From NCBI GenBank assembly GCA_004022145.1, contig RCNU01000001.1: DNA of 64,000 nucleotides. The stretch is one strand, 5' to 3'. Made by a program: the position numbers and the translations under genes. The stretch comes from Paecilomyces variotii (Eukaryota). The notes under the pieces are model-generated. The model was given only the letters and a program-made list of their open reading frames with translations. It was not told the origin of the DNA and made no database searches. Positions 1 to 64,000 of this stretch are shown in pieces (position 1 is the stretch's first letter; each line of letters opens with the position of its first letter).

Positions 1-1093
1 ACGTGATAATATCGTTACTCAACTGAGAGAGCACGCTGCTATCCAGCGGTGAAGGTGTCCCATCAGGGGAGAACAAGGCGTGAAATCCCGCAAGGACCCT
101 CTCTACAACTGATTTGTAGTCCTCCACAGTCTTGGTATTATTGTAGTACTCCCTGGTGGGAAGCCCGATTTCTCGCGGAGGTGTAACGAAGATCGCCACG
201 GAATCCGGATCGCGATCATCTGCCTATGAGAGAAGTCAGATAAGTCTCACAAATTATTTCGCAAATTATCTTACAGAAACATAGGGAGAAACGAGTGCCT
301 CGACCCCGATCTCAACCAGGTACTGTATGACCTCGGTGAGGTTCTCCCTTGGGTCACTGCTTGAAGACTTCCCGGTAGGATAGGTTTTCTCAATTTGAGA
401 TAGGACATCTTCCAAAGGCTTGACTCCACGTTCCGCAACAGTACATTCATCTATACAAGCATTGTATGCAGTCTTCAGCTCTTCAAAAATCTCTGAATCG
501 GCGCTAGACTTGATGCTCGCAGATTTCGAGTCTCCCGGGACTTCGGATGATTCCAAGATGTGGCGAACACGGCTCTGGGCATTTTCAGCCATTATGGTCC
601 CGGCAAATAGGGATCCCTGATCAGAACGCATGTCGTGACTCTCTTGCCATCCTCCACAGACATATTGCTCAAAATCCTCACATGGATCAATGTTCTTATA
701 ATTTGGATGGAGGTTATATAGGATTTCGGATGCGGCGTGCACGCATTCTGCAGCATCGCATACAGACGGAGCATTGGCCTGTAGACCACTGTTCTGTATT
801 ATTCCTATTCATCATTGTCAGATAAAGGGCGGATGCAGGAAGATGATATCCATACCCGACAACACAGAGTTCTTGACCGAAAGGTATCCAATGATGGCAA
901 TCACTGTTGCCCACTTTGTAAACCAAAGGAGCTTAGACCATCTCCTGTGCACTCTGGAACGTGAGACTATAGTTGGGCTCCATGGCTCTCCGTCGTTGAT
1001 GCCCATGTCTGCGTTATTGACTAACGGTGATTTCTCGCCATCGGCTAGCGCAGGTACGTCATCCGATGCGTCCCATTTTCCTAGCCGCAAAGG
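1..1093 (-). CDS. M13 family (neprilysin/endothelin-converting enzyme-like) metallopeptidase, 5' part; gene runs off the window start; true start codon uncertain (possible extra exon near 1165-1190)
   Basis: Spliced reading gives a type II membrane anchor (WATVIAIIGYL) followed by C-x4-CVHAASEILYNL...DPCEDFEQYVCGGW, the M13 N-terminal Cys signature; GT..AG introns near 803-856 and 225-272. Confidence 0.85.
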
Positions 1094-3091
1094 CTGACTT
1101 CAACAAGGAAATCCATCAGTTACTATACTATTCGAGACTCGAAGGATTATATCCAGCATACTAACCTTCGTGGCATTCCTCTGGTCATGATAGCAGCCAG
1201 CCGCTAAGTGATCCGAGGAGATTGAACTCAAACGAAGCCCAGCACGGGGCTACAATTAGAATGTTTACCTCGATCAACGAGGTGAATGCAGTGGAGATGA
1301 ATGAAAAATGGATATCTCAACGACCCCAGTTGTTAGGAGATTGTCGAGATGTTGGGAAGCGGTCAGTAAGGTAGCACGTCGTAGCTTGCTCTAAGGGATA
1401 ATGACTGGTGAGCTCATGGAGATGAGCCAGGCTAGCCATTTCTGGTTAGATGATCTCCGCACCTGACGGATAAGGGCCGGAACTTTCTGAGGCCCATCCG
1501 GGGAAGCTTCAAGCACTCGAACCTCGGGAATGGTTCGCGCGAGAACCGGAGTTCGCACTGTGTGATAAGGTCAACGCTGTCGAATGATGCATGGGGAATG
1601 GTAGCGGATTCTGTCAATGTATCCTGTAAGCTTGGTTACTCGGCCAAGCATAGGAATTATTTCTACGTTGACATGGTACATACCTAGGTAACCTTCAAGT
1701 TAGTACTTCACGACGACTTTAAGCCAGTTGACGAAAAAGGAGAACTCCTTGTTGGTCCGGCCTGGATCAGAGACTTTATCCAATCTATTCTTGTGTATTC
1801 TGCTAACAGCATATGAATATCACTTTTCGAATGCAACGGTATCGACGCTCATATTAATCTGCTTCAATCGAGTTGCAGTTTGTTTTGAGATATTAATGAA
1901 CTTGCCATTGAATAGTGCATCAGGTACCAGGGAGATGCATGTTATCCTCAAATAAGAACTCAATACGTGAGCTGCAGTGGATTACGCGAAGAAATAATTA
2001 GAAAGAAGAGTACCTATGCATTGTTTTTTCTCTTGCACACTGACACTCGGTGCCGTAAAAGCGAGGTCATGGACTTGCGTACCACAATTGCGATTACTCC
2101 ACTAGTGCCTCAGATCTGTGGCAGCCAAAGGCCAGGACCGGTGGTAAGTCTTCACCTAAAAGATCGAAATGTACTGTGCACACTGCAAGCACGCGTACGG
2201 ATATAAGCCCCTAATAAGGGCGTGAATTAGGACTAAATGTAACCACTTGATAAGATAAGACCACCCTACTACTGATCGAAGAGTATTACTAGTGTATATT
2301 CCTTTGCGAGTAAGTCAATGAAGATAAGGAATCGATCATCGATACCATACAGTAGCGGTTTATCCTAGCGAGGAGTTCCGGAGTGATTGCGAGATAAAAT
2401 TATATTGATATTAACTCCTTGTATTTCTGATAATGAAGCAAACCTATAGTGATGTGCGAGACGTGGATAGTCCTCGATTTGAAAAATCACGATTTCCCAT
2501 CTAATGCTCGTGCTGTCATGTACTGATAGATTTGCAGATACAACCTCATATCTCCGGAGCTCTGCTTTCTTTCCGAAAGCATATCGGAGTCCCAAAAAGT
2601 CAACAGGAGACCTCTGCAAACGTGGCACGTCCCGCATTTGATGATCACCCGCATAACAGCCGCACGAGACTAAAATCTTATAAGTAAGACGCTTAGCCTG
2701 ATATACGGTATCTGTAGTCTGTTGGACTGAGCCAATAAAGATCTAGCAGAATGCAAAATCCCGTCTCTGCTTACCGGATTCCCGGGAACTGTTCACATGA
2801 CTGGCATAGACATAATTAGTCTGAGAGAATCTCATCTAGCTGGTCATCCCGCGGAGAAAAGCAAGCAAATTTGTGCGTGTAGGTGTACAGAGCTATATGC
2901 CATCGAGAACCATGAGATAGTCCCATGAATATTTACACGATCTGGAGATATGTAGTCCTATGTGATGCATTAGTGCTGGTTTTAACTACTGATAGCAGGT
3001 AGGGACTATGACTTGATATCCTCAAAAGATAGATGCCATCTAGCGTAGCTGAGATGAAGGATCCCGAAGCGAAACCTAACATGAAATTGGC

Positions 3092-3137
3092 AAAAAAAGA
3101 AAAAAAGAAAAAAGAAAAAAGAGAAAAAGAAGAAAAG
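3092..3137. repeat. A-rich (GAAAAAA)n low-complexity tract
   Basis: Direct reading of the sequence. Confidence 0.8.
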
Positions 3138-4500
3138 GCGCAATACAGATCAGGGACCAGCTAAGCGCTACAGCAAAAGCAATATGTCGATCACATCTCA
3201 CTGGACTCAAAAGGACATACTTACCAAGCAAGATTTGAGGTCCAGCTTTGCTGATCAAGCAGTTCGAGCTATTCCAAGTCTATCCCGTCCCTATTACTAA
3301 ACCAGAGCTATCTTGAAGCTGGATGTCTGCATCAGGCCTTGTACATCCTCTGGGAGCCACCCACCTTTTGCGATGGCGCAGGCCAACTGTCAGGCATTCA
3401 ACAGGCTATACCTTGCTTCTCTTTCCAACTGGTAGAATAAGCCTTCACAAACCAAGCACCATGATGAAACATTTCCCACACAAAGCACTGAGCACTCTGG
3501 ACTGCGTGCCTCGTGCAAGGGGAAGCAAACTCCTGATCAGTAAGCCCTATTGCCAACCCCCGCTCGCGTGGTTATTCTCACTGTTGGCAGTACAGGGGTA
3601 GATGCCGATTAGATGCCGATCGACCCTGGATATTTGGTAGGGAAGTACTCCAGTGGGGCATGGGACGTTTGTTCTGTGTGTTTCCTACTGGTAGGGCTGG
3701 GAGTTGTTGCGCCGATAGACCTTATCTTAGCAGATCGTTCACCGGCCTATAGAATGAGAACATACAACCCTTGGAAACTCAAACCAAACCCCTTGCTTGA
3801 TCCAGAGCTAATAAGTCTCAATAGGGAAGCTGTTGATGCTCTGAAAAATTATAGCCTGCTGCCCCCTGGGAAAGTATGGTACTTGTGCCAGGGTTCATGT
3901 TCGGGGTAAAAGTTGACGACTGACGCCCAGACCTTTGTCCTTGTCTTTGATAGGTCGATGGTCTCCATGGATCCTTTCATGCTGTCGATAGGGATTTATA
4001 TTCTTGTTCAATAGTACATGGATGGCAGAGGTAGATTTTATTTCTTGCCCGTCGGCTATGATCATGGGATCGACCAAGGAATTCATGATACTGGAGATGT
4101 ACCTGGACCAGTAGAAGACAAACTTTATGACCAGCCAAGAAAAATACATAATTTTTACTATAGTATTATCGCGCAGTGAGTCGATGCAGAACGAAGTACG
4201 GCTCCGTTATCAGCAAGCGAGGTCTCATAGTTCAACCCGAGATAGAATGCCTGACGGAAACACAGAGGACAACAGTAAGCAAAATACCCTTAAGAAAAAA
4301 AAAGGAGAGATCAGTACCAGTCAACTTTGATGATAAAATTATCAACCATCTATGCTACCATGCCCGACCTCATCGATCGGAGCGGAGTTCATGACCTAGA
4401 ACGCCTCTGCTATGCGAGGAGGATATTGTGAACAGAGGTGCAAAATATACTGAACAAATCCGTGAAAAGAGGAAAGGAAGTGACCATTGAAGTTCGTCAC

Positions 4501-5305
4501 TCATAGTGACTCGGCGGGGTAGCCAAATCTCAAGTTTGTCGCATTGAGCTTCATGTCGTAATATGGTTCTGGCGCCGCGTATAGAGCCTGGGGGTAAGAA
4601 ACAACGTCGAATTTATCGGGAAACAACGACTCGCTGAGAGACGTCTCGTTGGTCCGCAATATATCAAGTTCTACGAGGAGCGACTTGATCCTCTCGTTCA
4701 GTCGTCGAACCTCGTCTGCCTGCCGCGAATACGAGTGAATAAGGGCCTGATGTTTCTCATGTAGATCCCGCAATTGGTTCTCGAGACCTTTGACATGTTT
4801 CTCTTTGCGTTCGCGGAATGCTCGCTGCGAAGCACGGTTTTGTGCGCGACGCCGCTGCTTTGCCGGACACACAAGTCAGCCGACTACATTGGGGGAAGAC
4901 ACGAAGGCAAGGATGGTTGGAGACATACTAGATGCATGTTGGTGATCATTTCGGGCTTTTCTGACGGACTGGCCTTTTTTCTGCGATCTCGCTCATGCGA
5001 TGTGGTTTGTCCGGCATACTGGACTGGGATCTTTGGATTTGCCGGAGCAAACACTGCAGACTGCACATGATTGAGAGACATCATGTCATATGTCCCATGT
5101 AGGCCACCATGGTACATCATCTGCTGATATCGCATATCAGTTTCGATGTGCGACTCGGATAGCTTTCTGAATCAACTGGAGAACATACAGTGGGCGAGCT
5201 TGGATTGGATGAGTCTGAAGCCGTGTCGAAAGGCTCTCCCATCCCGAATGGAAGCGACGCAATTGTCGACGAGCTCGACGGAGAGTTCATAGAATAAGAT
5301 TCCAT
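4501..5305 (-). CDS. bZIP transcription factor, Yap/AP-1-like basic region, 3 exons
   Basis: RRRAQNRASQRAFRERKEKHVKGLENQLRDL followed by a leucine zipper; ORFs 5117-5362, 4884-5135 and 4501-4872 join through GTATGT..CTGAY..CAG introns; ATG at 5305. Confidence 0.9.
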
Positions 5306-6993
5306 TAATAGTGAACAGTGGTTGATAGTAACTATATGGGTGCTCGAACACGAAGATAACAAATACGTTGCTGACGGTCTTAGACGAAGAATTGACGATA
5401 CCTCATCTACTGGTGGTTACGGTCCAAAGACTACTGTATATCGGTTGGAGAGAGGCCATGGCCTAAATACTGTCAGGACCTTGTTGGATCTTGCCCGCTC
5501 GGTCGAAGGTACAGTTCTAGCATGCACATTGCACGAATGGAGGACTGTGTCATACGTCCTGGCCAGACCGTCGTGCCGGGCCTGAGCGGCTAAAGACCCT
5601 TTCCCAGCAATCGAGGCAGTTTATCCATTCCAAGAAAGTAACACCTCGCCAACCTTGAAGTCTTAGTTCGACAAGGGCCGGTGTTTGGAAACGCTCTGTC
5701 AGTGAACATAGACCGTGGTATGACATTTCCAGACGACCGAGTGGAGGCTTGGAGGATCAGGTAATGGTCCTGAGTGCCTACTGATTCATCTTCTCTGTAT
5801 TAGCTTTCTGACATCTTGTTCCAGATTGGCTGAAGGTAATCGATGGCGCTGTCACGGTAGATTCAGATGGGCCACTTGATTGTCGGCCGCGCAGGCGTAT
5901 TGCGAGTAGTCCAGCAACCTAGAAGCATTAGCTAGCACCGCAATACCGCATTTGGCCAATAATGCTCAAGGCCAGCATTAACTGTTGGAGGCAGTATGTT
6001 GGCCGAGCTAGTACCAAGAGGAGGGGTGATTCTAGTCCCCCGATTCTCTTATCCCGGACCACAGCCTTGTCTCTAACGGTGACCATGTCCATTGGGGCAT
6101 CGTCTCCGGCCACACCTCTCTGGCGGTACCTTCAAGTGGACTAGAGGGCATACTGCAAAGATATTCTCGTGTCGAGCGTATCTATCAAGGTGAGAGTTGC
6201 AAGAAACATTGGTTATGTGCTCCCGCTTAACCCTCGTGATTTTCTGCAATTGGCATCACCTCCCTCGAAATATGGAGATCGCAGACTTCAATAGCATACC
6301 CAGATTCAATAGGTCACTATCTGGGAGGACAGTATATAAGGTCAGTCTCGCTTGGCCGGCATACAGGTCAACACTTTCCACAGCTACTAACCTGATGGTG
6401 GACCTCTTCAAGGGCAGCATGTAGGAACGATTCGTACTAGGACTTTTGTCGGCAGCCATCCAGAAGTTCCGGCGTCCCTTCACTTGATTTCCGAAATCTC
6501 AGTGGACATGATGCATCTGTGCGCTGTGCTATCTTCCCCGTGTAAACCCCCGCCATGTGCGACCGGGGAAGTCGCCGACGGGTTACACAGGTCTGCCACG
6601 GCGTCTGTAGGTGACGATATTAGTGTTGACCTGGAGTCCACAACCTAATTATATGAAGATGGCCGTATATACACTTCCAAGTGAAAGTTGAAACCATCCG
6701 TTCACACTACTATTACGTTTCCAGGGCCCTAACTAGATAACTTTGGAGAAACCATGCCATTTTCAACTGAAGTATTACTTTTGAAAATGTGAAACAATTC
6801 GATATTGTCTGCATTATGTAGAAATCAAAGAGTTGGAAATTAGTTGGACCTTACGGAGGGTTAGTCTCAAACTTTTGTCGTATAACTGTAGACATAAGAT
6901 CAAGGGGATGGGCATTGTCGTACTTTTTCTAAGAGCCTCAATCGAATGCCTCAAAAGATGATCCTGGGATTTCCAACCTGCGGATCTCAATGT

Positions 6994-6994
<1 letters not shown>

Positions 6995-7027
<33 letters not shown>
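6995..7027. repeat. Poly(T) homopolymer of about 33 nt
   Basis: Direct reading of the sequence. Confidence 0.95.
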
Positions 7028-7028
<1 letters not shown>

Positions 7029-9500
7029 AACGTCATGTTGTGCCCAACACTGGAAGCCAAGATCCATGTCGCGATGCTTGAGCGCTAGATGATACCCTGC
7101 TGCCAAAGCCCCGCCTCACGCGTATGTTTTGCATGGATTCCTCACATCTGCGCGGATCCTCGCTCCTTGGGTAAAGTCCTGGAGTTTCTGAATAACGGAT
7201 AATGATCCTCTCTGGGGAAATACACGTACTTTTTGGCAACTTAGTTAGCCCCTGAGATCCTTACGCGCTAGATAACTAAAGGCACAGAGGTCTCCAGCGC
7301 CATCTGACCCATGAATCTCGAACCCGGAATGAGTATTCCGGGGACATGTGAGAGCGATCGCGATCAGCTACTACTCCAGTGAAGGTACTACTAGATAGGT
7401 ACTGGTCAATGCGACGTCAGTCATTTACAGATGCTCCCGGCAAGGGCGGAAGCATCGTGTCGTCGGTCTATTCACCTAGCGCCGTCTATGATCCTCGGAC
7501 TTTAAATAAACAGAGTACAAAATAAGCACGTTCCAAGTGGTTTTAAGAACACTCTACTAATACCATTCCTCAGAAAGACATTATGAGATTATTCCGGATG
7601 CTTCACACAACCATATCTCACCCGCACGCATCGGTATACCGGTCTGCAGACCTCACCAGCGGCCGAAAGATTGTTCCACGAAGAGACGCCACTAACGTAA
7701 GACCCTGCGAGCGGGAGAGTATAAGGGCTGGAGTCAGCAAAGAAACGAGTAACCTATGTTGACTCTAGAAGAGCCCACTCAGCTGGCATAGTTAAGTTTC
7801 CCGAAGCTCTGGAAGCTGGTTACGTTAGTGTCAAATACGACGACGTCTGGCGTTCCATGCAGGGTATGTACTGGACAAGTTAACATTGCCGTCACAGTTA
7901 GTCGGGTGGTCAGATCTTAATACAGTTCTTCTCGATCAGAGTAGGCCTTCATGTGGCCCGTGTCTTATTCGGACGCAGCGGAAGCCAACTTTGACATAGA
8001 CTAGGTAGTCAATGGGCCACTTGTGAGCACTTAGGGTTGACCCGGACGAACCGTTTGGTCCCTGCGGGTTAGAGAGCAAGAGATTTTGCTCTTGGTCTTC
8101 AGCTGCCCAGCCACTTGCTCAAACATTCCAATGAGTACAGGCCGGGCATCCAATCGACAAACCCCTCCCCCGCTTGCCGGGACCGTGGCCACGACCGTCA
8201 GCATCGGCCGATATGAAAAGGCACCCGCCCATCTGTAGGTAAGACATCCAGCTCTGTAACCTTTATGACAACCAGGAAGGGCCATGCGGGTCCGGACAGT
8301 CGGGACTCCTGTGATCCAGTTCGTCATCTGTGAAAGGAGGCTGAAGTTGGAGAGTCCAGCAGACATACCATCCAGGATTCTACAGGGCCGAGTAGCTGTC
8401 ACCTTCCCGGAACGTATGTGCCTATCCGTACCTCGTGTTGCGTTGCTTAAGCGGACTGTGGAAGCGGGGTTGATGGCGATGACTGGGTAATAATACCTAC
8501 TAGGTAGCCATCGCCATCTAAGCACGGACATCTAGTTCTCCTACGTGTCATATATACAGATCTTGGCTAAGCACTATCGATAGTTAGTGGCAAATCCTTG
8601 ATTACTTTTTGCCTTTATCTGTTCTAGTCAATTAGTTCCTGAAGAGAGAACATCACTTCTTCTCCGCGGAACCACAGGCAAATTCGTCGCCACCTCGACA
8701 TGGACTAGCAGCCACACAGAAGATCAGATCAGAAATATATCTAGAACTATCTATTGCATATGAGAAATAGCAGTCCCTCCTCTAACAACTAGTTATGCTG
8801 GTTTCGTCTGACGTGAGACATCCGGTGTGCCCTCGAATATATATTCCTTTTGTTGATGATCTTATCAATATCAGGTACAGAACCAGTACCCAGTATAACT
8901 GATAACAACTTTTAGATTAAACCTTTAGGCGGATATACATTCCTTTGATGTCATACGGGAGCTTGTAAGAACTGTGACATTTATTCAAAGGTAAGCTTGG
9001 TTTAGGATTTAATTTGTAACGCCCATCAGGATGACATGACATGATTATCCCGATACAGTTCTCTTTCATGGAATTCGAATGCCCCTTCCAATTTTCCACT
9101 ATGAAGTATAAAGCATCACATTCTAATAATCCTTAGCATTCTAAACTCTCTACATCTCGCATTACCCCTCATAGTAGTGTTTTGCTTTCAATTAAAAGAA
9201 AACAAAAGTGATGATATTGTTGTGTGGAGACATGACGCTGACTAAAACTTGCGGCTTTGCGGGGAAAGGTGGTAGCTTACGACTATGATGTTATGCAGAG
9301 ACCTTCTGGAATCCCAGGTGCATTGTTTGGGCATTTTCGCCTGAGATTCCTCTTTTCCTACTACCCTTTCTAGACACAAAATATTCGACTGGCTATGACT
9401 ATAGTTCCTTGACATATGGCCAGCTAGTAACGACCTCGTTCTATTGTTCATATCATCGAGTTTAACAGAGATTAAAAACCACAACAATTTCTCACTCTAC

Positions 9501-9535
9501 AAAAAAAAAAAAAAAAAAAAAAAAAACAAAAAGAA
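9501..9535 (+). repeat. Poly(A) tract (A26 plus A-rich tail) abutting the ATG at 9536
   Basis: Direct reading of the sequence. Confidence 0.95.
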
Positions 9536-10225
9536 ATGCCGCCCAAAAAGCGCCGTGTCTCTACAACTTCTCATGCCGACTCCGAACAACAAACCAAATC
9601 CTCAAAAGGAGAGCAAGAGCACGACCAGCCAGAAACACATACCAAGCTCACATCCTACCGCCTCGACCACGTCTACCGCCTCATCGAACCCGGGCCCGTC
9701 CTGCTCGTAACGACCGGTTCTTTAAAAGATGGCACACATAATATCATGACGATTGGCTTCCACATGATGATCCAGCACTCTGGCCCTGCTCTGATCGGAG
9801 CTTGCATAGGCCCCTGGGACGCAAGCTACTCTCTCCTGAAGCAGAATAAGGAGTGCGTTCTCGCGATCCCGAGCGTTGATATGGCGGAAACGGTAGTGGA
9901 TATTGGGAATTGTTCTGGCGAGGAGGTATATAAATGGACTAAGTTCGGGTTGGAAGCTCTTCGTGCGAGTAAGGTGAAGGCGCCGCTGGTGGGGAATGCT
10001 TCTGTTATTGCGAATGTGGAGTGTGTGGTGGAGGATACTAAGTTGGTTGGGGCATATAATCTATGGGTACTAAGGGCTGTTAAAGCGTGGAGTAATCCGG
10101 ATGAGAAGAAGGGGAGGGAAGGTGGGAAAATGTTTCATCATCGAGGTGATGGGACATTTGTTGTTGATGGGGAGAAGTTAGATTTGAGAGAGAGGATGGT
10201 TAAGTGGCAGGAGTTTCAGGATTGA
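9536..10225 (+). CDS. Flavin reductase-like / flavoredoxin-family FMN-binding split-barrel protein, intronless
   Basis: 229-aa ORF with RLIEPGPVLLVTT..HNIMTIGFH, ECVLAIP, IGNCSG, VKAPLV..ANVEC and FHHRGDG, typical of the Flavin_Reduct family. Confidence 0.85.
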   Translation: MPPKKRRVSTTSHADSEQQTKSSKGEQEHDQPETHTKLTSYRLDHVYRLIEPGPVLLVTTGSLKDGTHNIMTIGFHMMIQHSGPALIGACIGPWDASYSLLKQNKECVLAIPSVDMAETVVDIGNCSGEEVYKWTKFGLEALRASKVKAPLVGNASVIANVECVVEDTKLVGAYNLWVLRAVKAWSNPDEKKGREGGKMFHHRGDGTFVVDGEKLDLRERMVKWQEFQD

Positions 10226-10775
10226 GGAACATAGGTCCATTGTTATCTGCAGCTCCAGTCTGCTGTATAAGATGCATTTACTGCAAAGAAATCAGGTCCA
10301 CTGCCTGCATATTACTACCATGTGCGTTTCGCAAAGGAAAAAAGAAAAACGAATATGGCCACTTCAGGATCTCGTAATTTCCCTACGATTGCTTGCACAC
10401 TTGACCAGTTTACCATCTTTATTCATGTCAGTTGCAGTAACGAGACCGCTGGAGTTAAGGCGGAGATAAGGTGGCTTATCTTACTTATCTTACTCCTGTT
10501 TGGAGAAGAGATAAGCATCGAACCTATGACGTCATCCAGTTCCTGAAAAACTACGAGCATCCATGGAGATTAATAAACAGAGACTGAAATGCGGTAAATT
10601 GATAACCAACAGCAATTTATGAATTATGAAATAAATGTTATCCCGATGGAAATCAATATGTAGGATATCGTAGAAGAAGATTCCATCCCCACTAGGAACA
10701 ATGGGAGGCCATTCCCGCCAGATTGGGTAATGATGGCATTGCATCGATCGTGTATCATTGTTCAAGTGACAACAC

Positions 10776-12279
10776 TCAGTGCTAGATGAAATGTTAGAAG
10801 AATAAGAAAACCAAGTCTTTTGGATCTGCTTACCGTGACATCCTCCCACTTCTCCCAGCCTCTACCCTTGACCTGGGCAAGCTCCTCCATCGTGTATTGT
10901 TTACCCGTCGTGAAGTATCCAGCATTGATCTTAGCATCAATCTCGACTCTCGAGTCCTCAGGAATCATGTCTTCAGGAATAGGAATGCGCTCGTATATCT
11001 TGATCCCTGATTGCACGATAGCATCATGTTTCATATTCGACATGGACAGCATGCGATCGATCTTCTTGATACCCAGCCAGTGAAGAATATCGGGCATCAA
11101 AGCTTGAAAGCGCATCTAGCAAATACATCAGTGATATGAAAACCATGGTTAACGGAGTATAGAACTTACGTCTCGCACACCAGCGATATTTTCTGTCCGC
11201 TGGAAATATTTATCGGCTGTGTCACCGCCGCGTTTTCGTGAGTTGTAAACCAAGTACTTGACCACTTCACCCAGAGCACGACCCTCCTTGCGGAAGTAGA
11301 TGACTACTCCGCTTCCACCGTTTTGTGCTTCTCTTATAGCTTCTTGGATACCGAACGCGAGGTACGGTCTGCATGTGCAAATGTCCGATTGGAAGACATC
11401 ACTACCGTTGCACTCGTCATGGATACGTAGTGCTAGGCGGATATTCTCGTCTGAGACACGCTCAGGGGGTCCAAAGATATAGACAGTAAGACCACCAATC
11501 GGAGGCAGGAAGATCTTTACATCAGGGCGTGTGATCAGTTCTGGGTAGCTTCCACCGGTGTGTTCAAACAGTGTCCTTCGTAATGTTCCCTCATCGACAC
11601 CGAATCGCTCCGCCACCCCAGGCAGATACCAGACTGGTTCCACAGCGACCTTTGTTACACGGACATCGCCGTCGGCGTTAACCACAATCGTGCCGTCGAC
11701 TTCTAACTTGCCCTTATGGACAGCCTCACTGATCTCTGCCAGTCGCATGTGGGCTCGCGTTATAGCCATGGTTGGGCGGATATCCCATCCAGCGTCGAGA
11801 TATTCTCTGAACTGGTTGACGATGTCGTGACCGAAGGGGTCCATTGAGACGATCTTGGTAGGATCTGCCCATGCCGGTTGCCAGGGAAAGTTGAACGTCG
11901 GCTCCGTGTTGCGGAAGTCCGGGCGAAAATCAGGAGGAAGGTCACCAGCGGCGATGGCCAGAGCATTGTAGATACTGTAGCTGCCACCATGAGCACCCAT
12001 GGCATTGCGACGCTTCAGCATATTGCCATTTCGCGAGACGATTATAGGACCGCGTGTTTTGGCATCTTTGGCTCCCCATTCAAGGGGCACGGGATCGACC
12101 CCGCTTTGACCGGGATAGGTGGTTAACTTGGAGAGCATGAGCACTGTCTGTCATCCCTATGAAGACTGGATCAGACTTACTGTGATGTGTTTACTGTATC
12201 TTGACTTTGTAGGATTTGGCCACTGAGCGGCTGGCGACTCGCCGTTCGTAGCATCGGTGTTCGAATCGGTGTCCAACAT
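10776..12279 (-). CDS. urg1: GTP cyclohydrolase II-like uracil-regulated protein (Urg1/URC1 family), 4 exons
   Basis: N-terminal RNAMGAHGGSYSIY domain plus GCH-II core RIHDECNGSDVFQSDICTCRPYL, RKEGRALGEV, DMRFQALMPD, SMSNMK; the last exon after the GTAAGC..CTAAC..TAG intron is CAC TGA. Confidence 0.92.
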
Positions 12280-12549
12280 GATGATACTTGTGTTCACAGA
12301 TGCAGAGAAGATAGCGGTGAGGGGAGGGCAATGAGAGAGGAGGGAAGGCCTCCAAGGATCTGAGGATATAGTGGAGGAATACGAAGAAGTGACGAGGAAA
12401 TCTACGGTGATGTTACCTCAGTCTGTCTAGAAATAAGAAACGAGTGAAGGAAGAAGTCGTGTCATCGTTAGTTAGCGGAGTAATACTAGTAGCTGGTATG
12501 CTGATAGCCGGCGGGTTCCACGATATGGCTTCCCCTCAGGGCATGTGAC

Positions 12550-12597
12550 GCTATCTCCGCTTCTTATCGGATCTCACACTTATCTAGCTCCGATAAA
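12550..12597. promoter_or_regulatory. Cluster of four HGATAR sites upstream of urg1 (candidate AreA/GATA nitrogen-regulation element)
   Basis: CTATCT, TTATCG, TTATCT and CGATAA within about 50 bp. Confidence 0.55.
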
Positions 12598-13061
12598 GCT
12601 TGCCAGGAGAACTTTCTTTGCTAGTAATCTGAGCTCTATCATTGCTCCACATTGCGCTTCACTCTCCGTCCCATGGTCCGTTAAAGTGAGTTTTTGGGGC
12701 GATAGTGCAATCAGTCCAACTCAGGCTCTGATATATCTATCTCGTAAGATGCTGGCTAGGTAGCCTAGGTACCTACCTAATACCTGTAGCTTGCATATTC
12801 TGTCTTAGCTGGCAATGTGGAGACTATTGCCCGATACGGCAATTTTCAGGCTCTCAGGCAGGCTTGCCTTAATCCTTGACAACACATGTCAACAGTTGTG
12901 TCTGAGCCAGCCGTTCTTCATGAAAATACGGGCTATCTGAGATAGATAATAAAGCGCCAATTGAAGAAAACGAATTCTCATTACCAGATGAAGGGAGCTG
13001 TAAATATAGTATACTATTGCCAGAAATAGCTACCTACGTAAAGGACTCATGTGTAGTAGCA

Positions 13062-14527
13062 CTAGAACACGGTTCCGTCACTCTCAACTAGAATAGGACT
13101 GGACCTCGTGTCTGGTCTGTGTTTCGCTGCCAACTCTCTCCCAGCCTTCCAGGTTCCTGCCTCGAGGATCTGGGCCATGCTAAGAGACAAGTCCGCTTGA
13201 TTTGTTGCTTTTGCCAAGCGCTGAACAACCAAAGGAGCTATCCTGTCCAAAAGTGCCACAGTCATGGCTCTCCATTCCACGATTACATCGTCCGCAGTAT
13301 CAAACGAACATAGCCCTGACTTTTCGTCTTTCGTGGAAGCATTAACTACCTCAGATTTGAGGGAAAGAACACCCATATCCACGAAAAGACCACCGTTGCG
13401 ATATTCTGGCAAGCCCGTCATAAGATCGTGATTTTCCCAGGTCACGCCCAGTAGACGCTGCATAGGGACAGTTAGAGAATAGGTAAGCCATTGTGTGAGT
13501 TTATGAAACGGTTGTATCACATCTGCTGGCGGATTTTTGTCGCCGATAGTGGCACCTAGGGTGCTTAGAGGCCACGCATCACCGATGGGATGCCCGTCAA
13601 TCATGGTTCTATTTGACGGCCAGATGGGTATCAATAATTTCTGAAGGGTATCCCACAGCTCGCGAATATCAACTGTCTTCCCCTTTGATAGAATAAAGTC
13701 TGCATGGTCATATAAGTTAGGCACATATTGAGCGAATGAAGCGGGAAAGAGTGGTGGATTCATACCAACAATGTTTCCAGGCCGTCCTTCCGAGCCGAAA
13801 ATCTCTGGCAAATTCATAAGTGATTTACCCAATCTTTGTAGAAGCGCCGCGCGGTCTTGAGTTCCAACAAGGGGGTTTTGCGAAGTTGCTTGCATGCCTT
13901 CTGCAAGCTGCTCCCCTGTCAAGTTCTGTAGCCCTGTACCTGTGGGCAAGAATCAGAAAAGGTCTTTCGACTGTGAAATTTAGACGTTTAACGTACCATC
14001 AACTTTCACTAGGTTTCCGCTTTTATTGTTCGTGAATAGACCCTTTTTGAACATATACAAGCTTGCTACTGCGAGTCCCTCACTTCTCGACAGGCGCATA
14101 TTGCTTCCTGGTTCCACGAATGCCCAGGTATTACCAGCACCGGCATCCAACAGCACAGAGACAAGAAACATATCTACCAGACGTCGTGCACATTCTGTAC
14201 TGTCCTGCCCGTCTGCTTTCCACTCGTCCAAAATTTCTGTGACGCGAGGAACATTACCCGCCTCGAAGTGCTGCCACCTGCCATGGGGAGGGATTTCATG
14301 GAAGCGATCTGGCCCAAAATCGCGCTATTCACATCAGCTATTGTACACAGAAACTAGAGCCATATGGACAATACCATGATCAGAGACGCAACGAAATCCG
14401 CTGCGTCGGCCATGCGGTCTTCATGGTAATCGAAGCTCCTAAGTTTTCCATCCACAGCAATGCTATACACCTTGTTTGCTCTTTCCCTAACACTTTCCAG
14501 GGACAGGAGGTAGTTGATGGCTTCCAT
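13062..14527 (-). CDS. urg3: DUF1688 / Urg3 / URC4 family uracil-catabolism protein, multi-exon
   Basis: Motifs IPPHGRWQHF, LVSVLLDAGAG, RSEGLAVAS, PFHKLTQWLTYSL, GLPEYRNGGL, IVEWRA, LEAGTWKAGRE and terminal SDGTVF. Confidence 0.92.
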
Positions 14528-14819
14528 AGTGGTAGCAACCTCTGAATAATCTGACAATCACAGAAGCGGTGATGAAGGGGAGACTGAAGTTGTGGCTGTT
14601 GAAGGAAAACGCTAATGGCAAGACTTGCAATAGCGAGACAGAGGATAGTAACGACGTGGGAATGGACAAGTTGCACTTCGGACAGAGAGAGGATAGGTCG
14701 GTTAGTTGCGGGGAAAGAACAGCGCAACATTCTCCATGTTGGACTATTGTCAGCCAGCACTCGACAAAACTAACTGGATGTATAAGGGGTGAACAATGGA
14801 ATTAGCTCACCAGCTTTGG

Positions 14820-14962
14820 ACTTGCTATCAAAGCAGAAAATACTTGACGTTGAACTGTTGATCTCTTATCGGCTCGGTTTGGACCCCGCTTATCAGCACT
14901 GATAAACAATTTACCCCTCAATCCTGATTTCCAGATAGAGTAATCAGCTCGTCTTATCGTCT
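14820..14962. promoter_or_regulatory. Cluster of six HGATAR sites in the divergent urg3/UPRT promoter
   Basis: CTATCA, TTATCG, TTATCA, TGATAA, AGATAG and TTATCG within about 140 bp. Confidence 0.6.
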
Positions 14963-15106
14963 AGCCTTGGCCTCTTGACATCTCAGCTATTGTAATATAA
15001 CTCTGATCGCTGATTGCAGTCCCATCATATTTGAAAAACATACTGAGTACGTCGTGCGACTCCATCATTGAGCCTCTCGTCCATCATTTCAATATCGCCA
15101 GCCATC

Positions 15107-15830
15107 ATGCCGAGTCCAGTACCAGGAACGACGGCAATGATTGCCGACTCGTCCTCTCTTCCAGGAAACGTTCGCGTCTCATCCAATCCGTTTGTCCAGA
15201 CCAAGGTCAACCATCTTCGCGACCGTAAGGTGAACAGTGCTGGCGTACGAATTACCACCGCTGAGATTTCACGCATCCTGGCCGTCGAAGCAACTAAAGA
15301 TGCGAACCCCACAGAGAAGGTTGGGTTGATAGTTGTCTTACGCTCTGGGTTAGCGATGTGCGATGCATTCTTGTCACAATTCTCCCCAGACGCAGACGTT
15401 GTCGTTTACCACATCGGCATGTTCCGCGAGCGAGCGTCCCTGCAGCCAGTCGAATATTATAACAAGCTTCCGAACACCAATCCAGATATCAAGCGAGTAT
15501 ACATAGTGGATCCGCTGGTTGCAACAGGTGGCACTTCAGAAGCTGTCATTGAGATCTTGAGGTAATGCCACCCCTATGGTTTCCGTTTTTATATCGAAAT
15601 CTGAGACCAAGTGCTGACCCATTGCTCTCAGAGACTGGGGAGTTGAACATATTACCTTTGTTTGCATCCTTGCTAGCAAAACTGGCCTTGAGAGAGCGGC
15701 TGCTGTATGGCCAGAAGGGACAGACTTCGTGGTGGGTGCCATTGATGAAGGCATTGACGAGAAGGGGTTCATTGTGCCTGGGATAGGTGACATCGGTGAC
15801 CGATTATTCGGGACTGGTGATTCGAAATAG
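15107..15830 (+). CDS. Uracil phosphoribosyltransferase, bacterial Upp/Urg2-like type, 2 exons (intron 15562-15631)
   Basis: VLRSGLAM, HIGMFRE..LQPVEYYNKLP, VDPLVATGGT (PRPP loop) and IVPGIGDIGDRLFGT. Confidence 0.9.
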
Positions 15831-16086
15831 ATAGAATTTATATACTACATATTCGGACTTTCTAATTTGACAACTACCTACTGTTTTGCTACCTTAAGTA
15901 TCGCGTAAGCCAAAGGCTAGGAACCGACACATGGACGGTGTTGCGATCGTGTCCCCCGTAACCACATAGACATGATCTGCCACACTTGAATCTTTCTCAG
16001 TTATGAACACGAGAATAATGCTCAAGTCGCGACTCTTCCTATCTCTATCTAGGCTTTGTGGTAGCTGTACAGATTATTGTAGCTCG

Positions 16087-16171
16087 GCCTTATCTATTGA
16101 TAAGGAGCATAGATAACCGGTGTGGAGAGCCCCGCAAATAATAGATAACGACATTCCGTCACATTGATAAT
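16087..16171. promoter_or_regulatory. Cluster of five HGATAR sites upstream of the second UPRT
   Basis: Inverted pair CCTTATC-TATT-GATAAGG plus AGATAA, AGATAA and TGATAA within about 85 bp. Confidence 0.55.
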
Positions 16172-16451
16172 GGCATCAAGAGGGACAACAGAACAGTGCC
16201 TTGGTAGCAAGTTTGTTGTTTGCAAGTATCTCAGTCACGCATATCGTTCAAGTGGACCGACCGACGGTGTTCCCCGCAATGGTAGATCAGTCTCATTCTG
16301 CTAGGCCAGCTGTCCGGTCAGTATCTGGTCCTGCTATCTTGTGGGGCACGTGAGATACGACTTCCTACCTTATTTTCTAAGAATATATCGACCTGGCTAG
16401 TCCTTACGAAGAGCTTCTCCAAAGGGAACTTTGGGACAGAGAAAGATCAGA

Positions 16452-17482
16452 ATGCACCAAGAAGTAGACGGGTCTTCGTCATCCGGGACTGCCCCGCATG
16501 ATCAGGAAAATAGCAATATTTTCGAAAATGGAAGCCAGTACACTTCGAATGTCGTTGTTCTTCGATGTACTCCCTTGCTGCGATCTTGGATGACCACCAT
16601 TCGGGATGCTCGAACAGACGGGCATACCTTTCACAAAGCCGTGGAACAGGTATCTAGAATGATATTATTTGAAGGTATATCTTTCAATAAACCCTCAACC
16701 TTTTTCCAGCTACAGGTTTGGCAACATCAGCGCCTGGCTAACCACTATAATCGCACACAGCGTTGAATCTCGTACCGTCAGAACTAATCTCAGTCACGAC
16801 TCCAACCGGAGCTACCTATGCCGGGACAAGACCTACGAAGGGTGTCTGCGGTGTGAGTATACTGCGTGCAGGAGCTAGTTTGGAACAGGCCCTGAGAGAT
16901 TGCTGGAAGTACGTTTAAAACTTTACACATCGCACTTGATATTATAGCTATTTCATATCCACAGTTAACTTCGCGACTGCAGCTAACTAAATGCGTACAG
17001 CGGTTCCTTAAACTTCGGCAAGATCCTCATCCAGCGTGACGAAGAAACCGCGCTTCCTACGCATATGTATTCGAAATTTCCCAACGATATAAGGGAGAGA
17101 AGTACGCCATCTCCAGACGGCTTCAAAGGAATGTAATATAGGATAAACTAATACTTGTGTTCTTTGAAGTGATCCTACTCCTCGAACCGATGCTCGCCAC
17201 CGGAGGCTCGGCATGCAAAGCCATCAGTATTATCAAAGAACAAGGCGTCCCCGAATCAAACATTATTTTTGTCAATGTTATCGCATCAACGCATGGGTTA
17301 GGGGTCATTGGGAAGCAATTCCCTGACGTCACAGTCGTCACAGCTGCTGTCGATAGCGATTTGGATGAGAAGAAGTAGGTTTTTGTCGTTCCTGTCTCCG
17401 TTATATTTGCTATGACTGACTTCTCAAAAGACGCATCGTTCCCGGTTTAGGAGACTTTGGTGATCGGTTCTATGGGACATGA
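16452..17482 (+). CDS. Uracil phosphoribosyltransferase, eukaryotic Fur1-like type, 5 exons
   Basis: Spliced reading gives VCGVSILRAGAS, GKILIQRDEET, LEPMLATGGSA and RIVPGLGDFGDRFYGT*. Confidence 0.88.
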
Positions 17483-18495
17483 ATCTTACTTGGCTGCTGT
17501 TTGATTCAGGGTTTCATGACAGGCTGAAGCAATCTGATGCTTGGATTCTGCAGAAAGCTCATGCTACATGTCTCCATGGGTGGCCTCGCTAATGCAAAGG
17601 CGTGGGAGTGGGAGAATAGGGGCAGCAGCTCCCCAGGTAGGTAGGGAGTCTCCGACCGCATCGACATCCATATTATCCTGGATACACCTATATTTCATTG
17701 AAATCGTTTATATTTAAGCGAGGCTCCGCTCGCAAATGTTTAGGGGGGAAAAATAATATACGAAAGTCGCCAAGAGATTCTGACTGGCTAACGCTGATGC
17801 ATCTACTTTGGGTGAACAAAAGATGTTAGCCTTTTCTCTGTTCTTATGCCTTGTTAAAGATTTACTCGTTAGAATTAGTCCACAGCAAGAGGCTCAAGAT
17901 TCACATCTAATATCTAACTGTATAGTTGCGGCTAGTAAAGTCTACCTGCCTATGGTTCTCGATGCCCATTTGCTATGGTTTCCCTTCCACGGATGAAGCT
18001 GTTGGCGGTATCGAGACGCCAGAATATGAAGAGGCCCAATATAGAATCTGTGTATAAAGGCTATGCTTCTGAAATAAGTTCGTGGTCAATAGTTTCTGGA
18101 GTTGTGTCGGATTTCTTAGAAATGGTCTTGATTTCAGAGAACACTCGAGGCATATTGGAATAGCATGGTATCTATCATGATCTCTTTTCTTTTCATCTCT
18201 CGTTGAATTAGAAACAATCTCGAGGTCTTACAACATTGCTCATTACATCGCGTACCACTGTAAATATCGCCTTTGGCGTCGGTCACGATCATATCATATC
18301 AAACGACCTCGCAGTAAGCACCTCCTTACGTCTGGCAGACCTCATCCAGACCGCATGCAGCATTATCCCAAATCACATATTGTGCTTCAGCAGCATGGCA
18401 GGGACTGCCGCAACCTCAACCATATCCGACAGTAACGTTGCGTTTTTATTATTTTTTATCCTTTTGAAGGAGAAGCCGGAGAGACAACACTTGAT

Positions 18496-20256
18496 TTATT
18501 GCTCTTGGCTGTAGTTTGCATGGGATCGAGGATTCTTGATAGTCTTTTTGATGATCTCTTCGACCTCGTCCCAGTCACGGGTGTCGATGCGGGTAATATC
18601 GGTCTTGAAGAAATCCTGAATGGCCATGAGCATCTGCCACTCTTCCCTGTTCGCAACGAAGGAGATGGAGACTCCGACACGACCGAAACGACCCGTGCGA
18701 CCGATACGGTGCAGGTAAGTCTGACAGTCGGCCTTGCGCTGGCGGGATGTGGGATCGTGTAGCTCCGGAATATCCTACGGGAAGTTAGCTTCAAGAAGGC
18801 AGATGTCCTGAAATAGCAGAATACTCACATAGTTGATGACCATGGAGACGGTTGAAACGTCGATTCCACGGGCAAGGACGTTGGTCGTGATCAGAACCTT
18901 AGCCTCACCACTTCGGAACTTGTCAATGGTGTCATCACGCTTTGATCCTTCGACACCACCAGTGAGCGAGACGACAGTATGACCTTCCGCAGTCATGCGC
19001 TTCTCGATTTCCTGCGCCGATTGACGGGTCTAGTGAAACATGAGTAACATACGATTTATCTCTCGAGAAATTAACTCACCTTGACAAAGATAATAGAAGA
19101 TCCAATTGTGAGAAGACCGTACAACTTCACAAGAACGTTGTACTTGTCTTCGTCGCTCTCACAGTCAAGGTACAGCTGTTTAATGCCTTCCACAGTCAAG
19201 TCCTCGTGCTCAAGTGTTATTTCGTTGGCGCCGGGGGCGAACTTAGACGCGTAGCGATGAACATGGGTAGGGAAGGTGGCAGAGAAGAGGACGACTTGAA
19301 CTGTCTTCGGAAGCAACCTAAATCAGGTCAGCAAGTACAAGGTGAAAATAAGGCCCAGGATGCACGAACTGTTTGACGCGGATACACTGATCGCCCATAC
19401 CCTGCAGATCAAGCATGTTGTCTGCCTCATCAAGGACAAGGACCTTCAGGCGCTGTGTCAGGAAGATACGTTTCTTGATCTGGTCCATGACCGTTCCGGG
19501 CGTACCAACGACCACGGAACATTCAAGTCTGGACGGACGGCTGTGCGTGTCAGCCGGGACAGCAGTACCGACAACCAAGCCCTCGACGAAGGAGCCCATG
19601 ACCTGGATAACACCGACGATCTGACGGGCAAGCTCTCGACTGGGAGCAAGGACCAATGCCTGAGGGCTCTTCTGCATTTCCGGGGTGCTGAGGTCCAAGC
19701 GGCTGAGAATATTCAAGACGAAAGCAGCCGTTTTACCAGTACCCGACTGAGACTGTCCGATCATGTTCGTCGGTGGGTTGTTGAGCAGAAGAGGAAGGGC
19801 ACGTTCCTGGATCTTCGAAGGCTTCCGGAAGTTCATCATGGTCAGACCACGGAGAATAGCCGGCTCCCTAGAAAACAGACATTAGAGGGAAAATCACACA
19901 CTGAGGAGAAGGCGCACTCACAATCCAAGCTCCTCGAAAGTCTTGATAGAGAATAAAGGGTTGTTTGGATCCGCTTGCAGATCACTCAGCTTGACATTGA
20001 CATTGTATTCCGGTTCGTGAAGATCGGTGCCACCCAACGCGGAGGGCGCACCATCAGTCTGTGGAATAGAAGTGTCCTGTGTCTTGTTCGCCGCACCAGC
20101 ATCATCATTTTGCGTCGAAGAGGCCACCTCGTCGGCCCAAGATGTTGAGGTGTTCGAAGCTTGCGGCGCACCGGAGGTCGCGTCGTCCGGCTGGGAGATG
20201 CGATCCTCCAGAGAATTCCCAGTCTTCGGGACCTCAGCTGCCTGTTCTGAGGCCAT
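18496..20256 (-). CDS. dbp5: DEAD-box RNA helicase Dbp5 (mRNA export), multi-exon
   Basis: [54 protein letters not shown] and [13 protein letters not shown]. Confidence 0.96.
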
Positions 20257-20984
20257 CTCTGCAATTGTGGTAGATTATATCTAGCAAAAGACAGCTAATA
20301 GGTCGTGATCGTGTGAGGGAAAAGAGTTGTGGTGGCGAGCTGAAATATCAGCAGAAAGACGGCGGGGTAGAGTGTTGCAAGGAGAATGCAGAGCTCGCGT
20401 ATCCACCGAAGATATCTTGAGAGCCAGCAAATGCAGTTGTCACTGGTCTATCCCGCACTACCAGAGGCAAGGCGAAGAGCTTGACCAGGACAAAAGGGAG
20501 CAAAGGGAGTGTGAATGGAGAGAACCTGACGACAATCAAAAAGAGCTCGCGGTCCCTGAGCACTTGGTGTTGCACCGCGGGGACTCTAAGCTGCTTTGGG
20601 GCAACAAACGAGCGGCAGGGCTGTAAGTTTGGTTTTGGTACGGTAAGGGGCGCCACAGCTTCCTGGCAGACACGCGGCCAGGCTTGTCTTGGTATGGTCA
20701 TACTTAGTCGCCAGCGAAACGGACAGCCTCCCCCGCTGGCGTAATGGCTCCCCAGCATTCACGCGTGGATACTCTAAGGAACCGCCGCAATCAAGTATTA
20801 TCCTCTGAATCCTACACATCACCGTGCTTGCGCCGTGTCAACAAGAGAGCAGATCTTGCTGCAGATCAGGGGGCCGATGACGCCTCTACTGACCGCCTGC
20901 CAGCATTAGCCTTCCACTTACTTCCAGCTGGTTCATACCTCCCATGCGCTTGTGATTCAAGATACAAACAGGCTCCAACTAGGC

Positions 20985-23538
20985 ATGGCGCAGTCCAATA
21001 TCACCCCCCAATTTGGGGCGGAGTTGAAGGTATTTTCATACAGGTTCAATGCTTTCTATCTGTGGTCTAACAGTCTTTGCAATCAGGATGCATTCAAACC
21101 AATTAACGCATGGGTACGCCTTCCCAGACCGCAATCACTGAATTGCTTCGACCCCCCGAACCCCTCCGGAGAATGATGGCTGAGAAGAGGAACTCTAGGT
21201 CTCTAGCGGAATTTCGTGGTTGGATGAGATACAACAATTCTATCGAGAAAGAAGCGCTATCGAGAAGGAATATGCCACGAAGCTGACTGCTTTGTGTAAG
21301 AAATACTCGGATCGAAAGGCGAAGAAGTCGAGCAGTCTGAGCGTAGGAGATACCCCGAGCATGACTCCGGGTTCTCTTGAATGCGCTTCCTTGACGACAT
21401 GGTCGGCCCAACTGACGGCCGTCGAGGCTCATGCTGCGGAGCGCGACAGATTCGGGACGGAGTTGGTGGCACAGGTTGCAGAACCCCTCAAAGTCGCAGC
21501 AGTTCAATATGAAGACCTCCGGAAATGCCACGCAGACTACTATGCGAAACTCGAGAAAGAACGGGATGCGTCGTACGGCGACCTGAAGAAGGTCAAAGGG
21601 AAGTACGATGCCGCGTGCCAGGAAGTCGAGAACAGACGCAAGAAGATGGAATCTTCCTTTGATCATGGAAAAGCCAAAGCGCAGAATGCATATCAACAAC
21701 AGATCCTGGAGATGAATAACGTTAAGGTGCGTCATTGTGCGTTGCTCATTCTTCGGAGCATTATTATGATTATTATGATTGTGTTGTTGTTGTTTTCTTC
21801 TTTTGGTCGCTCTAACGGAGATTTCGTAGAATACCTACCTCATCAGCATCAATGTGACGAATAAGCTGAAGGAAAAGTACTATAACGAGTACGTGCCGGA
21901 GGTGTTGGATGTAAGGCACTTTTTCCTTGTTTCTAACTCAGCGACCGAACTAACGGGTTTGATCAGAGCCTTCAAGACCTGAACGAGACAAGGGTTGCAA
22001 AGTTGGACACATTGTGGTCTTTGGCAGCACAGCTGGAGCTGTCATCGCTCTCGAGGAGTACGGAACACATCAAAAACCTGTCTAATGAGATACCTCGTAA
22101 CGAACCGCGGCTCGACTCCCTCATGTTCATGCGTCACAATGTCACTCAATGGCAGGATCCTCCGGACATGGCTTTTGAGCCAAGTCCTGTCTGGCACGAC
22201 GACGACGCCATCGTGACGGATGAAGCAGCGAAGGTCTTCCTCCGTAATCTGCTAACTAAGAGCAAAGGACAAGTAAGAGAGCTAAAGATGGAGGTTGACT
22301 CGAAGCGACGGGAAGTCGAGAGCGCAAGGCGAGTCAGGCAGAATGTGAGGCAAGGAAAGGACAACAGGGATGAGGTCGAGGCTGTAAAGTCTATGTTCTT
22401 CCTCCAAGACGCATTACATGAGGTAGATCGCAGGCGCCTCACATCAGAGGTTGAGATGTCGACGATCATTTCTGCAGTCGGCGACGTGTCACTTGGAGCG
22501 AAGAATCACAATTTCAGATCCCAGACATTCAAGATACCCACCAACTGTGATCTTTGTGGTGAGCGCATTTGGGGACTGTCAGCCAAAGGCTTTGACTGCC
22601 GTGATTGCGGATACACTTGCCACAGCAAGTGTCAAATGAAGGTGCCGGCCGAGTGCCCCGGAGAGCAAACAAAAGAGGAAAAGAAAAAACTCAAGGCGGA
22701 GCGACAAGAGGCGGCCAATGCTAAGCCTGTCTATGAGACTGCGTCGCCCGATAGTGCCTCTGATATGCCGTCACTAAGCCGACGAGACACCATGAACTCC
22801 CTGAGTTCCGGTTACGCGGCTAGTGCGACGAGGTCCATCTCTGCATCAACTACCAAGCCAGAACTTTCTACATCCTCAGCTTCGATCAATAAACCTGCTC
22901 CGGTGAAAAGAAGCCGAGTCGTAGCACCCCCGCCTGCGCAGTACGCTCCTCCCGCCAACGGCTCAGGCTCTGTCCTTGGTACCTCGCTCAAGTCCAGTGA
23001 GCCAAGGGGAAGAATGCTTTACCAATACCAAGCGAATGGCGAAGGTGAAATCAGTGTTGGAGAAGGCCAAGATGTGGCCCTAGTCGAACCAGATGGTAAA
23101 TCCCTTTCAACTATCTCCGGTCGTATTATCTAACCTGTAGCAGATGGCTCCGGCTGGATAAGCGTTCGTGCCGGTTCTCAAGAGGGCCTGGTCCCTGCCT
23201 CGTATGTCGAGATTTTTCCACCATCCTCTCCCGTCCCATCTGCTAGTCCTGGTCTGGCTGATCGTCCCGCCTCGACATATTCCAACTCGTCGGCGTCGCA
23301 AGCAGGAAGCGTAGCAACGAAGCGTGTTGGTCCTGCCGTCGCGCCCAAGAGAGGTGCTAAGAAACTGCAATATGTCGAGGCGCTATATGATTACGAGGCC
23401 CGTAGCGACGCGGAATGGAGCATGGTTGAAGGTGACCGTTTCGTCTTGATCAATCGAGATAGCGGTAATGGATGGGCTGATGTCGAGAGAGGTGGGCAAA
23501 CAAAGAGTGTTCCCGCAAACTACATTCAGGAAGTGTAG
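20985..23538 (+). CDS. bzz1: Bzz1 actin-assembly protein (F-BAR, C1, two SH3 domains), multi-exon including a 27-nt micro-exon at about 21087-21113
   Basis: FGAELKD, FYRERSAIEKEYA (F-BAR), HNF..CDLC..C..C...CH..C...C (C1 domain), and SH3 motifs GLVPASYV and ALYDYEA..GWA..SVPANYI. Confidence 0.95.
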
Positions 23539-24543
23539 TTTTGCAGGTTTCCGCTCATAAAGTGCTGGACGGCAGCCTTTGACGGTATGAGACGGCGGTT
23601 GTGGGATGTTTGCTGTGAGTAGACTTCTTTGTTGGTTCATATACATACTGGCGTCATTGATCCTTGTGCATTATCACTTGGCAGGCGTGTAAATCTTGGA
23701 CTTTAGAGATTCATGTGACGCCCGCCACTGTTGTGGTAAAATTTTTGGTTTATATCCGATACCTCCCACTTCTTGGGCTCACCATGTTGCATTCTATCCT
23801 TTGGTTGCTTTCAACTCATACTCGTATATGTTACCAAGTCATGTTGCCCTTTCTATCCCTCTTGCCCTCATGGAACAGCACGAAGCCTTTGATAGACTAT
23901 GTTATCATTGGTTACAACAAGATACTCATGTATAGCTCACATTCAAATGATATCCTTATATAATTCCATTTAATCAGTTTGGTTTTTGAATTAATAGCAA
24001 CCAGCTCTCTTTGCAGTGGACAAGGGATGGCGTTTCGACTCTCGGTTTCTGTGGTTCACAGATGCAATACCTGTTGCCACATCTCCAGCCCATGGTTGTC
24101 CAGGACTCCAGCGATTTGGATATCGACAATTTTCAGCGTGCTATATATCGATAGCCTGCTCTCATGATGCTCATAAAACAGTGAGATTCAGGGTGGTCAC
24201 GTTAGTGCGGATAGGTCAGATCATTGAGCCTGCAACTGCACTAGCCGACTATGCACATATAAAAGAAAAACCAGGGGTTCTACAGTTTGGAAGCAAAGAA
24301 TAACCAGATATAACGATCACGTGCGCTGAAGTGTTGTCAAGTTATAACATCGATGTGAAAACATGTTTATGTTTTCTTTTTTTGGCAGTCACGACTCTCC
24401 TGAACATATCTCCTGAATCTCTCAGCGACTCTATCAGGATCTGCTGTCGCCCTTTGGAGATCTATCGGATATTGGTTCTCATTAAGTCTGCCAGCTTGCC
24501 TTACATCTCTAAACATCTCCAAGTCCAAGCATCGACAGGCGCG

Positions 24544-26421
24544 ATGGGGCTCCTTGAGAATTCTCCTTTGGCCGTTTTCATTTTTTTGCTGATTGTCCTG
24601 GCCTTCTGTGTGCTCATGATACTCTGCAAGGTCTTCTACCGTGTCTATTTATCGAACCTTACTGGGATTCCCGGTCCTTGGTTTGCCAAAGCTACCGGAT
24701 TGTAAGTCTACCCCTGAGGATGGGAAGTCAGTTTCGCCTCTTCTTGATAGTGAGCGTTCCGGTATACTCCATGGATGTCGTATCTGAAAGACTGGAGTAA
24801 CAATATTGGGAAAACTGCTGCCTCAATTCTATGGTCTTCGCGGAAATTTACTGACATATCGATAGATATGAATTCTTTCAGGACTGGCGCCGCTTCGGAA
24901 GGTATTTACAGATGGTCGAACTGCTGCACGACAGAAAGGGCAAGATCATACGTATCTCGCCGCACACTGTCTCCATCGCCGATGCTTCTGTCTATCATCG
25001 ATACCTTCTTGGACGTCGTGATTTCGACTGGCCTAGTTACCCTGACGAGGATATCGTGATAAGACCCTCTCAGTTACAGATGATACCAGCCGCTCATATC
25101 AGAAACGATTACCTTGCACCAGATAGACTGTTTCCACTTGAGCCTCTGATTCTTCAAAAATACGCTGGCTTTTTGCATAATCTTGATCAAGCTCAGGCAG
25201 TCAACAACCCTCTCCGAATGCATATGGTGTTCTTCAGTCTTGCTGCAGGTAGGATTGTCTCCTTTCAATTTCTTGCGATCTACGAGGCACTGATATTTGT
25301 CCAGCGGTGATGAAAGCTTGCTATTTAAAACAAGACCCCACTCCGGCAGATGGATATGGCCTTCAAGGATACGGATACCCGCTTTTTACACAGGAGCCCT
25401 GGTATGTCAGTGGTATTAGGTCGTTCTTTCGAAGCATTGCGAGGAAAGTCGGAGCTATCTGCGGGCCCAGGACACCAAGTGATGTGACAGTCATCAGGGT
25501 GAGTTGACAATACCGCCGCAGCTATACTTCATAAATATGGGCTTACTTGTTCTTCTCTTTCCATAGTGTCTATTCAATGGTATCAGGAATCCGCCAGTCG
25601 CCATAGACGGTTTCACTCAACACGCTTCTCAATATATTCTGAATGACTTCAATCGTATGATGCAGAGACCCCCAACGTACCGCTGGATGAGCGATAACGA
25701 TCTTGTTCTGGATATGTCTGTTCGTCTTAGCCGAGCATTGACTGTACTCTTCAATCAGCTTTTTCATGACAGTGCTCGTCTCTCAGTGCTGCGACACGAG
25801 CTAAGCTCCATCATGGAAGGTCATACACTGAGGCCAGTACTTCATGAACTTATTAGGCTGCCGTATCTGAATTCCTGCGTTCGTGAAGCGTTACGCCTGA
25901 GCGATGCCATGGATAACTGCATCATTCGTTATGAGAATCGGACCAGTTGGGAGTATCAAGATGGCCCCATCACATGGAAGATCCCGCAAGGCACACATGT
26001 CCGTTTCAGTGCGAAGATATTGTTCCAGGATCCACACTTGTTCCCGGACGCACGCTCTTTCCGGCCTGAACGATTCACTGAGACTCCTGAGCTGAAGGAC
26101 CTATTCGACCAATTCACCCGTGGTATGGAAGCAACTGTGGCGACGATGCTCCTGAGCACGGCGTTTCTTTTCCGAAGCTATGCAACGGCGCACCTTGAGC
26201 CGGTGTCGGCTGTAGGCTGGTTTGACCTCCACGCCCCTTACTACCAGGGAGCGGATCGTGAGCTCTTCTGGTTTGGGGGGTTTCCTCTGGTATCACCTGA
26301 GGAGACCAGCCTACAGCACGTCATCCGGCCAAGGCGGTTCACCGACCAGGAGGCGGACCGAGTGAGCCTTGACATCGCGGACCTACGTCCGGAGATGGTT
26401 ATCTTTGGGGATGGCCGGTGA
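24544..26421 (+). CDS. Divergent cytochrome P450-fold protein lacking the heme-ligand cysteine, multi-exon
   Basis: N-terminal TM helix, IPGPWFAKAT, YEF...LH..G.IIRISP, LPYLNSCVREALR (ExxR), IPQGT, FPDARSFRPERF; heme motif reads FTRGMEAT with no Cys. Confidence 0.8.
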
Positions 26422-26758
26422 TCTGTTTGGTGATCTGTTTTGTTTGGTTCTGTCTGCCTTTCTTTGATCATGTGATCAAATCTGATAGGAAATGATAGGT
26501 GTATCTATGCAGAATGGGCATGAAGCCCACCTCCATAGTATTTGTACCCTTTTATCGATAGTACAGTTATGGACCTTTGGAGGACTCCACTAGGCCAGAA
26601 TAACTGATTCTTGATCTATTTAAGTCGGTGAAAAGTTCCCCTAATTGATACAAACGGACTTCTTGCCCTCATCTCAAGCCGTTTCGACTCCCTTAATAGC
26701 ATCATCAGGTGTAGTACTTCACACCTCTAACCCCCTCTGATTCTTGCAGGAAAAGAAC

Positions 26759-28185
26759 TCAATACGTACCGCTGGTCAAATTCGCCGGCAACTTAACATT
26801 GTCCCAGACATCGGCCAACCAGTCCAGCGTGACTTGGGCCAACTGGGCTTCGGCACCGAGCTGACAGTGTTCGCCAGCACCAAGATCCGTGCGGAAGAGG
26901 TTGAAGGCACCTCTACTTCCCAGCCACTTGAACATTTCCTCGGGCTGGTTCGGTGCAGTGCTATCATCTTCGCCTTTTCCAATGAAAGCAGGGAATTTGA
27001 TATTGGCGAGGACAGTTTCATTAGCGGCGTACGCGGGCAAACGCCGCCACCAGTCGGAAGGACTGTCTGTGTTGAAAGTGAACAACGATTGGGCGAGGAT
27101 CCAACGCAACTGAGTTGGCATAGAGGTGTTGTGTATCGTGGAAATGAGGGCCTCGTCGAACTCGGCATAATGGCCAGTGTTGTAGAGGTCCAATAGCGCA
27201 GGGTCGAACTGGCTTTCGAAAACTGAATACATGTCACTCAAGCCGTCGATAGATAGCACCGCAGACAGACGAGGCTCGTGGGATGCAGCGAGTGGAGCAA
27301 GTTGGCCGCCGAAGGAAACGCCCGTCAGCGCAACCCGGTTCATGTCGACGTCGCTGCGAGTGGCTAGGTAGTCTACGACAGGCGTGACAACGTTCCACCA
27401 GTCTGGGATGAAGCCGAGATTCTGCTCGCGGAGAACGGTTGGCTGGCCGGGCCCTTCGTAGGTAATGATGTTCCAACCGCGGGCGAGGATCTCAACGCCC
27501 GTCTCGTGGAATAAGTCCTCCTGTGTACCATCGTATCCAGTTCCGACGATGATTGTCGGCAGTCGCTTATTGCTTGACTGTCCTTTGAAGAACCTGACAG
27601 GTACAGAGAAATGACCGTTCGGGACGTTGGGACTAGAGGCCGAGAGATTGGCCTTGATGGCAGGCTGAGGAAGCAGGGCTGCAGCTTTGTCGAAGTCCGC
27701 AACAGAGAGAGCTCCCATCTCATTGATTCGTGGATCACTCGCATTCGCATGCAGGAAGAACGGAGCATAGCGGTAGTAAGTGGATGAGCGAAAGTAAGCT
27801 GATCGAGCTGAGGCTGGGAAGCGCGAGGCGTTGATAGCGATGGCCTTAGCATGAATGGAGTCACCCAAGAACAGGAATTCTTTATACCAGCTCTCAAAGT
27901 CACCGGGGACGATTTGGCTTGCCGCTCGCAAGACCTCGCCTATCTGAGCACCCTGATTATTGCTGAGCGACAGGACGCTCTCCAAGACGAAAGAGAACTC
28001 GGTGTTGTTGCTGAGAGGGAACATGGCGGACGAGTCCTCTGATACCTGAGCAAGCTAAAGAGTATTGTAAGTATCAATGACAATTTCCAGGGGCAAAAAA
28101 AGAGAAGAAAATTGACTGGTTAAGTACTTACTACAGGTAGGATCAACGGTGCGCTCAGTAGAGCCAAAGTATTGATGACACGCAT
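26759..28185 (-). CDS. Secreted alpha/beta hydrolase (2,6-dihydropseudooxynicotine hydrolase-like family), short signal-peptide exon plus long exon
   Basis: MRVINTLALLSAPLILP signal-like exon; GYDG, YEGPGQ, nucleophile motif GVSFGG and GAGEHCQ. Confidence 0.88.
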
Positions 28186-31040
28186 AGTGGTTGTTGGAAC
28201 TCGACGAGGACCAAGGTTGGAATTGCTGTAATTTCTCCGATTCTCACAATTGATGAATCAAGTAGACCAGCCGGAGAAGTAGGGTCCTGCTGGCTTATAC
28301 AACGTTCTTGTACTGGTTGCCGTAGCTTAGCATTGTCATTCTATATATGGCTCCGCCTCTCCAGGAAAGGCTTCAAGGTTGAAGTTTTGCTGTGCTGTAA
28401 GTAGAGTTGACATCTTACATGTGTCTGAACTAAAATAACGCGGCTCGCATGGCTTTCCTAAGAAAGTAAGTACGTGATCAGAATAAGAGAAAACGGGGCC
28501 TGAAGACGATGTGGATCAAATAAATGTAAAGAAGTCCAGCTCGATCTGGTTACTTGATTACTGTAGGGCTAGCGGTGCACTCCAAATAAAGACGACTGTA
28601 CTAGCCATCTTCAGCAATTTCGTCGGTATAAACCAAGCACTTCGTTGGTAGCACGCAATGCTAGGCCTTCTGCCGTAATTTAGGCCGTTTCTGTATTCTC
28701 ACCATACAAGCTTTGATTGTGGCTTGGAGCGCAGATGAAGAGTCTGTTGTCAGTAGCTTCGGCAAGTACCACTGGGAGCCTTGCATGAGACGTGGCTCTC
28801 TCATCGTTTGAAATAGGCGGGGGAAGTATATCTACTGGGGAATTCGGTAAAGTCAACTGGTCCATCATTCTCCGTCTAAGGCATCCTACATACAGTCAGG
28901 TCAATGCATACCCCAGCCCTAGCTTTCCTCTGTAGACCATCGTCGGGTAGTGGAAGCATTTGACCAGAATGGCAAGGACTTCGTACGCTAAAGCACGAGA
29001 GGGCTCAGACAACCCACAGTGGAACGTGGCTTGGCTTTAGAGCCAAGATGATCCTCGTCGTAAAGGGAGGATATAAGCAACACAAGCTTTGGGGGCCAAA
29101 ACTAGTGTTAGAATAGTCCTAAAGTGGAGGCTAATGAGATGTATCTAGCGGCAGAGCGCCTTATCCTAGAGACCCTAGTACCCTATAGACCGTTGGTATC
29201 TGTGAATCAACTAGTCGCGTTAGTTTTGCCCGTTCGTCATTCAATATGCCATATTATTATCATCGCTCACCGTGTCCTGATCAATCAGACTTCGAACTCT
29301 ACTTCCCATACGTCCTGCGCGAACTTCTTCAACTTATGAATGGTAAAAGTGATATCTCTTTCAACGCCAGACGGTAGTCGAAGAAATAGATGGTCGGATT
29401 TAATCACCAGAGGATCTGGGTTGGTATTTTGCACAGCTCTGCCATTCTGGGATAGTACATTTCGATATACTCTCTCAGTACCGTGCCATTGGCAAATTGT
29501 TATCTCCTTTCTTCCATTTTAGCCATTTCTTCCAGTTCAATTTTCTATATGCACCCTGGGCGATGGTCGCTTCAGTCTCTTTCTCTACGGTCAGTGCCAT
29601 CGCCGTGCTCGTCGGGTTGTCTTTGGAAGTTGTGACCGTAGGGTTGCCTTGAAAAGTTGTTACCCTGACGTTGATATGAGAGTTGGTATGGCGTAGGTCA
29701 ACGCGCTTTAAGGTCGGCCTGCTGGAACTTACAATAATGGTTGTCCGGCGGTCGCTGGGTGTAGATAATCCAACCGTGCCGACCCAGAGATGGCGTAATG
29801 GCTGGCGGCTCGGGCGAATCTTGACCAGACGTTCCTATACTATATGATCGCGTGTTAGCCATGAGAAAGCGTCAACAATCGAAGAGAACTTGCCCTGGAG
29901 AGCACCTTCGACGTGTCTTCGGGGTTCGCCATTCGTGGCTTATTATGGTAGTCCTGCAGGACGTGATGAAGACAGTAGAAGCTCCAGCGAGTCCCGAAGA
30001 GGGCCGCTTCGGATTGTAGGTCTCATTTGAATTTGGCGGTTTAAGTATGAATTAGACACGTTTTTAATCTCTAGGTTGATGGACATCTGCGTTTATATCA
30101 TATGCCTGTTCGCAAACTTCTAGGTGCTCCGCTCCTGCTTTTTTTAAACAATGAGTGACTAGCAGACCATCGACGCGGAAAAAAAATGAGACTTACTATC
30201 TTGCGGACGTGTTGGTATTTACCCATAAACCCTTTCTTACTGAACTAGCCCTTTGAAATGGTGTGTGCCTTGATGAGGAGCTAGTTCCATAATGGGTTCC
30301 TGAAGCGCTCCATGCATTGTTCGATGTCTGGCATGTTGATTGAGAGCAATTGTAATAGCAGACTTAACATCACCAGTAGATTCTGTCATTCACCAATTGA
30401 CATCTGATTCCAGTTTACGTTGTACTTCTGAATAGCCAACTTCCACGACTAGACTCGGCCACGGATTGGTTCCATAGATTGGTAGGCTTTATGGACTTCG
30501 ATTCTGGCCTCAGATATATAAGAAACTTCTAATCAGTGGTATAACCACATGCCAGTTATAGACAGGCCATTGAAGAATTATAATTTTGCTTGGGCATAGC
30601 GGTAACCGGGGCACGCAAAGTTTCTAGGAGCATAGAATAAAGAAGAGAAAAGAAGGAGGGCAGAGGGAAAAGAGGGGTTAGAAGGGAATAAAGTGTCCTT
30701 CTGCAGTGTGAATTTGAAGACAGATGAATGGGCCAGACGTCACTGTACAGATGCGGAGAGACGGGATAACTAGACCATATGTTGACTATGAAACCTATGG
30801 ATCGTTATCACTTCAAATCCTGTATGTTTGAAGTGCTGACATTTTGAAGGGGCCACTTTCCTTAGAGGCTGGTAGGATGCTCAAGAACGTAGAGTGTGCT
30901 ATGGAAACGAGCCTAGCTTTTGCTTGACTGATCAAATAAAACGATAGTTAATGCCATTATCAAATCGACATGTCCTCGTAACATCGCATAGTCTCATATC
31001 AAGCCCCCCTCTTTATTGCTAAATAGCATAGAATCACCCC

Positions 31041-31835
31041 CTAATCCACTCTCTTCTTAGCCTTCAATCTATCCGTCCCATGAAACCAATCCAACAACCC
31101 AATAGTCCCATAATTCAAATTAAACTTCTCATGATGCAAATCATGCGTCCTCGCAAGGCTGTAGAAGAAATCGTATCCACTATGCACCGTCGCAGTCTCA
31201 AAAAGCTCATATGCGAGGAATATCCAGAAGGTAAGGATATGGCTTCCTAGTAGCTGTGGCGGCAGTGAGATTGGGAGTACGTTTGCCACGAGATGTTCGA
31301 AGGGATGCGCGTACTGCGCTGCAAGGGCAATAGGTGCTGTGAAGCGATGATGTTGCTTGTGGATGGGTCCGTAAAGCTTTGGATTATGAAAGATACGATG
31401 AACGTAGTAGAACATGATTTCGCGCATGAGGAGACAGCCAGTCAGATCCACTGCGATCTCGGAGAATGGGGGGAACGATGATTCAACGCGATAAGATGAT
31501 GGATTTAGTCTGGTATGGCTGGCGATATAAAGTTGGCCGATATGGAATGCTGCAGACATTATCTGATTCCGTGCCACTACCCTCGCACACTGTAATATAT
31601 CTCGCTTCGAAGGTTGTCGCGGGATCGGTTGTAGTTTATGACGGTGCGAGAATGACGGGGCCCAGGCATCCAGGGACAGGTAGATGGAGCATAAGACCCA
31701 GAAGAACAGGATTTGGACGATAAGTGTTCCAACAAACTCGATTGTTTGAGGAGAACACGACTCTGTCGTTTGCCTCCACGCCCGTTGCACCCTGTCGATT
31801 ATCTCAGCGGTCTTTTCAGATGCGAATATATCCAT
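31041..31835 (-). CDS. Fatty acid hydroxylase / sterol desaturase superfamily protein (C-4 methylsterol oxidase-like)
   Basis: His boxes FYYVHRIFH, IHKQHH, YAHPFEH, HSGYDF, HDLHH and NYG..GLLDW.HGT. Confidence 0.9.
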   Translation of the reverse strand: MDIFASEKTAEIIDRVQRAWRQTTESCSPQTIEFVGTLIVQILFFWVLCSIYLSLDAWAPSFSHRHKLQPIPRQPSKRDILQCARVVARNQIMSAAFHIGQLYIASHTRLNPSSYRVESSFPPFSEIAVDLTGCLLMREIMFYYVHRIFHNPKLYGPIHKQHHRFTAPIALAAQYAHPFEHLVANVLPISLPPQLLGSHILTFWIFLAYELFETATVHSGYDFFYSLARTHDLHHEKFNLNYGTIGLLDWFHGTDRLKAKKRVD

Positions 31836-32373
31836 CTCCTCGTCTATAATCGCTGCCAGTTAACCAGGTTCGGTTTTCAATCCTGCCGGCCAGATGGTGA
31901 AGAAGTTTTGCGATGCAGTATATAGATAGAGCAACTATTGTCACAACTCTAGCTTTTGGTTTTGAGGGAAAGTCTCAGAGTCTTCAAACCGAAGTGTGAA
32001 CCTCGGTTCGACTCGAGGCTCGACCGTCCAATGCTCTAGAGCATGAAGAGCATTGTCCAGTAAATGCACACAGAATCCGGGGAAATATCCCCTCATTGGC
32101 CTGGAAAAGATGACTAGAACCAAGCCATCTGCATAGCGCCGATCAACCACCAGAGTGCGGGGGAAACGCTCCCTGCACCGCCGAGGCTCAACTTTGCGCA
32201 ACAATATCTACTGGTCCATGTGCCATCATAATTGTAGCATTACGTTAGACGACTAATCAAGAAGAGTCCAAGTTCAAGAAAAGAAACGATCTTGGTATTA
32301 TTATAGATACTAAGGAGCTTTGCAAGGCTATTTCAAAAGCTCCAGGCCCTTTTCATCGGAGAAACACCAATGA

Positions 32374-33979
32374 TTATGCGTGAATGTACTGTTGCACTCG
32401 GGGGTACAAATGGACCATTCGATCATAGAGGTCAGGGTGGTCGCGCATCATAACCTGTGGATCCCATCCCATTGCGACGAAGATGGTGTCCACGCCGCTC
32501 CCAATTGGCGTCAGCAAGATCTGGCAGATCTGCAAGCCGATAACGAAGGAGAAAGCCATAATCACTGCCGTGAAGTTCCCACCACTGTTGTATGCAGGGT
32601 GGGTGAATTGCAGGTACAGGTAGGAGAACAACGCACAGAGGTAGGCAACGAAGACGGAGCCCATGGTCAGCACAGGGCCGATGAGGCAGTCCTGAACAAG
32701 AGCGTCCATTCCACGGTCCTTCATCATCGTCCAGGTGTCCTTCGCGGATGGTATATAGGCCTTTCCGTATAAAGCGATGTGGCAGAAGGCATAACGATTG
32801 AAGAAGGTCACAAGCCAGTCCAGGAACCCGATGAAACAACTGAGGATCCAGGCGAAGATGCTCCCGACAATGTTTCCGTCCTGGGCTTCCTGTTGCTGGG
32901 CCACGGAACACGCCTGACGGAGCATATGAATGAAGGCAATAATCAGACTTCCGAAACTGATGCTACCGAAAGAATAGGTTGTCGCCCGCTTGAAGGCACC
33001 GCGAGTAGCGCCTCTGGGCAGACCGCCAGGTGCCCGACTGTAGTAATACCACGAGCCATAGACACCAGCAATCGTTGTATGAACTGTGTTCTTGAGCCAC
33101 TCGCTGAACCAGTACATGGCGAACGTAATATAAACTATCAGACCAATCACCTTGGCTCTGCTGCAGCCACCACTGGAACAGGCTGGATTATCCCCATTGC
33201 TGGATGGTTCAAACGACACATAGATGGCGACTAGCGTCACAGAGAACCAAGCAGAGAACGCGACGGCCACGATGCTACCGACAAGGCTCACGAAAAAGAC
33301 GTGTCCGGTGCTCCGAGCGACGTCGATGGAAGTTTGCAGCATCAGAGCGCTGAATGGAATGCGGGGAATCCAGCTGACGAAGCATATGATGGCGAAGACG
33401 CCGAAAATCAGGAAGACGATACCGGCGCCCCATTGGTGTCGCACGAGATAGTAAATAGCAGTTCCAATGGCAAAGACGATGTTGAGAATGCCTGTGACCC
33501 AGATAAAAAGTTTCGTGAAGTATCGAGCACCCAGGAAGTAGGCCCAGGAAAAGGCTAAGGCGATACAGAGGACGAAGACAAACAAGACCAGTGTGTTGGT
33601 ATCCAGCGAGAAGGTATTCGATGAGTCGTAGATACCGTCGCCATTGAAGCCTTTGTACTTGGCATACCTGTGGATCGTGTAACCAGACACTGCAACAAAC
33701 CCCAGGAAGCTTGCGATGAACTGTTCATAATATCTATTAGAAAAGCTCTGGTCGCATATGTCGAAAGACACCAACCAAGAGTCCTGCCCATATATCATTG
33801 AATTTTGGCTTCTCGATCTTGAACACTTCTTCGTACGATGGAGGAGGCGCGCCTGCTGTGTACTGAGGGGGGTATTCCTCTTTCTTCGAATCTGGAGCTG
33901 CATACTCAGGTTGCGGCGGGGGCTGAGCTTGAGGTTGCTCATACCCCCCGTTGTAATAACCAGCTGCTTCCCCGCTCAT
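32374..33979 (-). CDS. pns1: Pns1 / choline transporter-like family membrane protein, 2 exons
   Basis: FKIEKPKFNDIWAG, many TM segments, RATTYSFGSISFGSL and FNRYAFCHIALYGKAY; intron at about 33724-33776. Confidence 0.92.
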
Positions 33980-35564
33980 AGTGACCGCCCAACAGTGTAG
34001 TCGAGGCCGTCGATCGAGTAAGAATATGAAGAGGGAAGAGAAAATGAAGATGAGGTTTTCCGCAGACTGAAGTCATTTTAGGAGAAAGAATGCTGGCATG
34101 GAAGCCACGCTGCCAAGCCACGGCCCTCTTTCTTACTTGTCCGCATGCAGCGCTCAAATCTGGGAAGAACATGTGGGCTTGGTTGCACATCATAGCTGAA
34201 GGCTAGAAAGCAACTGAGAAGGTCGATCAGTGATATGGCTTTTGACAGTCCTTGGTTCTCTTAGGGGTGGCTTGCATCGCCATGGCGCTTGACGTCAGAA
34301 GCGAGATCCTAGCTTGTACTCTATCCGGTGCTAGGAATGATACATCCCAACAACAATCCGCTACTCTTCAGAGCTATTCCCTCTAGCGCCATCTCGATTA
34401 CCGCATCGGTTCAGCATTTAATTAACATGCTTCTTTAGGTTTTTGATATCCGTACCTCCATACCCAATGGAACCCTTCCAAGTTCCCACGTATTCGGTGC
34501 CACAGCGCTATGCCGCTTGCCGAAGTAGATCCAGAGATCTGGAGTTACACAACATAGACCCATCAATTATTATGGGTTTGGTTTCCTTTATTTTATGCAG
34601 TGGACAGCAGGCGACAAATTGTTTTCACGGTGGATCGCCTCATGATTCTCACCCGCGCGTGTCCCGAAAAAGTGTCAAATGTACAGTACTTGACAGTTAC
34701 TGCGTACTCTGGGCTTAAAGGGTGGAAATCCGTGGTGGGATGAACTATGAGAATCCAAAGTTCCGAGGATCCCACGTTCCTGAAAGTCAATGTGAGCCTA
34801 ACAGGACTAGTTATATAAGGTTTCTTGTCCCCGTCTCTTTTATAGCCGTAACTACTTTTTTTTTTTTCAAGAGTTGCGAGAGCCACTATCAAAATATGCT
34901 ATCTGTTCTACAAAAGGTGACGGGCAGCTAATGACGATACTCTCGACCAGATAGTGAATGATCTCTCATATCACCTTCATTTCCGCTGCGGGGTATCATT
35001 CAAACGTCTAAGCTATTGATCTTCTATTTAAAAGAAAGTACTTGATAGGATTCAGCTGTCTTTCACAATGCATATGAAATAACTAGCACGATTTATCTCG
35101 ATTACTTTTTTTAATTTCTATAGTAACAATTTCACTCTTCCCTTGAATTCAGATTATTCCGCTACCTACACGATTGGTTTCCCCATCTCCTATCTAACCA
35201 AGAGGCTCTGCTTATCGCTTCAGTAGAGTGAGTCTACGACAAATACGGCAGAACTTGAACACAAGCTTCCTAGGTGCATGAGACCCTAGAAAAGACTTCG
35301 TCTGGTGCTATCGATGTATCTTCTTCGCTTGACTGAGGAGAGAATATTGTTTCTGCAGTCGGCAAGAGCAATATGTGCTCCAACTCATAACAAAGAACCA
35401 GGCTTGAAGCCCAGCAACACTTTCAATACGCGTCTATCTGACCCAGCGCTTTTAAATCACTACACCTCACATTGAAATTCACATCTCTCTTTCTCTCTCT
35501 CTTCCACCACACAGTATCAACGTCATAAAATAACTCTCCTGCGTTTTCTCAGAGACGATAGAAA

Positions 35565-36827
35565 ATGTCGCTTCAAGATTTGCCAACAGAGATACTCCTC
35601 ATGTGCCTCCAGAAACTTGACAGGCCTGACTACCGGTATCGCCGCTTTTATGCTTGGGCTAATATTCGCCTTACGTGCAGACGATTCGCCAGACTGGTGA
35701 TCCCGCTTTTATTCAGCAAAATCACAGTTCAGTTTTCGAGCACTTGTTTACAGCGGCTGGAGAGACTATCCCAGAACCCGAGTATTGCAGGATCCATTAC
35801 TCATGTCACGATAGCTCTCCCGTGTTACGATCCTGCAATGCTAGAGGACTTCTCACTTTTTGTCCGTTCCCGTGCCTACGCCCTAGAACTCTCTATGATA
35901 GTAATATGGCATGATTCTACGACTGGAAAAATATTCGAAGAGATAGAAGAAGAACGCAGTCGGATTTTGTCGACATGGGACGCAGTCGGAGATGGAGACT
36001 ACGATATCGATCACATTGACCAGAACTTGAAGTTATTGCAGCAGAGTCATCAGAACTACCAGAAGTTGTACTGTGACCAGCAGGAGCGTAAGCCGGTCAT
36101 GCTGCTTTCTGAGATCCTCAAACGGCTGAACAACCTTCAACAAATCAGCATAGACGACTCTGTTCAAGAAGAAGGACACGTCGATGAGAAAGGACACCTG
36201 GTTCTGGCTTGGGAATCGGGTTACATACCAGCGTCTATGTGGTCCGGATCGGAATTTGGTCCAAATATTGCAACTCCTTGGAAGCTGATCGCCGACATCT
36301 TTGATACTATGGAAATGTTGTCTGTGCATCCCGCAAAGTTTTGCTTGGATATATATGAGGCTATCTTTGATCCCAGGGCATTCCAGATGTCCCCAGAATG
36401 TCTTGTTCGCATTGGTGATATTCTGAAAGATACGAAGTCGATTCGTGTCCATATCGAGCAAGCATATAAGGACAGGGACGACATCGAGGACGACATTGAA
36501 TCTGTGGGACTCTTAACAAACGCTCTGTGTAATGTGGCCTCACTGCAGGAGCTTGAACTGTCTTTTTTGTGCATTGATGGTTACCGCCCTGCAGCTTTTG
36601 TCCTGCCACTAGGGAAAACAACGTGGGTACATCTGAGGACTCTCAAACTACGGCGCATTGCTTTCACACGCGAGAAATTCCGAATGTTACTGCAGCAATG
36701 TAATAAAGATGTGCTGGAGGATGTGCACCTGCACGATGTGGAGTCGCCCTCTATGTCCCGGCAGGATGTTAGCGAGGACCTGAAGAGCTTCACCAAGGTG
36801 AGGAAGATCATATGGCGCGACGCCTAA
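35565..36827 (+). CDS. F-box-like domain protein with C-terminal LRR-like segment, intronless
   Basis: 420-aa ORF starting LQDLPTEILLMC..IRLTCRRFARL..PLLF; C-terminal LQELELSF / LRTLKLRRI / LEDVHLHDV repeats. Confidence 0.75.
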   Translation: MSLQDLPTEILLMCLQKLDRPDYRYRRFYAWANIRLTCRRFARLVIPLLFSKITVQFSSTCLQRLERLSQNPSIAGSITHVTIALPCYDPAMLEDFSLFVRSRAYALELSMIVIWHDSTTGKIFEEIEEERSRILSTWDAVGDGDYDIDHIDQNLKLLQQSHQNYQKLYCDQQERKPVMLLSEILKRLNNLQQISIDDSVQEEGHVDEKGHLVLAWESGYIPASMWSGSEFGPNIATPWKLIADIFDTMEMLSVHPAKFCLDIYEAIFDPRAFQMSPECLVRIGDILKDTKSIRVHIEQAYKDRDDIEDDIESVGLLTNALCNVASLQELELSFLCIDGYRPAAFVLPLGKTTWVHLRTLKLRRIAFTREKFRMLLQQCNKDVLEDVHLHDVESPSMSRQDVSEDLKSFTKVRKIIWRDA

Positions 36828-37325
36828 TCGCTGGAATTTTATCAAGCATCTATCCCCGAGGGTGCAGACTCCTCCCGAAAACAGTTCACCTAGGAGATCG
36901 AGAAGCATAATTTTGCGGACCTCATGCTTAATTTCAGCTACTGGTGCTTATTTAGAATACAATTTTTCTTTGGTGGAATTGGAGGGCGGGGGGAATCTAC
37001 TATGACTACTTCATGGTTCTCGTCCCTAACTAGCAATCTGATTCTAATTCGCCACTTGTCAATATTTCCTGTCAGTTTTCTTGTCTAAGAGGTACAGCTG
37101 AATCTCAATCATGTCCAATATTCATTTTTTTCTGAGAATTGTATTTACCAGAATCAATTCTCTCTGTTCTCAGAACATCATTCGATTAGCGCTGTATTTA
37201 GTAATTGCTGCCTGAACGAGATGAGTTTGCCCTTTAAAAACGCCTTGAATGATCACATAAAATACAATCCGCTACTACCATATCAAAATCAATATAGATC
37301 CATTTCATCCACTCCTCATTCAACC

Positions 37326-39219
37326 CTACACCCCAAACGGAGTATACCGCCACAGCTTTCTCTCCACCGCGAGCTCCGATTCATAGCGATATCCAAACGC
37401 ACGTCGAAAAATACTTTCCAAAACAGGATCTCGAAGAGTCCCATACATCGCCTTAGTAAACTCCCAATACTCAGGCATATAACCTGCGCATTCCCAATCG
37501 ATAATACCACTTAACCGTCCACGATCAACGAGAAGGTTAGTAGGATAGAAATCACAATGCGTAAAGCACGAGCGATGGCCCCGCTGAACGTTCTCTTCGC
37601 CGAGAGCTTCGGCTGATGTGCATTTGAGATGGCTTGTTAGATGGTCGTTGAACTCAGATTCGGAGTTGAATGGTCCTCCGGTTCCGTTGGGGATGCGGTG
37701 ATCGAAAACCGGTCCTCCTAGGGCGTTGCAAAATAAGAATTGAGTAGGATTGGGGATTTGTCGTAATTGGGAAATGTAAGATGTGAGGGTGTCTGCGAGG
37801 AGGTCGCGCTCCGCATATGATAATAGATGGGGGACTTCGTGAAGCATCTGTCCACGTAGCCGGGTCACAACTAGATATGTTGTGCCGTTGTACTCGCCGA
37901 CATCGACTACGCGAGGTGCTGGTATAGATGTGTACTGTTCAACTAGCCTGAATGAAACAGGTTCGTTCTGATGAGTACGAACGCACTGTTTCAGAATCAG
38001 GCCAAATGGCAGCCGATGCACGTGCACCGCCATCGTAGGGCCATAGAGCCATCTCCCGATTTTTTGGAGCAGTATATAGCACTGGCGGCGTGCGCGTGAC
38101 GGTATGTAAAGCCAGAAGCGGTGGAAAGTTTGTCGAAGAATGGGAAAGTCAAATGCAAAGAAGTCTAATACGTTTATTAATCAATTCAGAGTAACAGCAT
38201 AAGAAGCTGCTCTACGTACCTCGGGGTGGTTGAGGCCAACCACGAGGGATTTTATCCTCAATGTAAAAGAGGTGTAGTGCTTTGGCGAATCGGCGATGAA
38301 TCCCAAAAAGAAAGAAGTTTGGTATCGGTAGAGTCTCAGCATCGGGTGTGGAGAATTGAAAGCGTCTTGTCTGCTCAAGTGCAGTTCCGTCTCCGAGGAG
38401 AAGACCTAGGATCTCTTCGGGATACATGGTCGCTAGCTTATACTATGTATGAGAATTTTAGCAGAGGTTTTGTGGCTTTTTTGTATGGTATCACTTACCG
38501 TGGCGTCCGGGCTCTGTTCGTCCATCGATTTCGCATCGCCAAGTTGTCGATATGCTACCGTTACAGCTACGTGACCTTCGCGGAAAGCCTTGTGGACGCT
38601 TGGTGTCAGAAGCCAGAGATTTCGCAAGGCATCTTCATCGTTTCCTTCTTGATTGGAAAGTTGAATCCGCAGTTTTTCAACATAGGGCGGTGATATATGC
38701 GCTTCGAGCATCAGGAACAGACGTCCCTATGTACAGTACATTTGTAAGACGTCACAACCTGAAGGGGTTACAAAGCGTAGTTCACCTCTTCCTCTTTTTC
38801 AAGATCATGAAGCAACGAAGGAGGGATCACATATGCGGGCTCTGTGGTAACCATCGAGCTGCTGCGCGGCTCCTTGGTGACGGAGCATCTAGGACCATCT
38901 CTAAGACGAACCAAAGCGGCCAGACGTTTAGGAATTGGGTCAAAAGCGCTTGCTACAACAATTCAGCAAAAGAAAGCAATATCTAGTCAAATTGAAAGAT
39001 TTTTTTACTCCTCGTTGCCAACTTTCTCCAGTCACTTTTGAAGTCACGCAGACTGGCTTCTATATCTTCTCGATTATCTTGGATGATTCTTGAAATCAAA
39101 TACTTTGCAGCAATTTCCGAGTCTACAGCTTCATTGACGAAGCCTTTCAAAAGGAGATGTTCAGTTGGCGAAAGATTCGCTGAAGAGATGATCTCTAGTG
39201 CTTTGTCGGTGGTAGACAT
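37326..39219 (-). CDS. HNH-type nuclease-like domain fused to aminoglycoside phosphotransferase (APH)-like kinase; 5 exons, 555 aa
   Basis: Exons 39219-39009, 38952-38786, 38726-38499, 38442-38220 and 38164-37326 splice in frame (1668 nt); RDGPRCSVT..AYVIP..NLWLLTPSVHKAF..LPIPN..IH; kinase motifs IPAPRV, HCDFYPTNLLV, IIDWE, PEYWE. Confidence 0.82.
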
Positions 39220-41601
39220 TTTGTGTCGATGTTAAGTAGTGGTGTTCGAAAGGCTATGGGGGCTAAGTTGATCTGTTGCAAGTGTCAAGCATCTTGACAG
39301 CTATGTGAAAAAAGATAAAACTGACGCGTTCTATAGATAGATCAGGTATACTGAAATCTTCACATAGAAAGCAATGATTATACAAGAGTGCTAGGGGCCT
39401 GATGCTTCACCGCGGTTTGGCGAGCTCCATGGCGGTCTACGTTGCAGCGGGGAGGAGAACTTCGCCTACTGGTGTAACATAGAGTACGTTGCACTCAGAT
39501 GCAGTCTTCTGCCGGCAATATTCAATAAACCGCACTCAAAAAAGAAGAGTGTATATATACAATCTGTACAGGGAGTAAGATAATTCCGATCGACTAGTTA
39601 CCGATTTGCAGATATTACTTTTTTGTTCTCTATCCCGTTGACTTCGCTCAGCCATGGACTGAGCGGAAGATGGATAGTGCTGACACTTCCTCCAGTGTAG
39701 AGAGTACATCTTCTAGAATCTAAAGTCTCTATCTAGAAGATGACAGTGGGACCATTGATCCCTGAAACGGAGTGGAGTTAAATAATATTTCGGGAAGTCT
39801 CGAGTCTGCCAAGAGTTGGAGTGATCGACGCTTTCACCTCTCCCGTGGGCAATCGAGAGCCTGGTTTAGTTTCTGGCGTCCAGCAAGACTTCTCGGATGC
39901 TGTCTCAACGGACCGTCCAGGATTGAACGAAATTGGCCGAGGGCTGAGCCGGATTTTGTTCGTGTTTCTGAGCAGTGCGGAATACTCATTGGTAGAGCCA
40001 ATTGCAGTGTTGCTGAAAGTCTGAGACACGCGACAAGAGCCAAGAACCAAGAACCAGAGAACCAAGAAAGTCCAGACACGACAAAATCCCGAGAAGTTAT
40101 TTTTAGCCGGCGACCGCCATCGACAGGATTCTACATCCGCAGCGCGGGATTATAATTGTTGCAGTGTGTGGGATAAGGAAATATTACCATATACCATGCC
40201 CCATCGTAATTGTCATGCAGGATCCATCCAGATTCAAGAGGGCTGGGGATGGAGTCATGACAGCTGTTATGATAATACGTCAACATAACTGGGAGCGGTG
40301 CGGGGATCAACTGGGACAGAAGCATTGGATTGCCAGAACAACCTGTTCAGAGGTCGGTTAGTTAGTTGGTTAGATGCAGCTTGCTATAGATGGACATGCA
40401 GATTTTCAGATGCCCATGACGATTGGAGGCTGTCTGCTGCCAGACAGGCATCCTGGCCGATGTATCAAACTCGCATAATTCCAACTGCCACGGTTAGATT
40501 CGAGGTAGTTACTCCAGACTAGAATAGAGTACTAGAATAATCCTCCTGAGGCATCCTGTAGAGTAGCATAGTTAGAAATGAAGAATAGTTAACTAGATAA
40601 TACCATAGATAAATGACAGTGGCAGCAGTCTTGAGTTGATGACGCGTCACTCCGGGCGGGAAAAGGCACAGGCGATGGTGTATCCCGATCGGGCAAAGAC
40701 GTGCCAAGGGCTCCACGGCGGGAACGAACAATAATAAATAACAATGGACGATTGACAACTCAGATGGCGCCGACTTGCCCATCGTTCCCTGTTCCTGGCG
40801 GACAGTGGAGGCTTGACATTCGCCCAGACGGGAATCCAGCAGCCCGTTTGGGAGACGAGCCCTTGCACGCCACCGAGAAAGGGACTCTCCGACTGTCTCC
40901 TCTCCCACAGGCCAACCCGTCCGTGATCTGCTGGGCCGATCGGGCTGATCCTATTTTGAACAGTAACAATAATACGCCGTTTTTACGCCCCGGTGGAGGT
41001 GCACGGGAAGTACCTCCGCCCGCGCTGTCTGGCGGCATTGGTACATACCTCCGCTCAGGACTCATCTGCCATCCCGGGTATGGTACTGTACCATACTGTT
41101 GTTGCAACATCCCCTCTCCAGACACTGGACAATAATAATGATCGATGGTCCACCGTCAGGAGAGAAGAAATCAAAGCGTTGCGGAGGCCAAGAGGGATGT
41201 GGCTTGAGTCGTGACAGTCCACCACGGCCCCTTCCTGGAATCAATCATGCTGTGTGTCCCTCCTCTTTAATCCCATCCTCCCTCGCTCATTCCTCCCTGC
41301 CTCGATTTCTCTCCTCCTTCATACCAACCCCCTCCCCCTCCTCTGACAGGAATCAAAACCGTCATTCGTTCCGGTTCTTTTTCAATCTCCGACCCCTTTG
41401 GATTCAATTCGCTCTTCTTTGTCCCAGCCATATCTTTTTTTTTTCTCTTTTCGCTTTTCTGTCGTTTTTTGCCAGCAAATCCACATCGTCTGTCGCTCAT
41501 ATAATAACAGCCACTTCGTAACTTTCTTGACGACTCGTCTGCCGTTCTTTCCGGAGCCGTCCCGATTCCATCTTTGATCTCCTGTCTCGACATCCATCAT
41601 C

Positions 41602-43076
41602 ATGAAGGCTACTGTTGCTTCGATGGCGGCCGCCGTCGCCGTGGGCGCCTCGGCCGTCATGGCCCTGCCCCAGCAGATCCAGGCCCGTGACAGTGTCACC
41701 CCGATCACCGTCAAAGGAAACGCTTTCTTCCAGGGTGACAACCGCTTCTACATCCGTGGTGTCGACTACCAGCCCGGTGGCTCCTCCAAGCTGGAGGACC
41801 CCATCGCGGAGCCGACCACTTGCAAGCGCGATATCGCCAAGTTCCAAGAGCTGGGCGTGAACACCGTCCGTGTCTACTCCGTCGACAACTCCAAGAGCCA
41901 CGATGAGTGTATGCAGGCGTTGGCTGATGCTGGCATCTACCTCGTCCTCGATGTCAACACTCCCAAGTACTCGCTCAACCGGGCCGACCCCGAGACCTCG
42001 TACAACGCCGTCTATCTGCAGAATGTCTTTGCGACCGTCGAGGAATTCGCCCAGTACCCCAACACTCTCGCTTTCTTCTCCGGTAACGAGGTCATCAACG
42101 ATGGACCTTCCTCCTCGGCCGCTCCCTATGTCAAGGCCGTCACCCGTGATATCCGCCAGTACCTCCGTGAGAGACACTTGCGTGATGTTCCTGTTGGTTA
42201 CTCTGCTGTATGTGGTGTCACGAAAGAAAAAATCTCGATCAAACCCCCCAAGACGACGCTAACATGTGAGATCCATAGGCCGATATCGACACCAACCGTC
42301 TTCAGATGGCTGAGTACATGAACTGCGGTACCGACGATGAGCGCAGCAGCTTCTTCGCCTTCAACGACTACTCGTGGTGTGACCCCTCCTCTTTCACTCA
42401 GTCTGGTTGGTCTCAGAAGGTCCAGACGTTCTCCCACTACGGCCTGCCTCTCTTCCTCTCGGAATACGGTTGCAACACCAACAAGCGTGAGTTCCAGGAA
42501 GTCGGTTCGCTGTACTCGACCCAGATGACAGCCGTCTACTCTGGTGGTCTCGTGTACGAGTACTCCAACGAGGGTAGCAACTATGGTCTGGTCACCATCG
42601 ACGGTAACAGCGTCACTGAGCGTCCTGACTTCACTGCCCTGCAGTCTGCTTTCAAGAAGACCCCCAACCCCCAGGGTGACGGTGGCTACAACAAGACCGG
42701 TGGTGCCAACCCTTGCCCTGCCAAACAGGCCCCCGCCTGGAACGTCGACAGCACTGACGCTCTTCCTGCTATCCCCGATGCCGCCAAGAAGTACATGACC
42801 CAGGGTGCCGGTAAGGGTGTTGGTTTCAGCGGTTCCGGCAGCCAGAACGCCGGCGGAAGTGGTGCCACTTCCACCGGCACTGCCGCCCCGGGCTCTGGCT
42901 CTGGCGGCTCTTACTCCACTGGTACCTCTTCCGGCAGCAGCTCCAGCGGTTCTTCCTCCAGCTCCAAGGGTGCCGCCGCTGGTCTCCGCGCTCCGGAGAT
43001 GACTCTGGCGCCCATTGTCTGCGGTCTTGTTGTGACCATTTCCACCTTCTTTGGTGCCTCCATGATCTTGATCTAG
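41602..43076 (+). CDS. gel1: GH72 beta-1,3-glucanosyltransferase, GPI-anchored, Gel1-type, 2 exons
   Basis: Signal peptide, RFYIRGVDYQPGG, FFSGNEV, FNDYSWC, FLSEYGCN, SGGLVYEY, Ser/Gly-rich tail and hydrophobic C-terminus; no CBM43 Cys domain. Confidence 0.93.
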
Positions 43077-44600
43077 ACTGGAAATAGTCTGGAAACCAAG
43101 TGTTTCATCTTTTTTCCTTCCCACGGACACAATTCGGGACTCTTTTTCTCCATTTGGGATTTCATAGCATTAGAAGGTTAGGTTTGGATTTGTATGGTAG
43201 ATTAACCCACACAGTCGGCTCTGAAGCGCAGGTCGACAATTGGAAGTCTTCATGTGAATCCGCTGTACAGTTGGATCCGGAGGTTGGCTGGCTAGCCAGG
43301 TTTTATTCCCCTCGGTTATCTGTCATTTTCTTTTTTCTGTCACTCGTCTTCGTGTAGAGTAGTAATTCGAACTTGAATCTTCATCACGATTTCGATGCGT
43401 GTAATGCTGCACTGTAGAAGTAGTCATCGACAACAAGTCAAGTCACGACGGCGTTGCATCGCTGGAGCAGTGTTCCTTGAACCGGTTATCTCTCGTGAGC
43501 CGGTCAATCGTCTGGTACGCAGCGTGGTGCGCCAGGTTCGAGAATGCCGGAGTAGATAGTCGAACAGATCGTGGACAGCTGAGTCGCCATCGAAGACTGA
43601 CACCCTCGTTCTTTCGCGATGGTTTAAATCTAGAGGCCTCGTCAGCGCCTAACCTTTCAATATCAAACAAACGACATGCTTCATACCAGGTAGATCAGAT
43701 AGTTGGGTATAAGCTGGAGTACATAGGGTCAGATATCATCCAGCAGTCAAGTCGAGTCAATGGCCCGTATCTAGACAGGATGACTCGATCATCTCATCGG
43801 TAGGTCACTATAGACGCCATCGTGGATGTACACCCGTCTCCATCAAGATCAGGAGGATATCGGATGAAAAACAAAACAATAACATTCCACGAAAAGGAGG
43901 GATCGAACAGAAAGAAAAGAAAAGGTGGTAAAATAGCGCATAATAATAATTAACACTCACACCTTAAAACAGAACAAGCTTTTTTTTTCATTTTCATTTT
44001 CATTTTCCCCCTGCGTAATCCTCTAATGGGGTATATTTGGGTGTGTATACGTAGTATGCTTACGTAGAGTTAGCCACCTAAACCTTCTGTGGGTTAGTTG
44101 ATTAGTTAGTTAGTGAGTGCTAGACCATGAGGTCTCGAGATGGAATTGGATGGTTGGGGTTTATTTTCGGGGATTTATTTCGGGAATGAGGGAGGGATAA
44201 GGGGTCTTTTTTCTGAAATTTATTATCGAGAGTCAAGGAGATAAGTAGGAGGGGAGGGGACTTTGTTACTTCTTATGGGATATAAGGGCGGTGGGCTTTT
44301 GAAGGATTAAGTATTAAGTATTGTTTAGGTGGGGGGTGCGTGCTTCGTCCATAACCGCACAAGCTATTTTCTGTGTCGTATGAATTTGCCGGAATGGGCA
44401 TTAGGCGCGGTATTGATTTAGTTTGACGTTTCGGATTTTCTTTTATTTCTTTTTTTTCCCTTTTCTGTTGGCATTGATTTATTGTAGTATTTACGCTATT
44501 GTCAATTCCAGTTGTGGAATCGGATTTCTAACCTAGAGTTGCAGCAACCCGAGCCAGTAAGTAAAGGGAGCTAAATTGCCCTCATTGCTCTCCCAGAGCA

Positions 44601-45616
44601 TCACCACGGAAGAACACCGCCTGTATACGTATTCGGGCCTCCCTTCGGGTCCCATCCAGGAACGTGAATATCGAGAAACTTCCCAGTGTCTTCTTTACTG
44701 ACTTCCTTGCTGATTCGGATAACCTCCCTCGCACCAACTTCGACTGGCAGATCGGCTGCGCTTCCACCAAGGTCTGTATTGAGATACTGCGCCAAATATT
44801 AACTGTTTGAACAGAACAGAACAGCCGCTCTCATGGCAAGGTATGGAAAGGGAGGTACTCACACCGGGGCTTACTGCAACGAACGTGAACCCCTCCTTAG
44901 CGAACGTTAGTCCATACTCGGCCGTCATCGAGTTCAGAGCCGCCTTGGTGATTTTATATGACGGCGTCAGCATCTTCTGGAACTGCGGAGCCATGGTAAT
45001 TGATCCGACGGATGAGGAACTTGATCAGCTCATGTTAGCTTCGGTGTGTATCCCATGATCAAGATAGAAGTACTTTTCAACTTACATATTGAGCACTTTC
45101 TTCTGCTGGCCCTTGCGCAGCAATGGGAGGAATTGCCTCGTCACGCGATGAACTCCGGTAACGTTGGTGTTGAATGTGTCATTTAGATCCTCCCTAAGAT
45201 TAGATTATTAGATTCACTGATATCATGTACAGAGGTTTCCTATCCTTTTATTTTTGTCATGAAATAAATAGGACTCGACTCGACTCGAAAAAAACTCTCG
45301 CATACATATTTTCCACCCCTCCCTGTATCCAAGGCATGATTCCAGCATTATTAATGAGCACATCAATGCCTTCACCGTTCAATTCCCGCTGCACAGAACG
45401 CGCCGCCTCTTCGACACTCTTGTCGTCGCTCACGTCTAGCTGGACGAATTTCACCCGTGAGGGATACTTCTCTCTGAGCTCTTTCAGTTGAGTGGAATTA
45501 TCCTTGCGCGCAGCTGCGAAGATGGTTGCGACTTCGGACTCTGGCTGCGTGGCGAGGAGGGATACGATGGTATATCCTAATCCGCGAGATGCGCCGGTGA
45601 TTAGATATGTGGACAT
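44601..45616 (-). CDS. Short-chain dehydrogenase/reductase (C-factor-like), multi-exon
   Basis: TGASRGLG, LINNAG, NISSSVGS, YKITK (YxxxK), SPGYLNTDLG. Confidence 0.9.
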
Positions 45617-48600
45617 TTTTGAATCTTGCTTGTTGGATCGATGTGGGATATTATGATGTATAGAGAAGGATTGGTTGTAGTTTGTTCGTAGGAACTTCCA
45701 GTATGTTGAAACGAAATCATCTGAGATGAAAAGAAATACCCCGCAATATTTATATCGCTTGTTAGACCCACTGTTTCTCGCAGATTGCTGATAAAGAAGT
45801 TGACTGTTCGATAACAATAATAAGTTAACTGGAGTTTGATTATCAAGACTAACCAATTTATGCATACTCTATGCAATAATACAAGACAAGAACTACATAA
45901 CAACAAGTACCTCCACTCTTCTCTCCTCACTTTAACAAGTTTCAGCCAACGCCAACGGTCACCAAGCATAGCTTCTTTACCATCTAACCAATTAAGTCTA
46001 CTCGTCATAGCTCTATTTGACTTAGAGTTCGGCTCGTCTTCTTGGCTTTACCGACACTAATGTAGAACAATCAATTGTGCTTTTTCGTGGCTTACAAATC
46101 TAGAGTAATTACGCCTATGTCCGAACTTGCTAAAGCCCGATTTATCTACTCTAGTTGGGAATGAAGGAGATTACTGGGGTGATTGGGGTAATTGATTCTT
46201 CCGACTAGTTAGAGCCTTTTGCGTATTTAATATTGTAGGAGTTAAGTAGGGCATCGGAGATAATGGAAGCGCCCTGCCAAGACTGCGCCGTTGTTCTTGG
46301 CGGAGGGGTTTGTTTTTGCCCGATTCCTGTTTATGAATTCAGAACGAGTGACTAGATTAATAATAAATAAATCAGTATTGAATGAATTCATGTGTAGTTA
46401 GTTAGTTGCAGTGTCCAGATTTGTTTCGCATTTTCTATCTTCAATCAACGTGACTCGAGATCGACAGTGGGGTTTGATATACCCTGTGTTAAGCAGCTAC
46501 GATAAATAGATATGATGACTTCTGGAATAACGCGAGTATTTATCTGGTTTAATTCTTAGACGCAAGGAAAGCGGAAGTATGTAACAACCCTGCTGCCATT
46601 TGCTAGACTCCTTGATTTACAACTAGCTTCAAAGTATAATTCGATATGGCGCAAGAGCTTTCGTGCCAGACCCCGTCACTCAATGCCGACACGCGTTGAA
46701 TGAGAGCAACCTGCATGGGTAATCTGGTAGGGCTGGCAAATAGCGAGCGATACACGCTTGATTTGCGGTCTCTTTAAGGTTAGGTTCTCATTGTGAGACG
46801 TAAGATAAGATTCCATCAATTTAGTCAGGAATCTGGAGTATCTGACTACCTACCTGCGTCCCCGGCCTCTGATGTATAGGCCTGATTTCATTGGCTTCTG
46901 AGCTTTGAGCTATTTAGCGGCCCAGTTGTACATAGTAGTACATAGTATTTGGACATGAAATAGACTATACCTTTTCTGTTCTGTCACCAAGACTGCTAGG
47001 TTCATGTTTCGTTCGTTCATACTTTGAATATAGCATCTAGGGATGGCTGCTATATCGGGTAAGCTCGATGAGAGATCACTCCTTATGCAGGACAGAGTCG
47101 CAGTGCTAGGATCCAACCAGCACGTCCAAGCGTGGCAGAAACGCTTACCAGGACATCTCTTCTGATTTATGGTTAACATCGGACTCAATAATAGATCAGG
47201 CGAAGCCTGGTTCTTTTAGTCTCTCCAGCTGGTTCACCCTTTTCCAGAAAGTGTCCACCAATTTTGAACCAGCTGGTCTGCGCGGTAGGTTCGGGGAGAA
47301 GACAGGTACATCGAATAAGTCAACAGCCGTATAAACTTAGTAAATATGTCGTAGTCAGCTGTCATGGATCTCATATCGAATCGTGGATAACAGATTACAA
47401 AGTCTGTCGCGTTGTCAAGAGTGCAATTGGACGGCTCTATTTCTTTAAGCGCACCAAAGCTGAGATGGGATGCGATACGCCGCAACGCCAGGGTGCACTT
47501 TTGACGCCGTTCCACGGACGACGCTAGAAACCCTTAGCATGAAAAGGGGTTTAGTCAAAAATAGGCACTTTCATACCAACTGTTATCCGCTCCAATCTCG
47601 GTAATTATTATTTGAATACGGGCTGGTGGAGAATTGGCCAAGGTAATACCTTGTCTAAACAGAAACGATAATGAGGTTGCATGCTTGCTAGACGCGTCTG
47701 CCGCATCTGTGATATTCACGGCTTAACAAGCTGCTAAATTTTTGTTTTCGATGCGCAGACTGCATTTAATACAATAAATCCAGGATTCAGGCTTGCGTGG
47801 TAGATAACTACCTCTACTTGTTATCATGGACTGTGGCTTATCGTGTAATAAATGCCGACATTCCACCTTGTTATTGCTTTTACTACGGTCGCGGCAATGA
47901 GGAGCCATCGAGCTGCTCATGCATGCCAGCGTGTTAAAGCTCTCCTTTTGGCGTTGAAGTTACACCTTGAAAGCGTAGAGAGAGAGCTGAAGAGGAAGAA
48001 GAAAGGCCACGATAAAAATTACAGTAGCAGACTAGTTTGTGATATGACGACTGGAATAGGGCAACCGCGATCGAGCTACACCGCCCCATAGTGAACCGAG
48101 CGCAGCTGCAGTACAATCAAATCTCGACCTCACTTTTTCCCACGTCGCGGCTTTGTTCTTCCTGCTCCTTGTTCTTCCTGGTTCTGGATGATCAAGTCTC
48201 ATTATTCTTACCGCTGATCGGTCGCCCTGCCCAGGCTCCAGGGTGATGCTGCGCGCCATGACGCAGATCGCGGTTTCAAGGTGTGGCTGAGAAATCTATG
48301 AGGGATTTGTAGAAACCACAACTTGGGAGAAGCCACGGGAATATGGTGCGGTCCCCGTCGGTCAGCATTGCTTCGCAGCCAAAAATGCTTTAGGCACTTG
48401 AGCCATTATTTTGACTGACTTTCAACAGCTAGAGATGCGGTGATGGGTCGAGCGTGCCAAAAGGGGCTATGCGCCGGGGCAAAATCGCGCACTCTTCCCA
48501 TTCTCGAGGTGTGCGATGCGGGCAGGTAATTTTACATCCGTCGAAGCTACCAGTAACGTGCAAAATGCTAATTATCCAGCGATTCGAGAGACCCCTAGCG

Positions 48601-49228
48601 ATGCCGTATCTGGACGACGCCCAGGCTGACGCTCACACTACTATCGTGCCCGCCGAGGCAGCTTCACAGCTCTCTGAAGCCCCTGAGGCCATGGAAAAAT
48701 CCCTCACGCACCAGCTGGCACCGCCACCTGTTCCCAGAATTCTAACTTTTCGCACCAGCTTCGGGAAAAGAAAAAATAAAAAAAAAGCTCTACAATCGAC
48801 GTGAGGTCCCTGTACAAGGGAGCAAATGGAAGGCAGCAAATGGGTAAAAAACCATGTTTTCGGCGTAACGGGACAGACACTGAGAGAAGCGCTTGCTGTA
48901 ACTAGCATGACGTTTCGAACAGAACCAACGTAACATGAGAGACCAAGACTATAAACGAAAACCATCTGGGTCCGTGTTTTTTGTATTATTATTACTCACA
49001 TTAGCAGACCCGTTACTTAAACAGCTTGCAGCTGGACGACAGCGAACCCGTCCCGAGTCTTATTTCCACAGCACCTGCGGATCTACTAAAGCAATCTGCG
49101 GAGCTGGCGCCGCTTCCCCCTCAGTTCCTTTTTTTTTACAATCGCACAATCCAGTTTTCTTTGTTGGAGTAAACCTATAAATCAAGTACTGCTCAAGCCT
49201 CATGATGGCTGAATCTCAATAACACGAG

Positions 49229-50061
49229 ATGATAATCGACGGTCAGAAGTGGGCTTGCGAGGCTTGCCTCCGCGGTCATCGCGTATCAACCTGCAAACAC
49301 CATGGTAAGACAACAGCTGCAACTTCGACGATTTCCTTCCTTTTTTTTACTTTCCATCTTTCCCATACTAACAAACAGGCCAGACCGACCGTTGATTCGT
49401 ATAAACAAGAAAGGCCGTCCATTTGCAGTCTGCTCTATATGCCGCAGCAGCCCCTGCAAGGAGCCAGAAGAGCATTCGAGACTCCGTCGTGAAACCGAAA
49501 TGCAATCATCGAAAGTACAAAGGCAGAGGAGATTAATTAACCGAGCAAATTCGAAGATACTGATGTCTTTCTTAGAAGGCAACGAGCAGGCATCGTCCAG
49601 CCAGTACTACATTCGTACCCATTGCACCACGCCCTAAAAATGCCTCATCACCAACCGAGCAGACCCAGAATGCCGGTAATCCTATAGCAGGCGGCGCTTC
49701 ATCGCAAGATCAACCAGAATCTATCAACGCAGATGAAAGTGCCCGCCAGAATTTGACTACGAGTGGGACAACAGAACCGTTCCAGATCGATCCTCCGTCC
49801 GCACCTATGCTCTCAGACATGTCCACCTCGGCATCAAGTCCTTTTCCTTCAGGGTATCCTACCGACTCGCAGATGTCGGGGGACTTTTCCTTTCCAGATA
49901 ATGCATTCGACTGTCTGGAATATGCGGATCCTGAACGGGACGACTGGTCGAGCTTCCTATGGACGGAGGATGCAGATATGCTGTCTGATCAGCAAATGTG
50001 GGAATGGCGATATCCTGATCCTACTCAGGATAGCTACAATCACAGCAACGATGGACAATGA
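49229..50061 (+). CDS. Copper-fist (Ace1/Mac1/Haa1-type) DNA-binding domain protein, about 230 aa, 3 exons
   Basis: MIIDGQKWACEACLRGHRVSTCKHH|DRPLIRINKKGRP..C..C; introns at about 49305-49383 and 49516-49575; acidic Trp-containing C-terminus. Confidence 0.85.
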
Positions 50062-51529
50062 ATATAGACTGGAAGGCGTAATGTTTTCGAGGTGTTCGGG
50101 TCCACTTTTTGGAAATGAATTCCGTACATAATTCAAATATATTCTAGATAGGAGCAAACTGACAGTCGTATTCTGATTCATTTCTTTGCGTCGAGCGATC
50201 TCAGAATACTAACCGTCCAGTTCATACATAATACGATAGCCGATACGGCGCAACGATAACACTCGACGCCCTTGGATACTGGAGTCGTGGAGCTCATCCT
50301 CGTGGCAAGTGCGTGTGCCGTGCACATAGCAAACTGCGGGTTTCCGCAGGAGCACCAATCTTTCTGCATCTCTCCCTCACAGCTGCATTCTTCAAATTTC
50401 TCCGAGATTTACCAGAGAGAGTATCGTGCTAGGGTTCTGGCTATTTCTAGTCCATCCTTCCATGTCTGACTAGCATATACCTAAACTCTACGTACCTAGG
50501 TACATACATAGGGCATAACCACCACGAGCTACCTTAGGCTTAGCCAACGGCCTGCTGCCAAGAATCACAGACTTATCCTCAAGTCTCCTGATCTTCCCGA
50601 TTTCGCCCCATTCATTTCTCTCAAGAAAGTATTTTTATCACTCGTAATACAGATCTTAAATCGTGGCCATGTAGAGAATTGCACGATGGACAAGATATAT
50701 TGTATAACTCAGCCCGCCAATAATAGAAGGGGCGTTAACGATCCTCTTAGGGCTGAAACTTTATGTGAGCTTGATTCGACATCGAGATCTACCTCTTTGC
50801 TTACGTGAATTTCCCCCGCCCCGCCATAGTTACTGTCTATATCCGCCAACGGGGGCTTCCTGGGTTTGATATTACTGGATCGTAATCGCACTTCTGTTGC
50901 TTGCGCATTAATTTTGAGGTTCTAGAAGAATACTCGTATTATCCCATCTAGCGAATCGAGAGTTTATGATCAAGTTACTATGTCTCCTAATCTCCAAGAG
51001 TTACCTAGGTACCTAGGTAGGCTAGGCACAGAAAAAGAACTAGGTACTTTGGAAATAGCTCGACTCTAACGACCTACCCAGCTCGTAGCTGTACATTATC
51101 GAGATTCAAAATGCCAATTTGCCAGCGACATGCCAGATGATCTCGTTCCATACTTCGGGAGTCAAACATACTGCGACGGCTGTCGCATCTACTTGCCATC
51201 CCCAACTTTAAGGACGAACGCTAAGACGATCTCAGCAAGTGCTTCCATATCCCGAGGTCATTTAGCACTAGTTATCTCCCATAGGCCATAGCGACTGAGT
51301 CGCAGGAATTGTAAGGTCTGCCGCCTATAGGTCAGATACCTCAGGTACCTTCTATCAAGAGTACCCAGCGTCAAGTATATTTGTATCCTATTCTGGGAGA
51401 CAAGGAAGATTCTAAGGTAACGGTTATTATATCAGTATTCTACCTATATTCTTTTATTATATAAGCTTCACGTACCTTCCAATATCTCCACTTGCAGGGC
51501 GATATGTTTGCTTTAGCCACGCGCATATT

Positions 51530-52680
51530 TGGGATGCCTCTTGAAATTGTACTGCTGGTAGGGCAATATCTCTATTGAAAGATTTAAAGTGCATTTATCT
51601 TTTCTGGCTCTCCAAATATGCAGAGGCCTCCATCCAGAATATGGCTGTATAGCCACTCTGGCCAAAATTTGCCCGCATTGAGAACCTTGTTGGAACCCAG
51701 CGGGAGCATACGCCTGGGACTTTAAGGCAAACTGCCTGCAAGAAGTTCACAAGAGCAAAATTCACCATTTCTTCATCGCATCACCAGAAACCTGGTTGCG
51801 GTCTTGGTTCTGACGGTTGCACACCAATAGGCTGACCTAAAAACTAGCGGTAAAATAGTTTAAAAGGAGCTGTAGAGTTTTGCTCAAAACTATACAAACG
51901 GCTATATGCCACTTTAACCCTAAACTAGTCCTTAATATAGGCTTCTAAGATTCGACCATATTTGGGGGCAACAAATGATAATATTAAAACCTGAATTGTT
52001 ACTGGTAAGCTTTTATTTATGAATAGAAAGAGTTATTAGAACTTACAGGCTGTGGCTGTTGCTTATTAAATAGACTTTTATTTAGACGGATTCTTATCGC
52101 GTGTAAAATGAAAGCCAATTCATGGCGCAGTATCAGGTCATTATTTGGGGCATTTTCATATTATGCTGAACAACTATAGTAACGTGTGGGTATATGTAGT
52201 CTTTGACCTCGAATAGAAGTCTAACGCAGTAGATTATGCTTTGAAGATTATGCGACGGTAGATCGACTACTTGCGATAATGGGACTTCATAACTATAAAA
52301 CCAGGAGCTATTAGTATATTATGTATACAGCTTTCACCTGAAGGAGTGAATATAATAGAACTAACTCACTTGGCATCACACCAGTCAACAACCAATATAA
52401 CCCTGATCACCCCGTCGCGGCACAGAGAAAATATGCTGTTTAAAGATAGATATAACCTCTGAAAGACAGTCACTTGGACGCCAATATCTTTGGCCAAAAC
52501 CTTCTCTCCTCTCTTCTGCTGCAGCAGCCTCGGGATTATAGTCCCTTAAAACAAGGAAGTCTAGGATCTCCCAGTGCAGTCATGTGACCTTTATTTAGCA
52601 AGATCCGTCATCCATGGAATCATACGCTGACTTCGCCTACCTATATCTATATGCCGCCAAGCAAGGCTGTCGGGGTAGCA
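51530..52680 (+). pseudogene. Possible decayed F-box/ankyrin-type gene remnant
   Basis: Fragments MPLEIVLLVGQYL* (F-box-like) and LYAAKQG / GQNLLS (ankyrin-like) in AT/TpA-rich DNA with no ORF of 60 aa or more. Confidence 0.25.
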
Positions 52681-55379
52681 ATGATGGTCCGATAATTATG
52701 CGGGATCCCAGTACTTAATTGGCTCGGTTCTTTATGGTCTTGATATCAAAAGTTTTTACTTCAGAGGAGGAGGGATATCTTTAAGGACCTGCTCCCAGGC
52801 ATGAGCTCCCAGCTTGAGAAAGTGGATCGAATCTTTGAACCATGTGTTCTTCAAGCTGCGTTGAGGACTTGAGCGCGTAGTCATAGTTGTGGCATTCGAT
52901 AGCTATCGAAAGAACCTAATAAATCCGTGCTGCCCTCGGTTTATGAGATGATTTGTTGGAATAGATTAGTTATTAATCGTATAGTTGGTTACCAACCAGT
53001 TAACTACTCGGGCAGAAATGATGCCTGAAAACAAAGGCCTCAAATGGCTATTCAAGAACACCTGCAAGTTGCTTCTAGGTTCCTAATAATGGAGTACGTA
53101 TATGCGTAGGGTCGTCTTAGATCAGAACTAATGCTAACTAAATAGAATTGGCCTAAAGGAAGGACAGTGAAATACATAGGGCCTAAAATCTGAAACCTGG
53201 CTGAACGGCTGAACGAAGAACCCCGTATCGCAAGCCTCGTGGCTTCAGCCACTGCATGCCATCATGCAGCGAGACCGGGATGTATCTAGATGAGATATTT
53301 GATAGATTAGTGAAGAAAGCTCCCAGGATCAAGGAATATTTTCGCAGAGATAGAGGACACATTGCTTTGATTTATATATATGCCCTATTGCTCCTTTTCT
53401 ACAGTTTTGGCCTGCTTCTCGTTGTGAATTTTCCGTGCTCCACATCATACGAGGTCTTACTTGCGGAGAAAAGCATCAGAAGTTACATCGTATATGCATG
53501 GTAATCTCGAAGACAAACTCAATTGGGAAGTCCATTTTTCCTAGACTTGGGGAAAATCTTCTTAGTTTACCGAACTGAATGAACTCTTGATTCAGAGATG
53601 GCAAAAACTTATTAATACGTTCCTGAGCCAGAGAATAGTTAAGTAATTTTTAGTGTTTAAAGATTGGAACCGAGTTAAGCGACATCTGCATCGGGTAATT
53701 AGTTTGGGATAAATCATTCAACTATGATCGGATATAGCATCGAATAATATCAACCACGCCAAATTTATTGTCCGAGATGTCAATGAGCTGCCTCTCCATC
53801 TGTCATATCATACGATAGTACTGTGATGGTGCAGGTGGATTTTGGAGATTCGTGCAGCTGTGGGAGAGAGATGTGAGAAGCCCAAGCGCGGCTCCAGGGA
53901 TCAAAACTTGGCCTGTGGATCTCGTGTCTGCCACCGCCAACTTTTCCCTCTCTCGGGCGGCATCGACTCCGCACGAATCATCCACATTCCTGTCGTTCTG
54001 TGGCTTCGCTTTCTTCGCTTTCTTCGCTTTCGGCAACTCTGAATCTTTGACACATCTGCTTTCAGTGTGGCGTGCTTGATTGGCAATAATGTGCTGTGAG
54101 GATTATTATTGTCTGCTCTCTCACAACAATCACACAATGGATTTTGCTGACTCTGCTGTACTCGATCCTACTTCAGACACGATTAGATGCTCCCTGTTTC
54201 ATGGTCTCTCCAACTTGTCTGCGCTGCTGGTCAAGCCGGATGATGCGTCGCAGAGGATGACGTCTTCCATCGTCGTAAGGCGCAGCAGTTCGCACTAGAA
54301 TAATCGACTACTATCCACTAGAATAGTTGGCTCCGCTGCGCGGGGAACACCAAAGGCGGCGCAGCTCAGGCGATGTCTCAGTTTGAATCGCTCGACAGTT
54401 AGCCAAACACACGGGCTGGTTCATGCTGCGGACAGAGCACACCCCCAGTGATATAAGTTTAGAATCTCCGTCCGTGATGAGAGGACGGACTGAGTTAAGA
54501 ATGTCTCTGCTCAACCGTCGCACACTCAGGACGATCGGATTCGGTGATAGGCTGGGCCCTGATCCAGCAGCTGGAACAAGTTGGAAGCATCGGACTGCCC
54601 ACCACGGTTGAACCGGTCTACTCAGGACGAAACCACGGAATGCGGCCTTCGGGTACGAGAAGGAAGGCGAAAAAAGGTTCTATCTATAAACACACCCCGA
54701 GGATAACATCACCGCTGTTAATAGCAAAAATATCAATCAAGCCAACTCGTAAAGATAGTCACTATACACACCGTAATGGTTCTGTCGCTCATATGCTGTC
54801 TGCAGATAACAATTAATACATCAACGGGACATCATCGATCGGAGTCAGCAACGTTGTCCGGGATCTGTACGGGATAGGATAGATAGACGGGACCGGCCTT
54901 GTCCAGGGTGGATCGGATGATGGAAAATCCAAGAAAAAAGAAGCTGCTAATAGCGTCGTCCTAGTAGATCCAGGCCGGCCATTCGGGCCTAAGCTGGTTG
55001 ATACGTTGTCGACATCCTGAGTCTCTCCACCGCCGCCTAAATAGTCTTGTCCATCGCCGCCAGGATCAACGGCTATCTTTTTTTTCTTTTGCTTCATATC
55101 CTGGCCTCGCTATTAACCCCTATACCGTCTCTTTTGTAGTGCAAACAAGGCCATTGTGACACCTGTGCAGTTGTTTGTGCCTTTGTTTCCCTCTTAAGCT
55201 GGCAGACAGCTCCAACCAGCGGAACCTACGGAAACGGCCACAACATTCCTCAGGCTGTACAATTCACCAGAGCGTCTCATCTTTGACGCTTCACGCTCCT
55301 CTTTGTCCTTTTCTTCAGCTGCTGCCACCCTCATCTTCTGGCGAGGATTCTCTCTCTGCACGGAATCCCTTTATCAGAG

Positions 55380-56354
55380 ATGGTTTCTTTCAAGAAGTTC
55401 CTCCTTCTCTCGGTCTTCTCCTCCGCTGCCTTGGCAGCCGTGGCTGCTGAGCCCCAGGCGGAGGTCGATGAGGCAGGAGAGCCAGATGCGTCATTCCAGG
55501 AACTCCTACACAGCATCGACGAGAATTCAATCCATGAAGCCATTCATACTCTGTCCGACAAGTTTCGCCATGGCGTCTTCCACCATGACAGCAAAGCTGT
55601 AGAAGCCCTCCACAAGGAGGACGCACCTCTTGCAACAGTGCTCCTCCATCTGGCCCAGCGTCGCGCTGAGAGCAACTCGACTGCCGCTACCAAGACGTCG
55701 ACCACTGCTGCTTCTCAGGATCCTACCAGCCCTCAGCCAACTTCTTCGGCCACTCCAATCGCAGCTACGTCTTCGTCTGACTCTACGACTTCATCCGACT
55801 CTACCTCTTCATCTGACTCTTCCTCGTCCGCTGCCGAGCCGACTTCCAGCCAGACTCCTTCTTCCAGTGCGAGCTCGTCCAGCGAGAGCTCTTCGAGTGA
55901 CTCGTCTACCAGCGAGACTCCGTCGTCCAGCCAGGCCTCGTCCTCTGCTCCCAAGACGACAGCGGCAACCACAAAGACGGACACTACGTCTACGTCGGCC
56001 TCCAGCTCGTCCGCTGCAGCAGCATCCACTGCTTCCTCGAGCTTCGTGACGTCGACGACCTCTTCAAGCTCCAGCTCCATCTCCAGCTCAGCCGTGACCT
56101 CAGCTTCGTCGAGCCCGTCCACGACTCAGAAACCCTACACTTCAACCTACAAGAGCACCACCACTCTTCCCAACGGCAGCCTGAGCACTGTCACTGCGGT
56201 GACTGTCGTTCACCCAACCGAGGCAGTAGCTGCCACTGCTGCCGCTACGGGAGGTCCCAGTCTGCAGCAGAACGTTGCAGCCACCTCTATGAACCTTAAG
56301 AGAGAGGCATTGGTGATGCTTGGTGGTGCTATGGCTGTGGCCATGGCTCTCTAA
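55380..56354 (+). CDS. Secreted Ser/Thr-rich, probably GPI-anchored cell-wall protein
   Basis: Signal peptide, short His-containing helical domain, long Ser/Thr linker and hydrophobic C-terminus ALVMLGGAMAVAMAL. Confidence 0.88.
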   Translation: MVSFKKFLLLSVFSSAALAAVAAEPQAEVDEAGEPDASFQELLHSIDENSIHEAIHTLSDKFRHGVFHHDSKAVEALHKEDAPLATVLLHLAQRRAESNSTAATKTSTTAASQDPTSPQPTSSATPIAATSSSDSTTSSDSTSSSDSSSSAAEPTSSQTPSSSASSSSESSSSDSSTSETPSSSQASSSAPKTTAATTKTDTTSTSASSSSAAAASTASSSFVTSTTSSSSSSISSSAVTSASSSPSTTQKPYTSTYKSTTTLPNGSLSTVTAVTVVHPTEAVAATAAATGGPSLQQNVAATSMNLKREALVMLGGAMAVAMAL

Positions 56355-56654
56355 GCCCATTCAACCTTACGCTTGAACATCTTAAATCAACCTCCTTTTT
56401 TTCCTGAACTAGTGCATAAAAAAAGCGGCGTTCTTTTGCATGGGGATATTTTGATTTTGTTTTTTTTTTTGTTTTTTTCTCGCTCTCTCTCTTCATCCTG
56501 GGAAGCAACATGAGCATTCTTGCTCTTCTCCATATCCGGTCCTTATCATACATCATCTGCAGCGTTCAAAGCATTGGAAGTTCTTCTACGACCATGTCAC
56601 GTCTCTCCTTTATACCATATCATATCATCAGCATTTTCTGAGATTATTATTGCC

Positions 56655-56700
56655 TTATTATTATTATTGTTGTTGTTGTTGTTGTTGTCGTTGTTCGTTG
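56655..56700. repeat. Compound (TTA)n(TTG)n microsatellite
   Basis: Direct reading of the sequence. Confidence 0.85.
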
Positions 56701-57099
56701 CGTATGATATCATACCTACGCGGCACAGGGCCGTTTGGCAGTTTGTTTGTCCTAGCAGCTAAATTGATATAGTCTGCTATTACTACATAATGCATTGAAA
56801 AGGGAAACAAATCAAATTTGAAATATCTCTTGCAGTTTTAGACTGTGGGAGTATCTATCTCTTGGTTTCAGAATTCAAATACATATGTCCATGTGAAAAT
56901 CGTAGTATGGCTGCAAATTTCGTCGTCTCGTATTTACCCGCTAATTTCCCGTTCGGGTATCCATCATAATACAGAATGGTTCCTTCTGTGCACTGTTCAC
57001 TAGTTATACATCTGTAACACTCATCATCAGATAGTTCAGGCCGTCAACAATCGTACTCAAGAGACCCATCTCCCCTCGAAGCTCACTGACCGCTATCTA

Positions 57100-57755
57100 C
57101 TACCGCGCCGCGTTCCCCTGACCTTGCCATCTTTCCTCCTCAGTCCAGTAACGGACGATGCTCTCCCATCCGGGAATATCACCGTCTCTGAGCAGGGCGG
57201 CAACGTCCACGTTCAGCGGGGAATCGGGTTGCGGGTCCGTGAGCAACTGGTGGATGGCAGATAGGGTGCTGGATAGCGTGTAGACGGGACTCCAATGCTC
57301 GGTTGTTAGGAGGGTGAGGCAGATATCGCCGTTGGTGAAGGAGATGTTGGGATGGGAAATGCGCGTTGTGAACTTGATCGTCGGCGGGGAGAGAGGGTAG
57401 TTAGGCGGGATTGAGATGGAGAGGTGCCAGAGGCCGCCTGGGAGAGAGTGAGGTTGTTAACTTTGATCATGATCATTATGGTTATGAGTGTATATTAGAA
57501 TGAGAATAGAGGCAACGTGATGGCATATGCGTTTTGCTGGGACATCTATCCGAGATCGGAACGTTTTCTCTCAAACTCACCTTCATACGGAGTCCCCTTG
57601 ACTCCTTTCAGGACTGCCTCCCAATGTAGCAGATCCTCGTCGTCTACGGGACGGAGATGCAGTAATACCTCATTTGGGTTTTTCGCGTAGTCCTTCAGCT
57701 CGCGCAGAAGACGCTGCGTTGTTGCGGAGGAGGGGGCGGATTGCGATGACGCCAT
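57100..57755 (-). CDS. pex4: Ubiquitin-conjugating enzyme E2, Pex4-like, 2 exons
   Basis: RLLREL, GTPYEGG, YPLSPPTIKF.T.ISHPNISF..GDICL, WSPVYTL, PDSPLNVDVAALLRDGD. Confidence 0.85.
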
Positions 57756-58078
57756 GACTGAAGCGGGACTCCAACTGCCTCACTGAGCCTTGATGTTGTC
57801 CTTTTTCGCGACGGGTGAGATAAACGACCTAGTGAGGTGATAGCTGGAAGGATGAGGTCCGTCTCTGATGCCTCCCATCGGCTTCGGGAGGAATAAGTAA
57901 AGGCAGACTGCGCGCCTCTCGTTGTTCCCGTGAACACGGCGTGCCGAGGCTAGGAAAGCTGCCGTGGGTCGAGTTCAGCTTTCCGCAGGCTCCGCTCGCG
58001 TGGCTGCGGATGCTTCTACCAATCTGCGTGCTTCTAAATCAGGGGGCAAAATCTATCTCGAAAAGTTCAACCACCAAT

Positions 58079-59344
58079 ATGCGCACCTCACGGATCGCAA
58101 AGGACACTACAAAAGTGCTACAGGCACTGTCTCCGCCTGGGAAAAGACGCACTCGCAGTGCCCTTACCTCTAATGCCTTGCAGAGCTTTGCATTTTCTGA
58201 AAACTCCGCTGGGGATATCAGCTCTGATCTTCCGCCAAAACAAGAAGCTCTAATCAGTGACGATGATGGCTCCTCGCTCTCCTCTGCAAATACGGATGAT
58301 ATCGAAGACCTATTGGCCCCTGCAGCCAAACGACGGAAGACCAGAGCAGCTTCTACCAGGTCTCCTCGCAAGGTTATCGTAAAGCAGGAGACTCCAAAGG
58401 CCAGCTCAAATGGCGCCAAAGCACGTCGCATGCCAGCGCGTAAAGTGACTGCCACAGATGGTTCGGTTGTAGTCCAGCCGCCTTCCAACTGGGAGACTAT
58501 CTATTCAATAGTCAAGAAAATGAGAGAAGAAAATCCCACGGCCCCGGTTGATACCATGGGTTGCGCTGAGCTGTACTGGCGAGGTTCATCTCCTCGAGAT
58601 AGGAGATTCCAGACTCTCGTCGCTCTCATGCTGTCTTCCCAGACTAAAGACACTGTCACTGCTGTGGCCATGCAGCGGCTGCACACCGAGCTGGGAGAAC
58701 AGAAAACCGCTCCTGTAGCGTCCCCAATCATCAAGGCAGAGGATGATGAAGGTAAGGACCAGGTAGCGGCTAAGGATAGCACACTGAATCTCGAGAATAT
58801 TCTTGCCGTCTCTCCAGAGCGCCTTAACGAACTCATTCGTACCGTTGGCTTTCACAACAATAAGACCAAATATATCAAGGCCGCTGCTATTATCCTTCGC
58901 GATGAGTATAACTCAGATATCCCAGACACGGCTGAAAAGCTCATGAAGCTCCCGGGAGTTGGTCCCAAGATGGCTTATCTCTGCATGAGTGCGGCGTGGG
59001 GCAAGCACGAAGGGATCGGAGTCGATGTCCATGTCCATCGTATCACGAATCTGTGGGGGTGGCAGAAGAGCAAGAACCCTGAAGAGACTCGCAAGGCGTT
59101 AGAATCCTGGCTACCAAAGGATAAGTGGCATGAGATCAACAAGCTTCTTGTTGGCTTGGGACAGACAGTCTGCTTGCCTGTGGGAAGAAGGTGTGGGGAG
59201 TGCGAGGTTGCTGGAAAAGGCCTTTGCAAGAGCGAAATAAAAGGATTGATTCCAAAAGGGAATCGTGGCATCATTGTGGGAAAGAAAGAGACCCTGGATG
59301 AGAAATCCTTTGCTATTGGGGAGGTTAAGGTGGAAAAGCAGTGA
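58079..59344 (+). CDS. nth1: Endonuclease III homologue (DNA glycosylase/AP lyase), intronless
   Basis: [28 protein letters not shown], HhH motif [20 protein letters not shown] and the [4Fe-4S] motif C-x6-C-x2-C-x6-C; first ATG at 58079. Confidence 0.95.
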
Positions 59345-59714
59345 TAGAGCCCTGGCTGGCATGTTGTAGGCAGCTTTGCGGCCAATGTCTCTTCAAAGAG
59401 TCCCCTGGTGTTACTGGCCGGTGGCCTCCGTGATGCCCTTCACATCGCCTGCTATTCACTGCTCGCTTGCCATTGTTCGCTTGTTCTACCCATCCCACCG
59501 ATTTTATATGGGACTACCGTCTTCTCCGTTCGTTTTTCTGTTGACCTCTCCCTATCCTGCCACCGTCTCCCGCATGCCTCCCATGCGCCATTGTTTGTCA
59601 AAAGGGCTATCTTGAAACACACCCACTTAGTAAGTGAGGCATCAGAAGGAAATTGTCGTGTTGAGGGTCCCTAGCTGACACGCATTTAAGGGGTAGTCCT
59701 TTCGTATTTTCACG

Positions 59715-61346
59715 ATGGAGCTCTTCAGTGACACTGACATGGTCGACGCGGCCATCGAATCCGACTTCGACGAGGACTACTTCGACACGGACTTCGACGT
59801 GGACATGGCCGATATGGCGTTTGAAGATCCCTGTGTCGAAGCTGGCCCAGCAGTCTCGATGGCCGCCTCAAAGACCTTTCTCGATCTCCCAGAAAAGGTC
59901 AGGGTTCGCATCTACGAGTATTATGGTCTTGTCAGGTCGTGCCCAGTCGACGTGGTCTATGAAAAGGGGAGGTCCAAGAATCACAACCGCTCTGCCTGCT
60001 TGGAGTACCCTGACAAAAGGGATATGGTTGGAAACTGGAACACCACTTTTGGCGCGAGAAACTGTGACCATCCGCCATTGCCTCTTGATATATTTCTGGT
60101 TTCACACGCGGTCTACCGTGACGCCTTCTCAACATTCTACAGCAAGAACAAGTTCACAGTCTTTCTGCGCCGTCGATCCGATCTTGTGACGTTTCGTATT
60201 TCGGCTGCTCGCGGTCTAAAGCACATCCGCTCGATTCACGTCGATCTGCAGACCTACGATAACAGGACCATTAAGGCGGACATGGTGGAGGTCGACTGTC
60301 ATCGTGCATGTCTTAACCTGTGGCGCTCTTTCTCCCAGGTTATCGCCACTGGGATGCCTAGACTCAGGTACTTCAGCATCAAGTGTCGAGTCAAGGATCC
60401 CGAGACTGCCATGGCGGTTGTCGAGAACCTTGAAGACTTCCCGGCCCTCGCTGGGTGCTCATTCTACTTCAATGCGCTGCCTCTACCCAGTGTCATTTCC
60501 GTGGCGAGAGATGCAGCTGAGTACGCAACTACAGTTGTTAAGGATACATCCGAACCATTTCCGTTCCTAAAGCTTCCGAAGGAGCTACAGCTTATGGTCT
60601 GGCGTCATCTCCTAGTTGTCCGTTGGGATCCATTCATACATAGCTCCAAGGCATGCGCCGGACTCACTACGTTTCAAAGCCACAAGTGCGAACGTGCACA
60701 GGATACCAGCTATCTGATGTGTTGTGGAACTTGCTCTATGACCGGAGCCACTTGCTTTTGCTCCTACGGACAGACTGCTCTCTCCTCGACCTGTTCCTGC
60801 TTTAGGTCACCGCTTCCGTACTTCCTTGTCAACCGGGAGATGTACGAAGACGCGTCCGGGATTTTCTATACCAGCAACCGCTTTGCGTTCATTCAGGAGA
60901 ACCCTGACCAGATGATGAGGTTCTTGCACCCCTTCTCGAATGCAACTCTGGCAAAGATACGTTATTTGATCGTCAAGTTTCCGCCTTCTCATCGATCTTT
61001 TGGCAGTCCGGCTCCGAAGCTTGAGCGTTCCTTGCAGCTTTCCTGGTCGATCCTCCTTCGTTTCTTCAAGGAACACTTTTGCATGGACCGGCTCTCGCTC
61101 ACCATCGTGGATCTTGGGACACTGGGTTCGCCTCTCATTCGAAGTGAGAGAAACGGATATCTGCGACGCTTTTTCCAGGTGTTTTCGGCCCTGCGTGGTA
61201 TTCATTCCTTTCAAGTCTACCTCCTAGACGACCATGAATATGAATCCACCGCGGAGCAGATCGTCATGGGCCCGGGATACGTCTCTGTAAAGAGCAACGA
61301 CTTCCCATTCCTCGGCCACAGATGCATCACGAAGTCTCGTACCTGA
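59715..61346 (+). CDS. Hypothetical protein with two tandem F-box-like modules and a Cys-rich insert, intronless
   Basis: 543-aa ORF; FLDLPEKVRVRIY..FLVSHAVYRDA..FYSKNKF is echoed by FLKLPKELQLMVW..FLVNREMYEDA..FYTSNRF. Confidence 0.75.
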   Translation: MELFSDTDMVDAAIESDFDEDYFDTDFDVDMADMAFEDPCVEAGPAVSMAASKTFLDLPEKVRVRIYEYYGLVRSCPVDVVYEKGRSKNHNRSACLEYPDKRDMVGNWNTTFGARNCDHPPLPLDIFLVSHAVYRDAFSTFYSKNKFTVFLRRRSDLVTFRISAARGLKHIRSIHVDLQTYDNRTIKADMVEVDCHRACLNLWRSFSQVIATGMPRLRYFSIKCRVKDPETAMAVVENLEDFPALAGCSFYFNALPLPSVISVARDAAEYATTVVKDTSEPFPFLKLPKELQLMVWRHLLVVRWDPFIHSSKACAGLTTFQSHKCERAQDTSYLMCCGTCSMTGATCFCSYGQTALSSTCSCFRSPLPYFLVNREMYEDASGIFYTSNRFAFIQENPDQMMRFLHPFSNATLAKIRYLIVKFPPSHRSFGSPAPKLERSLQLSWSILLRFFKEHFCMDRLSLTIVDLGTLGSPLIRSERNGYLRRFFQVFSALRGIHSFQVYLLDDHEYESTAEQIVMGPGYVSVKSNDFPFLGHRCITKSRT

Positions 61347-63150
61347 AGGATTCTATGGGCCACTTTTTTGTCGAACAGCGAAGAATCCATTCGCAAGTTT
61401 GCCTCTCGCCGTCTTCATCTTTCCCTCTCTGTCTAGTCTCTTCCTGGGTGGCACCATCTCATCAATACCCTACCAAACTAACAATTGGGACCTTCTGCTT
61501 CTTCGTGCTTTATGTATCCTCCCCTCTGGCGCCTATGTAGTATCTCCACAGTACTTTCTGTGAGCACCTCCCTATATGACATCATTTCCGGTCGGTGCAA
61601 TTTCTTGAAGGCTTCACTTACAGTGAATTCTAGCCGGTTTTCCCCTCTGCGGTTGAATCCCAGCCATTCACAATAGTTGAACAGACCTTACACATGCTTA
61701 CGGTGAAGCATATGTTTCTACATTCTGCACACTGAGCTATCTCTCTCCAGGAGTGTCGTGGCGGTATTTGGTCAACGATTCAGATAGCAGTTGGTGTCTT
61801 ACCTCCCGCTGTCTGTGGATGGCTTCTTTACGCAGCTTCCCCTTCTGTGTACTGTACAGCAATACAGTCAGTGCAAATTGCAGCGAATCTGTACGACGCA
61901 TTTCCGTCCTAATTATGTGCACATGGTAGCCAGCCCTACTTAGCTATTCGACCCTTATCGTCAGTTTACCAGAGGCATGTGGAGATAGGGAAATTAGGAA
62001 GTAAAGCAGGATGGATTAGACATCATGGATAACCGCTGATCCTGGTTTCGATGCTAATCCTGATCTATCTAGATAAGGAATTCATGTCCCAGTACCTTGG
62101 GTCGGTTCCCCGCATCAGTGACGGGACAGCCATTCCCAGGCACAGCGATAGACGATCCAGGCACAATTAATTTATACAACAACACGACGTGTATTGTCGC
62201 TGCTTTGCAGCCGTGCTGCTGTTAAGGGACATTATTAGGTGGCTTAATCTTCGTCTAAAGAGCAACATCATTAGTTCATACAGAGCCTGTGCGTCTTTAG
62301 CCTCGGGCATATAAGAGTACCTAACTCCTGCCATCCGCTGAGTGTTGGTCGCTCACAAACCTGAGATCTTGACCGGAGTTGACGGCAGAAGACCGGACTC
62401 ACCGGATAGATCTTGGCAAACTAGGCTCTTTTTTGAGTACTCCGTAGATATGTACCAGTAAGTTAGTTTCTGCGCTATATCCGTGTTTTCTGGGTATTAT
62501 TGGTTTACGGTTAGCAATTCGCAGGTTAGCGGGATCTAAACGGTAGGATAGTTATCTTCATACCGTACTTACTTACTCTACTGAGTAGGCGGCCCTATGC
62601 AGGTTATTAATAGCTTCATTTTTATGCGTTTGACTCGGGAGGTGACCCGCCTGTACCTGTCCTATTTTCACTATCATTATTAATGACTTCCTGGGCCCCT
62701 ACAAACCCACGTGGACGGCTCTGATCTTCTAGTCTCTTCCTGCTGCAGATACGGAATTGAGGCTATCAACCGACCCCACCATGAGGCACTGCTGGGCGTC
62801 GAAAAAAAAAATAATAAATGACCGATCAGCTTTATGCCGGCGTTTCTCTGGAATGCGACGGACGGACCATGAAATATCCGAACTGGGCCAACGGGCGTGT
62901 TGATCTTATGGACAGCGCCGCCTATATGCCCCACGATACCATAGAGAACATTCTACTGCACTCGTGGGAGCCGTGTCTCTCGCTTGGTGCTAATGAACAA
63001 CAGTGGTTCTGCTAAACGACAAATGATTGGTCTTGTCGATCACTGTCCCCGCGCAATGTCTCGCATGGCTATATATTCGCCAGGTCAGCTTCCGGTGTTG
63101 AGGGTATCCATGAAAGAGGGTTACCTGCAGTGTGCCTTGCATCAGCCAAC

Positions 63151-64000
63151 ATGGGATCCTTTGTCGTCTCCGCTGTGACGACTTTGCTGTTTCTTTCTCA
63201 GGCTGTCGCTGGATCATACGCGCCGACACCGATCTCTTGTCCTTCTTCGTCTCTGGTCCGGCCTGCCGATAGTCTGAACAGCAACGAGGCATCCTACGTC
63301 TCTCAGCGAAAGCAGAAAGCTGACAAAGCGTTGAGTTCCTGGTTGTCAAAGACCAATCCTGGATTTGTGGTCAATGGCACCTTGCCAACGGTGAGTCTCG
63401 ATCTGCATCTTCAAGAATATCATTCGCTGCTGACTAGAATTCTAGCTGGGATTGGCCGTCAGTGGTGGCGGATATAGGTCCCTCCTGGTCGGTGCAGGTG
63501 TAATTCAGGGATTTGATGAGCGAGACAGCAATATTAGCACCAGTGGCCTATATCAAGCTCTGACATATCAGTCAGGCCTGTCCGGTGGTGCTTGGCTATT
63601 GTCCTCTATTATTGGAAACAATTATCCAACCATCACCTCATTAAAGCAGGGTCTATGGGAACAAGCTTTCCAGGACAGCCTTCTGGTTCCCGAAAACTTG
63701 CTAGTTGCAGTTGCTTATGCAGATATCGCTTCCGATATCGAGGCGAAGGCAGCCGCAGGCTTCCCCCCGACCTTAACTGATCCGTGGGGTCGGTTGCTTT
63801 CTTATCAGCTTTTTTACGGCACTGATGGAGGCGTCGACATCACTCTGTCGTCCGTTTCAGGCCTGTCTAATTTCACTGACTTCGAGGCGCCCTTCCCCAT
63901 AATTCTCGCGCTTGGCGTGAAGACCTGGGAAGGCGACTGCACCCCTGGACCGAATGCCACAATCTATGAATTCACTCCCTATGAGTTTGGATCATGGGAT
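63151..64000 (+). CDS. Secreted lysophospholipase / phospholipase B, 5' part; runs off the window end
   Basis: Signal peptide, YAP..ISCP...LVR.A, SGGGYRS, catalytic GLSGGAW, LTDPWGRLLSYQ, YEFTPYEFGSWD; intron at about 63391-63444. Confidence 0.93.

Follow-up and report, generated by a model that had tools for sequence, protein, structure and literature searches.

An HNH-like module lacking its general-base histidine is paired with an APH-type kinase in a five-exon gene of Paecilomyces variotii

The window analyzed here is a stretch of 64,000 nucleotides of Paecilomyces variotii DNA (contig RCNU01000001.1, assembly GCA_004022145.1), and the gene of interest occupies positions 39219 to 37326 on its minus strand. 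The coding sequence begins with an ATG at 39219 and ends with a TAG at 37328-37326; its five exons, separated by four GT..AG introns of 55–59 nt, add up to 1668 nt including the stop and encode 555 aa. The features are as follows.

37326..39219, minus strand: entire coding region, five exons and four introns (splice model; product 100% identical to the annotated protein)
39009..39219, minus strand: exon 1, residues 1–70 and base 1 of codon 71, covering most of the helical bundle at the N-terminus
38953..39008, minus strand: intron 1, 56 nt, GTAAAA..TAG (splice model)
38786..38952, minus strand: exon 2, with the RDG..C motif (R88, D89, C93) and strand β1 ending at Y111
38831-38833, minus strand: codon for Y111, in exon 2, where HNH nucleases have the general-base His
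38727..38785, minus strand: intron 2, 59 nt, GTGAAC..TAG (splice model)
38499..38726, minus strand: exon 3, a helical insertion, then N162, strand β2, and the H171 helix; G177 and H178
38443..38498, minus strand: intron 3, 56 nt, GTAAGT..TAG (splice model)
38220..38442, minus strand: exon 4, β-strands 203–207 and 227–230, the LPIPN motif, and a long helix, 245–269, with H251
38165..38219, minus strand: intron 4, 55 nt, GTACGT..TAG, between the N-terminal module and the kinase
37326..38164, minus strand: exon 5, linker helices, the complete APH-type kinase (K335, E344, H479, D481, N486, D499-W-E), and the stop

The four introns had been put forward in an earlier, sequence-only reading, which used them to unite open reading frame fragments into 555 aa, and this five-exon model is confirmed: the spliced product is identical at 555/555 residues to an annotated P. 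variotii protein, RWQ99227.1 / XP_028488872.1, “kinase-like domain-containing protein”. Given this identity, the gene is not hidden, as it had been called; it goes unseen in a plain ORF track, but the exact model is already in the public annotation. Ten annotated homologues align without indels at all four splice junctions. The motifs on which the earlier reading drew are all present, namely, RDGPRCSVT (R88–T96), AYVIP (Y111), NLWLL (N162), VHKAF (H171), LPIPN..IH (H251), HCDFYPTN (H479, D481, N486), and IDWE (D499). Unspliced read-through of intron 4 would meet a stop after three further codons.

Some observations on sequencing runs also touch the gene. The contig of run X4 has a 1-nt deletion at 39000; since it lies inside intron 1, it fits the expectation for non-coding sequence. 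The RNA-labelled run X15 yields an unspliced, genome-like contig across 34729–42565, which runs through all four introns without a joint, and is uninformative on splicing. A 5.9-kb “replacement” joint in run X8 was discarded, as it rests on 22-nt anchors and only three pieces of 22–47 nt. The plus-strand ORFs 38181–38693, 38462–38986, and 37089–37514 overlap the gene; we regard them as frames open by chance on the strand opposite a conserved gene.

The C-terminal half of the protein, residues 297–555, is an APH-type kinase with intact catalytic motifs, a point of the earlier reading on which Pfam, fold, and residue conservation agree. The Pfam APH family (PF01636) has a cut-off of 23.2 bits, which the whole protein exceeds at 60.9 and exon 5 at 63.1, and it matches 57/57 aligned family members. 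In structural alignment of the model, this half superposes on residues 11–292 of APH(2'')-IVa with a Z of 18.1 and an rmsd of 3.4 Å over 232 aligned residues, and both lobes of the APH fold are present, the helical substrate lobe included. The entire kinase fold, with the C-terminal helical lobe, is shared with APH(2'')-IVa, APH(2'')-Ia, APH(3')-Ia, and APH(4)-Ia (Z 15.4–18.1, 219–238 aligned; Foldseek E of about 4e-8). The β3 Lys, the helix-C Glu, the HxDxxxxN catalytic loop, and the Mg-binding Asp are all retained; among the 57 family members H479 and N486 are invariant, and K335, E344, D481, D499, W500, and E501 are conserved in at least 90%. Unlike the solved APH enzymes, to which its identity is just 13–18%, the protein carries an extra N-terminal module of 275 residues and is eukaryotic, with introns in its gene. 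The solved structural relatives of the kinase half all act on small molecules. An aminoglycoside resistance gene was ruled out: the NCBIfam model APH_3p (NF033068) gave 34.7 bits, far below its equivalog cut-off of 205, so the protein is not an equivalog of the resistance enzyme.

Residues 1–275 comprise a helical bundle followed by an HNH_2-like His-Me finger, as indicated by the model, Pfam, and structure searches. The helical N-terminus read from the sequence appears in the model as a four-helix bundle, with the exon 1 helices at residues 3–13, 18–29, 34–47, and 53–72; Pfam places no family in exon 1 at E ≤ 1, and DUF7881 is absent by Pfam both there and among the 57 members (E ≤ 0.01). For the core that follows, Pfam HNH_2 (PF13391) stays below its cut-off of 21 on the whole protein, with 18.1 bits, and exon 3 by itself reaches 21.6 bits, over profile positions 15–65 of 66; the family matches 17/57 members at E ≤ 0.01 and 0/35 further representatives at E ≤ 0.001. 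The model has a ββα-metal fold made of strand 108–111, strand 163–166, and helix 168–175; by its secondary structure, exon 3 supplies the remainder of the core begun in exon 2 (N162, strand β2, and the H171 helix), and a long helical insertion, at about residues 115–160, separates the two core strands.

Foldseek of the N-terminal module against the PDB returned nothing usable (best E 0.81), and the HNH fold surfaced with VIA-align only, in which the HNH domains of TagI (6ghs; Z 6.6, rmsd 4.6, 114 aligned) and VcaM4I (6yex; Z 6.2, rmsd 3.6, 116 aligned) take the first two places among 48,161 chains. These Z values are middling by the tool's own scale; the row after them has a Z of 2.9, and HNH proteins account for 10 of the best 50 rows. 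Model residues 76–261 and 68–260, respectively, superpose on the HNH domain at the C-terminus of each protein. Identity is 16%, however, and those bacterial nucleases carry a reader of modified DNA as their fused partner, whereas here there is a Tyr at the general-base His, the helical insertion, and a kinase partner. The ESM Atlas also points to HNH_2: 25/30 feature matches are fungal HNH_2 clusters (score 0.96). Stand-alone fungal HNH_2 proteins in this collection, of about 290–400 aa, likewise have a helical N-terminus and then an HNH_2-type His-Me finger (feature score 0.94–0.96), but they are without a kinase; residues 1–270 reach a TM of 0.67 with one such cluster, of 350 aa, and of 0.46 with a “DUF7881/HNH endonuclease domain-containing” cluster. 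The HNH_2-like core proposed from the motifs thus emerges from the model-based structure search, Pfam, and the ESM Atlas.

In the AHI motif of HNH_2, strand β1 ends with the general-base His, and column 111 was taken as this position from the secondary structure and from eight members reading AH[VI]xP. In this column, 25 of the 57 members have Tyr, nine Trp, eight His, eight Ile, and four Phe; a Botrytis tulipae protein is a natural member with His. The residue is Tyr111 in the 555-aa protein and in all 14 P. variotii alleles, just as the sequence-only reading had noted. Since position 111 is not conserved, there is no single family-wide replacement residue at it. The structural Asn, N162, is kept in 45/57 members, and a conserved polar set consists of R88 (56/57), D89 (52/57), the metal-binding His of the core helix, H171 (51/57), and H251 (54/57). 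In the column of the Asp of the usual H..FD motif of HNH_2, 43/57 members have Arg and 10/57 Gln. The HNH-like segment has a net charge of −3, which is also the family median, and is positive in 11/57.

A search with the kinase exon found 56 proteins of 488–717 aa, from Eurotiales, Onygenales, Leotiomycetes, Dothideomycetes, and Sordariomycetes. They form a family of proteins of about 555 aa, seen only in Pezizomycotina. A profile of the N-terminal module, run against 1.84 billion proteins, gave 247 representatives; of the 35 scanned, 25 carry APH and 10 have no Pfam family at all, and a Pfam partner other than APH was found in none of the 35. The N-terminal module and the APH kinase are, across that sample, exclusively paired, and the full-length AlphaFold model forms a single compact body (pLDDT 88.5, pTM 0.83). 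In a family tree built by a quick method, Eurotiales fall into at least three clades, interleaved with other classes, and some species have two copies; branches are long for Microsporum, Phialemonium, and the Fusarium clade, and no transfer or rooting claims are drawn from it. A search of the full-text literature found no paper on a fungal HNH–APH fusion, although the domain-architecture supplements of PMC5714182 might list it.

The neighbours are housekeeping genes, and a fatty-acid hydroxylase gene lies exactly three locus tags away in seven strains; by locus-tag order, the gene sits at one syntenic position in other strains. A hyperdivergent F-box gene, at 35562–36827, adjoins it. Starship or transposon cargo was considered and set aside: no such family appeared in the 24 scanned of 61 ORFs of at least 130 aa. 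An intact 555-aa allele is recorded on 23 contigs, no presence/absence variation is seen among these records, and the 14 strain annotations all give 555 aa.

Fourteen distinct alleles are present in P. variotii, with 108/555 sites variable and a mean pairwise protein difference of 6.56%, against 1.65–2.79% in three genes 19–28 kb away; the nearby hydroxylase gene is about equally diverse (6.30%). Nucleotide divergence between strains, given per piece and amounting to 1426 differences in all, is 2–7% across the whole 20 kb, and the piece bearing the gene has 2.3% in run X5. Polymorphism falls on 5.5% of the columns conserved at ≥0.9 in the family, as against 26.8% of those below 0.3 (Mann–Whitney p = 3e-5), and the key residues checked are invariant across the 14 alleles except E344, which is E or Q. 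The gene is fast-evolving, yet its conserved sites are constrained within the species. All four gametes are found at 903/1770 site pairs, the pattern of alleles mixed by recombination into a mosaic and not of a small number of deeply separated classes.

We favour the view, which we hold to be somewhat better than evenly probable, that the protein is an active kinase of the small-molecule type with a non-nucleolytic accessory module derived from an HNH nuclease. In this scheme an intact nuclear gene would produce a two-module enzyme, probably cytosolic, whose C-terminal kinase most likely moves phosphate from ATP or GTP to a substrate hydroxyl. The N-terminal module, a His-Me finger that has kept the Asn and the helix His and lost the general-base His, would no longer cut; by analogy with ENPP/autotaxin and Smad MH1, it may provide the kinase with a fixed platform, either structural or for binding a substrate or ligand. 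Passages of PMC5714182 describe the nuclease-like domain of ENPP/autotaxin and Smad MH1 as inactive His-Me fingers, without the catalytic His, that are kept as structural, substrate-binding, or DNA-binding modules. In ENPP, according to the same passages, the inactive finger lies beside another catalytic domain, as here, but the partner there is a phosphodiesterase and here it is a kinase. We intend this comparison as a functional analogy; homology beyond the superfamily is not claimed.

Several observations sit uneasily with the favoured view. The conserved R88, D89, H171, and H251 could still make up a functional metal site, the base having moved elsewhere, and Tyr111 matches the His-to-Tyr replacement of the PacI type, PacI being described in PMC5714182 as having Tyr in place of His in its His-Me finger. 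The evidence for the fold includes middling VIA-align Z scores, an empty Foldseek search, and an HNH_2 score below the cut-off. In addition, a protein diversity of 6.56% is high for a plain metabolic enzyme.

The module could instead have a role in nucleic acid recognition: a dead HNH-derived domain would bind DNA or RNA, recruiting the kinase to a nucleic-acid-linked substrate or switching it on. The fold with its retained Asn and helix His, the nearest solved folds, which belong to the DNA-modification-dependent nucleases TagI and VcaM4I, the consistent pairing of the two modules, and the precedent of Smad MH1, which PMC5714182 describes as still binding DNA although its His-Me finger is inactive, would all suit such a kinase or sensor. 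The HNH-like segment is not basic, however, Pfam found no nuclear-localisation or DNA-binding family, and the solved relatives of the kinase are without exception small-molecule enzymes. We consider this reading unlikely.

A little less likely still is that the nuclease is active and controlled by the kinase, for example in defence or stress, with Tyr111, H251, or D89 as base or nucleophile. Here, the variability of position 111 speaks against this reading, and so does the Arg or Gln that most members have in place of the Asp of the usual H..FD motif; a PADLOC scan of three members gave 0 matches. On the other side, the polar cluster of R88, D89, H171, H178, and H251 is conserved, the canonical His is still there in 8/57 relatives, and PacI, as described in PMC5714182, functions with Tyr replacing His.

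The sequence-only reading had proposed a conflict gene, acting in drive, allorecognition, or defence, and had likened it to the Spok drivers of Podospora. In one form of this proposal, the protein would be a Spok-like single-protein toxin–antidote or driver, in which the N-terminal module is toxic and the kinase protective; in another, it would be an allorecognition determinant under balancing selection. The parallel with Spok lies in the architecture. In SPOK3, as described in PMC6660238, the chain starts with a helical part, continues with a nuclease-type domain, and ends in a kinase that resembles eukaryotic-like rather than classical protein kinases, and our protein likewise has a helical N-terminus, a nuclease-type domain, and a C-terminal eukaryotic-like kinase in one polypeptide. 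The likeness goes no further. The same descriptions (PMC6660238) give Spok a PD-(D/E)XK nuclease with a catalytic Lys, a conserved C-x3-C-x13-C-x5-H-x7-H cluster, disordered linkers, and a place in a mobile “Spok block” found at varying positions; here the nuclease fold is HNH-like and the site is fixed and syntenic. A relaxed regular expression for the Cys/His cluster matched 0/57 family members, and the 555-aa protein has a single Cys, C305, between residues 94 and 336. The distinction from Spok is drawn from this published description. Effectors of the Crinkler type had also been invoked, and a table in PMC5714182 lists CR-HNH as His-Me group 38; such effectors would be marked by a Crinkler header or secretion signal ahead of the HNH_2 toxin domain, and our comparison covered exon 1, which has no Pfam family at E ≤ 1 and belongs to a four-helix bundle in the model.

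Population data bear on the same proposal. Allelic diversity well above that of the three genes 19–28 kb away, a patchy family tree with interleaved Eurotiales clades and duplicate copies in some species, and the adjoining hyperdivergent F-box gene are what a conflict gene might display. But the equally diverse hydroxylase gene, the divergence of strains over the whole 20 kb, with 2.3% in run X5 for the piece bearing the gene, the recombining mosaic of alleles, the fixed position among housekeeping neighbours, the lack of transposon or Starship families in the ORFs scanned, and the intact allele recorded on 23 contigs speak against a conflict gene, as does the loss of the general-base His. The conflict-gene reading has no support so far from fold, cysteine cluster, synteny, intact alleles, or allele structure, and we regard it as improbable. 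The same low standing goes to its boldest version, a second, independently assembled toxin–antidote or incompatibility system built from an HNH-based, nuclease-derived module and a eukaryotic-like kinase, in which the N-terminal module would be harmful alone (for instance, when intron 4 is retained), the kinase would neutralise it in cis, and balancing selection would stand behind the 6.6% diversity and the hyperdivergent F-box neighbour.

Finally, it is very improbable that two separate genes, one for the N-terminal module and one for the kinase, were wrongly fused by annotation, as several Botrytis species and Rasamsonia emersonii, in which the halves are annotated as adjacent separate models (BPAE_0018g00020 with BPAE_0018g00010; VTN96DRAFT_1281 with VTN96DRAFT_1282), might lead one to think: the earliest in-frame Met in exon 5 is residue 322, so that residues 277–321, which are conserved (P298, R302, and G313 in at least 90%), would be left with no start codon to precede them, homologues align in the same order over junction 4 with no insertion or deletion, both halves occur in 56 long proteins, 14/14 strain annotations agree on 555 aa, and the full-length protein is predicted to form one body.

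If the favoured reading of an active kinase with a non-nucleolytic partner is true, the gene would add one more uncharacterised fungal accessory enzyme, and it would also illustrate neatly how a His-Me finger can lose the catalytic His and settle into a permanent partnership with a kinase. If, instead, the N-terminal module proved toxic or DNA-directed, the protein would represent a second, unrelated structural solution for Spok-like single-gene drive or for a fungal immune or incompatibility module. Such a solution could be put to the test in P. variotii, a tractable mould with many public strain genomes.

The kinase gene occupies 39219-37326 on the minus strand, and the five-exon, 555-aa structure proposed by the sequence-only reading is confirmed by the splice model below and by identity at 555/555 positions with a stored public protein, P0060 (RWQ99227.1 / XP_028488872.1, "kinase-like domain-containing protein", Paecilomyces variotii (Byssochlamys spectabilis)). 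Only in a plain ORF track does the gene look "hidden"; P0060 is already in the public annotation.

Splice model of the kinase gene
39219-39009, minus: exon 1
between exons 1 and 2, minus: intron 1, 56 nt, donor GTAAAA, acceptor AG
38952-38786, minus: exon 2
between exons 2 and 3, minus: intron 2, 59 nt, donor GTGAAC, acceptor AG
38726-38499, minus: exon 3
between exons 3 and 4, minus: intron 3, 56 nt, donor GTAAGT, acceptor AG
38442-38220, minus: exon 4
between exons 4 and 5, minus: intron 4, 55 nt, donor GTACGT, acceptor AG
38164-37326, minus: exon 5

The spliced CDS is 1668 nt with its stop, and its reading frame is closed by a stop codon four codons before the ATG. All four junctions are crossed without indels in alignments to ten annotated homologues. 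In the ORF reading, exon 5 offers its first in-frame Met at residue 322, and residues 277-321, conserved across the family alignment, lie ahead of it, which speaks for splicing of exon 5 to the upstream exons. Many short hits of the N-module profile stop at exon boundaries (query 1-72, 72-135, 135-200 and 202-277), which suggests that relatives have intron positions in common with the kinase gene. None of the 12 indel rows listed, out of 248 from other strains' contigs, falls in an exon of the kinase gene; intron 1 has a 1-nt deletion at 39000 and the region upstream of the ATG a 4-nt deletion at 39233, each in another strain's contig. The only RNA-labelled run compared, the metatranscriptome X15, covers the locus with an unspliced, genome-like contig. 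Because its long contigs of the 27000-46999 locus are unspliced, X15 contains DNA of a close relative. A further run, X4, labelled as a different organism ("organism B"), differs from the window by 0.2-4.2% per piece (27000-46999), as close as the own-organism runs.

With the kinase exon alone as query, 56 relatives were retrieved, 488-717 aa long and for the most part close to 555 aa. They belong to Eurotiales, Onygenales, Leotiomycetes, Dothideomycetes and Sordariomycetes, and their full-length identity to the window protein is 30-94%. That the C-terminal half is an APH kinase with intact catalytic motifs is borne out: Pfam APH is found in 57/57 aligned members, H479 and N486 are invariant, and K335, E344, D481, D499, W500 and E501 show at least 90% conservation. 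In the AlphaFold model of the full-length protein (pLDDT 88.5, pTM 0.83), the kinase half (297-555) superposes on APH(2'')-IVa over 232 aligned residues (Z 18.1, rmsd 3.4 Å), followed by APH(2'')-Ia, APH(3')-Ia and APH(4)-Ia at Z 15-17; Foldseek gave E about 4e-8. By the NCBI criterion, an aminoglycoside-resistance enzyme is ruled out (34.7 bits; cut-off 205). Pfam TCAD9 ("ternary complex associated domain 9") matches 11/57 members weakly (best E 0.00096), probably overlapping the kinase domain.

The N-module model (residues 1-279; pLDDT 90.3, pTM 0.87) predicts four helices (residues 3-72), a strand at 108-111, a helical insertion, a strand at 163-166 and a helix at 168-175; further strands and a long helix at 245-269 come after these. 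As modelled, strand 108-111, strand 163-166 and helix 168-175 form a beta-beta-alpha-metal topology. Foldseek against the PDB gave no match. VIA-align over 48,161 chains ranked two HNH domains first, that of TagI at Z 6.6 and that of VcaM4I at Z 6.2, the next row standing at Z 2.9, and the 50 rows listed included eight further HNH proteins (McrA, GVE2 HNH, Cas9, IscB and Cap5 among them). Pfam HNH_2 is borderline (18.1 bits for the whole protein and 21.6 for exon 3 alone; cut-off 21) and reaches E<=0.01 in 17/57 members. In the ESM Atlas, fungal HNH_2 clusters account for 25/30 feature hits (score 0.96), and a 350-aa HNH_2 cluster gives TM 0.67. Each line is moderate; as a set they speak for an HNH_2-type His-Me finger, in agreement with the core predicted from sequence.

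The predicted replacement of the AHI histidine by Tyr also holds. Tyr111 lies at the end of strand beta-1, in the place of the general-base His, and its column reads Y25, W9, H8, I8 and F4 of 57. N162 is kept in 45/57 members and the helix His, H171, in 51/57; R88, D89 and H251 are likewise kept. PMC5714182 describes the role of this His and the use of a Tyr instead by PacI; ENPP/autotaxin and Smad MH1 appear there among the His-Me fingers that are inactive and retained for binding. On balance, we lean towards an active small-molecule-type kinase carrying an HNH-derived module that would have lost nucleic-acid cutting and would act as a fixed platform, binding or structural, for the kinase. 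A kinase directed to nucleic acids is unlikely, a reading that the non-basic N-module weakens; a nuclease still active through a relocated base seems slightly less probable again.

It is improbable that the gene is Spok-like or acts in allorecognition. According to passages of PMC6660238, SPOK3 comprises a coiled coil, a domain of unknown function, a PD-(D/E)XK nuclease required for killing (K240), a Cys/His cluster and a kinase required for resistance (D667), and resides in a mobile block. Measured against that account, the Spok-type architecture suggested earlier survives solely in its order, a nuclease-type module and then a eukaryotic-like kinase. The window protein differs in its HNH-like fold, whose catalytic His is lost, in the absence of the Cys/His cluster (present in 0/57 family members) and in its fixed, housekeeping-like locus. 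PADLOC gave no match among the three family members scanned.

Of the 61 window ORFs of at least 130 aa, 24 were scanned, and these turned out to be ordinary genes (GTP cyclohydrolase II, UPRTase, P450, choline transporter, F-box protein, GH72 glucanosyltransferase, short-chain dehydrogenase, endonuclease III and phospholipase B), with no transposon or Starship families among them. Locus-tag order is the same in other strains: in seven, the kinase gene tag is exactly three from that of a fatty-acid hydroxylase gene, and intact 555-aa alleles occur on 23 contigs. In the quick family tree, Eurotiales fall into three or more clades mixed in among other classes, a patchy pattern, and some species hold two copies; this fits an accessory family and is not specific to conflict genes. 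The 966-aa "Endonuclease III homolog" of the reference annotation (P0083; 57869-61346, plus) corresponds in other strains to two genes, endonuclease III (421-495 aa) and a DUF7730 protein (~543 aa), and is probably a merged model.

Fourteen distinct alleles share 88.5-99.8% identity (mean 93.4%), with 108/555 protein sites variable; all four gametes are present at 903/1770 site pairs, and the alleles are therefore a recombining mosaic. Mean pairwise protein differences, rough figures from distinct sequences drawn from clusters cut at 90% identity, are 6.56% for the kinase, 1.65-2.79% for three genes 19-28 kb away and 6.30% (41/250 sites variable) for the fatty-acid hydroxylase ORF (31041-31859, minus) 6 kb off. 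Because that ORF is as diverse as the kinase gene, elevated diversity may span roughly 31-39 kb. Nucleotide divergence between strains is 2-7% over the whole 20 kb compared (piece with the kinase gene: 2.3% in run X5, 6.0% in X15), the single clear outlier being 35842-37268 (F-box gene 3' half and spacer; 15-16%, parts unalignable). Polymorphic sites make up 5.5% of columns conserved at >=0.9 versus 26.8% below 0.3 (p = 3e-5), and the key residues checked are fixed among the alleles, except E344 (E or Q). From these allele, neighbour and conserved-column data, the kinase gene is, as far as sequences tell, functional, fast-evolving and weakly constrained outside its core, and is no isolated island of diversity.

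The most divergent stretch between strains is 35562-37268, the F-box gene (35562-36827, plus) with the spacer to the kinase gene 3' end. The X5 contig differs there by 16% at 36016-36165 and 15% at 36377-37163 (flanks 2-5%), with 35842-36016 and 36165-36377 replaced or too diverged for alignment. At 90% identity the window F-box protein clusters with just one other sequence, identical over 329 aa. Two deep haplotype classes at this locus would fit allorecognition better than the kinase gene does.

The N-module and the kinase half belong together. The N-module profile retrieved 247 of 1.84 billion representatives at E<=0.001; in the 150 listed, the long sequences measure about 520-600 aa and the short ones are exon-sized fragments. 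Among 35 new representatives (>=243 aa) scanned with Pfam, 25 carry APH, 10 have no Pfam family and none has a non-APH partner domain. A search limited to proteins of 153-489 aa found just nine with the N-module, several being front halves of split annotations adjoining a kinase model. Adjacent N-module and kinase models are annotated in the following relatives; each pair may reflect a split annotation, a pseudogene or a true fission.

Adjacent two-model relatives (Rasamsonia emersonii and several Botrytis species)
P0106/P0350
P0107/P0279
P0111/P0281
P0109/P0301

That annotation has wrongly fused two genes into the kinase gene is very hard to credit. Full-text literature searches yielded no description of an HNH-APH pairing. 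The kinase gene is already annotated, both its domains are of known kinds, and their combination is uncharacterised; it would be of more than modest interest only if it proved toxic, acted as a driver or targeted nucleic acids.
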